DNA from: Azolla caroliniana
Lineage: Eukaryota > Plantae > Polypodiophyta
Length of the DNA stretch: 64,000 nucleotides
Assembly (NCBI GenBank): GCA_043228905.1
Contig: JBHGNT010000117.1
Span: 1 to 64,000 of the forward strand
Reading direction: 5' to 3'
The position numbers were made by a program, and so were the translations under genes. Every line of letters starts with the position of its first letter. Within the stretch, counting starts at the first letter, position 1. The notes below the pieces were generated by a model. The model searched no databases and was not told where the DNA came from. It worked only from the letters and a program-made list of their open reading frames with translations. This document shows positions 1 to 64,000 of this stretch, in pieces.

Positions 1-305
1 GAACTTGCCTGGGGGCCTTGGGTTTCGCTATAAATAAGAGGCCTAGCTACCCTCATTTGATCATCTTTTGACTACATCGAGACTCTGCTCGTGTGGTGGG
101 TCAACTCTTGTAGCGAGCGCGCCAGCACCAGGTACGACTCGACGCCACGACGGTGGTATGGGACGCCGATCGAGGCTCGAGTCCGTCTCGATCCCTTCGC
201 TCGGGGGTGGTCGGGTGGATCGGCACCCTTCTTTCTCTTTCTCCTTTCTATCTATCTTTTCATTATCCTTATCTTAAGCTTACGTTAGTATCTAGATCTA
301 TAATA
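1..305 (+). mobile_element. 3' part of a chromovirus-family LTR, nested inside another LTR of the same family
   Basis: Reverse complement of LTR 696-1150. Ends ...AGATCTATAATA at 305 and abuts an opposite-orientation LTR piece. Confidence 0.85.
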
Positions 306-419
306 TTAAAGTAATCCTCCCCTTCTTTACACTCTCATTTAACCCTCACACTTATCCACGTGTATAGAATACTACGGTAAATTCTTACCACGGGATATTA
401 TATGGTCATGCCCGTAACA
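306..419 (-). mobile_element. 5' (U3) end of a chromovirus-family LTR inserted in albumin copy 1
   Basis: Matches 1037-1150. Minus strand starts TGTTACGGGCATGACC; albumin coding sequence resumes at 420. Confidence 0.85.
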
Positions 420-695
420 CTTCCTCTCTTTCGGAGCGCTCTTGTAGCTCTCGGATCTGCTTGTCGATGAAATCACCGCACTCTCGCCTCAGTTCCTCGT
501 CACGTGGCTCATCGCGACCACGGCTACGACGTTCCCTTTCCTCTTCGGAGTCTCTCTTGTTGTCTCTGTAGCGGCGCCCCTCCTCAAGGAACCCCTCACG
601 ACGTCGCTCGCGCCTCTGGTCATCGCACTCCCCCTCTCGGCGTCGATCGCGCCTCTCCTCGTCATTGTCTCCCTCACGACGTCGATCGCGTCGCT
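420..695 (-). pseudogene. 2S albumin-like copy 1, middle fragment between two LTR-element insertions
   Basis: Near-identical to about 10293-10568 of the intact copy. Confidence 0.9.
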
Positions 696-1150
696 TATTA
701 TAGATCTAGGTACTAAAGTAAGCTTAAGATAAGGATAAAGAAATAAAAGATAGAAAGGAGAAAGAGAAAGAAGGGTGCCGATCCACTCGACCAACCCCGA
801 GCGAAGGGATCGAGACGAACTCGAGCCTCGATCGGCGTCCCATACCACCGCCATGGCGTCGAGTCGTACCTGGTGCTGGCGCGCTCGCTACAAGAGTTCA
901 CCCACCACACGAGCAGAGTCTCGATGTAGTCAAAAGATCATCAAATGAGGGTAGCTAGGCCTCTTATTTATAGCGATACCCAAGACCCCCAGGCAAGTTC
1001 ACACTTGACCTAAGGGGTTGTCTCAATCCCGAGGATTAAAAGTAATCCTCCCCTTCTTTACACTCTCATTTAACCCTCACACTTATCCACGTGTATAGAA
1101 TACTACGGTAAATTCTTACCACGGGATATTATATGGTCATGCCCGTAACA
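696..1150 (-). repeat. 3' LTR (455 bp)
   Basis: Direct repeat of 6819-7272 with scattered substitutions; TATAAATA inside; follows the PPT. Confidence 0.95.
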
Positions 1151-4100
1151 TACTCCCCCTCTTTAAAACATTGCACTCTTGCAATGGAAAGTTAGGGAAG
1201 TTAGTTCTAAGAGTATTTTCGTGTTCCCATGTGGCATCTTTTATTGATTTATCCATCCATTTTATTTTGAATTCTCGGATTTCTTTAGTACGTAATTTTT
1301 TTGTTTTAACATCGAGAATTCTTTCTGGTACATGTGGTTTAGAAGATAATTCTTCAGAAGTAACCAGAGTTTCAGTCGTAACTGTATTGTCGCCAGAACC
1401 TAGAAGTTCTTTTAGACGACTCACATGAAAGACTGGATGAATTCCGACACCATCGGGAAGAGCGAGACGATAGGCTGATGACCCAATGCGTTTGAGGACT
1501 GTAAAAGGTCCACAAAACCGTGGGGCTAACTTAGCGCACTTACCCGTAGACAGTGTCTTAGAATTGTGAGGTACACCGAAAAATACCTTCTGTCCAGGGT
1601 TGAATACACGAGGTTGCCTATGATGATCGGCATAAAAACGCGCTCTATCTTCAGCTGTTTTTATATTATCTCGTGCAATATGCAACATATCTTGCATATC
1701 CCGAAGAAAGTTTTGCGTACTTCGCAACTCATCATGATGTATAGTAACATCAATCGGGGCTCGTGGCTGAAAACCATACATCAACATAAAAGGACTATAT
1801 CCCGTCGACGTATGCTTGGAGTTTTATATAAGCAAACTCCAAAATTGGGAGATAACGTTCCCATTTTGTTGGTTTTGCACCAACGTATGCTCGAAGCATG
1901 TCCTCAATAATTTGATTTACTCATTCTGTCTGTCCATCAGATGGAGGATGATCCGTGGAGCTCATGCTCAACGTAGTTTCTAACTTCTTAAAGACTTGTG
2001 TCCAGAAGTCACTAGTAAACTTTGGATCTCGATCACTCACGATATCCATCGGTAACCCATAAAAACGAAACAATTCGTCAACGAATTGGTAAGCCAATTC
2101 AGGAGCTGTTACCGTGGTTTTAGTAGCAATAAATCTGGCCATTTTAGTTAGTCGATCAACGACAACCCAGATGGCATCATGACCTTTTTGGGTGCGAGGA
2201 AGGCTAACAATAAAATCCATGGACATACTTTCCCACTTATTATTGGGAATGTCCAAGGGATGTAAAAGTCCTGCAGCTTTAAGTCGCTCGGCTTTGTTAA
2301 CCTGACACTGGTGACATTTAGTCACATAGCTATGTATGTCAGGACGCATCTTAGGCCAATAAAATTGAGTGGAGATGAGAACGAGTGTACGATGTATTCC
2401 AAGGTGCCCTGCTGAGGGTGCATCATGGCATTCAAAAAGAATCCTCTTTTTGACCTCGGGTAAATCTGGAACACAAACCTTCCCATTACGGTAGAGCAAA
2501 CCGTTAGCAATGTGGAAGTATTCCTTCGAGGATGTGGTGGTGTCTGTTCCAGACTCAACTCTTGCCCAGTATTTTGCGAAATAACTGTCATCAGGATACT
2601 TTCCTCGAAGGTGATCATAAAGATCTGATGATATTTCAGTGAAGCTAAGCGTGTTAACTTCACGGATGCGACTTAGTGCATCAGCGACAATGTTCATGGA
2701 ACCTTTACGATATCGTATAGAAAAATCAAAGTCCTGGATGAGATCAGCCCATCGTGCCTTACGACCTTTCAGGTCTTGTTGGTCACAAAAATATTTTAAG
2801 GACTCGTGGTTCGTAGTTACCACAAAGTGATTTCCATAAAGATAATGGCGCTATGTTTTGAGCGCATGTATAACTGCAAATAATTCCTTTTCTTGAACGG
2901 TATACCGACATTGAGCAGAATCAAGTTTCTTACTCTCGAATGCTATTGGTTTACCATCTTGATACAAGACAACACCTATAGCATAATCGCTTGCATCGGT
3001 TTCAACCTCAAAAGGTTTTGAAGGATCAGGTAAAAGAAGTGAAGGAGCCTTGCAAACCAGGTCCTTGAGTTCCTTAAAGGCAAGGTCTAGTGTAGCATTC
3101 CACACAATAGGTTTTGTAGACTTACGCGTTTGACCTTTTAAAAGATCAGTAAACGGCGTCGTCAATTGGGAGTAATTACGAAGAGACTTTCGCAAAAACC
3201 CCACAAAACCAAGGAATGATCGAACTTCTCGAATATTCCGAAGAGTGGGCCAAAGCTTGATTTTCTCAATGCGAGAATGATCAATTTCAACTCCTCGTTC
3301 GGTTATGAGATGTCCTAGATAAGTAATTGATTTCTTGAAGAACTCACATTTTGAGATCTTCGCATAAAACTGTTTGTCACGCAATGTTTGTAAAACAAAG
3401 GGGACATGTCCTTGAGTTGCTTAGATACCTCATCTTCTTCGGATCGACTTAAGCGATACGGAGGTATACTTATTGGTGCAACACCAGGTACAATATCTAT
3501 ACGATGGTCTATATTACGTTTAGGAGGTAACCCATCAGGTAGTTCACTTGGAAAAACATCATGAAAATCATTTAAGATTTCATCAAGTTGTTGTTGTTCA
3601 AAATATGTTAATTGAATCGGGACATTATCGATATTGTAAACGTGAATGTCCGGATCAAGTACACAATAAAATAACGTAGAACAAGACAACTCGGATATTG
3701 ATGGACACGAGGAAACAATCGAGAGGGATTGTTTTTTTTACACATTGAATAAAATGCGTACAATCGTTCAGTACAAAAGAAATGGAATGACGAACCCAAT
3801 CAATAAATAAAGAAGAGTTTTTATTATAAAACCAGGGATAACCCAATATTACATCGGTGGTACAAAGATTCATTACATGGAAGTCTACTTCCTCTATATA
3901 AGTATCAATAGAAATTCCTAATGAATGAATCGCCCCGTTGATGTATTGTACTCTTCCATCAGCCAAGTGCACCGTGTAGGTGTGATCACTTACGGTGGGT
4001 TGGATTCCCCATATCTGAACCAAACGATCATTCACAAAATTGTGTGAGCTTCCCGAATCAAATAAAAATTGTACGGGAGATCCATTGATATACCCGTTTG

Positions 4101-5129
4101 CACGTAGTAAATCATTGGGACCCAATACATAGTGAGGGAAAGAACATTGACAATTACTTAAATGATGTGTATAGACCTGAAGGACATTAGGAATCTGACC
4201 TTTATGGTCTGCAGCTTTAGCTTTGTTGTCGTGCTCTTTCCGTTGGAGCTTTCGACATTGATCTTTTGTATGACCCTTCTTTTTGCAGAATACACAAAAA
4301 GGATGTTGTCGCTTACAATCGGGATCCAGGAATTCGTTGGGTGTCTTGCGTTTCCCAACAAATTGCCACTGCTTAGTCCCGGGCGCTTCGTTGGGTTTGT
4401 TATGGTCCTTCTTCGAAGTGCGTTGATAGCGAAGAACTATTTCAACGGCCTCTTCGAAGGATTTTGGATCCTTATCGTGCACTATCCAGTGATAGTCCGA
4501 ATTGGGGATGCCATTGACAAAACAAGCTATAAACCAATTGTCCCCTTCTAGACCCGATTTTTGGATTTGGGTTCTAGCATGGTGAACATAGTCTTCTAGC
4601 GAGGAAAATTTCCTGCTAGAGAGGTTCATTAAAGCTTGTGCTGCCTCGGTTCGAGAGGGAGGTTGCAGAAATTGGCCCTTAAAAACCATGACAAAATCTG
4701 TCCAGGTATCGGGCAATTTCCCCATAGTACGGAGGCCACGCCACCAGGCGGCGGCCTTACCCCCGAGTTCTCGACCGACATATGCAATCTTCGTACTATC
4801 TGGCGTGGGATAGAGCTCAAAATGAGACTCCCATCATCCTAGCCATGTGCAGATTGCTTCTTCGGTTCTTTCCTTTTTGTCTCCCTTAAATGGCTTAACG
4901 ACAAATGATGGTTCACCTTGTCGCTCATCAGGTCTATTAGTCTCACGTTGTAGACTAATGACACGTGCCTCAAGAGCACTCTGAGATTGCCGACAGTCAT
5001 CTGTTGAGCGGTGAAACTAAGGTATTGGGTTATTTGTGCCAAATACATCTCAGTGGACATTTGTCCAGGAGGATTCCCTTGAGTTCCTTCCGCTTGAGCG
5101 GATGACATCGGGTCGTTAATTTGAGCCAT
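1137..5129 (-). pseudogene. Disrupted gag-pol: gag with CCHC knuckle, aspartic protease, RT remnant, RNase H, integrase, chromodomain
   Basis: CVFCKKKGHTKDQC; FLFDSGSSHNF; ETDASDYAIG; HDAPSAGH..CHQC, SMDF, SDRD; PERILD..KW..ATWE. Stops and frameshifts; RT core deleted near 3409. Confidence 0.93.
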
Positions 5130-6818
5130 TAAAGATTATTTCTGGAAAAGAAATAGGATAAGGTCAGAGATATAGTCATAACATCTTGTCGTGATGTAAA
5201 CATATCATGGGCGAGCATTAATCGATATCATTATCTCACGTCAATACCCCTCTAGACGTATGAGATGCGGTTCAAGATCAGGTTACTATGGTAACACAAA
5301 GGTGTTTTAAAAACCATGGGGGTGACAAATAAATGTCTTTCCCTGATCTCTATATCGATTTTTTCATGGTGGCTCCCCGAGGCTCAACCATGTATGTTCG
5401 CGTCATGAATAGTTTATACACGAAAATAAGTGTTAACAATAAACTATGTTTCAGTGCCCACATAAGTGGTTTCGGCTCTTTAAGTCCTATTACGAGGACC
5501 CCGAGGTGCACTTAGACCTTAAGTCTAAACATGTGTTATAGTCATATGTATCAAGGATGTTGTATGGTCTTGGCCATATTTGAACTCGAGACCTCGAGAA
5601 CAAATACATTAAACACTTGAGCCAACCAAGTAAGTTGCTCTTCTCGAATGCTTAATGTTTGATGCGTATAAGAGATATGCGAGGCAATTGATCATATATG
5701 TTTTTTTAAAAGAACATATATGTCAAGGGTCCTTATTGCGCCCTCAATTACCAAAACTATGTTGGTACGTTACCTAACCTCAAGTCTCGTAATTACGATG
5801 GCATACGCCAAAGTGCAACCTAATGGTCAAGCCAAATGAGCCCTCGTTTCGTAGTAGGCTCACGTGGGCCATCACATGGTCACGTCATTACGAATGCCTC
5901 TCGTAAGAACGAGCTCATGGTGGCATCGTATCCATGTAACGAGGGAGGGATGTTGGATACGTGCGCCATTGGAGCGACCTCACTTGAAGTGGGTCAAGCC
6001 CTACGTACTCAACATCATTTTGGCTATTCGCGTTTCTTTACGTAACGAAATCGAGGTTGTCAACGGGGTTATCAACAATAAAAAAATGTTGAAAAAGGGA
6101 TGGTGACAACGCCATTCTCACAAAAATGTGAGGACGGCCACCAACATCCTTTTCCCGACAAGGACAACTTTCGATATAATCACGTAATAACGAATATACA
6201 CATATGTTTACTTATCACATATATACGATCAAATACGTATATATGTGACCACATATGCCTATATTAAACATATTGTTATATTAAATAACCACAAATGATG
6301 TGATCGAGATACGTAATCCAGGTATATACCTCTACGCACACGAAACATCCACAAATAAGAGATCATCGTAATACGCCATGGAGGTATTGACCTCTTACGC
6401 ATACGAGACAAAACGCATATCGTTTACAACAAATCAAGGTATTAAACTCATACGCAAACGTAACATATGTTCGTGAATGTAATACGTAATTGAGGTATTA
6501 ACCTCATACGCATACGACACTCATCACATATTATTAATATGTCAAACGAGGTATTGACCTCGTGCACATATGTAAACGTTTTAGATAATCAATTAAAGAC
6601 CACTACAACATCATTGATTTAATGAAAAAAATTATATATAAACTAAACACATGATTAGATGGGAGAAGAGAGAATAGAAAGAAAAATTATGGAAAGAGTT
6701 ACCGAAGTTCTTTGTTGATCGTTGTCTGGAACAAGGCCAACCGCACAACGATCGATCAGCATCAATCAAAAGACAAATGAAAAACAAAGAAACATTAGTA
6801 CAAAAATCTGATACCAAA

Positions 6819-7272
6819 TATTATAGATCTTGGTACTAACGTAAGCTTAAGATAAGGATAAAGAAATGAAAGATAGAAAGGAGAAAGAGAAAGAAGGGTG
6901 CCGATCCACCCGACCACCCCCGAGCGAAGGGATCGAGACGGACTCGAGCCTCGATCGGAGTCCCATACCACCGTCGTGGCGTCGAGTCGTACCTGGTGCT
7001 GGCCGCTCGCTACAAGAGTTCACCCACCACACGAGCAGACTCTCGATGTAGTCAAAAGATGATCAAATGAGGGTAGCTAGGCCTCTTATTTATAGCGATA
7101 CCCAAGACCCCCAGGCAAGTTCACACTTGACCTAATGGGCTGTCTCAATCCCGAGGATTAAAAGTAATCCTCCCCTTCTTTACACTCTCATTTAACCCTC
7201 ACACTTATCCACGTGTATAGAATACTACGGTAAATTCTTACCACGGGATATTATATGGTCATGCCCATAACA
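6819..7272 (-). repeat. 5' LTR (454 bp)
   Basis: Followed on the minus strand by TT and the PBS TGGTATCAGA. Confidence 0.95.
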
Positions 7273-7374
7273 TCGCTCCTCTTCACGGTCCCGCCCTACA
7301 GACCTAGCATTGGCCGCGGTACACGCGGCGAGCATGATCACGGCCATGAGGAATACGGAAGTAAGCTTTGCCAT
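7273..7374 (-). pseudogene. 2S albumin-like copy 1, 5' fragment (signal peptide)
   Basis: ATG at 7374, MAKLTSVFLMAVIMLAAC..., interrupted at the TSD. Confidence 0.9.
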
Positions 7375-7780
7375 TGCGATTGTCCTTATGATCCCGGTGC
7401 TTGTCTCCTAATGGATTGTATTGACATTGCTCCCTCCACCTTCAATATATACACATGCCCATGCAATCAGAGCACATGCATGTCCCTCACCACTCCCATT
7501 ACCATAACGTGTGTGTCCTGCGTACAACTCTTGCCCAAGACCCATACCAACTAGTCCACCCTCCCACACGTCTAGGCTAGTCCAAGGTGTCGTATAGTCA
7601 CCAGACAATCTGGGCGCAACCTGTAGCGGGTACTCCTCCTCCTCCTCGCACGAGAGCTTGTCGAGCAACATAACATTTATACATACATAGGTAAATGTAC
7701 GCACTCGCGCGTGCGCGTAGGGGTGTGCGGGCACGTGCACATTAGACTAGCACGCGCTAGTGCCGAGACACTAAGCACGC
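7375..7780 (-). promoter_or_regulatory. Storage-protein promoter of copy 1 (TATA, RY, G-box)
   Basis: TATA-like near 7445-7451, CATGCATG at 7475-7482, CACGTG at 7732-7737. The same layout recurs upstream of the other copies. Confidence 0.75.
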
Positions 7781-8235
7781 GGAGGCTACTGCGGGACGAG
7801 TGGTGGCTCCCGAGTGTGCTACATCGATGAACGTAGATAGACCGGTGTCCGTACTCGCTCGTTCGGACGAGGGGTTGGTAACGACGACGACAAGGAAAGC
7901 TAACCGGACTACCACACTAGGAGTGTCCTATCGGGCAAGTGTGGAAGCAAGTTCACATTCGCCGCGTGTACAAGTTGACCTTAGCCGTTGCCGTGGCGTG
8001 TGCGGTATGGGTGTTCTGCTTTGATATTTTTTTTCCGTTTGGGTGGTTTGCGGTCCCTATAGGCAAATTCTATACGTTGGTGGTCGTGTTTACGTTCGTG
8101 TTGGAGGGACGTTGGTGCTCGTGTTTACGTTCGTGTGGGTGTAATGCGCGATTGGGGAGACGCACTTGTTCGTAAACACTTACGAGAAATTAGAGAGAGA
8201 CCACGAGAATAATTTGAAGAAGGTTTATGCACTAT

Positions 8236-9021
8236 TTAGAAGCGACGAATACAAGCACGAGGGCGAAGATCGCACAGTTGGAGTAGGCGGGAGGCGGCGA
8301 CGCCTAGAGCTCTTTCCTCGTCATCGGCCTTGAATTGGCGACGTTGTTGACGTTCGTCCTCTTGTCGTCGAGACATGCGGTGGTGGCGTTCGTCACCCTC
8401 TCGTCGCTCACGGCTGCTATCTCTCTCGCGCTCCTCGTCCTCTTCCTCCCATCTACGGTGTTCCTTTGATTGTTGGCCATGGCGTCGGCCTTCATCATTG
8501 CGTCGTTCCTCCTCGTCAGCATACAAGGCATCACGTAGGCGATCGCATCGATCTTCGGCGGGGATTCGTTCGACGTTCCTGCAGCACCGTTCCGAGGGTC
8601 TTGAGTATCGAGTGTTTTCGATCCATGGGGAGCGACGTCCTTGTTCACCTTCCTCTCTTTCGGAGCGCTCTTGTAGCTCTCGGATCTGCTTGTCGATGAA
8701 ATCACCGCACTCTCGCCTCAGTTCCTCGTCACGTGCCTCATCGCGACCACGGCTACGACGTTCCCTTTCCTCTTCGGAGTCTCTCTTGTTGTCTCTGTAG
8801 CGGCGCCCCTCCTCAAGGAACCCCTCACGACGTCACTCGCGCCTCTCGTCATCGCACTTCCCCTCTCGGCGTCGATCGGGCCTCTCCTCGTCAATGTCTC
8901 CCTCACGACGTCGATCGCGTCGCTCCTCTTCACGGTCCCGCCCTACAGACCTAGCATTGGCCGCGGTACACGCGGCGAGCATGATCACGGCCATGAGGAA
9001 TACGGAAGTAAGCTTTGCCAT
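8236..9021 (-). pseudogene. 2S albumin-like copy 2, full length with one nonsense codon
   Basis: 786 nt, collinear with 9880-10665; CGA>TGA at 8833-8835. Confidence 0.92.
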
Positions 9022-9440
9022 TGCGATTGTCCTTGTGATCCCGGTGCTTGTCTCCTAATGGATTGTATTGACATTGTTCCCTCCACCTTTAATATATACA
9101 CATGGCCATGCAATCAGAGCACATGCATGTCACTCACCACTCCCATTACCATAACGTGTGTGTCCTGCGTACAACGCTTGCCCAAGACCCATACCAACTA
9201 GTCCACCCTCCCACACGTCTAGGCTAGTCCTAGGTGTCGTATTGTCACCAGACAATCTGGGCGCAACCTGTAGCGGGTTCTCCTCCTCCTCGCGCGAGAA
9301 CTTGTCGAGTAACATAACATTTATACATACATAGGTAAATGTGCCCACTCGCGCGTGCGCGTAGGGGTGTGCGGGCACGTGCACATTAAACTAGAACGCG
9401 CTAGTGCGGAGACACTAAGCACGCGGAGGCTACTGCGGGA
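9022..9440 (-). promoter_or_regulatory. Storage-protein promoter of copy 2
   Basis: TATA near 9088-9098, CATGCATG at 9122-9129, CACGTG at 9376-9381. Confidence 0.75.
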
Positions 9441-9879
9441 CGAGTGGTGGCTCCCGAGTGTGCTACATCGATGAACGTAGATAGACCGGTGTCCGTACTC
9501 GCTCGTTCGGACGAGGGGTTGGTAACGACGGCGACAAGGAAAGCTAACCGGACTACCACACTAGGAGTGTCCTATCAGGCAAGTGTGGAAGCAAGTTCAC
9601 ATTCGCCGCGTGTACAAGTTGACCTTAGCCGTTGCCGTGGCGTGTGCGGTATGGGTGTTCTGCTTTGATATTTTTTTTCCGTTTGGGTGGTTTGCGGTCC
9701 CTATAGGCAAATTCTATACGTTGGTGGTCGTGTTTACGTTCGTGTTGGAGGGACGTTGGTGCTCGTGTTTACGTTCGTGTGGGTGTAATGCGCGATTCGG
9801 GAGACGCACTTGTTCGTAAACACTTACGAGAAATGAGAGAGAGACCACGAGAATAATTTGAACAATGTTTATGCACTAT

Positions 9880-10665
9880 TTAGAAGCGACGAATACAAGC
9901 ACGAGGGCGAAGATCGCACTGTTGGAGTAGGCGGGAGGCGGCGACGCCTAGAGCTCTTTCCTCGTCATCGGCCTTGAATTGGCGACGTTGTTGACGTTCG
10001 TCCTCTTGTCGTCGAGACATGCGGTGGTGGCGTTCGTCACCCTCTCGTCGCTCACGGCTGCTATCTCTCTCGCGCTCCTCGTCCTCTTCCTCCCAGCTAC
10101 GGTGTTCCCTTGATTGTTGGCCATGGCGTCGGCCTTCATCATTGCGTCGTTCCTCCTCGTCAGCATACAAGGCATCACGTAGGCGATCGCATCGATCATC
10201 GGCGGGGATTCGTTCGACGTTCCTGCAGCACCGTTCCGAGGGTCTTGAGTATCGAGTGTTTTCGATCCATGGGGAGCGACGTCCTTGTTCACCTTCCTCT
10301 CTTTCGGAGCGCTCTTGTAGCTCTCGGATCTGCTTGTCGATGAAATCACCGCACTCTCGCCTCAGTTCCTCGTCACGTGGCTCATCGCGACCACGGCTAC
10401 GACGTTCCCTTTCCTCTTCGGAGTCTCTCTTGTTGTCTCTGTAGCGGCGCCCCTCCTCAAGGAACCCCTCACGACGTCGCTCGCGCCTCTCGTCATCGCA
10501 CTCCCCCTCTCGGCGTCGATCGCGCCTCTCCTCGTCAATGTCTCCCTCACGACGTCGATCGCGTCGCTCCTCTTCACGGTCCCGCCCTACAGACTTAGCA
10601 TTGGCTGCGGTACACGCGGCGAGCATGATCACGGCCATGAGGAATACGGAAGTAAGCTTTGCCAT
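9880..10665 (-). CDS. Arg/Glu-rich 2S albumin-like (prolamin superfamily) storage protein precursor, 261 aa, intronless
   Basis: Signal peptide. Cys skeleton ECGDFI...PSERCC...DRC...QQC..AC; PSERCC resembles conifer 2S albumins. About 66 Arg by manual count. Sibling copies carry an RY/G-box promoter. Confidence 0.85.
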   Translation of the reverse strand: MAKLTSVFLMAVIMLAACTAANAKSVGRDREEERRDRRREGDIDEERRDRRREGECDDERRERRREGFLEEGRRYRDNKRDSEEERERRSRGRDEPRDEELRRECGDFIDKQIRELQERSEREEGEQGRRSPWIENTRYSRPSERCCRNVERIPADDRCDRLRDALYADEEERRNDEGRRHGQQSREHRSWEEEDEERERDSSRERREGDERHHRMSRRQEDERQQRRQFKADDEERALGVAASRLLQQCDLRPRACIRRF

Positions 10666-11211
10666 TGGGGTCGAAGCACGCTACGGTGTACCAAAAAAGT
10701 ACTCTTTTTGGGCACAAAAATTGTCAGTACTTTCAATACTGTTAGTGCTGAATAATTCAGAAAAAAAATTAGAGAAAAAGAAAATCGATTTTGGAGAGTG
10801 GGGTGACTGTAGTACAAGTGTCATTTACTGTAGAAGGAGTGGGGGGAACACCTGAGGAGATGTTCTTCCATTTTGGGGGCTATTTTCCCCTCACGTCGAT
10901 TTTGGCGCTTCCCCTCACGTCGTTTTGGCGATTCCCCTCATACTGTTCTTCCTCTATCTCTCTGAGCTTTTCATCACAAACATCCATGTCACGTTTCTGA
11001 TTTTCCTTCAATCTAAATCTCAGACATCCATGTCTGGTTGGAGAGTTTGAGTTGAGGATTTCTGATTTTTTTAGGGTTTCTGTTTTTGTTAGGTTTCGGT
11101 TGAGGTACAGAGACTATTCTAAAGGTTTAGGTAGCAGCCAATAGTCACTTCTTTGACAACGACTTTCGTACTTCCACCGATTGCAGTTGATGTCGTGGTG
11201 ATTTGGGGCTT

Positions 11212-12006
11212 TTTCCACCAAATCGAGGCGGCATTGGAGGTTCCTTCCACCAAATCGAGGCGGCATATCCAACGCTCCCTCCACCATTGGAGGTTCCTTC
11301 CACCAAATCGAGGCTGCATATCCACGCTCCCTCCACCATTGGAGGTTCCTTCCACCAAATCGAGGCGGCATATCCAACGCTCCCTCCACCATTGGAGGTT
11401 CCTTCCATCCATTTTTTTATTTTCAGTACTAAAATGTTTCATTTCTTCATATTTCAGTACTAAATTTTTAGAATTGACATTTGCCATATTTGATATGTAA
11501 TTCTAATGTTTGAAACAAAATATTTCTCACTTTGCAGGCCACATTTAAAAACATTTGATTGTGTTTTCTTGGTTGAGTCTATATATCCACGCTCCCTCCA
11601 CCATTGGAGGTTCCTTCCATCCATTTTTTTATTTTCAGTACTAAAATGTTTCATTTCTTCATATTTCAGTACTAAATTTTTAGAATTGACATTTGTCATA
11701 TTTGATATGTAATTCTAATGTTTGAAACAAAATATTTCTCACTTTGCAGGCCACATTTAAAAACATTTGATTGTGTTTTCTTGGTTGAGTCTATATATCC
11801 ACGCTCCCTCCACCATTGGAGGTTCCTTCCATCCATTTTTTTATTTTCAGTACTAAAATGTTTCATTTCTTCATATTTCAGTACTAAATTTTTAGAATTG
11901 ACATTTGTCATATTTGATATGTAATTCTAATGTTTGAAACAAAATATTTCTCACTTTGCAGGCCACATTTAAAAACATTTGATTGTGTTTTCTTGGTTGA
12001 GTCTAT
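11212..12006 (+). repeat. About 53-bp tandem repeats followed by three 212-bp tandem repeats in the transposase leader
   Basis: TTCCACCAAATCGAGGCGGCA repeated; identical blocks offset by 212 bp (11506 and 11718). Confidence 0.9.
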
Positions 12007-12063
12007 AGAACATTAACTACTTTCGCAAGACACTTAATTTTTGTGGATAAATCTAGTGACCGA

Positions 12064-15000
12064 ATGGGGGTTCCTAACGAGAGTGAGTTGTCAAGTAACT
12101 CATGCATATCTGAAAGGACTAAGAGACGAGTGGTTCTTCACATAGTTCATTATTTGGTAGAAATAACGAAGAGATTTAGTGAAGAGGATCGTAGGGATAT
12201 TATTTGTAGAGTGTTACACCATCAAAGTTTGAATGAAGACATGGAGAGAATAAAATTTAGGGACCAATGTGTTTCAGAAGAGATTGTGGAGTCTATGAAG
12301 TCATCCCTAGACTTAGTGAAAGGTGTAGAGAGCTTAGACAAACTTGCTACAAAGAGGGCAGCCCTACACATGGTTGTGAACGGTGCGAGAGAAAAAAAAT
12401 ATAGTGATACTAAAGTTGCCTTAGCCCTGGGTATTCAAAGAAGGAACTTGAGGAAACATCGCCGAAATATACACTCAAGCAAATTCAAGTGGCTGGGGTC
12501 GGGACGTAGACGACGATGTGATGCCTTATCTCAAGAGATTATTGAGAAAGTGGATTCATTTTGGGCCAAAAATACGCGTGTCTCACCAAATAAGAAGGAC
12601 GTGTGTAGACAACGAATAAGTCAGGGTAAGTACCAGATTCACCCTAGACACTTCTTGGAGATGACAGAGGTATTCCATTTTTTTATATCAATTCACATTC
12701 CATAACTTTGTGTTTTGACCAAGTGTATATTAATGTTTGCTATATATATTGGTTGATGTAGGCTGAATTGTACATGAACTTTAAAGACCAACATCCAAGC
12801 TTGACTGTCGGATTCCGCAAGTTCCAAGGTTTGAAACCATTTTATGTTAGAAAATTAAATGAGAGGAATACATGTTGTTGTGTGTACCATGTGAAGATGG
12901 ACATGTTAAGGCTAGCAGTGAATGCAATGCGTACTGATTCTAAGGGTATACATGGGGAATTATGTGTCTGCACTTGTGAGATTTGTAGACCAAATGGGGA
13001 GGATAATAGGTGTAATGCACGAAACAGGACTTATGCATCCGTTTCTGAGCTATGGAGGTCTTGTGTTTGTGAAAAAGAACCATCATGTGAGTGGCATCGT
13101 CGTACATGTCTATAAAGAACATGTAAGGTTCGTCCGCTACCATTATTTTGTAGGCAGGAGCTTGATATGGGAAATAGTCATATCGTGAAATGGAAATATT
13201 TGGAGTATGTGACTGAAAATATTGGCAAGGGAGTTGTAACTAAGCGTATCAAGGAAGTATATAAGGAGACATGTGCTGCTACCCTTGTCTCAGAATTTAA
13301 GAAACAACTTGGGGAGTTTATTCCACATAACTTCCGGAGTTATTGGCAAAATTCACAGTTCAAGGAATGTATTAATAACTTACCAACGGGTGTCATTGTA
13401 TCCGTTATTGATTTTGCAGAAAACTATACATTTAAAGTTCAAAATGAGGTTCAATCAATGCATTGGTACAATGATCAATGTACAATACTTGTACATATTT
13501 GCTATTGGAGGCAAGACGGTGAGTTACATAAGAAATCAATATTTTACATTTCAGATGATAAAAAGCATGATACACTATTTGTTCAACATTGTTTTAAGCT
13601 TCACCATGCAGATTTATTTTCTCTAGGGTTAACCTTTAACCGTCATTGGGTTTGGTCTGATGGTGCTGCCTCGCAGTTTAAGGCGGCACGATCGTTCTAC
13701 TTTATCGCCAGGTAATTTTTAATCCATATGTTTAATACTTATCATGCAATGTGTAAGGAAGTAAATCTTGTGTTAGTGGATGCATACTAATTATGTTTCT
13801 AACTATTAACAAACAGTACTAGTCACATCGATGCATACTAATTATGTTTCTAACTATTCGAATCTTGCACTTGTGAATGGATGCATGCATACTAATTTTG
13901 TTTGTATTATGTTGTACTAAGTAACTTTTAATCCATGTGAAGTGTTCTCCATAGACACATTGTACTATGTTGTGTTTACAGAAGGATGTAAAGTACTCAT
14001 CTTGTACTCATAGTATTGTCCGTCCTTAAGAGAATTGTACTAATGATCTTTTTATCCATGTGAAGTGTTCTCCATAGACACATTGTACTATGTTGTGTTT
14101 ACAAAAGGATGTAAAGTACTCATCTTGTACTTAGAGTATTGTCCGTCCTTAAGAGAATTGTACTAATTATGTTTTAATCCATGTGAAGGGTTCTCCATAT
14201 ACACATTGTACTATGTTGTGTGTTGGTTTTGTACTATGTTGGGTTTACAAAAGGATGTAAAGTACTCATCTTGTACTCATAGTATTGTCCATCCTTAAGA
14301 GAATTATACTAAGTATCGATTAATCCATGTGAAGGGTTCTCCATAGACACATTGTACTATGTTGTGTGTTGGTTTTGTACTATGTTGTGTTTACAAAAGG
14401 ATGTAAAGTACTCATCTTGTACTTATAGTATTGTCCGTCCTTAAGAGAATTGTACTAATTATGTTTTAATCCATGTGAAGGGTTCTCCATATACACATTG
14501 TACTATGTTGTGTGTTGTATCTGTACTATGTTGTGTTTACAAAAGGATGTAAAGTACTCATCTTGTACTTATAGTATTGTTCGTCCTTAAGAGAATTGTA
14601 CTAAGTATCGATTAATCCATGTGAAGGGTTCTCCATAGACACATTGTACTATGTTGTGTGTTGGTTTTGTACTATGTTGTGTTTACAAAAGGATGCAGCC
14701 CTACTCATCTTGTACTTATAGTATTGTCCGTCCTTAAGAGAATTGTATTAATTATGTTTTAATCCATGTGAAGGGTTCTCCATAGACACATTGTACTATG
14801 TTGTGTGTTGGTTCTGTACTATGTTGTGTTTACAAAAGGATGTAAAGTACTCATCTTGTACTTATAGTATTGTCCGTCCTTAAGAGAATTGTACTAATTA
14901 TGTTTTAATCCATGTGAAGGGTTCTCCATAGACACATTGTACTATGTTGTGTGTTGGTTTTGTACTATGTTGTGTTTACAAAAGGATGTAAAGTACTCAT

Positions 15001-16258
15001 CTTGTACTTATAGTATTGTCCGTCCTTAAGAGAATTGTACTAATTATGTTTTAATCCATGTGAAGGGTTCTCCATAGACACATTGTACTATGTTGTGTTT
15101 ACAAAAGGATGTAAAGTACTCATCTTGTACTTATAGTATTGTCCTTCCTTAAGAGAATTGTACTAATTATGTTTTAATCCATGTGAAGGGTTCTCCATAG
15201 ACACATTGTACTATGTTGTGTGTTGTATCTGTACTATGTTGTGTTTACAGGAGGATATAAAGTACTCATCTTGTACTCATAGTATTGTCCGTCCTTAAGA
15301 GAATTGTACTAAATCAGTATTTACTCATGTTGTACTCATAGTATTGTACTCATCTTGTACTCACCAAAGCAGGTATTTCTCCTTATTCAATATTCGTATG
15401 CAATGGAATTACTTCGGGTCTGGACATGGAAAAGGAGAGCATGATGGCGCGGGGGCTGTGATCAAACGTGCCCTTACAAGTGAGCAGTTGGATAGTAATG
15501 GCGCTAAGTTACAAAATGCACATGATGTTGTGCAGTGGCTAACATGGAAGATGTCAAATGATGGTAAGAACAGATTGTTTGTTGAAGTTCGCGTTGATGA
15601 GGTCGATAGAACTAAATCATATGGTTGTAAAACCGTGAAAGGCACATGCAGCACCCATTGTGTGTTAGGGTTTAGCCGCAAGGACACAACCCAATTGTTA
15701 CTCCGTAGTTTATCATGCTTTTGTTCCATGTGTCTAGATGAAGCTTGGGATAAATGCATCAACCTATCAATCGTGGAGCCCTGGAAGCTGCAGAAGCTTG
15801 AGCCTGAACGACAAGATGATATTGAAGAGGATGTGCATTCAAACGATATTGTATACTACAACCAAAATCAAGACTTGGCAGTTTTATTGGAAGTTGGAGA
15901 TCATTTTGCAGTGCTCAAATATTCTCAGAATGAAGATTTAGAAGACTACTACATTGTGGTGTGCAAGCAAGGAAAGACATTATTGAAAGAAGTGGTGAGG
16001 GATGGTTGGGGCAACAATTTCAACGTTGGTGAGTCTGTCGTGTATGGAAACTATTATGCAAAGTTGCCGCAGTGCAAGAACACATATGCATTACTAAAAG
16101 AAGCACCCATCGCAATAATCTACGCTGATGCCATTCTTGCGATCAAATTCAATATGACTCAAGCAAAGCACAAGGTTAAGGGATACAACACTGTCTACAA
16201 GGTCCCCCAAGAGGTTCATGAGCACATATTAGGGGAGGTCTCTCTATTTAATGCTTGA
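12064..16258 (+). pseudogene. Sola2-like DDE transposase A (exons 12064-12669, 12762-13711, 15373-16258), one in-frame TAA
   Basis: DFAENY..QSMHW, WSDGAASQFK, GHGKGEHDGAG, CCCVYH and SCFC motifs. GT-AG introns keep the frame. TAA at 13113-13115. Family call is from recalled motifs. Confidence 0.8.
13931..15320. repeat. Intronic tandem array, about 10 units of 123 or 146 bp, GTACT-rich
   Basis: ATCCATGTGAAG recurs at about 13931, 14054, 14177, 14323, 14469, 14615, 14762, 14908, 15054 and 15177. Confidence 0.92.
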
Positions 16259-16403
16259 AAGTCACCCTATCAATACATTGTACTAGAAAACTGAAAAACA
16301 TCCACTTGGAGTTCACTATTAATTTTGATGATTGACAAATGAATTGATATATTTCGTCTTTCTTCCAAAGGGTTTATGCCTCTCAACCACTTGTACTTAT
16401 CTT

Positions 16404-19205
16404 TCATAATATATTAGTTGTTGTCAACAGGACTTGGATTTCTTCATTGCCGATATTGCTCATGTTTCCTGATATTATTTGAGCATAGGAGTTTTGCAGA
16501 GTTGGTGTGTCCTCTGTTGGCACATAAATCTGCTCTTCTTTTGCTACCAAGAGAAGATTGTTAGTTGAATTCATTAAAGACTTTAATATTGTAAGATTTT
16601 CTACTGTAAGTTCATTTTTCAAAGGGGGCGATGAATTCTGTGAAGACAACAATGAAAATTATTCTCTCAGAATCCTTTTTTGTTTCATGATATGTCCTGT
16701 GAAGCCATCTGAGTTTTTACTTCTTGTATATAAGTCCTGAATATCCAGGCTATAGATTTTAAAGTATAGACCTTCCTTTCCTTAACAAAATAATCCAACT
16801 TCTGAAACAATAATTTGTGATAGCTCAAAAAGGTAAGTGTTTCCTTACTACTGTTAGTGGATGATTCATCCTTTGGGATGATATCATCAAAATATGGCCC
16901 ACATTGCTTCAACAATTTGCACACATTCTGGTTACCGTCCAAATGGGATTGATGAAATAGTCTATACTTCAGTATATCTTCAATAACACCCGATACCCGA
17001 TATTTTCTGTTTCTCATCATCAACACCTAAAAACCTAAATTTTCCTAGCAAGCTAAGAAGACTTTCAAGCATTTTATCTACAATAGACTGAAAGACTTTG
17101 CGAGGATTAGGAGATGATCTCAAAAAAGAAACAAAACATTGTAAAATAAGAATACTTAGATCAAAAAGTATATTCCCATTGTTTTTGATATATGTTGATG
17201 AGCAAAATATAGAAGCAATCCTTAAACATGAACTTGATTTCACACTGGTATAACTATTTCAGATTCATGAACTGGATTTTTTACATTGGCAATTGAAACA
17301 GTATTTTGGTATCCAAATAGCTCAATTTCAGACATCACTAACAACTAAAGTTCAAGTACAATCGAAAGACAATCAGGCACTAGAGGGTAACTTGGCCGAT
17401 CTTGTAATGCGCTTGTTGTTGGTGCCAGATTTTTCTAATTTTACATTCTTCTTTATCTTAAAGCCTTTAGGTATGAGCTGACTAAGTGGCACTTCATCAT
17501 CAGAGGCATCAGAGACAGGCGTGGATGCGCGGGCACCTTGTACTAGTGGCAAGCTTGAGAGAGCAACTATGTTTTCTGCAACTGCAATGCTTGTACACAA
17601 ATCCACAAAGGTGCTGTCGATAGACAAATTATCACTCATCTCCTGAATGCTTGTACTCCTAGCGATCTTTATTGCCCTATCATCATCACCGATGCCTATA
17701 CACTCGTTCTTATTAGACTCCTGTATGTGGACCGTGGTAGTAGTCATGGTCAACTCCTCTTGTACGATGGATGTCACCTCATTCTTAAGACAACGTTGTT
17801 CGCTCTGAGTACAATCAAGCCCACCTTCATTAGTAACGTTGTTCGCTCTACACTCCTCATGGGATTCTGTACAATCAGGCTTATCTTCAGGGAAAGCGAT
17901 GTTCTTTCCACGATCCTCATGGGCTTCACAAGACACTACTAGCACATTCTCAGTACAATCAAGCTCCTCTTCATTACTAGCAATGTTCTTTCCATGATCC
18001 TCATGGGAATCTTTAGATAGTACTAGCACATTATCAGTACAATCAGTCTTCTCTTCAGCACTTGCCACATTATCAGTACAATCAGTCTTCTCTTCAGTAC
18101 TTGCCATATTCTTTCCACACTCTTCATGGGCTTCAATCTTCTCTTCAGTACTTGCCATATTCTTTCCACACTCATAGGCTTCTTTAGACATAGTGTTGTT
18201 TGTACATGCCAGCTGCTCTTCACATATGAATGCTTCGTTTTTCTCACAATCCTCATGTGTGGAAGATGTGCTTCCAGAGTCTGCCTCCTTGCAAAGGTTA
18301 ATTTGATTCTGACTCTGATGGGAATCTGATTCTGCACTTGTGCTCCATGAAGTTCCCGATTCATTTGATTGCAGTTGGGAATCAGACTGCTCTTGTAAAC
18401 CTAATTAATGGGATTCCAAAGAATATTGGTATGAACTCACATACTCAAAAGTTTGCAAACAATGAACATAGGGTTTAGGGCCACATTTTTACCTAATGTT
18501 ACATCGTCATACTGTACAGCCGTAGATACCCCATTGCAAGTGGTGGGCTCGGTCATCTTCTCCACAACATCTAGGTGCTCAACAGTGTTGTTATGATCTA
18601 TAATAACAACAAAAATAGAGTTGTTATGAGCTAAATCATTGTTTTCAAAGTCTGGCTTTTGACGTGTACCTGGGAGTGTGATAAATTCGTCTTCATGATC
18701 AGGTTTTGGACTCGTATCTCCGTCACCAAATATCATTTCATCATCAGCTAGTAACACAAGTACATGGTATTAGACAATGGATTAGGTTGACAATGCTCCA
18801 GACAGGTGAGAACTTATATGACTCACCATTGCATTCAACTTTGCCTTTCTTGCCGTTTCCATACAACATTCTTGCAGCATTTCTCTTCTTACTGGGCTCT
18901 ATTTGTAAAGAAACTGCATTTCTCTTCTTAGTGGGCTCTATTTCTTGATGTTGACCGGAGCTTGGGGAATTTGTTTGTAGAAGCATATGTTCCACTGCTC
19001 CAATGGCCCTTCTCATACATTCATCCTCATCATAAAAATCATAGGTTATTGGTAATGATGGTCCTTGAACCTTGGAATGTGCAGCAGATATTGAGGGTTT
19101 AGGCACAGGGGCTGGTTGTTCCATTACCTTCCCTGGCGTGGAGTTGCTTGACACTACAACATTCATTGCAAGAAACAAAAAAACCTTGAATGTTAGTACC
19201 ATCAT
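16404..19205 (-). pseudogene. Accessory gene of transposon A, acidic repeat protein of unknown function (fragmented, probably multi-exon)
   Basis: Chain of minus-strand ORFs with EECGKNMASTEEK-type repeats and basic KKR motifs; exon boundaries uncertain. Confidence 0.5.
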
Positions 19206-19249
19206 CTAAAATATATAATGTAGGTCACAAGAGCTGCTTCCCATTTTAC

Positions 19250-19740
19250 ACAATGTACCAGTCATGAACAATGTACTACTCACATAGTTCCTAAATTACT
19301 GAACTAGTACTAACAAGGAACACTGTACTGCTCACTTAGTTCCCAATTTACACGATTAGTACTAATCATGCACAATATACACAAGTAGTACTAATCATGC
19401 ACAATATACTACTCACTTAGTTACCAAATTACACAAGTACTAATCCCGAAAAATGTACCACTGACTTAGTCAAATTAATAAGTAGTACTAATCTTGAACA
19501 ATGTACTACTCACTTATTTCCTAAATCACTGAACTAGTACTAATCCCGAACAATGTACTGCTCACTTAGTTCCCAATTTACACAAGTAGTACTAATCATG
19601 CACAATATACTACTCACTTAGTTACCAAATTACACAAGGAGTACTAATCCCGAACAACGTAATGCTCACTTAGTTCCCAATTTACACAAGTAGTACTAAT
19701 CATGCACAATATACTACTCACTTAGTTAGCAAATTACACA
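19250..19740. repeat. Degenerate AGTACT-rich tandem repeats (about 59 bp)
   Basis: CTCACTTAGTT..AATTACAC..AGTAGTACTAATC recurs. Confidence 0.85.
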
Positions 19741-22700
19741 CTCTGTTGACCAGTTGCAGGTCTTGAATGAAGCGCAACGTCCCGTTCTTCTTTGGTACGG
19801 TAAACCACCGGTTCGAGTACGGGGCACTCGACGGTTCGAGGATGCCCATATCGACTTTCTGCCTCAACAGCTCCATCAGCTTTGGGATGTGAGCTCTCGG
19901 TACCGGGATTGGTTTGAGATTCCACGACACATGCGGTACCGTGAATAGCACCATCAGCTTCACGACTGTCGGGTCTACGTAGCCGATCTCTTCCGGTGAG
20001 AATGCGAAGGCTTTCCCGTGCCTTCCGAGCATTCTCCGAAACCGGTCTTCTTCCGCCGGCAGTAGGAACCCGCCCCCACCGATTTTGAGCTCCCATAGCG
20101 TTCTGTCGGTGAAGGTGTGTCCTATGCAGGCCGGATCTCGTAAACTGGGGTCCGACGCGACCCCCTTGATTCGCAACTCGCTGCCCTCCGGTAAGGGTGT
20201 CGCGACTGGCCTTACCTTCCGTTCCACAGTCTTGTACTTCGTGTTAACCCGGGCCGTTCGATCCGACTCGAGCCCTCGACTGAAGTCCGCGATGACTTCG
20301 TACATCTCTTCTGAACAAACCGGTATCGTCCGGTCCTCTTTAAGGCCCTCTCCGAGCACCTCTCGTAGTATTCCCAAGGTATTGTCGAAGGAGACCGCCT
20401 CTACAGCTCCGTTGATTTCCTTGTTGGGCCCGAGAACTCCGCACGCCCGAAGTCACTCTTCCGCCCTTGTCTTTTCTTGGCCAACGACGCCAATTATCGT
20501 ACACCCTCCGTTGTCGGAGAAACAAAACTTCCTACTTATGGTACCAGGTTTCTTCGGTTTCGCCTCTATCGTACATTTGTGGGGTTTTCCCGGAGTGTCC
20601 GGACTATCGCGGCCCCACGCCTTGACAGCCCTCTCTAAAAATCCTCTCGGTTCTCGCCACCGAGGGACTCGCGGTTTCGCTCGTGGTTCAGTCGCACCGT
20701 CAGGAACTGGACCGAATGACGCCCGTCCTGACTCTTGACCCTTGCATAAGCTGACCCTTTGTCTAGCACCTTGGTCTCCATCCGTGCTGCTGTAATGTAC
20801 GGTTCTCCCAGTATGACCGGGTGCGAGGATGTCTCCTGCACAAAGAAGTGCTGGTCTATCTCGACGTCGCTGATCTTGACTCGCACATTTGGGCAGGCCC
20901 CGTGTAGTTCCTCGGTGGTGCGCATCGCCGCCCGTATCTTCCACCCGTGCTTGGTGTTGATCGGCCATTTCCCCTTCTTGTAGAAGTCCATGGACATCAG
21001 GTTTATTTCTGAACCATGGTCCACCAGCGCCACCACCGGTTCCTGAACATCTCCGATCTTCACCGGGGTTTCCTGGTCGCTCGGGCCCAGTGTGACCTCG
21101 AATAGTGGCTCTCCGCCCACTCATCTTCCAGCGCCATGTCCTCTATGTGCGTCGTCCGCACCTCCACCGGCCTTTCCGGTTCTATCTCCGTCGACAGCCT
21201 CTTCCTCTTCACCAAGTCTACGATGGAGTCATGGAACTCCTTCTTGGCTATTCCGAGCACCTCATGCAACGACAGTTCCACCTTGCTGTCGAGGATTCGT
21301 TCTTCCAGGACCTTTTGTAGGTCCGTGGTCCTTTCGATCTCCGTGCCCAACCAGTATCCGCCCTTCTTGTGGTTATCCCGGGCACTGGTCTCACCGGCCT
21401 CGTTCTGTTTCGGCCCGAATCGGGTTTCGTATCTCTGTGAGGGTCCGGCCCCTCCGCTTTTACCTACCCTTTTGTCTTCAACCAGAGCCTCGTAATTCTG
21501 GCAAGCTGCTTCGACGAAACCCGTCTTTTCTTTGACCGGGTCACTCCACCCGGTTACCTCCTGGACCCGCTTCTCCGCGCCGTCCGCCTCGTCTTTCCTT
21601 AGTCGGGCACCGGCAAGGCCTTCCAGCATCGTCGGCCAGAACCCGGCTTTGCTCTCCTTCCGGGCCTCGTTGCCTCCGACCCGAATACCGGTTGACGCCG
21701 AGTAGTGGACGGTCTCCGCGTGTCGGGCCGCCGCCTCTTCCATCAGCCTTTACATTCCTCCTCGCCCATCGTTTCGGTTCAGGGCCCTCCGGGTATCGCT
21801 GGCATGCACCCGACCTTCCCACAGGTACACTACCCAGCTTCTCAAGGCCTCCGCAAAGTCCCCGCAATCTTTCCGGATGTGGCCGACCTCGTCGCACCAC
21901 ATGCACCTATTTCCTGCCGGAGGCCGTCGGTCACGAGCCTGTTCGCCGCATTCCCTCCGAGCCTGGGCGATCTGGAGATCCTTTACCGCCCGTGTCAACT
22001 CCTCCGGACGAGTTGTTCCCCCGGACGAGCCTCTGACCACGCCGGTCGAAGCCGAACCGGTTTCGAGCCACTCCCAGGTCTCTTCCCTTCGTGCCTGTGG
22101 TATCGGTTCGAGCTTCCTTGCTGCGACAGGACCCGCCTTGGTCGCCCCTGTATCAACCCACTCCCACCGTTTGTCAAAATGGCCGCAAACTCTTTTTACC
22201 GCGGCCCAGTCGGCCGTCAGCCCGTCTTCGGTTTCCAGTAAGGAGCCCACTTGCTCCCAATCCCGTGCGTCAACCGATTTGACAAACAGTAGGACACGAC
22301 TTGTGTCTAGAACGGTCCGATCGAGCGCCGAAAGGCCCGCAAAGCGTTCCTCAAACTCTTGGAGGAGTACCGACGCATTTCTTCCTTTGTTGGGGGACTC
22401 CACCCACTCCATGAAGCCCCGCTTCGAAAGCTGAAGCGCGTCATCCAGCCCGTATTTCTCCAGGAGCTGTACTTCGAACTCTTCCCAGGTTCGGCTCTCC
22501 GCCCGGACCTCGAGCACCTCCGCATGGATGCCCGGCATCACCACTCGAGGGAATCCGGCAAGACACCTCTCTTCGGGAATATCCCTCATCAACATCTCCG
22601 CCCGGTAGGACGCCAAATAACTCGTGGCATCCTTTCCACTGAACCGGCCGATCGTACCGACGATCACCTCAATAGCCCTGTCAAGGGCGTCGGTGCCCTC

Positions 22701-23030
22701 GCGCGCGCTCACTATCCGGTCCACGACCGAAGCCATGGCCTCTGCAAGATCCGACCCGCTCATCTTCTGCTCCTCTACCGCCTTATTCACATCGGGTTCA
22801 CCAAAGATGTCGCGTTACTACGCGCGTGCGTGGAGAAACGAGGCGGGACCACCGGGGTCTTGAACCAAAGAGCAGGTGATAGAAGGGGAAAGAGAAAGAG
22901 AGAGACGCTTGGTTACGTATGAGCAAAGAAACACAGGGACACGGCCCTGTCAACACAGAAGACACGGCCCTGTCAACACAGAAGACACGAATGGACACAG
23001 AGACAGAGAGGGGTAAAAACATGCGAGTGG
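19741..23030 (-). mobile_element. Truncated Ty3/Gypsy element with tRNA-Trp PBS (partial 5' LTR, gag, protease, RT N-terminus)
   Basis: ATTCACATCGGGTTCACCA at 22785-22803; LTR end at 22808; CMWCDEVGHIRKDC; LVDHGSEINLM; GILEPSSAPYSNRWFTVPKK..RFIQDL. Confidence 0.88.
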
Positions 23031-23564
23031 AAACACTATTATAGCTAATTAGCTACTAAAATGGCCATAGCTAATTAGCTATTTGTTTAGCTAGTCTTTT
23101 TTGTGGGAAAATCAAATATTTGAAAAACTAATTTATGAAAAAAGTCAAATATTTGAACTTTTGTTTCAGACATAGTGGAACTTGGGGAATTGCACCATCA
23201 TCTAAGGTCGACTTCAATGTCATCAATTTCCTGTTTAGCCTAAGTCTGATTTTGAACGCGGATGGAGTACTCAGAGCACGAACGCAGACGTAGCTCCCAC
23301 AACAGCAGAAAATTGACATTGTAGATTGAGAGCTACAACACAGAACCCGCTCGATCATCGTCCAGGTATGTTTCAGTTACAGAAACCCCAAACATTTGTT
23401 TTTTCTTTTTTACTACTGTCTGAACTTTGGTGCTGATTCATATTTCCCCAAAATCGAATAGGGCGAAGTCCTTGGAGTCCCATACAAGGATGTCTCGCAA
23501 ATCGGGGAGTAGCAACAGGTGTGTTTATATTACTTTTTTTGTGTTTAATCCTGTCTTTAGTGAT

Positions 23565-24035
23565 GATTGGGGTTTTTGATTGAAATTTCTGATTAGGGTT
23601 TTTGTTTATAAATTTCTGATTAGAATTTCTTATTAGGGTTTGTGATTGAAAGTTCTGATTAGGGTTTCTGATTGAAATTTCTGATTAGGGTTTTTGATTC
23701 TAAATTTCTGATTAGAATTTATGAATAGGGTTTCTGGTTACAAATTTTGATTATAGATTAGAATTTCTGAATAGGGTTTTTGTTTCTAAATTTCTATTTA
23801 GGATTTCTGATTAGGGTTTGTGATTGAAATTTTTTATTAGGGTTTCTAATTGAAATTTCTGATTAGGGTTTTTGATTATAAATTTCTGATTAGAAATTCT
23901 GAATAAGGTTTTTGGTTACAAACTTCTGATTACAGATTTTGATTAGGGTTTCTGATTTCAAACTTCTGATTACAGATTTTGATTAGGGTTTCTGATTTCA
24001 AATTTCTGAATACAAATTATGATTAGGGTTTCTGA
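23565..24035. repeat. Intronic telo-box (TTAGGGTTT) array
   Basis: Ten exact TTAGGGTTT plus variants, alternating with AAATTTCTGA, in intron 23519-24143. Confidence 0.85.
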
Positions 24036-25479
24036 TTTGCTAAGTTAAAGATTTTGCACCATTTTTGTTGTTGTTGATTGGGGTTTCTGATTCTCATATA
24101 TTCTGATTTTGCACTATTTCTGATTTCTGAAATGATATTTCAGATGGCTCGTTCCTCCGTATACGAGAGTGCTAAACTTCGCAAAATTTTGCGAGACAAA
24201 GGAGGACTTCCACAACACCTATGGTCTGTCACTCGAGGGTGTTGACCCTGATGTCCTAAGTGATAAATTGATCAGTGATGTAGACTGGATGATAGTATAT
24301 ACAGTGCCTAGAGTCAAAGGCAAGGTCAAGCTGAAGCATGTACGAGCCGACTTGTACGATGACTGCATGAGACTGCACCAAAAAGCTCATCAGGAGATCC
24401 CAGTCAACAATGAGTTGTTAGTTTCATTTGCTAGAGCATTTGCATATGAGTACTGCAAAACAGCGAAGGAATCCAGAGACCCTGAAATGTATAGGGTAGC
24501 TTGGGCAGTCTATGGTGAGGCATCGGTAAAAAGATGCCGAAAGATGGGGACCTTGGCACAAAAAATAGACAGATTTTGGAGCATGGCAGCTGTTGATGCA
24601 ACTGTCGACTCCCAGCAAGACCGGGGGCATACACCACATCGACACCCAAGGAAAGCCAATGTCGATGATACAGGTGAGACATTGGTTAGCTATATGCTAA
24701 AAAATGTCCATGAAGCCTGTGAGACATTGGCATTTTTTAAGACTGATTTAGAGAAAGCGACAATGGCTTCTGCAATGGAGAGCAAAGTTACTTCCGTTGT
24801 TACAACAATTAGAAATAAGATTCAGGTAACTATTGTTTTGCTGGTATGTGATTGTGTTATAAATAACGGGTAAAATGTGCTAATCAAGCATTATCTGGAA
24901 TAGGTTGCGCAACAGGAGCTTGAATTAGAGGGGCCACTGGATCCCTAGCGTAAAATAGAACTGCAAATAGAGATCCAGGTTCTTTCAATGAACCTGGACC
25001 TTCTAGGTGTAAATACTGTTGCAGGTTACAATTTAGATAAGCTTCAAGTAAGTTAACAATTCCTGAGCAAAGTTGGTGTATCTTTCAACAACAAGAATAA
25101 TTAATCGGTAAATTTCTCTATTGCGTTGAAGGAACAATACATTCATCAAGAACAGGTAGTTAGCTGCCTTAAGAAGCAGCTACATTTTGTGGAGGGAATG
25201 GTAAGGACCAGACAGGATTTGGACCTGAACATTCTTGCTCCCTTACCAAATGAAGTAGAACCAGAAAATGATTTATTGACAGTTCAAGCATGTTGCATCG
25301 CTTGCGGGTTAGGTGTGGAGGACAAAACTGCGTCTTTGTTGGTTCACCTACAACCATGCAACCACACATACCATCTGCTTTGTTTTCAACATGCCTGTCG
25401 AATTGCTGCATTCTGTTTGGGAGATTGTAGTACAGCTCTACCAAATGAGTGGAGAAAACTAACAGGTATACCATACTGT

Positions 25480-26335
25480 AGCTAATAAGCTTAGTCTTTT
25501 CTAATTAGCTATCCTACTAGCTAATTAGCTATTCTAGTAGCTAATTAGCTATGGTACTAGCTAATTAGCTAGTACCATAGTTGTGTAAAAAAGCTAATTA
25601 GCTATCCTACTAGCTAATTAGCCACTGGCAACTAATTAGCTATCCTAGTAACTAATTAGCTACTGCCATAGTTGTGTAAAGTAGATAATAAGCTATCATA
25701 GTAGCTAATTAGCTACTAGCAGCTAATTAGCTATCCTAGTAGCTAATTAGCTAGTACCATAGTTGTGTAAAAAAGCTAATTAGCTACTGGCAACTAATTA
25801 GCTATCCTAGTAGCTAATTAGCTACTGGCAACTAATTAGCTATCCTAGTAGCTAATTAGCTACTGGCAACTAATTAGCTATCCTACTAGCTAATTAGCTA
25901 TCATAGTAGCTAATTAGCTACTGCCATAGCTGTGTAAAGTAGCTAATAAGCTATCCTAGTAGCTAATTAGCTACTGGCAGCTAATTAGCTATCCTAGTAG
26001 CTAATAAGCTATCCTAGCTACTACATAGTTGAGAAAGTAGCTAATTAGTTTTCATTGTAGCTAATTAGCTATCCTACTAGCTAATTAGCTATCCTAGCTA
26101 CTACCATAGTTAGTAAAGTAGCTAATTAGGTATCCTAGCTACTACCATAGTTAGTAAAGTAGCTAATTGGCTATCCTAGCTACTACCATAGTTGAGTAAA
26201 GTAGCTAATTAGCTATCCTAGCTACTACCATAGTTGAGTAAAGTAGCTAATTAGCTATCGTACTAGCTAATTAGCTATCCTAGCTTCTACCATAGTTTAG
26301 TAAAGTAGCTAATTAGCTATCCTAAATAGCTGCCA
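25480..26335. repeat. Intronic TAGCTAATTAGCTA palindrome array
   Basis: Dozens of copies filling intron 25466-26346. Confidence 0.92.
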
Positions 26336-27052
26336 TGTTATTGTAGAATCTTGTGGATTAAGGACGGCACATGATGTGTCTGGTGCTGATGACGCTGCAA
26401 CAGATGAGGATACTACTGCCAACGTGGCTAAAAGTAAGAGTCCTGCTATCACATCTCCTTCAGATCAGCTCCACCCTATTCTCTTGGAACAGTGTACTGA
26501 ATTAGGCAACGATGTGAAATGCCATGAAATAGTGGAAAAAACATGTAAAACTGAGGTTCACAACAACAGTGTTTATGAACACTTGATGCAACATTTCTTC
26601 GAGTCTCAAGACCTTGATTCCACCCCACCGAGCCCAACTACTGAAAATGTCCAAACAGACCCCTCTGTACTTGAAAAGCTAGTTCAAGAAATGACTAATG
26701 TGCAATTAGCTGCTGAGGCGATGGGAAGGTTGTCAGAGGAGGACACACTTGCGCATTGGGTGAAAGAAGCAAGGCTAAATGGGGAACCAACCAGAAAAAG
26801 GTTGAAGAAGGGGCCACGATCGGGAACAAGACCAGATACTCGATCAAGGGTCCCAGACGTAGTGGAGCGAAATACTGTTTAGTTGGATATGATTGTTAGC
26901 TTAGGGATTTTTCTAGGGTTTTATGAAGTTTTACTATCCTGTTGGACAAGTAAAACCTCAGATTGGTTGTTGCTTGATCCACATTATGTAATGGAACTCT
27001 ATGATGTTTTTCCAAGATAATTTGAAGAGTGTTGTTCTATGATTGAAACTCT

Positions 27053-28147
27053 TTGATGTTCAGGATATTGTTTTGTGAGACTATTAGTTACTTTGTGAGT
27101 GTGAATATGTTGGTGTTTTCTGATGTTGCAGAGTCTAAAGGGTTTGATTCTATTGCTCGTAAGGCCAATGGTAGTGTGGATACTGTTGATATTGCGGCAT
27201 GTTTAAAGGGCCCCATCTTGAAAGTAGATGTAGCAACTGACACAAGTGATCTGGTCACACAAGTTGATCAAGCATGTAGCACGGATGACTTGGTGTTGCA
27301 GGTAGATGCAGCATGTAGCACGGATGACTTGGTGTTGCAGGTAGATGCAGCATGTGATACCAGTGGACTGATATCGAGCAGATCAATAGCTACATGCACC
27401 GAGGTAATCCAAGGATTGATAACTAAGTCGACAAAACAAGAGCACCAGAATGTGAAGCCAGGCCCAACACAGTCAACTAGGGGTTTGAAGAGGAAAAGGA
27501 CGCCAGTTGTGTCGGCCGAACCTGAGCTGATTGAGATTGATCGTATCCTACCAGAAAATGGTGTAACAGCGGCTCAGTTTCAGGAATGGAAACCAAAACC
27601 ACTAGAAGTCGAAAGAAGAGCCTTGATCTTGGAGCTTGATAAAGTCTTGATGAGTGTGAGATATATGCAGCCAAGGAGGAACGCGAATCAGTTTCTAGAG
27701 TGGGCTGTGGAATACTTTGATTTGTTTATTTGGAGTGAAAAACCAAAATCAGATGTGTGGAAGTGTTTGGCAAGATTCTTCCCAAAATGGCGAAGTCGTT
27801 TTAAAGGTCAATGGGCACGAGAAAATTGTGAGCAAATGGAAGCTGCAAGATTCAAGAGACTTTCTGATTTTTGGGCTACTTGGCCTGAATATAATGCCGA
27901 CAATACATTGATTTTGGATACAGAACATTTCCGGCACTACTTCAATATTCGGAGATGCTGTCTCATTCTACCCGAGGAAATGCCTGAACAGTACCTGGTG
28001 CAAATAGTGAGCTGCCAACTAGGTGCATGGTTGTGGACTCCATACCGAGCTCGATATGCAGATGATATATGTAGACTCGTTCCACTGACTAGCAAGAGCT
28101 TAGATGTTTATAGGAGATTTGTAGACATTTCCAATGGTAATTTATAA
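27053..28147 (+). CDS. FCP1/NIF-like (HAD phosphatase) domain protein with degenerate catalytic motif; start uncertain, may be a terminal exon
   Basis: LILELDKVL, RRNANQFLEWAVEYFDLFIWS and YNADNTLILD follow the FCP1-homology motif order. Possible splice acceptor at 27131. Confidence 0.6.
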   Translation: MMFRILFCETISYFVSVNMLVFSDVAESKGFDSIARKANGSVDTVDIAACLKGPILKVDVATDTSDLVTQVDQACSTDDLVLQVDAACSTDDLVLQVDAACDTSGLISSRSIATCTEVIQGLITKSTKQEHQNVKPGPTQSTRGLKRKRTPVVSAEPELIEIDRILPENGVTAAQFQEWKPKPLEVERRALILELDKVLMSVRYMQPRRNANQFLEWAVEYFDLFIWSEKPKSDVWKCLARFFPKWRSRFKGQWARENCEQMEAARFKRLSDFWATWPEYNADNTLILDTEHFRHYFNIRRCCLILPEEMPEQYLVQIVSCQLGAWLWTPYRARYADDICRLVPLTSKSLDVYRRFVDISNGNL

Positions 28148-28494
28148 ATATGTAAAGAGATGACATTATTCAATGAAGAATTTAATTACTTGTTCCCACT
28201 GTACTTATCTATTGTGTAATTTGAGGAATATGTTGCAGATTGTTGATTTCATGCTATTGATGACTATTTAGCTATTGACAGCTAATTAGCTGCATTTGTA
28301 CAGCTAATTAGCTACTGATGACTATTTTGCTATAACTTATAACTTAAAACTTAACAAAAAAGACATGATTTTATTGAGAAAGAAGCACAGAAAGCAGACT
28401 GTATACAAGAAATTGATTCCAAACGAATTTATTTAACTGTTTTCGCGAAATACATGTTTGTTTTACAAGAGAACATGGTAAGTGCTACTTGTAG

Positions 28495-30355
28495 CTACAA
28501 ATTCCATGGCATACTATTGTAAATACATTCATACACATTAGCACCAATAGTGTATAAACCGGAGCAGCTATTGTATTCTGACATTGGGACGTTGATGCAC
28601 CTGACCAAATGAGAGTACATATACGCCGCTGGTTTGTCTTCTAACAGCCTCTACACATATTCGTAGTCATCTAGTTTTGCATAAAAAATGCCTTCGATGT
28701 AGAATGTCCCGACAGATACAAAATTTCCCCATGCATCTACAATATTCTGCCTTGCACACTGTTTACTAACCGTGCACTTTAATATATAGAAATCAACACC
28801 CTCTGAATTGCCTTCTTCAGCATTTACAGCGAAGTTCAGGACATCACTCAAAGTATCCCCAACGTTCAGGACATCACTCAAAGTATCTCCAAGTCCCTCA
28901 TATGTGAAGTCAGCATTCTGCCCTGTTTCTTCATCAACTGCTTCCTTATCATTCAGAGTGTGATACTCCCAATTCTGAATGTATGCTTTGTTTAGACAAT
29001 ATCTCCAATTTCCCTGCACACAATGGAAGCAAAAACAAGTCAATTCTCTAACCGCAATACAATGACCATCCAACCTGGAATAACTGCGAACAGCATGCAG
29101 AGATCGCAATTCGGGAATTCCTTGGCACTCCCAGGTCTTCTCCCTATTTACTTCATCTATCTTCACTTCCCAAAATTCACGTTTGATATCTCGGACTTGC
29201 GAGGAATAAACACCTGTGGCACTCGTTGACATATTTGTTCTTAAAAATTCAACTACATGTGATGCACAATTCATGTGCACACCATCTATCTTTAGTTGTT
29301 CATGGGTAAGTGCCCGCTTTATAATAGCCCCTGCACCATCATGTTCACCTTTACCATGGCCAAGACCCAAAAAAATTCCAGCTCATCTCCAAACCTGTTA
29401 TAGCAGGATATCTCCCCACAAAATAAAATGGACGTCGAGCCTTGAATTGTGACGCAGCTCCGTCAGACCAGACCCAATGTTGAGTAAGCTCCAAACGTTG
29501 AGCTAATAACCACTGCCAATGTAACTTAAAACAGTGTTGGACGAACAAGGTATCATGCTTCTTATCATCGGAAATAAAGAAATGAATTACTTTTTTAACA
29601 TCACCTGAAACTCGAAAATATGTTATGTGCACAAAAATGGTTACCTGAACTGAACACCAATGCATAGATTGAATTTCATTCTGCTGCTTGAAAGTATAAT
29701 TCTCTGCGAAATCTACTGCTGAGACTACTACATCATTTGGGAAATCAGATATGCAAGTCTTAAACTGATGGGCCTGCCATGAATAAATGAAGTTGTGTTT
29801 AATGAACTTTCCTAGAGATACTACAAACAGAGACACCAAATCCCTTGGTTTAAGCATCTTCTGAACTAGATCCTTTCTTTTACACACCTTTCCTTCGAAA
29901 TTGGTGTTCACTGACTCAAATAACTTCACAGAGATCAATATTTCACTACTCAATTCATTTGGACACCACCTAAATCTAGTAGGGCCACAATCTTGACATA
30001 AACCCATGACACATTTATGAATATGGAAGATAGCGTCAGTTTCTCTCGGACACAATATTGAATCTAATAAATAACTCATGGAAGAGATAACGTGCTCAGA
30101 TGATTTACAATCCTCTTGCGGGCTTGATCAACAGATTGGGCACCCACATGTGCAAACTGTATTAGTTAGGGATGCGCTATGGTGACGTAGTAGATTAACA
30201 GAGTCCTTCAGAAAACCCATCTGTACATGGTAAATGCAACAACATGTGTATCGATCCTTTAAGCATCTCACAAAGTGTGGCTTAAGAGACTCGAATGTTC
30301 GTAGTTGAACTTTGATAGTTGGATGCATTCGTTTGAACCTAATAAATAAATCGAC
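28495..30355 (-). pseudogene. Sola2-like DDE transposase B with stops and a frameshift; N-terminal coding exon absent
   Basis: DFAENY..QSMHW, WSDGAASQFK, GHGKGEHDGAG. TGA at 30128, frameshift near 29365, TAG at 28651. Acceptor at 30356 is equivalent to the first intron of transposase A. Confidence 0.8.
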
Positions 30356-30384
30356 CTGCGTAATAAAGGGGAATTAGTTATTCT

Positions 30385-31310
30385 CGTAACTAGCTAACTA
30401 TCCTAGTAGCTAATTATCATGGTAGCTAATTAGCTGTCCTAGTAGCTAATTAGCTATCATGGTAGCTAATTAGCGGGTCTAGTAGCTAATTAGCTATCAT
30501 GGTGGCTAATTAGCTTTCCTAGTAACTAATTAGCTATCATGGTAGCTAATTAGCTGGTCTAGTAGCTAATTAGCTATCATGGTAGCTAATTAGCGGGTCT
30601 AGTAGCTAATTAGCTATCATGGTGGCTAATTAGCTGTCCTAGTAACTAATTAGCTATCATGGTAGCTAATTAGCTGGTCTAGTAGCTAATTAGCTATCAT
30701 GGTAGCTAATTAGCTGGTCTAGTAGCTAATTAGCTATAATGGTGGCTAATTAGCTGTCCTAACTAATTAGCTATCATGGTAGCAAATTAGCTGGTCTAGT
30801 AGTTAATTAGCTATCATGGTGGCTAATTAGCTATCCTAGTAAGCTAATTAGCTATATGGTAGCTAATTAGCTTTCCTAGTAGTTAATTAGCTGGTAATAA
30901 CGAAATAGCAAACTAGCTACCATGATAGCTAACTAGCTACCAGTACAGCTAATTATCTGGTAGTACCTAAATTAGCTATTGAGAATAGCTAATTAGCTAT
31001 CATGGTAGTAGCTATTGAGAGTAGCCAGTTACCTATGTAGTAGCTATCATAGTAGCTAATTAGCTATCATGGTAGCTAATTAGCTTTCCTAGTAGCTAAT
31101 TAGCTGGTAATAACGAAATAGCTAACTAGCTACCAGTACAGCTAATTATCTGGTAGTACCTAAATTAGCTATTGAGAATAGCTAATTAGCTATCATGGTA
31201 GTAGCTATTGAGAGTAGCCAGTTACCTATGTAGTAGATATCCTAGTAGCTAACTGAGGTAAATGTAACTGATAAGCTAATTAGCTTTTCTGCTAACTCAG
31301 CTAATTAACT
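30385..31310. repeat. Intronic TAGCTAATTAGCTA palindrome array (about 20-bp period)
   Basis: Lies between the donor near 31353 and the acceptor at 30356 on the minus strand. Confidence 0.92.
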
Positions 31311-32068
31311 TTTCGAGTAGAGTCAAAACAAATGTTGAGATAAATGTAAATACCTGAGGTACATCAAGAAGATGAATGGGATGCTCCTCGTATTGATTTC
31401 TTCCAACACGAATGTTTGTATATTAATGAATGACAAATAAACAACAGAGCACGTGAGCGGTTACAACCGAACAGGCCGGCGAACAGATGCCGATGCCTGC
31501 TCGTCTGCGCACGAAAGGAGATAGGATGGAGGTGCTGCCGGAAGCACACGGGCATTCCTCGAAGCAGCGCGAGCCTCCCGAAAACCTGCAGAGAAGAGCG
31601 ATGGAGAATGAATAGAGGAGAAGCGTTCGGTTTCGGTCCGACAACACTTCGTCCTCCTCAATAAATAAAAATGTCCCCCTTCTCCCCGCGTCTCCGTCTC
31701 TTTTATAGCTTCAAGAAGGGAGCCGTTTCCCTCATTAACTTCCTACCTACCGAATCTAACTACCTAGGATATACCTTTGTACCTAATTCTCTATTATATA
31801 CATTAAAGGGCGCGCACGCGTGAAGAGCCGGTTCACGCGTGCTATGCACCGATTATGCTAAGGGACGGTTTTCTTCACGACAGCGGTCCCTATAGGCAAA
31901 TTCTATACATTGGTGCTCGTGTTTATGTTCGTGTTGGAGGGACGTTGGTGCTCGTGTTTACATTCGTCTGGGTGTAATGCGCGATTGGGGAGACGCACTT
32001 GTTCGTAAACACTTACGAGAAATTAAAGAGAGACCACGAGAATAATTTGAACAAGGTTTATGCACTAT

Positions 32069-32694
32069 TTAGAAGCGACGAATACAAGCACGAGGGCGAA
32101 GATCGCAATGTTGGAGTAGGCGGGAGGCGGTGACACCTAGAGCTCTTTCCTCATCATCGGCCTTGAATTGGCGACGTTGTTGACGTTCGTCCTCTTGTCG
32201 TCGAGACATGCGGTGGCGGCGTTCGTCACCCTCTCGTCGCTCACGGCTGCTATCTCTCTCGCGCTCATCATCCTCTTCCTCCCAGCTACGGTGTTCCCTT
32301 GATTGTTGGCCATGGCATCAGCCTTCATCATTGCGTCGTTCCTCCTCGTCAGAATACAAGGCATCACGTAGGCGATCGCATCGATCTTCGGCGGGGATTC
32401 GTTCGACGTTCCTGCAGCACCGTTCTGAGGGTCTTGAGTATCGAGTGTTTTCGATCCATGGGGAGCGACGTCCTTGTTCACCCCCTCTCTTTCGGAGCGC
32501 TCTTGTAGCTCTCGGATCTCCTTGTCGATGAAATCACCGCTCTCTCACCCTAGTTCCTCGTCACGTGGCTCATCGCGACCACGGCTACGACGTTCCCTTT
32601 CCTCTTCGGAGTCTCTCTTGTTGTCTCTGTAGCTGCGCCCCTCCTCAAGGAACCCCTCACGACGTCGCTCGCGCCTCTCGTCATCGCACTCCCC
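32069..32694 (-). pseudogene. 2S albumin-like copy 4, 3' part
   Basis: Homologous to copy 3; CGA>TGA at 32545 and a 1-bp deletion near 32481. Confidence 0.9.
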
Positions 32695-35428
32695 TTCTAG
32701 ACCCAATTTTTCGATTTGGGTTCTAGCATGGTGAACATAGTCTTCTAGCGAGGAAAATTTCCTGCTAGAGAGGTTCATTAAAGCTTGTGCTGCCTCCGTT
32801 CGAGAGGGAGGTTGCAGAAATTGGCCCTTAAAAACCATGACAAAATCTGTCCAGGTATCGGGCAATTTCCCCATAGTACGGAGCCCATGCCACCAGGCGG
32901 CGGCCTTACCCCCGAGTTCTCGGCCGACATATGCAATCTTCGTAGTATCTGGCGTAGGATAGAGCTCAAAATGAGACTCCCATCGTCCCAGCCATGTGCA
33001 GATTGGTTCTTTGGTTCTTTCCTTTTTGTCTCCCGTAAATGGCTTAACGACAAATGATGGTTCACCTTGTCGCTCATCAGGTCTATTAGTCTCACGTTGT
33101 AGACTAATGACGCGTGCCTCAAGAGCACACTGAGATTGCCAAAGTTTGGTCATCTGTTGAGCGGTGAAACTAAGGTATTGTGTTATTTGTGCCAAATACA
33201 TCTCAGTGGACATTTGTCTAGGAGGATTCCCTTGAGTTCCTTCCGCTTGAGCGGATGACATCGGGTCGTTAATTTGAGCCATTAAAGATTATTTCTGGAA
33301 AAGAAATAGGATAACGCCAGAGAGATAGTCATAACATCATGTCGTGATGTAAACATATCATGGGCAAACATTAATCGATATCATGATCTCAGGTCAATAC
33401 CCCTCTAGACGTATGAGATGAGGTTCAAGATCAGGTTATTATGGTAACACAAAGGTGTTTTCAAAACCATGGGGGTGACAAATAAATGTCTTTCCCTGAT
33501 CTCTATATCGATCTGTTCATGGTGGCTCCCCGAGGCTCAACCATGTATGTTCGCGTCATGAATAGTTTATACATGAAAAAAATGTTAACAATAAACTATG
33601 TTTCGGTGCCCACATATGTGGTTTCAGCTCTTTAAGTCCTATTACGAGGACCCCGAGGTGCACTTAGACCTTAAGTCTAAACATGTGTTATAGTCATATG
33701 TATCAAGGATGTTGTATGGTCTTGGTCATATTTGAACTCGAGACCTCGAGAACAAATACATTAAACACTTGAGCCAACCAAGTAATTTGCTCTTCTCGAA
33801 TGCTTAATGTTTGATGCGTATAAGAGATATGCGAGGCATTTGATCATATATATTTTTCCTAAAAGAACATATATGTCAAGGGTCCTTATTTCGCCCTCAT
33901 TTACCAAAACTATGTTGGTACGTTACCTAACCTCAAGTCTCGTAATTACGATGGCATACACCAAAGTGCAACCTAATGGTCAAGCCAAATGAGCCCTCGT
34001 TTCGTAGTAGGCTCACATGGCCCATCACATGGTCACGTCATTACAAATGCCTCTCGTAAGAACGAGCTCATGGTGGCATCGTATCCATGTAACGAGGGAG
34101 GGATGTTGGATACGTGTGTCATTGGAGCGACCTCACTTGAAATGGGTCAAGCCCTACGTACTCAACATCATTATGGCTATTGGCGTTTCTTTACGTAACG
34201 AAATCGAGGTCATCAACGGGGTTGTCAACAATAAAAAATTGTTGAAAAAGGGATGGTGACAACGCCATTCTCACAAAAATGTGAGGACAGCTACCAACAT
34301 CCTTTTCCCGAGAAGGACAACTTTCGATATAATCACGTAATAACGAATATACACATATGTTTACTTATCACATATATACGATCAAATACGTATATATGTG
34401 ACCACATATGCCTATATTAAACATATCGTTATATTAAATAGCCACAAATGATGTGATCGAGATACGTAATCGAGGTATATACCTCTACGCACACGAAACA
34501 TCCACCAATAAGAGATCATCGTAATACGCAATTGAGGTATTGACCTCTTACGCATACGAGACCAACCGCATATCGTTTACAACAAATCAAGGTATTAAAC
34601 TCATATGCAAACGTAACATATGTTCGTGAACGTAATACGTAATTGAGGTATTAACCTCGTACGCATACGACACTCATCACATATTATTAATATGTCAAAC
34701 GAGGTATTGACCTTGTGCACATATGTAAACGTTTTAGATAATCAATTAAAGACCACTACAACATCATTGACTTAATGGAAAAAAAAAGACATATAAACTA
34801 AACAAATGATTAGATGGGAGAAGAGAGAATAGAAAGAAGAATTATGCAAAGAGTTACCAAAGTTCTTTGTTGATCGTTGTCTGCATCATGCCCGACGGCA
34901 CATCGATCGATCAGCATCGATCAAAAGACAAATGACAAACAAAGAAACATTAGTACATAAATCTGATACCAAATATTATAGATCGAAGTACTAAAGTAAG
35001 CTTAAGATAAGGATAAACAAATGATAGATAGAAAGGAGAAAGAGAAAGAAGGGTGCCGATCCACCCGACCACCCCCGAGCGAAGGGATCGAGACGGACTC
35101 GAGCCTCGATCGGTGTCCCATACCACCGCCGTGGCGTCGAGTCGTACCTGGTGCTGGCACGCACGCTACAAGAGTTGACCCACCACAAGAGCAGAGTTTC
35201 GATGTAGTCAAAAGATGATCAAATGAGGGTAGCTAGGCCTCTTATTTATAGCGATACCCAAGTCCCCCAGGCAACTTCACACTTGACCTAATGGGTTGTC
35301 TCAATCCGGAGGATTAAAAGTAATCCTCCCCTTCTTTACACTCTCGTTTAACCCTCACACTTATCCACGTGTATAGAATACTAAGGTAAATTCTCACCAC
35401 GGGATATTATATGGTCATGCCCGTAACA
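32695..35428 (-). mobile_element. Truncated chromovirus copy (5' LTR 34974-35428, leader, gag 5' half)
   Basis: PBS at 34962-34971; target site CTCCC on both sides; gag joined in frame to albumin (ORF 32545-33282). Confidence 0.9.
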
Positions 35429-35593
35429 CTCCCCCTCTCGGCGTCGATCGCGCCTCTCCTCGTCAATGTCTCCCTCACGACGTCGATCGCGTCGCTCCTC
35501 TTCACGGTCCCGCCCTACAGACCTAGCATTGGCCGCGGTACACGCAGCAAGCATGATCACGGCCATGAGGAATACGGAAGTAAGCTTTGCCAT
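35429..35593 (-). pseudogene. 2S albumin-like copy 4, 5' part
   Basis: MAKLTSV...REG read into the LTR. Confidence 0.9.
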
Positions 35594-35990
35594 TGCGATT
35601 ATCCTTATGATCCCGATGCTCGTCTCCTAATGGATTGTATTGACATTTCTCCCTCCACCTTTATATACACATGTCCACGCAATCAGAACACATGCATGTC
35701 ACTCACCACTCCCATTACCATAATGTGTGTGTCCTGCGTACAACTCTTGCCGAAGACCCATACCAACTAGTCCACCTTCCCACACGTCTAGGCTAGTCCT
35801 AGGTGTCGTATTGTCACTAGACAATCTGGGCGCAACCTATTGCGGGTTCTCCTCCTCCTCGCGTGAGAACTTGTCGAGCAACATAACATTTATACATAGG
35901 TAAATGTGGGCAATCGCACGTGCGCGTAGGGTTGTGTGGGCATGTGCACATTAAACTAGAACGCGCTAGTGCCGAGACACTAAGCACGTG
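35594..35990 (-). promoter_or_regulatory. Storage-protein promoter of copy 4
   Basis: TATATAAA near 35660, CATGCATG at 35691, CACGTG near 35917 and 35985. Confidence 0.7.
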
Positions 35991-36410
35991 GAGGCTACTG
36001 TGGGCCGAGTAGTGGTTCCCGAGTGTGCTACATCGATGAACGTAGATAGACCGGTGTCCGTACTCGCTCGTTCGGACGAGGGGTTGGTAACAACGACGAC
36101 AAGAAAAGCTAACCGGACTACCACACTAGGAGTGTCCTATTGGGCAAGTGTGGAAGCAAGTTCACATTCGCCGCGTGTACAAGTTGACCTTAGCCGTTGA
36201 CGTTGCGTGTGCGGTATGGGTGTTTGCTTTGATGTTTTTCTTCCGTTTGGGTGGTTTGCGGTCCCTATAGGCAAATTCTATACGTTGGTGCTCGTGTTTA
36301 CGTTCGTGTGGGTGTAATGCGCGATTGGGGAGACGCACTTGTTCGTAAACACTTACGAGAAATTAGAGAGAGACCACGAGAATAATTTGAACAAGGTTTA
36401 TGTACTATTT

Positions 36411-37025
36411 ATGACGGCTGCTATCTCTCTCGCGCTCCTCGTCCTCTTCCTCCCAGCTACGGTGTTCCCTTGATTGTTGGGCATGGCATCGGCCTTCATC
36501 ATTGCGTCGTTCCTCCTCGTCAGCATCCAAGGCATCACGTAGGCGATCGCATCGATCTTTAGCGGGGATTCGTTCGACGTTCCTGCAGCACCATTTGGAG
36601 GGTCTTGAGTATCGATTGTTTTCGATCCACGGGGAGCGACCGCCTTGTTCACCTTCCTCTCTTTCGGAGCAATCTTGTAGCTCTCGGATCTGCTTGTCGA
36701 TGAAATCACCGCACTCTCGCTTCAGTTCCTTGTCACGTGGCTCATAGCGACCATAGCTACCACGTTCCCTTTCCTCTTCGGAGTCTCTCTTGTTGTCTCT
36801 GTAGGGGCGCCCCTCCTCAAGAAACCCCTCACGACGTCGCTAGTGCCTCTCGTCATCGCACTCCCCCTCTTGGGGTCGATCGCGCCTCTCCTCGTCAATG
36901 TCTCCCTCACGACGTCGATCGCGTCGCTCCTCTTCACGGTCCCGCCCTACAGACCTAGCATTGGCCGCAGTACACGCAACGAGCATGATCACGGCCATGA
37001 GGAATACAGAAGTAAGCTTTGCCAT
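36411..37025 (-). pseudogene. 2S albumin-like copy 5, early stop and 3' deletion
   Basis: TAG at 36840; C-terminal region deleted near 36411. Confidence 0.88.
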
Positions 37026-37430
37026 TGCGATTATCCTTATGATCCCGGTGCTTGTCTCCTAATGTATTGTATTGACATTTCTCCCTCCACCTTTATATAC
37101 ACATGGCCATGCAATCAGAGCACATGCATGTCACGCACCACTCCCATTACCATAATGTGTGTGTCCTGCGTACAACTCTTGCCGAAGACCCATACCAACT
37201 AGTCCACCCTCCCACACGTCTAGGCTAGTCCTAGGTGTCGTATTGTCACTAGACAATATGGGCGCAACCTGTAGCGGGTTCTCCTCCTCCTCCCGTGAGA
37301 ACTTGTCGAGCAACATAACATTTATACATAGGTAAATGTGCGCACTCGCACGTGCGCGTAGGGGTGTGTGGGCACGTGCACATTAAACTAGAACTCGCTA
37401 GTGCCAAGACACTAAGCACGTGGAGGCTAT
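37026..37430 (-). promoter_or_regulatory. Storage-protein promoter of copy 5
   Basis: TATA near 37092, CATGCATG at 37123, several CACGTG between 37349 and 37422. Confidence 0.7.
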
Positions 37431-37675
37431 TGCGGGACGAGTAGTGGCTCCCGAGTGTGCTACATCGATGAACGTAAATAGACCGGTGTCCGTACTCGCT
37501 CGTTCGGACGAGGGGTTGGTAACAACGATGACAAGGAAAGCTAACCGGACTACCACAATAGAAGTGTCCTATCGGGCAAGTGTGGAAGCAAGTTCACATT
37601 CGCCGCGTGTACAAGTTGACCTTAGTCGTTGACCTCGCGTATGCGGTATGGGTGTTTGCTTTGATGTTTTTCTTT

Positions 37676-40205
37676 CCATTTAATATCCCGTGGTGAGAAT
37701 TTACCGTAGTATTCTATACACATGGATAAGTGTGAGGGTTAAACGAGAGTGTAAAGAAGGGGAGGATTACTTTTAATCCTTGGGATTGAGACAACCCATT
37801 AGGTCAAGTGTGAAGTTGCCTGGGGGCCTTGGGTATTGCTATAAATAATAGGCCTAGCTACCCTCATTGGATTATCTTTTTTACTACATCGAGACTTTGC
37901 TCTTGTGGTGGGTCAACTCGACGCCACAGTGGTGGTATGGGACACCGATCGAGGCTCGAGTCCATCTCAATCCCTTCGCTCGGGGGTGGTCGGGTGGAGC
38001 GGCACCCTTCTTTCTCTTTCTCCTTTCTATCTATCATTTATTTATCCTTATCTTAAGCTTACTTTAGTACTTAGATCTCTAATATTTGGTATCAGATTTA
38101 TGTACTAATGTTTCTTTGTTTTTCATTTGTCTTTTGATTGATGCTGATCGATCGATGTGCGGTCGGCCTTGATCCAGACAAGGATCAACAAAGAACTTCG
38201 GTAACTCTTTCCATAATTTTTCTTTCTATTCTCTCTTCTCCCATCTAATCATGTGTTTAGTTTATATGTCATTAGTTTTCATTAAGTCAATGATGTTGTA
38301 GTGGTCTTTAATTGATTATCTAAAACGTTTACATATGTGCATGAGGTCAATACCTCGTTTGACATATTAATAATATGTGATGAGTGTCGTATGCGTACGA
38401 AGTTAATACCTCAATTACGTATTACATTCACGAACATATCTTACGTTTGCGTATGAGTTTAATACCTTGATTTGTTGTAAACGATATGCGGTTGGTCTCG
38501 TATGCGTAAGAGGTCAATACCTCAATTGCGTATTACGATGATCTCTTATTTGAGGATGTTTCGTGTGTGTAGAGGTATATACTTCGATTACGTATCTCGA
38601 TCACATCATTTGTGGCTATTTAATATAACGATATGTTAATATAGGCATATGTGGTCACGTATATACGTATTTGATCGTATATATGTGATAAATAAACATA
38701 TGTGTATATTCGTTATTACGTGATTATATCAAAAGTTGTCCTTGTCGGGAAAAGGATGTTGGTGGCCGTCCTCACATTTTTGTGAGAATGACGTTGTCAC
38801 CATCGCTTTTTCAACAATTTTTTATTGTTGACAACCCCGTTGATGACCTCGATTTCGTTACGTAAAGAAATGCCTATAGCCATAATGATGTTGAGTACGT
38901 AGGGCTTGACCCATTTTAAGTGAGGTCACTCCAATGACACACGTATCCAACATCGCTCCCTCGTTACATGGATACGATGCCACCATGAGCTCGTTCTTAC
39001 GAGAGGCATTCGTAATGACGTGACCATGTGATGGGCCACGTGAGCCTACTACAAAACGAGGGCTCATTTGGCTTGACCATTAGGTTGCACTTTGGTGTAT
39101 GCGATCGTAATTACGAGACTTGAGGTTAGGTAACGTACCAACATAGTTTTGGTAAATGAGGGCGAAATAAGGACCCTTGACATATATGTTCTTTTAGGAA
39201 AAACATATATGATCAATTGTCTCGCATATCTCTTATACGCATCAAACATTAAGCATTCGAGAAGAGCAAATTACTTGGTTGGCTCAAGTGTTTAATGTAT
39301 TTGTCTCGAGGTCTCGAGTTCAAATATGACCAAGACCATACAACATCCTTGATACATATGACTATAACACATGTTTAGACTTAAGGTCTAAGTGCACCTC
39401 GGGGTCCTCGTAATAGGACTTAAAGAGCCGAAACCACATATGTGGGCACCGAAACATAGTTTATTGTTAACATTTTTTTCGTGTATAAACTATTCACGAC
39501 GCGAACATACATGGTTGAGCCTCGGGGAGCAACCATGAAAAAATCGATATAGAGATCAGGGAAAGACATTTATTTGTCACCCCCATGGTTTTTAAAATAC
39601 CTTTGTGTTACCATAGTAACCTGATCTTGAACCTCATCTCATACGTCTAGAGGGGTATTGACGTGAGATCATGATATCGATTAATGTTTGCCCAAGATAT
39701 GTTTACATCACGACATGATGTTATGACTATCTCTCTGGCGTTATCCTATTTCTTTTCCAGAAATAATCTTTAATGACTCAAATTAACGACCCGGTGTCAT
39801 CCGCTCAAGCGGAAGGAACTCAAGGGAATCCTCCTGGACAAATGTCCACTGAGATGTATTTGGCACAAATAACCCAATACCTTAGTTTCACCACTCAACA
39901 GATGACCGAACTTCGGCAATCTCAGAGTGCTCTTGAGGCACGTGTCATTAGTCTACAACGTGAGACTAATAGATCTGATGAGCGACAAGGTGAACCATCA
40001 TTTGTCGTTAAGCCATTTATGGGAGACAAAAAGGAAAGAACCAAACAAGCAATCTGCACATGGCTGGGACGATGGGAGTCTCATTTTGAGCTCTATCCCA
40101 CGCCAGATAGTACGAAGATTGCATATGTCGGCCGAGAACTCGGGGGTAAGGCTGTCGCCTGGTGGCGTGGGCTCCGTACTATGGGGAAATTTGGAGATAC
40201 CAGGA
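37676..40205 (+). mobile_element. Inverted, truncated chromovirus copy (LTR to 38084, leader, gag start)
   Basis: PBS TGGTATCAGA at 38087-38096; gag ORF from 39773. Confidence 0.9.
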
Positions 40206-40238
40206 CGAGGAGAGGCGCGATCGATGCCGAGAGGGGGA

Positions 40239-42009
40239 GGAACACATTGCTAACTTGCTTGGAAGGAATGGAACCACTAATGGGCTGTACAGATCTAGGG
40301 CTCCTGTCCAACCAAACGGCTCCTATTTTGGCTGGACTCAATCGTTTAACTCTTCATCTAATTGACTAAGGATTTCAAATTTGTTTGAGATGCTTGGGCT
40401 ATTAGTACTATGAATACTATCTTACACTCTATTAGTACTATTAAAACTATCAGACACTCCGAAGGGAAGAATTGACTCGGGTTTAGTACAGGCGACGATT
40501 TGATTTACCTGTCTTCTTGGCCTATGGGGACAATTGATGGCAATATTCCCTGGTCTACCGCAATAAAGGCATAATCGATTGACACGTCGTCGTTGCTTTT
40601 CTTCTTCCGATAACGGGCCGCGTCGACGCATGGTGTCGATCTCCATCAGTGTCGGAATATTGGCTTGAGGTACATCGTGTGCAAATGGTTTAGCCGTGAC
40701 TGAGGCGTATGTGGGTTCCGGCCGAGAGCGTGGTATTTGTAACTGAAGCTCCGAATGTCGTTCGAAAAGGCGGTTGTCGCATCGGACCGCTCGACTGATT
40801 GCCTCCGTAAGAGACTTTGGTTCTTCGGGGAAGGTTAAAAGCAGATCTTTGACATAATTGCGCAAGCCGTAGCGAAACTGCTCCATGAGGGCCTGATCAT
40901 CCCAGGGAATATCTGAGGCGAGTAGATGGAAATCCGCCGCGTAGGCAGAGGCTGGACGATCGCCTTGACGCAATCTTCAGATCTTGTTGATCGCCGTCCT
41001 GATGCTATCGGTATCTCCAAAGCAGGCTTTAAACTCACCAATAAAATCTTCAAAGTTATTAAGCAAGGGTGATTGTTTTTCTAGAAACGGAGCGAACCAT
41101 GCCAAGGCTGAGCCACTAAGTAACGTGCCTATTAGGCCGACTCGAGATGCATCAGTGGGATATCGGGAAGGATGCATATGGATGACTAAGCGTACCTGAT
41201 TAAGGAATCCCCGGAATTGCGATCGCATTCCATCAAATTTCACAGGAATTCCAATCTTGGGCTCTTTATGAAATCCTTGGGGACTTGATCCTTGTTGTTG
41301 CAACGCTGCTTCGAGTTGTTGTACCCGTAATGCTAACTCCCCATGTTGTTGCATTTGTTGTTTTTCGAGAGCGATTTGTTGCAGATCCCCTATCAACCAT
41401 TGGTTTTCTTGTTCTAGGGCAACAAACTTTTCTTTTAGGAACTGTAACTCGGAGAAAACGGATTGATATTCTTGGGCGCTAACAGTAGCCATAGTATAGG
41501 GAAAAGGGTAGGAGGATGAGGGAGAACGACAAGTAGGCTGGAGGAAAGGAGAAATTGGTTCAAACTGTCAGGAATAGTACTAAAGCAGAGATTGAATTAG
41601 TACTAAGAAGAGCAGTACTATTAGTACTAAGAGGACGGGACTGCGTAAGATTCCTGAGAGAGGAAGTGAGAAGAGGAGAGAGAGAGATAGCGAGGATGAA
41701 AGAGAGAGAATGATGATGACAGCAGCTAATATCTTATGTGAAAAGATAAGTACAAGCAGCTAAGAGGCTTAAGACTGGCGTTGAACCAATTTGGTTCAAC
41801 ATAATGCCTAGTGCCTTCTTTTATAGTGTTGTCAGGAGTAATCCTGAAACTTCTAGAATGTTCCAGAGAAATCTGGAATATACATTACTTTCTTATAATA
41901 AAACATAAATGAAAATAATATCCTATGAATTACAATAGATGGTGTGATGGTTAAGAGCTCGACCCATATACCATAAGGTCATGGGTTCGAGTCTTGCCAT
42001 ATCATGACA
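40239..42009 (-). mobile_element. Tf1/sushi-like Gypsy fragment (5' LTR 41566-42009, gag with CCHC knuckle)
   Basis: TGTCA..TGACA LTR; gag PVKFDG..FRGFL, RQGDRPASAYAADF, LCLYCGRPGNIAINCP; non-tRNA PBS. Confidence 0.85.
41936..41999 (+). other. tRNA-like (Pol III A-box/B-box) segment inside the LTR
   Basis: TGGTGTGATGG (A-box-like) and GGTTCGAGTC (B-box), ending GCCA; no clean cloverleaf. Confidence 0.5.
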
Positions 42010-43110
42010 TATGGTTGAAGCGGCTACTTACGGACCTACAAGATGAGGTATTCGATCCGACGACGATCTACTGCGACAACCTCAGCGACATCCAGCTCGC
42101 GAAGAACCCCGTTTTCCATGCACGGACCAAGCACATTGAGGTGCACTACCATTTTGTCTGTGAGTGTGTCCTTTCTGGTGAAGTCGAACTTCAGTATGTT
42201 CCGACGGATCGGCAACAGGCCGATATTTTCACCAAGCCTCTTGGTATGTACAAGTTGCGGCAATTTTCGGGTGTGCTTGGGTTGCGTCACCTCGACATGC
42301 CGAACTTGAGGGGGAGAGACGTCCCAGATGACCACGGAAGGGAGCAGGAAAGGAGCCGAAAAGACCACGACTTCGGATCGGCTAAAGAAGCCGAGGGTGG
42401 ATCAATGGAAGAGTCCGAAAGCGGACATAAGGGGAGCAGTCGGAAGAAAGAACCAAAGCCAACCAAGCATGGGGGAGATGACGCCATCAAGGGCGAGAAG
42501 AGCGAAGACGAGTTGGAGACAGCCAACTCGGACGAGAGTGAAAACCGATCGGAAGTAGCCGAGTCGGTTCGGATGTTTGATTCGGATACACTGAATCAAC
42601 TGAGGGCCGAGTTGAAAAGAAGGCAGCAAGAGAAGCGCCAACACCGCGACAACAAGGGAGCTGTGAAGGGCCATGGGAGCAGACAAGCCGACCGAAAGGG
42701 TCGAAGCGCACAAAGTCGAACAGGCCAAGAAGCGCGAGCGAGGCGTGGAGCTAGGAGGAACTGGAGCAGTGATCCGGAAGATCCGGAAGAGTCTCAAGTT
42801 GAGCTTGAGGGGGAGTGTTGGGAGACAAGCTCAACATCGTTTGGATCGGTCGGGACCGATCGGCTAGGCCGGATCGGTTGGATACCGGTACGCAGATCGG
42901 TGCGTAGAAAGGCCGGATCGGTGCAAAATTTGTGAGGCCATCAGAATGATATTCCACAAGGAATATATTGGGGAGTAAGTGTAAGGGCTCCTTAATGACC
43001 ATTGAAGTACTATTAGTACTTCTGTCAGTCCGAAAAGGACTTGTATAATAGTATGCATTGAACACACACGATGTATAGATTAAGTATTATTTTGAATATA
43101 CTTCTATTCT

Positions 43111-43143
<33 letters not shown>

Positions 43144-43235
43144 GTGCGTACTGTGCAAACCTAAGCTTTCCATTAAACTTGTGTTTTCTGTTGTTCGGTT
43201 TCCTATATTGCTTCCGCACGCCATTCTTTTCAACA
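42010..43235 (+). mobile_element. Ty1/Copia 3' remnant (RNase H, PPT, 3' LTR 42816-43235)
   Basis: IYCDN..AKNPVFHARTKHIEVHYHF..QQADIFTKPL; GAGGGGGAG then TGTTG...CAACA; abuts albumin 5'UTR sequence. Confidence 0.9.
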
Positions 43236-43867
43236 TTGCTCCCTCCACCTTTATATACACATGGCCATGCAATCAGAGCACATCCATGTCACTCACCACT
43301 CCCATTACCATAATGTGTGTGTCCTGTGTACCACTCTTGCAAAAGACCCATGCCAACTAGTCCACCCTCCCACACATCTAGCCTAGTCCTAGGTGTCATA
43401 TTGTCCCTACAGAATTTGGGCGCAACCTCCTCCTCGCGTGAGAACTTGTCGAGCAACGATAGCATGTACACTTGCACGTGTGTGTAGGGGTGTGTGGGTA
43501 CGTGCACATTAAACTAGAACCCGCTAACGCCCAAACACTAAGCATGTGGAGGCTGCGGTGGGACAAATATGGCTCCAAGTGTGCTACATTGATGAATGTA
43601 GATAGACTGGTGTCGTTCGTATACCTCCTTCCAAAGGATTATCCTTGGGAGCCTCCTAGGTCTCTCCGTCTAATCCCGAGAGGAACGTGGGGTTGGGATT
43701 GCGGACTTTGCATCGCTCGTTCGAACGGGGGGTTGGTAAGAACGACAAGGTAAAGCTACCTGGACTACCACACTAGGAGTGTCCTATCCGGCAAGTGTGG
43801 AACGCAAGTTCACATTCGCCATTGTGTACAAGTTGACCTTAGTTGTTGACATGGCGTGTGCGGTAAG
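43236..43867 (-). promoter_or_regulatory. Orphan albumin promoter and upstream spacer (coding region lost)
   Basis: Homologous to the other promoters; RY mutated to CATCCATG. Confidence 0.7.
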
Positions 43868-46800
43868 GATGTGGTGGTGTCTGTTCTAGACTCAACTCTT
43901 GCCCAGTATTTTACAAAATAACTGTCATCAGGATACTTTCCTCAAAGGTGATCATAAACATCTGATGTTATATCAGTGAAGCTAAGCATGTTAACTTCAC
44001 GGATGCGACTTAGTGCATCAGCGACAGTTCTCATGGAACCTTTATGATATCGTATGGAAAACTCAAGTCTTGCATGAGATCAATCCATCGTGCCTTACGA
44101 CATTTCAGGTCTTGTTGGTCACAAAAATATTTGAAGGACTCGTGGTCTGTAGTTACCACAAAGCGATTTCCATAAAGATAATGGTGCCATGTTTTGAGCG
44201 CATGTATAACTACAAATAATTCCTTTTCTTGAACAGTATACCGACATTGAGCAGAATCAAGTTTCTTACTCTCGAATGCTATTGGTTTACCATCTTGATA
44301 TAAAACAACAACTATAGCCTAATCGCTTGCGTCGTCAATTGGGAGTAATTACCAAGGGATTTTCGCAAAAACCCAACAAAACCAAGGAATGATCGAACTT
44401 CTTGAATATTCTAAAGAGTGGGCGAAAGCTTAATATTCTCGATGCAAAAAGGATCAATTTCTACTCCTCGTTCGGTTATGAGATGTCCAAGATAAGTAAA
44501 TGATTTCTTGAAGAACTCACATTTTGAGATCTTCGCATAAAACTGTTTGTCACGCAGTGTTTGTAAAACAAAGCGGACATGTGTAGCATGTTCTTGTAAT
44601 GTACGGCTATAAACTAAAATATCATCCAAGAAAATAACAACAAATTTTCCAAGTTGTTCGCCGTTTTAGGAACATCGTCCTCACTTATACGAATATGATG
44701 GTAGCCAGTACGGCAATCAAGTTTCGTAAAATACTGAGCTCCCTGGAGACGGTCAATTAAATCGTCAGCTCGGGGCAATGGATACGAATTCTTGATCGTC
44801 ACTTTATTCAAGCGTTGGTAATTAATACATATACGCCATGTGCCCTCTTTCTTTTGAACTAGAGAGCTGGTGCACCCCATGGAGATTTACTATAACGTAT
44901 ATAACCCATTCGTAAATAGTCCTTGAGTTGCTTAGATACCTCATCTTCTTCGGATCGACTTAAGCAATAAGGTGGTATACATATTGGTGCAATGCCAGGT
45001 ACACTATCTATATGATGGTCTATATTACGTTTAGGAGGTAACCCATCTGGTAGTTCACTCGGAAAAACATCACGAAAATCCTTTATGGTCTGCCACTTTA
45101 GCGTTGTTATCGTGCTCTTTCCGGTGAAACTAAGGTATTGGGTTATTTGCGAAAAATACATCTCAATGGACATTTGTCCAAGAGGATTTCCTTGAGTTCC
45201 TTCCACTTGAGCGGATGACATTGGGTCGTTATTTTGAGCCATTGATTGGTTATTTCTGGCAAAGAAATAGAAGAAGGTCAGACAAATAGTCATAACATCA
45301 TGTCGTGATGTAAACATATCATGGGAAAACATTAATCGATATCATTATCTCACGTCAATACCCCTGTACACGTATGAGATGAGTTTCAAGATCAGGTTAC
45401 TATGGTAACACAAAGGTGTTTTAAAAACCATGGGGGTCACAATTTAATGTCTTTTCTTGATCTCTATATCGATTTTTTTATTGCGGCTCCCCGAGGCTCA
45501 ACCATGTATGTTCGCGTCATGAATAGTTTATACACGAAAAAAAGGTTCACAATAAACTATGTTTCGGTGCCCACATATGTGGTTTCGGCTCTTTAAGTCC
45601 TATTACGAGGACCCCGAAATGCACTTAGACCTTAAGTCTAAACATGTGTTATAGTCATATGTATCAACAATGTTGTATGGTCTTGGTCATATTTGAACTC
45701 GAGACCTCGAAAACAAATACATTAAACACTTGAGCCAACCAAGTAGATTGCTTTTCTTTGAATGTCTAATGTTTCATGCGTATAAGAGATATGCAAGGCA
45801 TTCACCCATATATGTTTTTCTTAAAAGAAACATATATGTCAAGAGTCCTTATTTCGCCCTCATTTACTACAACTATGTTGGTACGCTACCTAACCTCAAG
45901 TTTCGTAATTACGATGGCATACGCCAAAGTGCAACCTAATGGTCAAACCAAATGAGCCCTCTTTTCGTAGTACGCCCATGTGGCCCATCACATGGTCACG
46001 TCATTATGAATGCCTCTCGAAAAAAAGATCTCATGGTGGCATCGTATCCATGTAATGAGGGAGGGATGTTGGATACGTGTGTCATAGGAGTGACCTCACA
46101 TGAAGTGGGTCAAGCCCTATGTACTACACATCATTATGGCTATAGGCGTTTCTTTACATAACGAAATATCGAAGTCAACAACAGGGATTTCAACAATAAA
46201 AAGGGATGGTGACAACATTATTCTCACAAAAATGTGAGGACGGCCACCAAAATCCTTTCCCCGAAAAGGAAAACGTTCGATTTAAAATCATGTAATAACT
46301 TATATACACATGTGTATATTATCACATATAGACGATCAACTACGTATACAGGTGACCACATATGCCTATATTAAACAAATCGTTATATTTAATAGCCAAA
46401 AATGACGTAATCGAGGCATATACCTCTACACACACGAGACATCAAAAAATAAGGGTTAATCGTAATATGCAATTGAGGTATTGAGCTCATACGCATACGA
46501 GAGCAAATACATATCATTTACAACGAATCGAGGTATTGAGCTCATATGCAAACGTAATATATGTTTGTGAACGTAATATGCAATTGAGGTATTAACCTCG
46601 TGCGCATACGACACTCATCACATATTCAATATACATCAAATGAGGTATTCACCTTATACACATATGTAAACATTTTATAAAACCAATGAATTACCACTAT
46701 AACATCATTGACTTAATGAAAAAAATCTCCATATTAACCATACACATGATTAGATGGGAGAAGAAAAAATAGCCAAAAAAAAACAAGAAAGATTACCGAA

Positions 46801-47371
46801 GTTCCTTTGTTGATCCGTGTCTACATGAAGGCCGACCGCACGTAGATCGATCGCCATCAATCAAAAACACAAAAGACAACAAAAGAAACATTAGAAAATG
46901 AACTCTGATACCAACTGATAGATACATGAACTAATGTAAGCATCAGATAAGGATAGAATATAGATAAATCGATAGAAAGGAGAGAGAGAAAGAAGGGTGC
47001 CGATCCACCCGACCACCCCCGAGTGAAGGGATCGAGACGGACTCGAGCCTCGATCGGCGTCCCATACCACCGACGTGGCGTCGAGTCATACCTGGTGCTG
47101 CCGCGCTTGCTACAAGAGTTGACCCACTACAAGACAGAGTCTCGACATAGTCAACAAATGATGAAATGAAGGTAGTTAGGCCTCTTATTTATAGTGATAC
47201 CCAAGGCCCCCAACAATGTTCACACTTGGCCTAGTGGGTTTTCTCAATCCCGATGATTAAAAGCAATCCTCCCCTTGTTTACACTCTTGTTTAACCCTCA
47301 CACTTATCCACGTGTATAGAATACTACAGTAAATTCTCACCACGGGATATTATATGGTCATGCCCATAATA
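43868..47371 (-). mobile_element. More diverged, multiply deleted chromovirus copy (5' LTR 46916-47371; gag, RT and RH fragments)
   Basis: PBS at 46904-46913; retains the RT core (WRICINYQRLN, FLDDILVYS) that is missing in 696-7272. Confidence 0.88.
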
Positions 47372-47902
47372 GCTCTGGTAGGACAAGTATGGTTCCGAGT
47401 GTCCTACATCGATGAACGTAGATAGACCGGTGTCAGTACTACCTCCTGGCAAAGCAGTATCCTTGGGAGCCTCCGAGCTCTCTCCGTCTAATCTCGAGAG
47501 GAACGTGGGGTTGGGGTTGCGGATCTTGCATCGCTCGTTTGGACGAGAGGTTGGTCAAAACGACAAGGAAAGCTACCCAGACTACCATACTAGGAGTGTC
47601 CTATCGGGCAAGTGTGGAACGCAAGTTCACATTCACCGCTATGTACAAGTTCACCTTAGCCGTTGATGTGGCGTGTGCGGTACGAGTGTTTGGTTCGAGA
47701 TTCTTTTTCCGTTTGGGTGGTTTGCAATTAATATAGAGAAATTCTATACGTTGGAGGGACGTTGTTGATCGAAAGACGTTGGTGCTCGTGTTTACGTTCA
47801 TGTGGGTGTAATGCGCGATTAGGGAGACGCACTTGTTCGTAAACACTTACGAGAAATTAGAGAGAGACCACGAGAATAATTTGAACAAGGTTTATGTACT
47901 AT

Positions 47903-49180
47903 TTAGAAGCGACGAATACAAGCACGAGGGTGAAGATCGCAGTGTTGGAGTAGGCGGGAGGCGGCGACGCCTAGAGCTCTTTCCTCGTCATCGGCTTTGA
48001 ATTGGCGACGTTGTTGACGTTCGTCCTCTTGTCGTCGAGACATGCGGTGGCGGCGTTCGTCACCCTCTCGTCGCTCACGGCTGCTATCTCTCTCGCGCTC
48101 CTCGTCCTCTTCCTCCCAGCTACGGTGTTCCCTTGATTGTTGGCCATGGTGTCGGCCTTCATCATTGCGTCGTTCCTCCTTGTCAGCATACAAGGCATCA
48201 CGTAGGCGATCGCATCGATCTTCGGCGGGGATTCGTTCGACGTTCCTGCAGCACCGTTCTGAGGGTCTTGAGTATCGAGTGTTTTCGATCCATGGGGAGC
48301 GACACCCTTGTTCACCTTCCTCTCGTTTGGAGCGCTCTTGTAGGTCTCGGATCTGCTTGGTGAGGAAATCACCACACGCTCGCCTTAGTTCCTCGTCACG
48401 TGGCTCATCGCGACCACGGCTACGACGTTCCCTCTCCTCTTCGGAGTCTCTCTTCTTGTCTTTGTAGCGGCGTCCCTCCTCAAGGAACCCCTCACAATGT
48501 CGCTCGCGCCTCTCGTCATCGGCCTTCAATTGGTGACGTTGTTGACGTTCATCCTCTTGTCGTCCAGGCATGTGGTGGCGGCATTCGTCACCCTCTCGTC
48601 GCTGATGGTTGCTATCTCTCTCGCGCTCCTCGTCCTCTTCCTCCCACTTACGGTGTTCCCTTGATTGTTGGCCTTGGTTGCGGCCTTCATCATTGCGTTA
48701 TTCGTCCTCGTCAACATACAAGGCATCACGTCGGCGATCGCATCAACCTTCGGTGGGGTTTCGTTCGACGTTCCTACAGCACCATTCTGAGGGTCTTGAG
48801 TATCGAGTGTTTTCGATCCATGGGGAGCGACGTCCTTGTTTACCTTCCTCTCTTTTGGAGTGCTCTTGTAGCTCTCAAATCTGCTTGTCTATGAAGTCAC
48901 CACACTCTTGCCTCAGTTCCTCGTCACGTGGCTAATCACGACCATGATTACCACGTTCCCTATCCTCTTCGGAGTCTCTCTTGTTGTCTCTGTAGTCGTG
49001 CCCCTCCTTAAGGAACCCCTCACGATGTCGCTTGGGCCTCTCGTCATCGAACTCCCCCTCTCGGGGTCGATCGAGCCTCTCCTCGTCAACGTCTCCCTCA
49101 TGACGTTGATCACGTCGCTCCTCTTCACGGTCCTGCCCTACGGACCTTGCATTGATCGTGGTACACATGCCGAGCATGAT
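47903..49180 (-). pseudogene. Two albumin copies fused head-to-tail; start codon deleted
   Basis: Junction near 48512-48521 at the shared CGATGACGAG; the upstream copy lacks MAKLTSVFLMAV. Confidence 0.85.
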
Positions 49181-49580
49181 CCGATTATCCTTATGATTCG
49201 AGTGCTTTTCTTCTAATGGATTGTATTGACATTGCTCCCTCCACCTTTATATACACATGGCCCTGCAATCAGAGCACATGCATGTCACTCACCACTCCCA
49301 TTACCATAATGTGTGTGTCATGCGTACAACTCTTTCAAAAGACCCATGCCAACTAGTTCACCCTCCCACACGTCTAGGCTAGTCCTAGGTGTCATATTGT
49401 CCCTACACAATTTGGGCGCAACCTCCTCCTCGCGTGAGAACTTGTCGAGCGACGATAGCATGTACACATAGGTAAACGTGTGCACTTGCATGTGCGTGTA
49501 GGGGTGTGTGGGCACGTGCACATTAAACTGGAACCTGCTAACGCCCAGACACTAAGCATCTGGAGGCTACAGTGGGACAA
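49181..49580 (-). promoter_or_regulatory. Storage-protein promoter
   Basis: TATA near 49246, CATGCATG at 49277, CACGTG at 49513. Confidence 0.7.
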
Positions 49581-50096
49581 GTATGGTTCCGAGTGTGCTA
49601 CATCGATGAACGTAGATATACCGGTTTCGTCCATACTACCTCCTTCCGAAGGAGTATCCTTGGAAGCCAACATGCTCTCTCCATCTAATTCCGAGAGGAA
49701 CGTGGGGTTGGGGTTGAGGATCTTGCATCGCTCGTTCGGACGGGGGTTGGTAACAACGACAAGGAAATCTACCCGGACTACCACACTAGGAGTGTCCTAT
49801 CCGGCAAGTGTGGAACGCAAGTTCACATTTGCCATTGTGTACAAGTTGACCTTTGCCATTGACTTGGCGTGTGTGGTACGTGTGTTTCGTTCAAGATTTT
49901 TTTTCGGTTTGGGTGGGTTGTTGTAAATCTAGAGAAATTTTAAACGCTGGAGGGACATTGTTGGTCGAAAGACTTTCGTGTTTATGTTCGTGTGGGTGTA
50001 AAGCACGATTAGGGAGAAACAGTTGTTCGTAAACACTTAACGACGAGAAATTAGACAGAGACCACTAGAATAATTTGAACAAGGTTTATGTACTAT

Positions 50097-50170
50097 TTAG
50101 AAGTGACGAATACAAGCACGAGGGAGAAGATCGCACTGTTGGAGTAGGCGGGAGCTGGCGACGTCTAGAG
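50097..50170 (-). pseudogene. Albumin C-terminal remnant fused to Gypsy integrase
   Basis: VASSRLLQQCDLLPRACIRHF at the end of ORF 50097-50414. Confidence 0.85.
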
Positions 50171-51166
50171 TTGTTACTGTGGTTTTAGTAGCAATAACTT
50201 TGGCCATTTTAGTTAGTCTATCAACCACAACCCAGATTGCATCATGGCCTTTTTGGTTGCAAGGAAGGCTAACAATAAAATCCATGGATATACTTTCCCA
50301 CATATTATTGGGAATGTCCAAGGGATGTAAAAGTCCTTCGTCTTTAAGTTGCTCGGTTTTGTTAACCTGACATTGGTGACATTTAGTCACATAATTATGT
50401 ATGTTAGGACGCATCTTAGGCCAATAAAATTGAGTGGAGATGAGAACGAGTGTACGATGTATTCCAGGGTACCCTGCTGAGGGTGCATCATGCCATTCAA
50501 AAAGAATCCTCTTTTTGACCTTGGTTAAATCTAGAACACAAACCTTCCCATTACGGTACAGCAGACCATTAGCAATGTGGAAATATTACTTCGAGGATGT
50601 GGTGGTGTCTCTTCCAAACTCAACTCTTGCCTAGTATTTTGCAAAATAACTGTCATCAGGATACTTTCCTCGAAGGTGATCATAAACATCTGATGTTATT
50701 TCAGTGAAGCTAAGCATGTTAACTTCACGGATGCGACTTAGTGCATCAGCGATAGTGTTCATGGAACCTTTCCGATATCGTATGGAAAAATCAAAATCCT
50801 GAATGAGATTAGCCCATCGTGCCTTACGACCTTTTAGGTTTTGTTGGTCACATAAATATTTCAAGGACTTGTGGTCCATAGTTACCACAAAGCGATTTCC
50901 ATAAAGATAATGGCGTCATGTTTTGAGCGCATGTATAACTGCAAATAATTCCTTTTCTTGAACGGTATACTGGCATTGAGCAGAATCCAGTTTCTTACTC
51001 TCAAATGCTATTGGTTTACAATCTTGATAAAAGACAGCACCTATAGCATAATCTCTTGCATCGGTTTCAACCTCGAAAGCTTTTTAAGGATCGGGTAAAA
51101 GAAGTGAAGGAGCCTTGCATACTAGGTCCTTGAGTTCCTTAAAGGCGAGGTCTAGTGTGGCATTCC
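50171..51166 (-). mobile_element. Chromovirus pol fragment (RNase H to integrase)
   Basis: Homologous to about 2105-3100. Confidence 0.9.
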
Positions 51167-53677
51167 AGTGAAGAACGTGCACTTGGAGAAGTACGCTGAT
51201 TGTCTGGCCGGTAAGCAAAACCGGACCTCCTTCTGACCAAGGCCACCGATGAGACGTAATGCACCACTAGAGTTGGTGCATACTGATGTGTGTCAAGTGG
51301 ACACAAAGTCACATGCAGGATCACAGTACTTCGTGACATTTATAGATGACCACAGCCGGAAGTTGTGGGCCACACCGTTGAAGACGAAGGATCAGGTGCT
51401 ATCTGTCTTCAAAGAACTCCACGCGAGAGTGGAAAGAGAAATCGGCCGGAAGTTGAAGGCGGTTCGAGCAGATAACGGAGCTGAATACCGGGGGCAGTTC
51501 AAGGAGTACTATCGCTCGAAGGGAATCCGGCTCGAATTTACCGTGCCGAAGACGCCGGAACTAAACGGGTTGGCCAAGATGATGAACCGGACCATAATGG
51601 AGAGGGTCCGGAGTATGTTGGCGCATGCAAAACTACCCAAGAAGTTTTGGACTGAGGAACTGTCGACGGCGACATATGTGATAAACAGATCACCCTCAGT
51701 ACCCTTGGACGGAGACACGCCACAGAGAGTCTGGACCGGTAAGGAAGTGTCCTACCGGCATCTGAAAGTATTCGGGTGTCTTGCGTACGTGCATGTTGCT
51801 AAGGACCGGAGAGGAAAGTTGGATCCAAAGACCCGACCATGCATATTCCTCGGTTATGGCGACGATGAGTTCGGCAACCAAGTCTGGGACCTCATGGCCG
51901 ATCAAGGGTACCACAAGACATAGCACGATCACTGCGTGTTTGTGAAGAAGTTCGAAGGAGGCGACTTCCTAATACTCCTTCTGTACGTGGACGACATGTT
52001 GATCGTCGGACGGAACCAAGCCAGAATACGGATGCTGAAGAAGGCTCTCAACCGAACTTTTGCGATGAAAGACTTGGGTCCGGCAAGACATATGTTGGGG
52101 ATGCATATCATCCGGGACCACTCAACGAAGCAATTGTGGCTGTCACAAGAGAAGTATGTGCTTCAGCGGTTCAACATGTCAGATGCGAAACTGGTCGGAT
52201 CGACACTTCCGGCAAACTACAGATTATCCGGTAAGCAAAGCCCGAAGATGAAAGCAGAGAAGGCTGATATGATGAAGGTTCCATATGCCTCTGCCATCGG
52301 GAGGTTAATGTACGCAATGGTATGTACCTGACCGGATATAGGATACGCAGTTGGAGTGGTGAGCCGGTTTATGAGCAATCCTGGCAAGGAGCACTGGAAC
52401 GCAGTCAAATGGATACTCCGGTACTTGAAGGGCACTTCAAATATGTGTCTCCGATTCAGCTCCGGAAAACCTCAACTTGACGGTTTTATCGATTTGGAAA
52501 TGTCGGTTGATGTGGATACCAGCCGGTCTACATCCGGGTATGTAATGACATACGCAGGGGGAGTTGTTTCATGGCAGTCGAGGCTACAGAAGACGGTTGT
52601 GTTGTCAACCACGGAGGCGAAGTACATGGCGGCTGTGGAAGCCGGCAAGGAAATATTATGGATGAAGGACTTCATCGGAGAGCTCGGTATCCGGCAAGAT
52701 GAATATCGGCTCTATTGCGACAGTCAAAGTGCCATCCACCTTTCGAAGAATGCGGCCTACCATTCCCGGACGAAGCATATCTAGCGAAGGTATCACTGGA
52801 TCCGGGAAAGAGTAGATGACCAGGAGTTCGCGCTGACGAAGATCCACACGGCCAAGAACGGGTCAGATATGCTGGCCAAAGTACTGATACCCGACAAGCT
52901 AGATGCATGCTGGAAGTGGATCGGACTAGTAAGACATCCCATGCCGGAGTGAAGGTGGAGTTTGTTAGGAAACAGGTCCCTCCGGATGGGAAGTGAGAAG
53001 ATCAGTACTGATGCGCAAACTCGCCCGAGGCCGGAACCAGATGATGAGTACCCGGATACGGAAGACCCCGGTGAGAACCAGATGACGAGTACCCGGCAAG
53101 AGCCCGATGGTGAAGACCCTGTGAGAACCGGATGTGGAGTACCCGGCAACGGAAGACCCGGTGAGGACCGGATGACGTGTGCCCGGCAAGCGCCGGATGA
53201 TGCAGGCCCGGTGAGGAGTGCTCACCGGATGAAGGGACATATTCGGAAATATGTTTCTGAGAGTCCATCGGGGCTATATTTGTAAATAGACGAAAAGTCA
53301 TATTAGTATAAATATGACTTAGGGCAAACTTTAGATATATCTGTTGTCATTCTTGTTTGTGCTAGATTTGAGAGCAACAGTGTACAGAGAGAGTGAGAGA
53401 GAGGAAGAGGTCGTTGCCTCTGTTGTAACCGCCGCCTGTGGCGAAGATAGCAAGCTCGAGGTCATTGCTTCGGTGCTCTACTATTCTAATCATTGTGATA
53501 TAGTGATAGGTTGTTGTCTGTGGGCTGCCATGGTTTTTTCCCTAGTTTGGGTTTTCCACGTTAACATCCTGTGTACTCTTCTCTTCTCTGTGTCGTGCGT
53601 CCATTACCCGTTTTCTATGTTGATTCTAGGCTTGGTTGTGGCCGAGTGTTGTTCATCGGAGCGAGTAGTTCCTGTCA
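51167..53677 (+). mobile_element. Ty1/Copia remnant (integrase, deleted RT, RNase H, 3' LTR 52963-53677)
   Basis: LELVHTDVC, RADNGAEY, LLLYVDDML, YCDSQSAIHL..HSRTKHI; PPT then TGTTAG...GTCA; LTR has about 39-bp internal repeats. Confidence 0.9.
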
Positions 53678-54186
53678 CGGTGTTCATACTACCTCCTTCC
53701 GAAGGAGTATCCTTGGGAGCCTCTGCGCTCTCTCCGTTTAATCCCGAGTGGAACGTGGGGTTGGGGGAGCACGTTCCGCATTGCAGAACTTAGATCGCTC
53801 GTTCGGACGGGGGGGGGGGGGGGGGGGGTTGGTAACAACGACAAGGAAAGCTACCCGGACAACCACACAAGGAGTGTCCTATCGGGCAATTGTGGAAAGC
53901 AAGTTCACATTCGCCGTTGTGTACCAGTTGACCTTAGCCGTTGACGTGGCGTGTGCAGTATCGGTGTTTGCTTCGAGATTTCTTTTCCATTTGGGTGGTT
54001 TGCGGTCAATATAAACAAATGAATCTATACATTGGAGGGACATTGTTGATCGAAAAACTTTGGTTCTTGTGTTTCCGTTCGTGTGGGTGTAATGCGCGAT
54101 TAGGGAGACGCACTTGTTCGTAAACACTTACAACGAAAAATTAGACAGAGACCACGAGAATAATTTGAACAAGGTTTATGTACTAT

Positions 54187-54642
54187 TTAGAAACGACGAA
54201 TACAAGCACGAGGGCGAAGATCGCACTGTTGGAGTAGGCGGCAGGCGGCGACGTCTAGAGCTCTTTCCTCGTCATCGAGCTTGAATTGGCGACGTTGTTG
54301 ACATTCGTCCTCTTGTCATCGAGACATGCGGTGGCGGTGTTCGTCACCCTCTCGTCGCTCACGCCTACTATCTCGCTCGTGCTCCTCGTCCTATTCAGAG
54401 ACTCTCTTGTTGTCTGTATAGCGGCGTCCCTCCTCAAGGAACCCCTCACAACGTCGCTCGCGCCTCTCGACATCGCACTACCCCTCTCGGCGTTGATCGC
54501 ACCTCTCCTCGTCAATGTCTCCCTCACGACGTCGATCGTGTCACTCCTCTTCACAGTCCCGCCCTACGGACAGAGCCTTGGCCGCAGTACACGCGGCGAG
54601 CATGATCACGGCCATGAGGAATACAGAAGTAAGCTTTGCCAT
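54187..54642 (-). pseudogene. 2S albumin-like copy with early TGA and internal deletion of the Cys core
   Basis: ATG at 54642; CGA>TGA at 54541; deletion near 54390. Confidence 0.85.
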
Positions 54643-54921
54643 TGTGATTATCCTTATGATCTGAGTGCTTGTCTCCTAATGCATTGTACTGACATTGCTC
54701 CCTCCACCTTTTTATATACACATGGCCATCCAATCACAACACATGCATGTCACTCACCACTCCCATTACCATAATGTGTGTGTCCTGCGTACAACTCTTG
54801 CACAAGACCCATGCCAACTAGTCCACCCTGCCACACGCCTAGGCTACTCCTAGGTGTCATATATTCCTTAGAAAATTTGGGCGCAACTTGTAACGTGTTC
54901 TCCTCCTCCTTGCGTGAGAAC
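54643..54921 (-). promoter_or_regulatory. Truncated storage-protein promoter
   Basis: TATA near 54710, CATGCATG at 54742. Confidence 0.65.
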
Positions 54922-54934
54922 ATTAGACATTTAA

Positions 54935-57543
54935 GAAGAGCAACCTACTTGGTTGGCTCAACTGATTGATGCATTCATTCTCGAGGTCTCGAGTTCAAAT
55001 ATGACCAAGACCATACAACATCGTTGATTTATATGACTATAACATATGTTTAGACTTGAGGTCTATGTGCACTTCGGGGTCCTCGTAATACAACTTAAAC
55101 AGCCGAAACCACATATGTGGGCACAGAAACATAGTTTATTGTTAACCTTTTTTTCGTGTATAAACTACTCATGACGCGAACATACATGGTGGAGCCTCGG
55201 GGAGCCACCATGAAAAAATAGATATAGAGATTAGGGAAAGACATTTATTTGTCACCCCCATGGTTTTTAAAACACCTTTGTGTTACCATAGTAACCTGAT
55301 CTTGAACCTTATCTCATACGTCTAGAGGGGTATTTACGTGAGATCATGATAGCGATTAATGTTTGCCCATGATATGTTTACATCACGACATGATGTTATG
55401 ACTATTTGTCTGACCTTCTTCTATTTCTTTGCCAAAAATAACCATTCAATGGCTCAAAATAATGACCCGATGTCATCCGCTCAAGCAGAAGGAACTCAAG
55501 GAAATCCTCCTGGACAAATGTCCATTGAGATGTATTTTTCGCAAATAACCCAATACCTTAGTTTCACCGCTTAACAGATGACCGAACTTAGGCAATCTCA
55601 AAGTGCTCTCCAGGCACGTGTCATTAGTTTACAACGTGAGACTAATAGAGCTGATGAGATTGCATATGTCGGCCGAGAACTAGGGTGTAAGGCCGCCGCC
55701 TGGTGGCATGGGCTTCGTACTTTGGGGAAATTGCCCAATACCTGGACAGATTTTGTCACAGTTCTTAGGGACCAATTTCTACAACCTCCCTCTCGAACTG
55801 AGCCAGCTCCAGCTTTAATGAACCTCTCTAGCAGGAAGTTTTCCTCGCTAGAAGACTATGTTCACCATGCTAGAACACAAATCCAAAAGTCGGGTCTAGA
55901 AGGGGACAATTGGTTAATAGCATTTTCTGTCAATGGAATCCCCAATTTAGATTATCACTGGATAGTGCACGATAAGGATCCAAAAATCCGTCGAGGAGGC
56001 CGTAGAAATAGTTCTTCGCTATCAACACACTTCGAAGAAGGACCACAACAAACCCAACGAAGTGCCCAGGACTAAGCAGTCGCAATTCGCTGGGAAACGC
56101 AAGATACCCAACGAATTCATGAATCGTGATTGTAAGCGATAACATCTTTTTTGCGTACAAATTTTGTTTCATTAAGGAAACTCACACAACTTTGTGAATG
56201 ATCGTTTGGTTAAGATATGGGGAATCCAACCCACTGTAAGTGATCACACCTATACGGTGCATGTGGCTGATGGAAGAGTACAATACATCAACGGGGCGAT
56301 TCATTCATTAGGAATTTCTATTGATACCAATATAGAGGAAGTAGACGTCCATGTAATGAATCTTTGTACCATTCATGCAATACTGGGTTATCCCTGGTTT
56401 TATAATAGAAACTCTTCTTTATCTATTGATTGGGTTCATCATCCAATAACATTTGTACTGAACGATTGTACTCATTTTATTCAATGTTTAAAAAAACAGT
56501 CCCTCTCGATTGTATCCTCTCTATCAATATCTGAGTTGTCTTGTTCTACTCTTTTTTATTGTGTACTTGATACGGACATTCATGTTTAAAATATCGATAA
56601 TGTCTCGGTCCAATTAACATATTTTGAACAACAACAACTTGATGAAATCTTAAATGATTTTCGTGATGTTTTTCCGAGTGAACTACCAGATGCGTTACCT
56701 CCTAAACGTAATATAGACCATCGTATAGATAATATAGAACAATAAGTATACCTCCTTATCGCTTAAGTCGATCCGAAGAGGATGAGGTATCTAAGCAACT
56801 CAAGGACTATTTACGAATGGGTTATATACGTTATAGTAGATCTCCATGGGGTGCACCAGTTCTCTTAGTTAAAAAGAAAGAGGGCACATGGCATATGTGT
56901 ATTAATTACCGACGCTTAAATAAAGTGACGATCAAGAATTCGTATCCATTTCCCTGGGCTGACAATCTAATTTTTGTGACCAACAAGACCTAAAAGGTCG
57001 TAAGGAAAGTATCATCAAATATTTATGATCACCTTCGAGGAAAGTATCCTGATGACAGTTATTTTGCAAAATACTAGGCAAGAATGGTGTCTGGAACAGA
57101 CACCACCACATCCTCAAACGAATACTTCCACATTGCAAACGGTCTGCTCTACCGTAATGGGAAGGTTTGTGTTCTAGATTTCCCTGAGATAAAAAAGAGA
57201 ATTCTTTTTTAATGCCATGATGCACCCTCAGCAGGGCACCTTGGAATACATCGTACACTCATTCTCATCTCCACTCAATTCTATTGGCCCAAGATGCGTC
57301 CTGACATACATAATTATGTGACTAAATGTTACCATTGTCAGGTTAAAAAAGCCGAGCGACTTAAAGCCGTTGGACTTTTACATCCTTTGGACATTCCCAA
57401 TAATAAGTGGGAAAGTATATCCTTGGATTTTATTGTTAGTCTTCCTCGCACCCAAAAAGGCCATGATGCCATCTGGGTTGTGGTTGATAGACTAACTAGA
57501 ATGGCCAGATTTATTGCTACTAAAACCACGGTAACAGCTCCTG
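54935..57543 (+). mobile_element. LTR-less, multiply deleted chromovirus internal fragment
   Basis: Leader, gag, protease, RT start and integrase start homologous to 696-7272. Confidence 0.88.
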
Positions 57544-57545
57544 AA

Positions 57546-60218
57546 TGTTAATCCTTAGGGCCGGACAATGGCCTAACACAGGGTGTCTACGGAAGACACT
57601 TCACCAAAGGGGTGTTACGGCGAGATAACTTAAGACACAACGATTAAGCCGACTTAATTGCCCACTTAAGCAATACGACATTCACTTAATACACGCGTAA
57701 GATATAACAATTAATTCAAAACGGTAATCAATACGTAAAGATAAAACAAGAAGCTTATATTAATTCTCCATTAAAGTTTTACATTGTAACCGGGCCTTTA
57801 TATAGGTCACCGGTGCTGCGTACAAAACGGTGCCAACCGGCACCTATTCGGAACCGGTCTGGATCCGGATCGGCATACCGATTCCTTTCCGTCCGTTCAC
57901 TACGTAATTATAATTTATTCTACTTAATTAAAATAGATTCCGAATAACAATCCCGTTCACATTCTGGTCTTTAACTCCTTTGCCGACCGGGTAACATATG
58001 GCACGCCCATGGGATAGTACCTTGTACGTCGAATCCCACTATCCATCCCTTAGCCGTCGTCCAAGATATCTAGAATACTCTGCCCCAGGGTGTCCAATGG
58101 TTCTTCGGAACTTTGTTGTTGTTGTTGTGGCTGTGGTTGTTGTTGCTGTTGTGGCTGTTGCAGCTGCTGTGTCTGTTCGGCTCATGGTACCGACGGTTGT
58201 GGTGGTGATTCCTCCGTTAGCTGCGCCGCCGGATTTGACTCCAGTTGACTCGCCCCGGCCTTGTCTCCGTCCGGTCCTTGCTCCGGTGATGGCTCCTCAT
58301 CGCCGAGGTTGACGGTCGCCGCCTGCTTTGCTTCTTCTCTCTGTAGCTTGGTCCGCTTCATAGCGTTCAAACTGGATTTGAGCATCCAATCGATCATCGT
58401 CCAGCTGTGCTACCAGTTGTCAGACCACTGTTGACTGTTCCTCCGCCAGAGTTACAAAATCTTCTACTAACTCATCTCTTACGGCGGTGAAGTCCTCTTT
58501 TGTTAGCATGTAGTAGTCATCACCATCCTTCTGTGGGTTTTCCGCGACCGCCCTTAGCTACTGGAGCTCGGCTATATGCTTTGCCCATTTGTCCCACCAT
58601 TGCGCGGAGCTTTCGTCAATCAAGCGTTTGGTCTTGTTCCTCCATGCCTGGACAATGAACTGGATCCGTTCCAATCCCATCTTCGATTTGTCCTCCGTGG
58701 TTTGTCGTTCGTCCTTCAATTGCTTGATCAATGCCACCGTATCCACCTCCTGCTCCCGGTAATGTGACAATTGGTTTTGATAGGTGTTCTGCAACATCTG
58801 CAATACCATTTTCACTCTTTCCTTCTCTTCATAATGCTGCTTAGGGAGCTCCATACGTTCTTGCACGGCTTCCTCCAGCAGCGTGGTTCTTTCAGCCCGT
58901 TCCTCCGCTAGCACCGTCTCAGCTCGATGCACCTCCTACTGGAGGTCTGCCATCTTCTCCTGTTGTTTCTTATGCTCTGTATTCAGGTGCTTGTAGTCCC
59001 AGTGCAGGTGCTCAAAATCATCGGTCTTCTGCTTTAGCTTTTGGTTGAGTTGCTGGCGAGCGCGGTCTTCCCGATCCTTCTGTTGACAGAGTTCTTCTTT
59101 AAGTCTTTCGATCTCTATTTCCGCCATCCATCGCAGCGCCTTCTCTTTCTCCTCCTTCAACCGGTCATATGCCTCATGTCCTTTCCGCAGATTCTCTTCT
59201 GCCCGATGGAGGTTCTCAGCAGTCTTTCTTTGCTCTTCTTCTGCCGCTTTCTTCAAGTCCCGCTCTCGGGTGCGTAATGCTTCGTGTGCGGCCAGTTCAT
59301 CTCTCAATTTAGCAAGCTCTTTTGCTTGCGTCGTCGCTATCTCCGAGACTGGTTCCGTCTCTGGGGTCTTATTGCTATGTACAGGTGCCGGTGTTTCTTT
59401 ATTCTGTACATCTACCGGTGTCACCGGTGCTTGGATCGGTGGTCCGGTTAAGGCCATTTTGGCCAATTCTTTTGTGGCCAGGTCCAAGTCTTGTTCTAAG
59501 TTCCGGATCCTTGACCGGGCTGTGACGAGCAACCGGTCCATCTGCGCTTTCTCTTCCGCCTCTATGTAGTGTACCACTCCGGCAATCTGTTCTCCAATCC
59601 ACCAGAGCCATTGGCTGTCGGTGCCCTGTTGTTGCGTCTACCCGGAGGGTTGGCTGTTGGTGTCGCTGGCCAGTGGTCGGTTTTGTCTGGTTGTAACTCT
59701 GGCTCTTGTTGGGGACCACTTTGCCGTTCTAGTTCTGGTTCTGGTTGCGGCTCCGTTGGCCGCTCCGCCTCTGAATGCTCTTGGCTTGTCGGTGGGGTAG
59801 GCAACTGTACTTCCAGCGCTTGCATTTCGAGTCTTGTCATATCCTAACCCGCAGATAGAGGTTGTGCCACGGTGTTGTCTCGTAGTGCTTTGGCTTCCAC
59901 CCATTTTGTGCAATAATCCATAGTTACTATTACGTATCGGTTGCCGGTTCTCATTGCTAGTGGTTTGAATGGACTAACAAAATCCAGCCCCCATTTCTGA
60001 AATGGTTCTAACAGTAGCACGGGCTGGTGAGGCATTCTGGCTTGTTGGGTTGGTTGGCCCATTCGCTGACATAGGTCGCATTCTTTAGCGTACCAGACTA
60101 CATCCTTCAATGTTTTCGGCCACCATAGTCCACTCTGCCATATTTTCCTTGCCGTAGCGTCTCCAGCATAATGTCCTCCAGCCACTCCGCAGTGTGTTTC
60201 GCGCAATATTATTTCCTT
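57546..60218 (-). mobile_element. Non-chromovirus Gypsy remnant: integrase fragment, extra coiled-coil ORF, probable 3' LTR 57546-57996
   Basis: [36 protein letters not shown]; LTR-like TGTTA...TAACA; long E/K/Q-rich reading frame 58182-59840 broken by stops. Confidence 0.75.
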
Positions 60219-60372
60219 TTCGTTCCTGCAACACTGTTCTGAGGGTCTTGAGTATCGAGTGTTTTCGATCCATGGGGAGCGACGTCCTTGTTCACCTTCC
60301 TCTCTTTCGGCGGGGATTCGTTCGATGTTCCTGCAACACTGTTCTGAGGGTCTTGAGTATTGATTGTTTTCC
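60219..60372 (-). pseudogene. Two short duplicated albumin fragments (PSEQCC region)
   Basis: CGTTCCTGCAACACTGTTCTGAGGGTCTTGAGTAT occurs twice with one mismatch. Confidence 0.75.
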
Positions 60373-60708
60373 TTAGAAACTATATTTTTATCATTATACT
60401 TTTACATGTAAATTCTCATACATGAGAGCTTAGATGATGACATGGCAAGCATGCATTATGTGTATGTCTTGCACCCTCACATGCACCATATGCATGGGGG
60501 CATCTATAAAAGAGTGGAGGAATCAAGCAAATGAAACTAATGAAAAATTTGGGAAAAATAAGAAACTTGTAATCCTATTGTTGATGTATCTTCTCTCTTA
60601 AATCTAAAAGTTAAAAGTTCAACCTTTATCTGAATATCTCTCTTTCATCATATCAATCTCTCTCAATCTATCTTAAATACTTTCTCTCTAAAGTTAGTGC
60701 AAACTTCA
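60373..60708 (+). mobile_element. Probable LTR fragment of an unrelated family
   Basis: CTATAAAAG, TTGTAA and a CT-rich U5-like tract ending CA where the LINE frame is cut. Confidence 0.4.
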
Positions 60709-63700
60709 ATTCCTTCCGATCCAGGACCCCGGTGGTTCTGCCTCACGATCCACACATAGTGACGGATCTTCACAACAGCGGAAACAACCAACGAGGTGGA
60801 ACATAATTCCACTTAACATCATCACCTGCATCCAACATAATAGGAATAGATGCCTAGTCTCTACGAATTCTCCTTCTTTTCGGTTAGCTTTATTTCCATA
60901 ACCCTTACAACTATTATACTCACCTTTTATTGTATGTATCAATAATTCCCAAAAGGTCTTAACCTGATCCACAACATGAATTTGTTCATCTTTATATAGT
61001 TTGGAACAACTCGCTTTCCACGAAACCCATAGGGCCAAAGAGGAAACAATCTACCAAATATAACACCGCGAGAAGAACTTGATTCCCGATACGAAGGTTG
61101 AAATAGAATACACCTGAAAACTTTTTACATGTAAAGTCAATGAAGAATTATGATAATGATAAAAAGCCTTTTGTTGACCCAACGTTCCCCAAAATACTGC
61201 ACCCCACTTGAAAATGGTTGACCTATACTTACGACCTAATAACCTAGGAATTCGAAATCAAAAACTTTTGGCCGCAACACACTCCCAAAAAACATGATGC
61301 AATGTCTCAATTGCAAACCCACACATAACACATGATCTATCAGGCATTGTTCCCCTCAATAAACCTCGTACTGGCAAGGCATAATGAATAATTTACCATC
61401 AAAAATGTAATACCTTATTCATACACCTGAGTGACCAAAATTGTTTCCAAAACATCAACATATGCGAGGATGACACATTACCTTCCTCCTAATAGTTTTT
61501 CCCCGCAAGTACCGATTCAATCTGCTTCGAAAGAAAATTCCTTCCAAACGCCACAAAATATGTGAAGAATGGGAGGACCTCGTTTGCGAAGTGTCGGATC
61601 TGGACAACTTCCAACCATAATCAGACGGATCCCAATGCAAATCAGCAATTGGCCTAGATTGTGAAACCCAAATATGAGATGAATATTTAGCAATTAAAGG
61701 ATTAGGATCTATAAAGATCTTTTTATCTAATCGAGCAATTACTCACACTGGTAACTTATTTGTAGAAGACATAATTGGAGCCTCCTCCTCCACTAAAAAC
61801 AGCCTACCATTATCCAAAACTTCATAAAAATAAAGGTTGCCATTTTGACGGTATAAATGAGCTCCTATAAGTATGATAAGAGTCAAAAACATACCATACC
61901 AATTCTGAAAATGATCAAACTGCATAGTTGGCATTGTTATCTGAAATACCGTCGACACTTGAGAGAACATAATATTTGCCCCTCTGAAATTAGACAACGT
62001 ATTCCTCTGGTCCTGTGTTGTTGTCTCCGAAAACTTTAGCCACTCCTCAACCATATGGGCAGGGCCACTATCCAATGCCACCCAAGATAACCTAGGCCGT
62101 AAACCCAAAACACATGCAGCTTCATCAGTAAATAAAGGATTCCATAACAATGGTTGACGCATGAATTGAGAATAAGTTTTTGGTGGCAAGAAAACAAGTG
62201 CTTGACGAATACTTTCCCATGCATGACTAATTCCATTAAAGAAACGTAAAGACCCAACATTCAACTTAGTTAAAGGAAAATCCGAATTAAAGAACCATCT
62301 AAGACTATCCCTCCATTGACCACCTACCAATGGCTTAAACTTATGTAAATGCAGAATCCATAACTTTTTCCATAACTCCTCTCTAGGAAATAAACTCCTA
62401 ACAACATGTTTAGCCAGTAATACCTTACTTTGCATTAAGGGATCAATCAAAGCTAAACCTCCTTTCTGTTTAGAATGTATAAGAACCAACCAAGCGACCT
62501 TTGCTACAGGAGTGTGTGAACTAGCATTACCCCAAATAAAATTTCTTACTAGACGTTGAACCTTAAGCATTACTAACCTAGAAAACAACCATGTAGATGC
62601 AATATACCAAATCGAGGACAAAAGCACCGAATTTGCAACAACTACATGTCCTACTAAGGACAACTTTTCCTTATTCCAGTATATTAACTTATTTCTTAAT
62701 CTTAACAACAAGGGCGTTATCATATCTTCTGCATTTAATCCCAAACCCATTCTACATCCTAGATACCTAATAGAATGACATGTATGTATCCATGTAAATC
62801 CTGGACTAAATACATTAATTGGCGGATCTCCCTTAGCCACCCAAAAACCTGATGATTTATCCCAATTAATCAATGCACCTGATCCATGTGAGAAGTCATC
62901 CACAGCTTTTTGAACCTGCAACAAATTAACTTGTGAGGCTTGAACATAGAGAGTTGTATCATTAGCAAACTCACTATCCACGCCAACATCTGCAAATGAT
63001 AGTGCTAAACCTTTGATATTTACATTATGAGAATTTAAATGTATAGAAAACGCTTCAGAAATTAGTAGAAACAGAAAAGGAGCAAGTGGACATCCTTGTC
63101 TTACATATCTTGAAATGGAGAAACGCCTACCAACATCCCCTACAAATAGAAGAGAGTTGTGTGCATTACAATATAATGTTGAAACTCCTCGGATCCATCT
63201 GTTTGGAAAGCCCATCCTGAGCAAAGTACCCTCCATAAAATCCCAATCCACTCATTCATAAGCTTTCTCAAAATCAAGAAATAACACTGCCAAATCTTGC
63301 TTATGTACTTCGGCAAAGGCAACCATTTCCCAAAAAAGAATAATATTATAAAAAATACTCCGTTCTTGCATAAAACCAATTTGGGAAACATGAATTAAGT
63401 CAGAAAGATAAGGTTGTAGACGTCTAGCTATTGTTTTTGCTAATATCTTATAGATAACATTGAACAAAGTAATTGGTCTCCAATTTTGAAGCTCCTCTAA
63501 CTGACCACTTGATTTGGGAATCATATATATTAACCCCTCATTCTAATCTTGTGGCATATTTCCAGAATGTAAAATCTGTTGATAAGCTTTGGTCAGTCCC
63601 TCACCTATCAGATCCCAATACTTTATATACCATTGAGCCCCCAACCCATCCAATCTAGGACAAACATCCTTTGTTAGGGTCTTTGCCGCTTTCAGAGTCT

Positions 63701-64000
63701 CTTGATGGCTTAATGGTTTCAAAAGACATTCTGAAAGTTGTATAGATACTCTACTTTGAATCCTTGACCATACAATATCCCATTTAAACAAATCATCTCT
63801 AGAAGGATCTAGCCTTTAGCAAATTTTCATAATAATTCGAGGCTATTTGACGCATATGACTAGGATCAGTGGTATAAGAGACATCATGACATTTTAAACA
63901 AGAAATCGTAGTCGGCTTATGATGATTATGCATTGCAAAGAACGGTTTATTGACTTTATCCCCCGACTCTCCCCATTTAGAAAGTATATTATGATAAGTA
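60709..64000 (-). mobile_element. Degenerate LINE (L1/Tx1-like) ORF2: reverse transcriptase and C-terminal zinc finger
   Basis: NWRPITLFNVIYKILAK, LDFEKAY, VRQGCPLAPFLF, EFANDT, YLG, KGGLALID; several stops; runs off the window. Confidence 0.92.

Follow-up and report, generated by a model that had tools for sequence, protein, structure and literature searches.

Why should two related DNA transposons each fill their non-coding DNA with a short word of their own? The window analysed here, a stretch of 64,000 nucleotides of an Azolla caroliniana contig (JBHGNT010000117.1), raises this question through two elements, A and B, for which an earlier note had proposed a candidate sequence-specific anti-silencing or self-recognition system. 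The arrays of words are real, and A and B are dead and truncated members of two Sola2-type DNA transposon lineages, both young and high in copy number, in a seed-free land plant. We think it likely that a protein encoded by the element docks on the word of its lineage, most probably through the N-domain of the accessory protein, and would thereby aid reactivation against methylation; we give this reading a probability of about 0.45. What the earlier note observed is partly confirmed and its interpretation is partly supported. The features of the locus are:

10668..10694, + strand: left TIR of A, 27 bp, 5'-GGG, with subterminal GTACT at about +31, +59 and +77
11232..12007, + strand: leader tandem repeats of A, 53-bp and 212-bp units, AGTACT twice per 212-bp unit
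12065..16258, + strand: Sola2-type transposase gene of A, three exons; motif blocks match the available part of PMC3627910 supplementary file 2
about 12065-12670, 12762-13711 and 15373-16258, + strand: transposase exons of A, borders inferred from GT-AG sites
13712..15372, + strand: transposase intron 2 of A, an array of 123/146-bp units with 59 GTACT/AGTAC
16685..19205, - strand: 3' part of the accessory gene of A, disordered region and helical C-terminal part
19266..19740, - strand: remnant of the accessory intron array of A, 52/104-bp units, TAGTACTA
19741..23010, - strand: LTR retrotransposon remnant outside A and B, with gag, protease, part of RT and the first LTR part
23011..23081, + strand: right TIR of B, 25 bp, 5'-GGG, and two subterminal TAGCTAATTAGCTA
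23300..28147, + strand: accessory gene of B, with N-domain, coiled coil, RING exon, disordered part and NIF/FCP1-like domain
23520..24140, + strand: accessory intron of B with 12 telobox-like TAGGGTT words; TAGCTA absent
24142-24549, + strand: N-domain of the B accessory protein
25105-25465, + strand: RING exon of the B accessory gene
25501..26331, + strand: accessory intron array of B, 3' of the RING exon, 21 GCTAATTAGC
28253..28333, no strand: intergenic gap of B, 2 GCTAATTAGC
28498..31410, - strand: Sola2-type transposase gene of B, the element being truncated at 31410
30358..31362, - strand: transposase intron 1 array of B, 24 GCTAATTAGC
31411..31882, - strand: second half of the retrotransposon LTR that received the B insertion, outside B

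The left end of A lies exactly at 10668, as had been claimed; the element is truncated at 19740 and its right ~3.5 kb are missing. In full copies a RING exon precedes the accessory intron array of A. The transposase of the window copy of A has a single stop, inside exon 2. In B, transposase exon 2 (28498-30357) carries stops and one frameshift, exon 1 is reduced to its final ~16 codons, and the first catalytic Asp of the NIF/FCP1-like domain is altered. B had been drawn as far as 31882; it ends at 31410, where 15 of 15 aligned genome copies diverge from the window, and 31411-31882 is rejected as part of the element, being an LTR half that is contiguous with the other half (22700-23010) in L079. 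Contigs of run X1, an RNA-like run that we guess to be RNA, skip three GT-AG introns of the B accessory gene and, in one contig, transposase intron 1; B transcripts are spliced in this one run. Comparison of A with the same contigs gave no clean array-intron joint.

The two transposases are homologous and well diverged, each facing a convergent accessory gene, just as first described, with 27.5, 46.7 and 36.1% amino acid identity between A and B across three parts. Both TIRs start with GGG, Sola2 termini being 5'-GRG, and a 4-bp TSD is found in 10 of 10 full copies of A and 12 of 12 of B. En/Spm elements have CACTA ends and a 3-bp TSD; membership of that group was rejected on the GGG ends and 4-bp TSD of A and B. 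A Mutator-like (MULE) transposase was likewise rejected, with no MULE Pfam match and Sola2 motifs instead. These motif blocks (DF(A/S)ENY..Q.E.QS.HW; SDG.ASQ(F/Y)K; W.FF...HGK...DG.G...KR; and upstream Cys blocks) are present in both proteins and were compared by eye, without a profile score, with the accessible portion of PMC3627910 supplementary file 2. A 4-bp target site duplication is given for Sola in the consulted section of PMC10741241. Visible motif blocks, the 4-bp TSD and a short TIR are common to A, B and Sola2 elements as far as the consulted sections describe them (PMC3627910, PMC10741241), but A and B are large (9-13 kb), contain many introns and carry, besides the word arrays, a RING accessory gene that is conserved; our literature search found no paper on large Sola2 elements with a RING accessory gene and word arrays. 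When the genome (G000) was searched with codon patterns and a divergent query for further Sola2 lineages, only B-lineage copies were returned, so the lineages seen there are A and B only, as subfamilies A1, A1b, A2, B1, B2 and B3.

Against the 59 GTACT/AGTAC in transposase intron 2 of A, the three exons of that gene in the window hold 1, 1 and 0; B has 24 GCTAATTAGC in transposase intron 1, 21 in the accessory RING intron and none in its exons. In reference copies the A1 intron has 53 words against 8.2 expected from dinucleotide shuffles, and the B1 intron 39 against 0.1. The claim that arrays stop at exon borders nevertheless fails for the A accessory exon at 17376-18400, where 12 GTACT/AGTAC lie within peptide repeats of the window copy (18 against 4.2 expected in the reference copy); here DCTEN-type repeats in the disordered region encode GTACT. 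Arrays reported in the introns and leader of A and in the introns and gap of B are present, whereas the supposed array upstream in B consists of the two subterminal copies at 23041-23081, and the B intron at 23520-24140 holds an array of another word, TAGGGTT. In both elements the largest accessory array lies 3' of the RING exon, and the word also occurs 25-80 bp inside both ends of each.

Within A, the intron arrays of A1 and A2 fall into four types with no mutual blastn match (word 7, E<1e-3), and all four are enriched for GTACTA and concentrate (T/A)GTACTA. The B arrays carry TAGCTAATTAGCTA and are partly alignable among themselves. Copies differ in array length, and word positions are conserved above spacers in five of the six alignable subfamily pairs, with CG/CHG sites excluded. 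Five further lineages, from metagenomes, carry five other words. In the three where it is visible (L182, L183 and L187) the outer TIR is shared and retained and the lineage's own word lies directly inside it. A, B and these three all have family-specific subterminal motif clusters; the L187 word is not found in the L187 gap. The word matrix over the seven lineages is near-diagonal: the top words of one region outscore every one of 200 shuffles within a lineage in 49 of 54 tests, and between lineages in 34 of 408.

There is also silencing to escape, since in element copies, which are CG/CHG-methylated, transitions at CG/CHG sites are about ten times as frequent as at CHH sites. Local protection is a different matter. 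A hint of it with 9-42 copies was not replicated when 49 copies of A and 51 of B were used. By this mutation-based proxy, exon sequence adjoining the arrays was not shielded from decay at CG/CHG sites, the ratios for A being 1.11 and 0.91 and those for B 0.86 and 0.61 (p>0.25 throughout).

The two elements have homologous accessory genes, as the RING (E 7e-11) and an alignment of the N-domain show, and these genes are under purifying selection (dN/dS 0.15-0.52). Their N-domain gives a confident predicted structure (pLDDT 93.7) and is mildly basic (17 K/R to 14 D/E, and 22 to 18). It is the part most diverged between A1 and A2 (64% identity, dN/dS 0.51), with the word unchanged. The comparison of word and accessory protein for co-evolution covers lineages A and B, the contigs of L182-L188 lacking the accessory N-domain. 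No Pfam family was matched by the N-domain, and the VANC-type DUF1985, DUF287 or PMD by none of 44 family members; the other accessory exons gave no VANC-domain (DUF1985/DUF287) Pfam match, the helical C-terminal part in A no Pfam match, and PF04195 and PF10536 no match in G000, where controls were uninformative. In fold searches with the N-domain model, Foldseek returned nothing at E<=0.001 and a second search a best Z of 2.6; the VANC21 structure was not among the matches, although its entry is perhaps missing from the libraries searched. The N-domain sequence met only coiled-coil noise in the PDB. The A N-domain found no usable match in the ESM Atlas, where the homolog P0131 scored 0.88 to Transposase_28 clusters, a lead only.

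We infer that the word is bound, that the element itself encodes the reader, in the form of the accessory protein, and that binding serves anti-silencing. Each lineage of these Sola2-type cut-and-paste transposons has a short word of its own, gathered close to both ends and in the repeats of introns. The accessory N-domain would bind cognate copies at high word density. The bound protein would then help to reactivate those copies against host DNA methylation, its RING domain ubiquitinating or recruiting a chromatin factor. As repeats expand, word and reader would drift together into a code private to each lineage.

It is unlikely, though it deserves serious weight, that the arrays are instead amplified host-factor sites working as enhancers, each lineage having fixed whichever arose: GTAC for SPL proteins, TAAT for homeodomain/WOX proteins, TAGGGTT for telobox binders. 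B has its second, telobox-like intron array, and the words, said to be private to each element, are so only in part: TAGCTA is absent from A (0 occurrences), but the A word recurs in Ty3/gypsy LTRs. Pairs of TAGTACTA number 9118 in the genome against 134 for a reversed control, and 15 of the 15 loci among the matches listed are LTRs of a Ty3/gypsy retrotransposon unrelated to A. This retrotransposon has no match to the accessory domain, and its clusters are sparser, with at most 5 words per 500 bp against 12-19; they could equally hitch-hike on the reader of A. A tight A-array pattern gave 2 matches, an uninformative result. SPL proteins bind a GTAC core, TGTACT being one form (PMC11429892), and WUS binds TTAATGG (PMC7203112); the A word has the former core and the L183 word contains the latter site, but almost every 6-8-mer looks like the binding site of one plant factor or another. 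Pairs of the B 14-mer, TAGCTAATTAGCTA, occur only in B-lineage elements in 9 of the 9 clusters among the matches listed (8 by sequence, 1 by position), these being the first on contig C1, with 3931 sites in all. A private word at the ends, in the introns of two genes and in the 3' gap is, moreover, what a cognate reader predicts. The earlier note held that arrays occurring genome-wide as ordinary satellites, unlinked to these transposases, would refute it. This objection applies in part to A, whose word recurs in a retrotransposon of no relation and includes the SPL core of the host, but not to B in the clusters listed.

Somewhat less probable again is that the transposase reads the word through an N-terminal helix-turn-helix, with subterminal copies serving end recognition and intron arrays self-activation or a sink that limits transposition. 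The position of the word inside both ends would fit. Exon 1 is the least conserved part of the transposase (27.5% between A and B), and its model has a predicted helix-turn-helix with three helices at 116-163 that weakly resembles homeodomains, with Z of 4.6-4.9 and an rmsd of 2-3 A across ~50 residues, though these matches fall below significance. A precedent exists in the AtMu1 transposase, which in the sections seen of 10.64898/2026.08.24.746577 hypomethylates and activates cognate ends unaided. Yet the predicted recognition helix is near-identical in B, L182 and L183, whose words differ while sharing a TAAT core, and the long-conserved accessory gene is left unexplained.

Neutral tandem expansion with methylation-driven decay (CAG/CTG to TAG/CTA) into functionless, AT-rich palindromic arrays is improbable and was already disfavoured. 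CG/CHG decay is strong, un-decayed forms CAGTACTG and CAGCTAATTAGCTG do occur, array length varies and the B arrays partly align, but this would not explain why non-alignable units converge on one word per lineage, why words differ between lineages, with AGGTGAAA and ACCATTAA not decay products, or why words outlast spacers once CG/CHG sites are excluded. That the words are RNA signals regulating the splicing of long introns is very improbable: CTAAT, a branch-point-like consensus, lies inside TACTAAT and GCTAAT and the largest arrays are intronic, but words are also found at each end of the elements and in the gap, they are palindromes or stand antisense to the A1 accessory transcript, and in several lineages they lack CTAAT.

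Docking by the accessory protein would have its closest counterpart in Arabidopsis. To our knowledge, only Arabidopsis VANC, Spm TnpA and AtMu1 have been proven to act as sequence-specific anti-silencers. The analogy with VANDAL elements drawn in the earlier note holds for DNA anatomy, in another superfamily (Sola2, not Mutator), and does not extend to the accessory domains: the VANDAL/VANC layout is present without VANC homology. As described in the consulted part of PMC5735166, the short motif bound by VANC21 forms arrays in introns, intergenic DNA and terminal repeats. VANDAL elements likewise have a family-specific short motif, dense in intronic, intergenic and terminal non-coding DNA and carried in fast-turning tandem repeats, with a conserved accessory gene that has variable, repeat-rich regions (PMC5735166 and PMC10398659, both in part). 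The analogy is strengthened because the word outlives repeat-unit turnover, is conserved above spacers and differs among the seven lineages. Unlike VANDAL/VANC, A and B have a Sola2 transposase, a 4-bp TSD and several palindromic words, and their predicted accessory protein combines a Pfam-less domain with a coiled coil and RING. Spm TnpA and AtMu1 share family-specific motif clusters near the ends, a need for density, and a reader that may be accessory protein or transposase; their motifs are terminal, while copies in A and B are mostly intronic (10.64898/2026.08.24.746577, as excerpted). As modelled, the accessory domain is no tandem HTH. The words 'Sola', 'fern' and 'moss' have 0 mentions in the portion of 10.64898/2026.08.24.746577 at hand. 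Another Sola element, Sola1-1_Ec32 of Ectocarpus, also has an accessory gene on the opposite strand, with a proposed role in binding and modifying the element's own DNA, but belongs to another Sola group and encodes an unrelated ParB-methyltransferase, A and B being without a methyltransferase (PMC12477816, consulted in part).

Rather doubtfully, the argument may be carried further, to an independently evolved VANC-like anti-silencing system in seed-free plant Sola2 elements, with a DNA-binding domain of undescribed fold fused to a RING ligase, at least seven words particular to their lineages, and an unrelated LTR retrotransposon that hitch-hikes on the reader of A through the same palindrome in its LTRs. 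If true, a third superfamily, in seed-free plants and with an unrelated protein, would mean that designs of a word plus its reader evolve repeatedly, and a compact, RING-linked domain of evolvable specificity would be a candidate for use in targeted epigenome work. Seven natural pairs of word and lineage offer a direct test system for reader specificity. Were the reader a host factor, it would still be worth describing how one lineage after another captured different factor sites in its intron arrays.

The accessory gene reaches beyond these lineages, its RING occurring in the distant relatives L200, L201 and L219 and its N-domain being matched in distant relatives by hhalign (37% and 79%). 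Two introns of L201 show no clear common word, and the intron repeats of L200, L201 and L204 carry other words.

The region is a transposon nest set among tandem copies of a host gene for a small secreted prolamin-like protein:

10668 (exact left border) to 19740, where it is cut: element A
19741-23010 and 31411-31882: two parts of one LTR retrotransposon
23011-31410: element B, inside the retrotransposon LTR

The two LTR halves are contiguous in another genomic copy, L079. The left border proposed in the earlier note, 10668, is the exact start of A; its right border for the elements, 31882, falls in the retrotransposon (31411-31882) and not in B. Both transposase genes in the window carry stops or a frameshift, and this copy of B lacks its left end and retains little of transposase exon 1. 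The arrayed host gene (9880-10680; copies at 8236-9023, 32069-32698, 36414-37027, 47903-49181 and 54187-54644) is intronless; its product, a signal peptide plus a prolamin-like protein rich in Arg and Glu (PF00234, E 2.8e-4), probably serves as a storage protein in spores. The insertion point of A lies 2 bp upstream of the predicted start codon of one copy.

The 523 Mb genome was searched with one transposase exon per element. Identities were 84-100% for A and 95-100% for B among the 150 matches listed for each, of 988 and 1042 candidates respectively. Full copies measure 11.5-13.1 kb (A, n=10) and 9.0-12.4 kb (B, n=12), and all of them (10/10 and 12/12) are flanked by 4-bp target duplications. 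GGG-ended TIRs of 27 bp (A) and 25 bp (B) were present in all fetched full copies. By-eye comparison with the published Sola2 alignment (PMC3627910, supplementary file 2) finds all of its visible motif blocks in both transposases. Named homologs occur in a moss, a liverwort, a fern, a yew and Klebsormidium, which points to a seed-free land plant as host. Subfamily A2 is 80-86% identical to A1 in its transposase.

Each lineage fills its arrays with its own short word. Counted in reference copies against expectations from shuffles, GTACT/AGTAC occurs 53 times in the A1 transposase intron (8.2 expected) and 64 times in the A1 accessory intron (13.1 expected), while the corresponding B1 introns hold 39 and 49 copies of GCTAATTAGC (0.1 expected). 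The A2 arrays cannot be aligned to those of A1, nor the arrays of the two introns to each other within either subfamily; all four array types are nevertheless rich in GTACTA. Of 80 metagenome loci, the ten nearest ones outside A and B were read by eye and yield five more lineages, whose words are GGTAATTAG (L182), ACCATTAA (L183), AGTACCAA (L184, L185), TATGCTAGTTAGCATA (L186, L188) and AGGTGAAA (L187), and in a transposase tree limited to 25 rows sister rows have the same words. When each region's three top-ranked 6-mers were scored in other regions, with a threshold above all 200 shuffles, 49/54 regions of the same lineage passed and 34/408 of other lineages, counts that are not independent since regions were bounded by eye and B arrays are partly alignable. 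The between-lineage passes were mostly among words sharing TAAT or GTAC. Words are more conserved than spacers in five of six alignable subfamily pairs (CG/CHG sites excluded). The word lies directly inside both TIRs in A and in B; L182, L183 and L187 keep the common outer TIR with their own word adjoining.

The arrays had been described as private to each element and as stopping at exon borders. For B, with 3931 exact word pairs in the genome, the rows listed agree with privacy: their clusters, 9/9, belong to B-lineage elements (8 identified by sequence, 1 by position). Privacy looks weaker for A. There are 9118 TAGTACTA pairs (control, 134), and 15/15 loci among the matches listed, two pairs of which overlap, are Ty3/gypsy LTRs, with 2-4 copies each. 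The reading of a private code is weaker for A because these LTRs carry the same word, which may be a host site or may have LTR copies hitch-hiking. As to exon borders, the A word enters an accessory exon. In density the LTRs reach no more than 5 words per 500 bp, against 12-19 in A, and no accessory-domain match was found in the TAGTACTA-bearing retrotransposon. The copies lie at one end of the ~430-bp LTRs of this abundant element (40238-42009 and L355-L360), and a second small cluster lies where gag meets pol. In certain subfamilies the first site holds CAGTACTG.

The accessory gene has one plan in full copies of A and B: an N-terminal domain of 110-135 residues, a coiled coil and a RING exon, after which come a long intron holding an array, a disordered stretch and a C-terminal part. 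The RING exons are 39% identical (E 7e-11). The C-terminal part differs, being NIF/FCP1-like in B (Pfam E 1.2e-7) and without assignment in A. The first catalytic Asp is replaced in B; because DLNG or ELDK stands in place of DLDET (L186:2767-3972, L187:5322-6104, window 27600-28147), the domain is likely, from its residues, a pseudophosphatase kept in B-side lineages and absent from A. Accessory dN/dS is 0.28-0.51 (A1 versus A2) and 0.15-0.52 (B1 versus B2, from 3-7 copies). A search of 1.84 billion representatives gives 45 relatives for the N-domain, none of the 44 members scanned matches a Pfam family, and the predicted model is confident (pLDDT 93.7). Among distant relatives a convergent gene with a RING was seen in 3/80 metagenome loci, most being too short to reach it, and the N-domain match is weak. 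In contigs of run X1, guessed to be RNA, three GT-AG introns of the B accessory gene and intron 1 of the B transposase are skipped; transcription and splicing of a close relative of B are therefore likely.

To account for the pattern, a DNA word must be under selection and its reader must differ by lineage. We put the probability that the element itself encodes this reader, in its accessory N-domain or its transposase, at roughly 0.65. The N-domain is our tentative choice, by analogy, because the accessory gene is old, conserved and of the same plan across lineages and the VANDAL layout is repeated: the N-domain would bind the word of its own lineage, and binding would counter silencing of the element. 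VANDAL/VANC (PMC5735166) and Spm/TnpA are alike in layout, but A and B are members of neither. Searches of open-access papers and bioRxiv main texts turned up no account of Sola elements with RING accessory genes or word arrays. That the arrays are enhancers built of host-factor sites is unlikely overall; the GTAC of the A word, which is the SPL core (PMC11429892), and its presence in unrelated LTRs speak for it. It is also rather doubtful that the predicted helix-turn-helix of the transposase reads the word, for which AtMu1 offers a parallel (10.64898/2026.08.24.746577). Neutral growth of the arrays is very improbable.

Methylation traces beside the arrays lend no support to anti-silencing. 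CG and CHG transitions are about ten times CHH (49 A and 51 B copies), an excess that, judged from sequence, is a mark of host methylation. The intron positions of each element served as controls for the other; against these, exon DNA adjoining the arrays showed no protection from CG/CHG decay in these copies (ratios 0.61-1.11, p>0.25); a hint of local protection in smaller samples disappeared. This takes support away from anti-silencing without refuting it, since VANC-type methylation loss reverts once the protein is gone (PMC10398659).

The left ends of B (L031 and others), L182, L183 and L187 share a conserved subterminal hairpin, ATGTC-N3-GACA(T), ~30-50 bp in. It is common to lineages whose array words differ and is a candidate transposase site. 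A putative beta-rich C-terminal domain without Pfam match ends both transposases (15900-16258 and 28500-28900). Tandem repeats of other kinds, free of the lineage word, lie in the leader of B (1-1.3 kb inside its left TIR; 83-bp units at L041 element positions 370-1080) and at the right end of A. At 23520-24140, a B accessory intron holds an array of 12 telobox-like TAGGGTT, a second word type in B.
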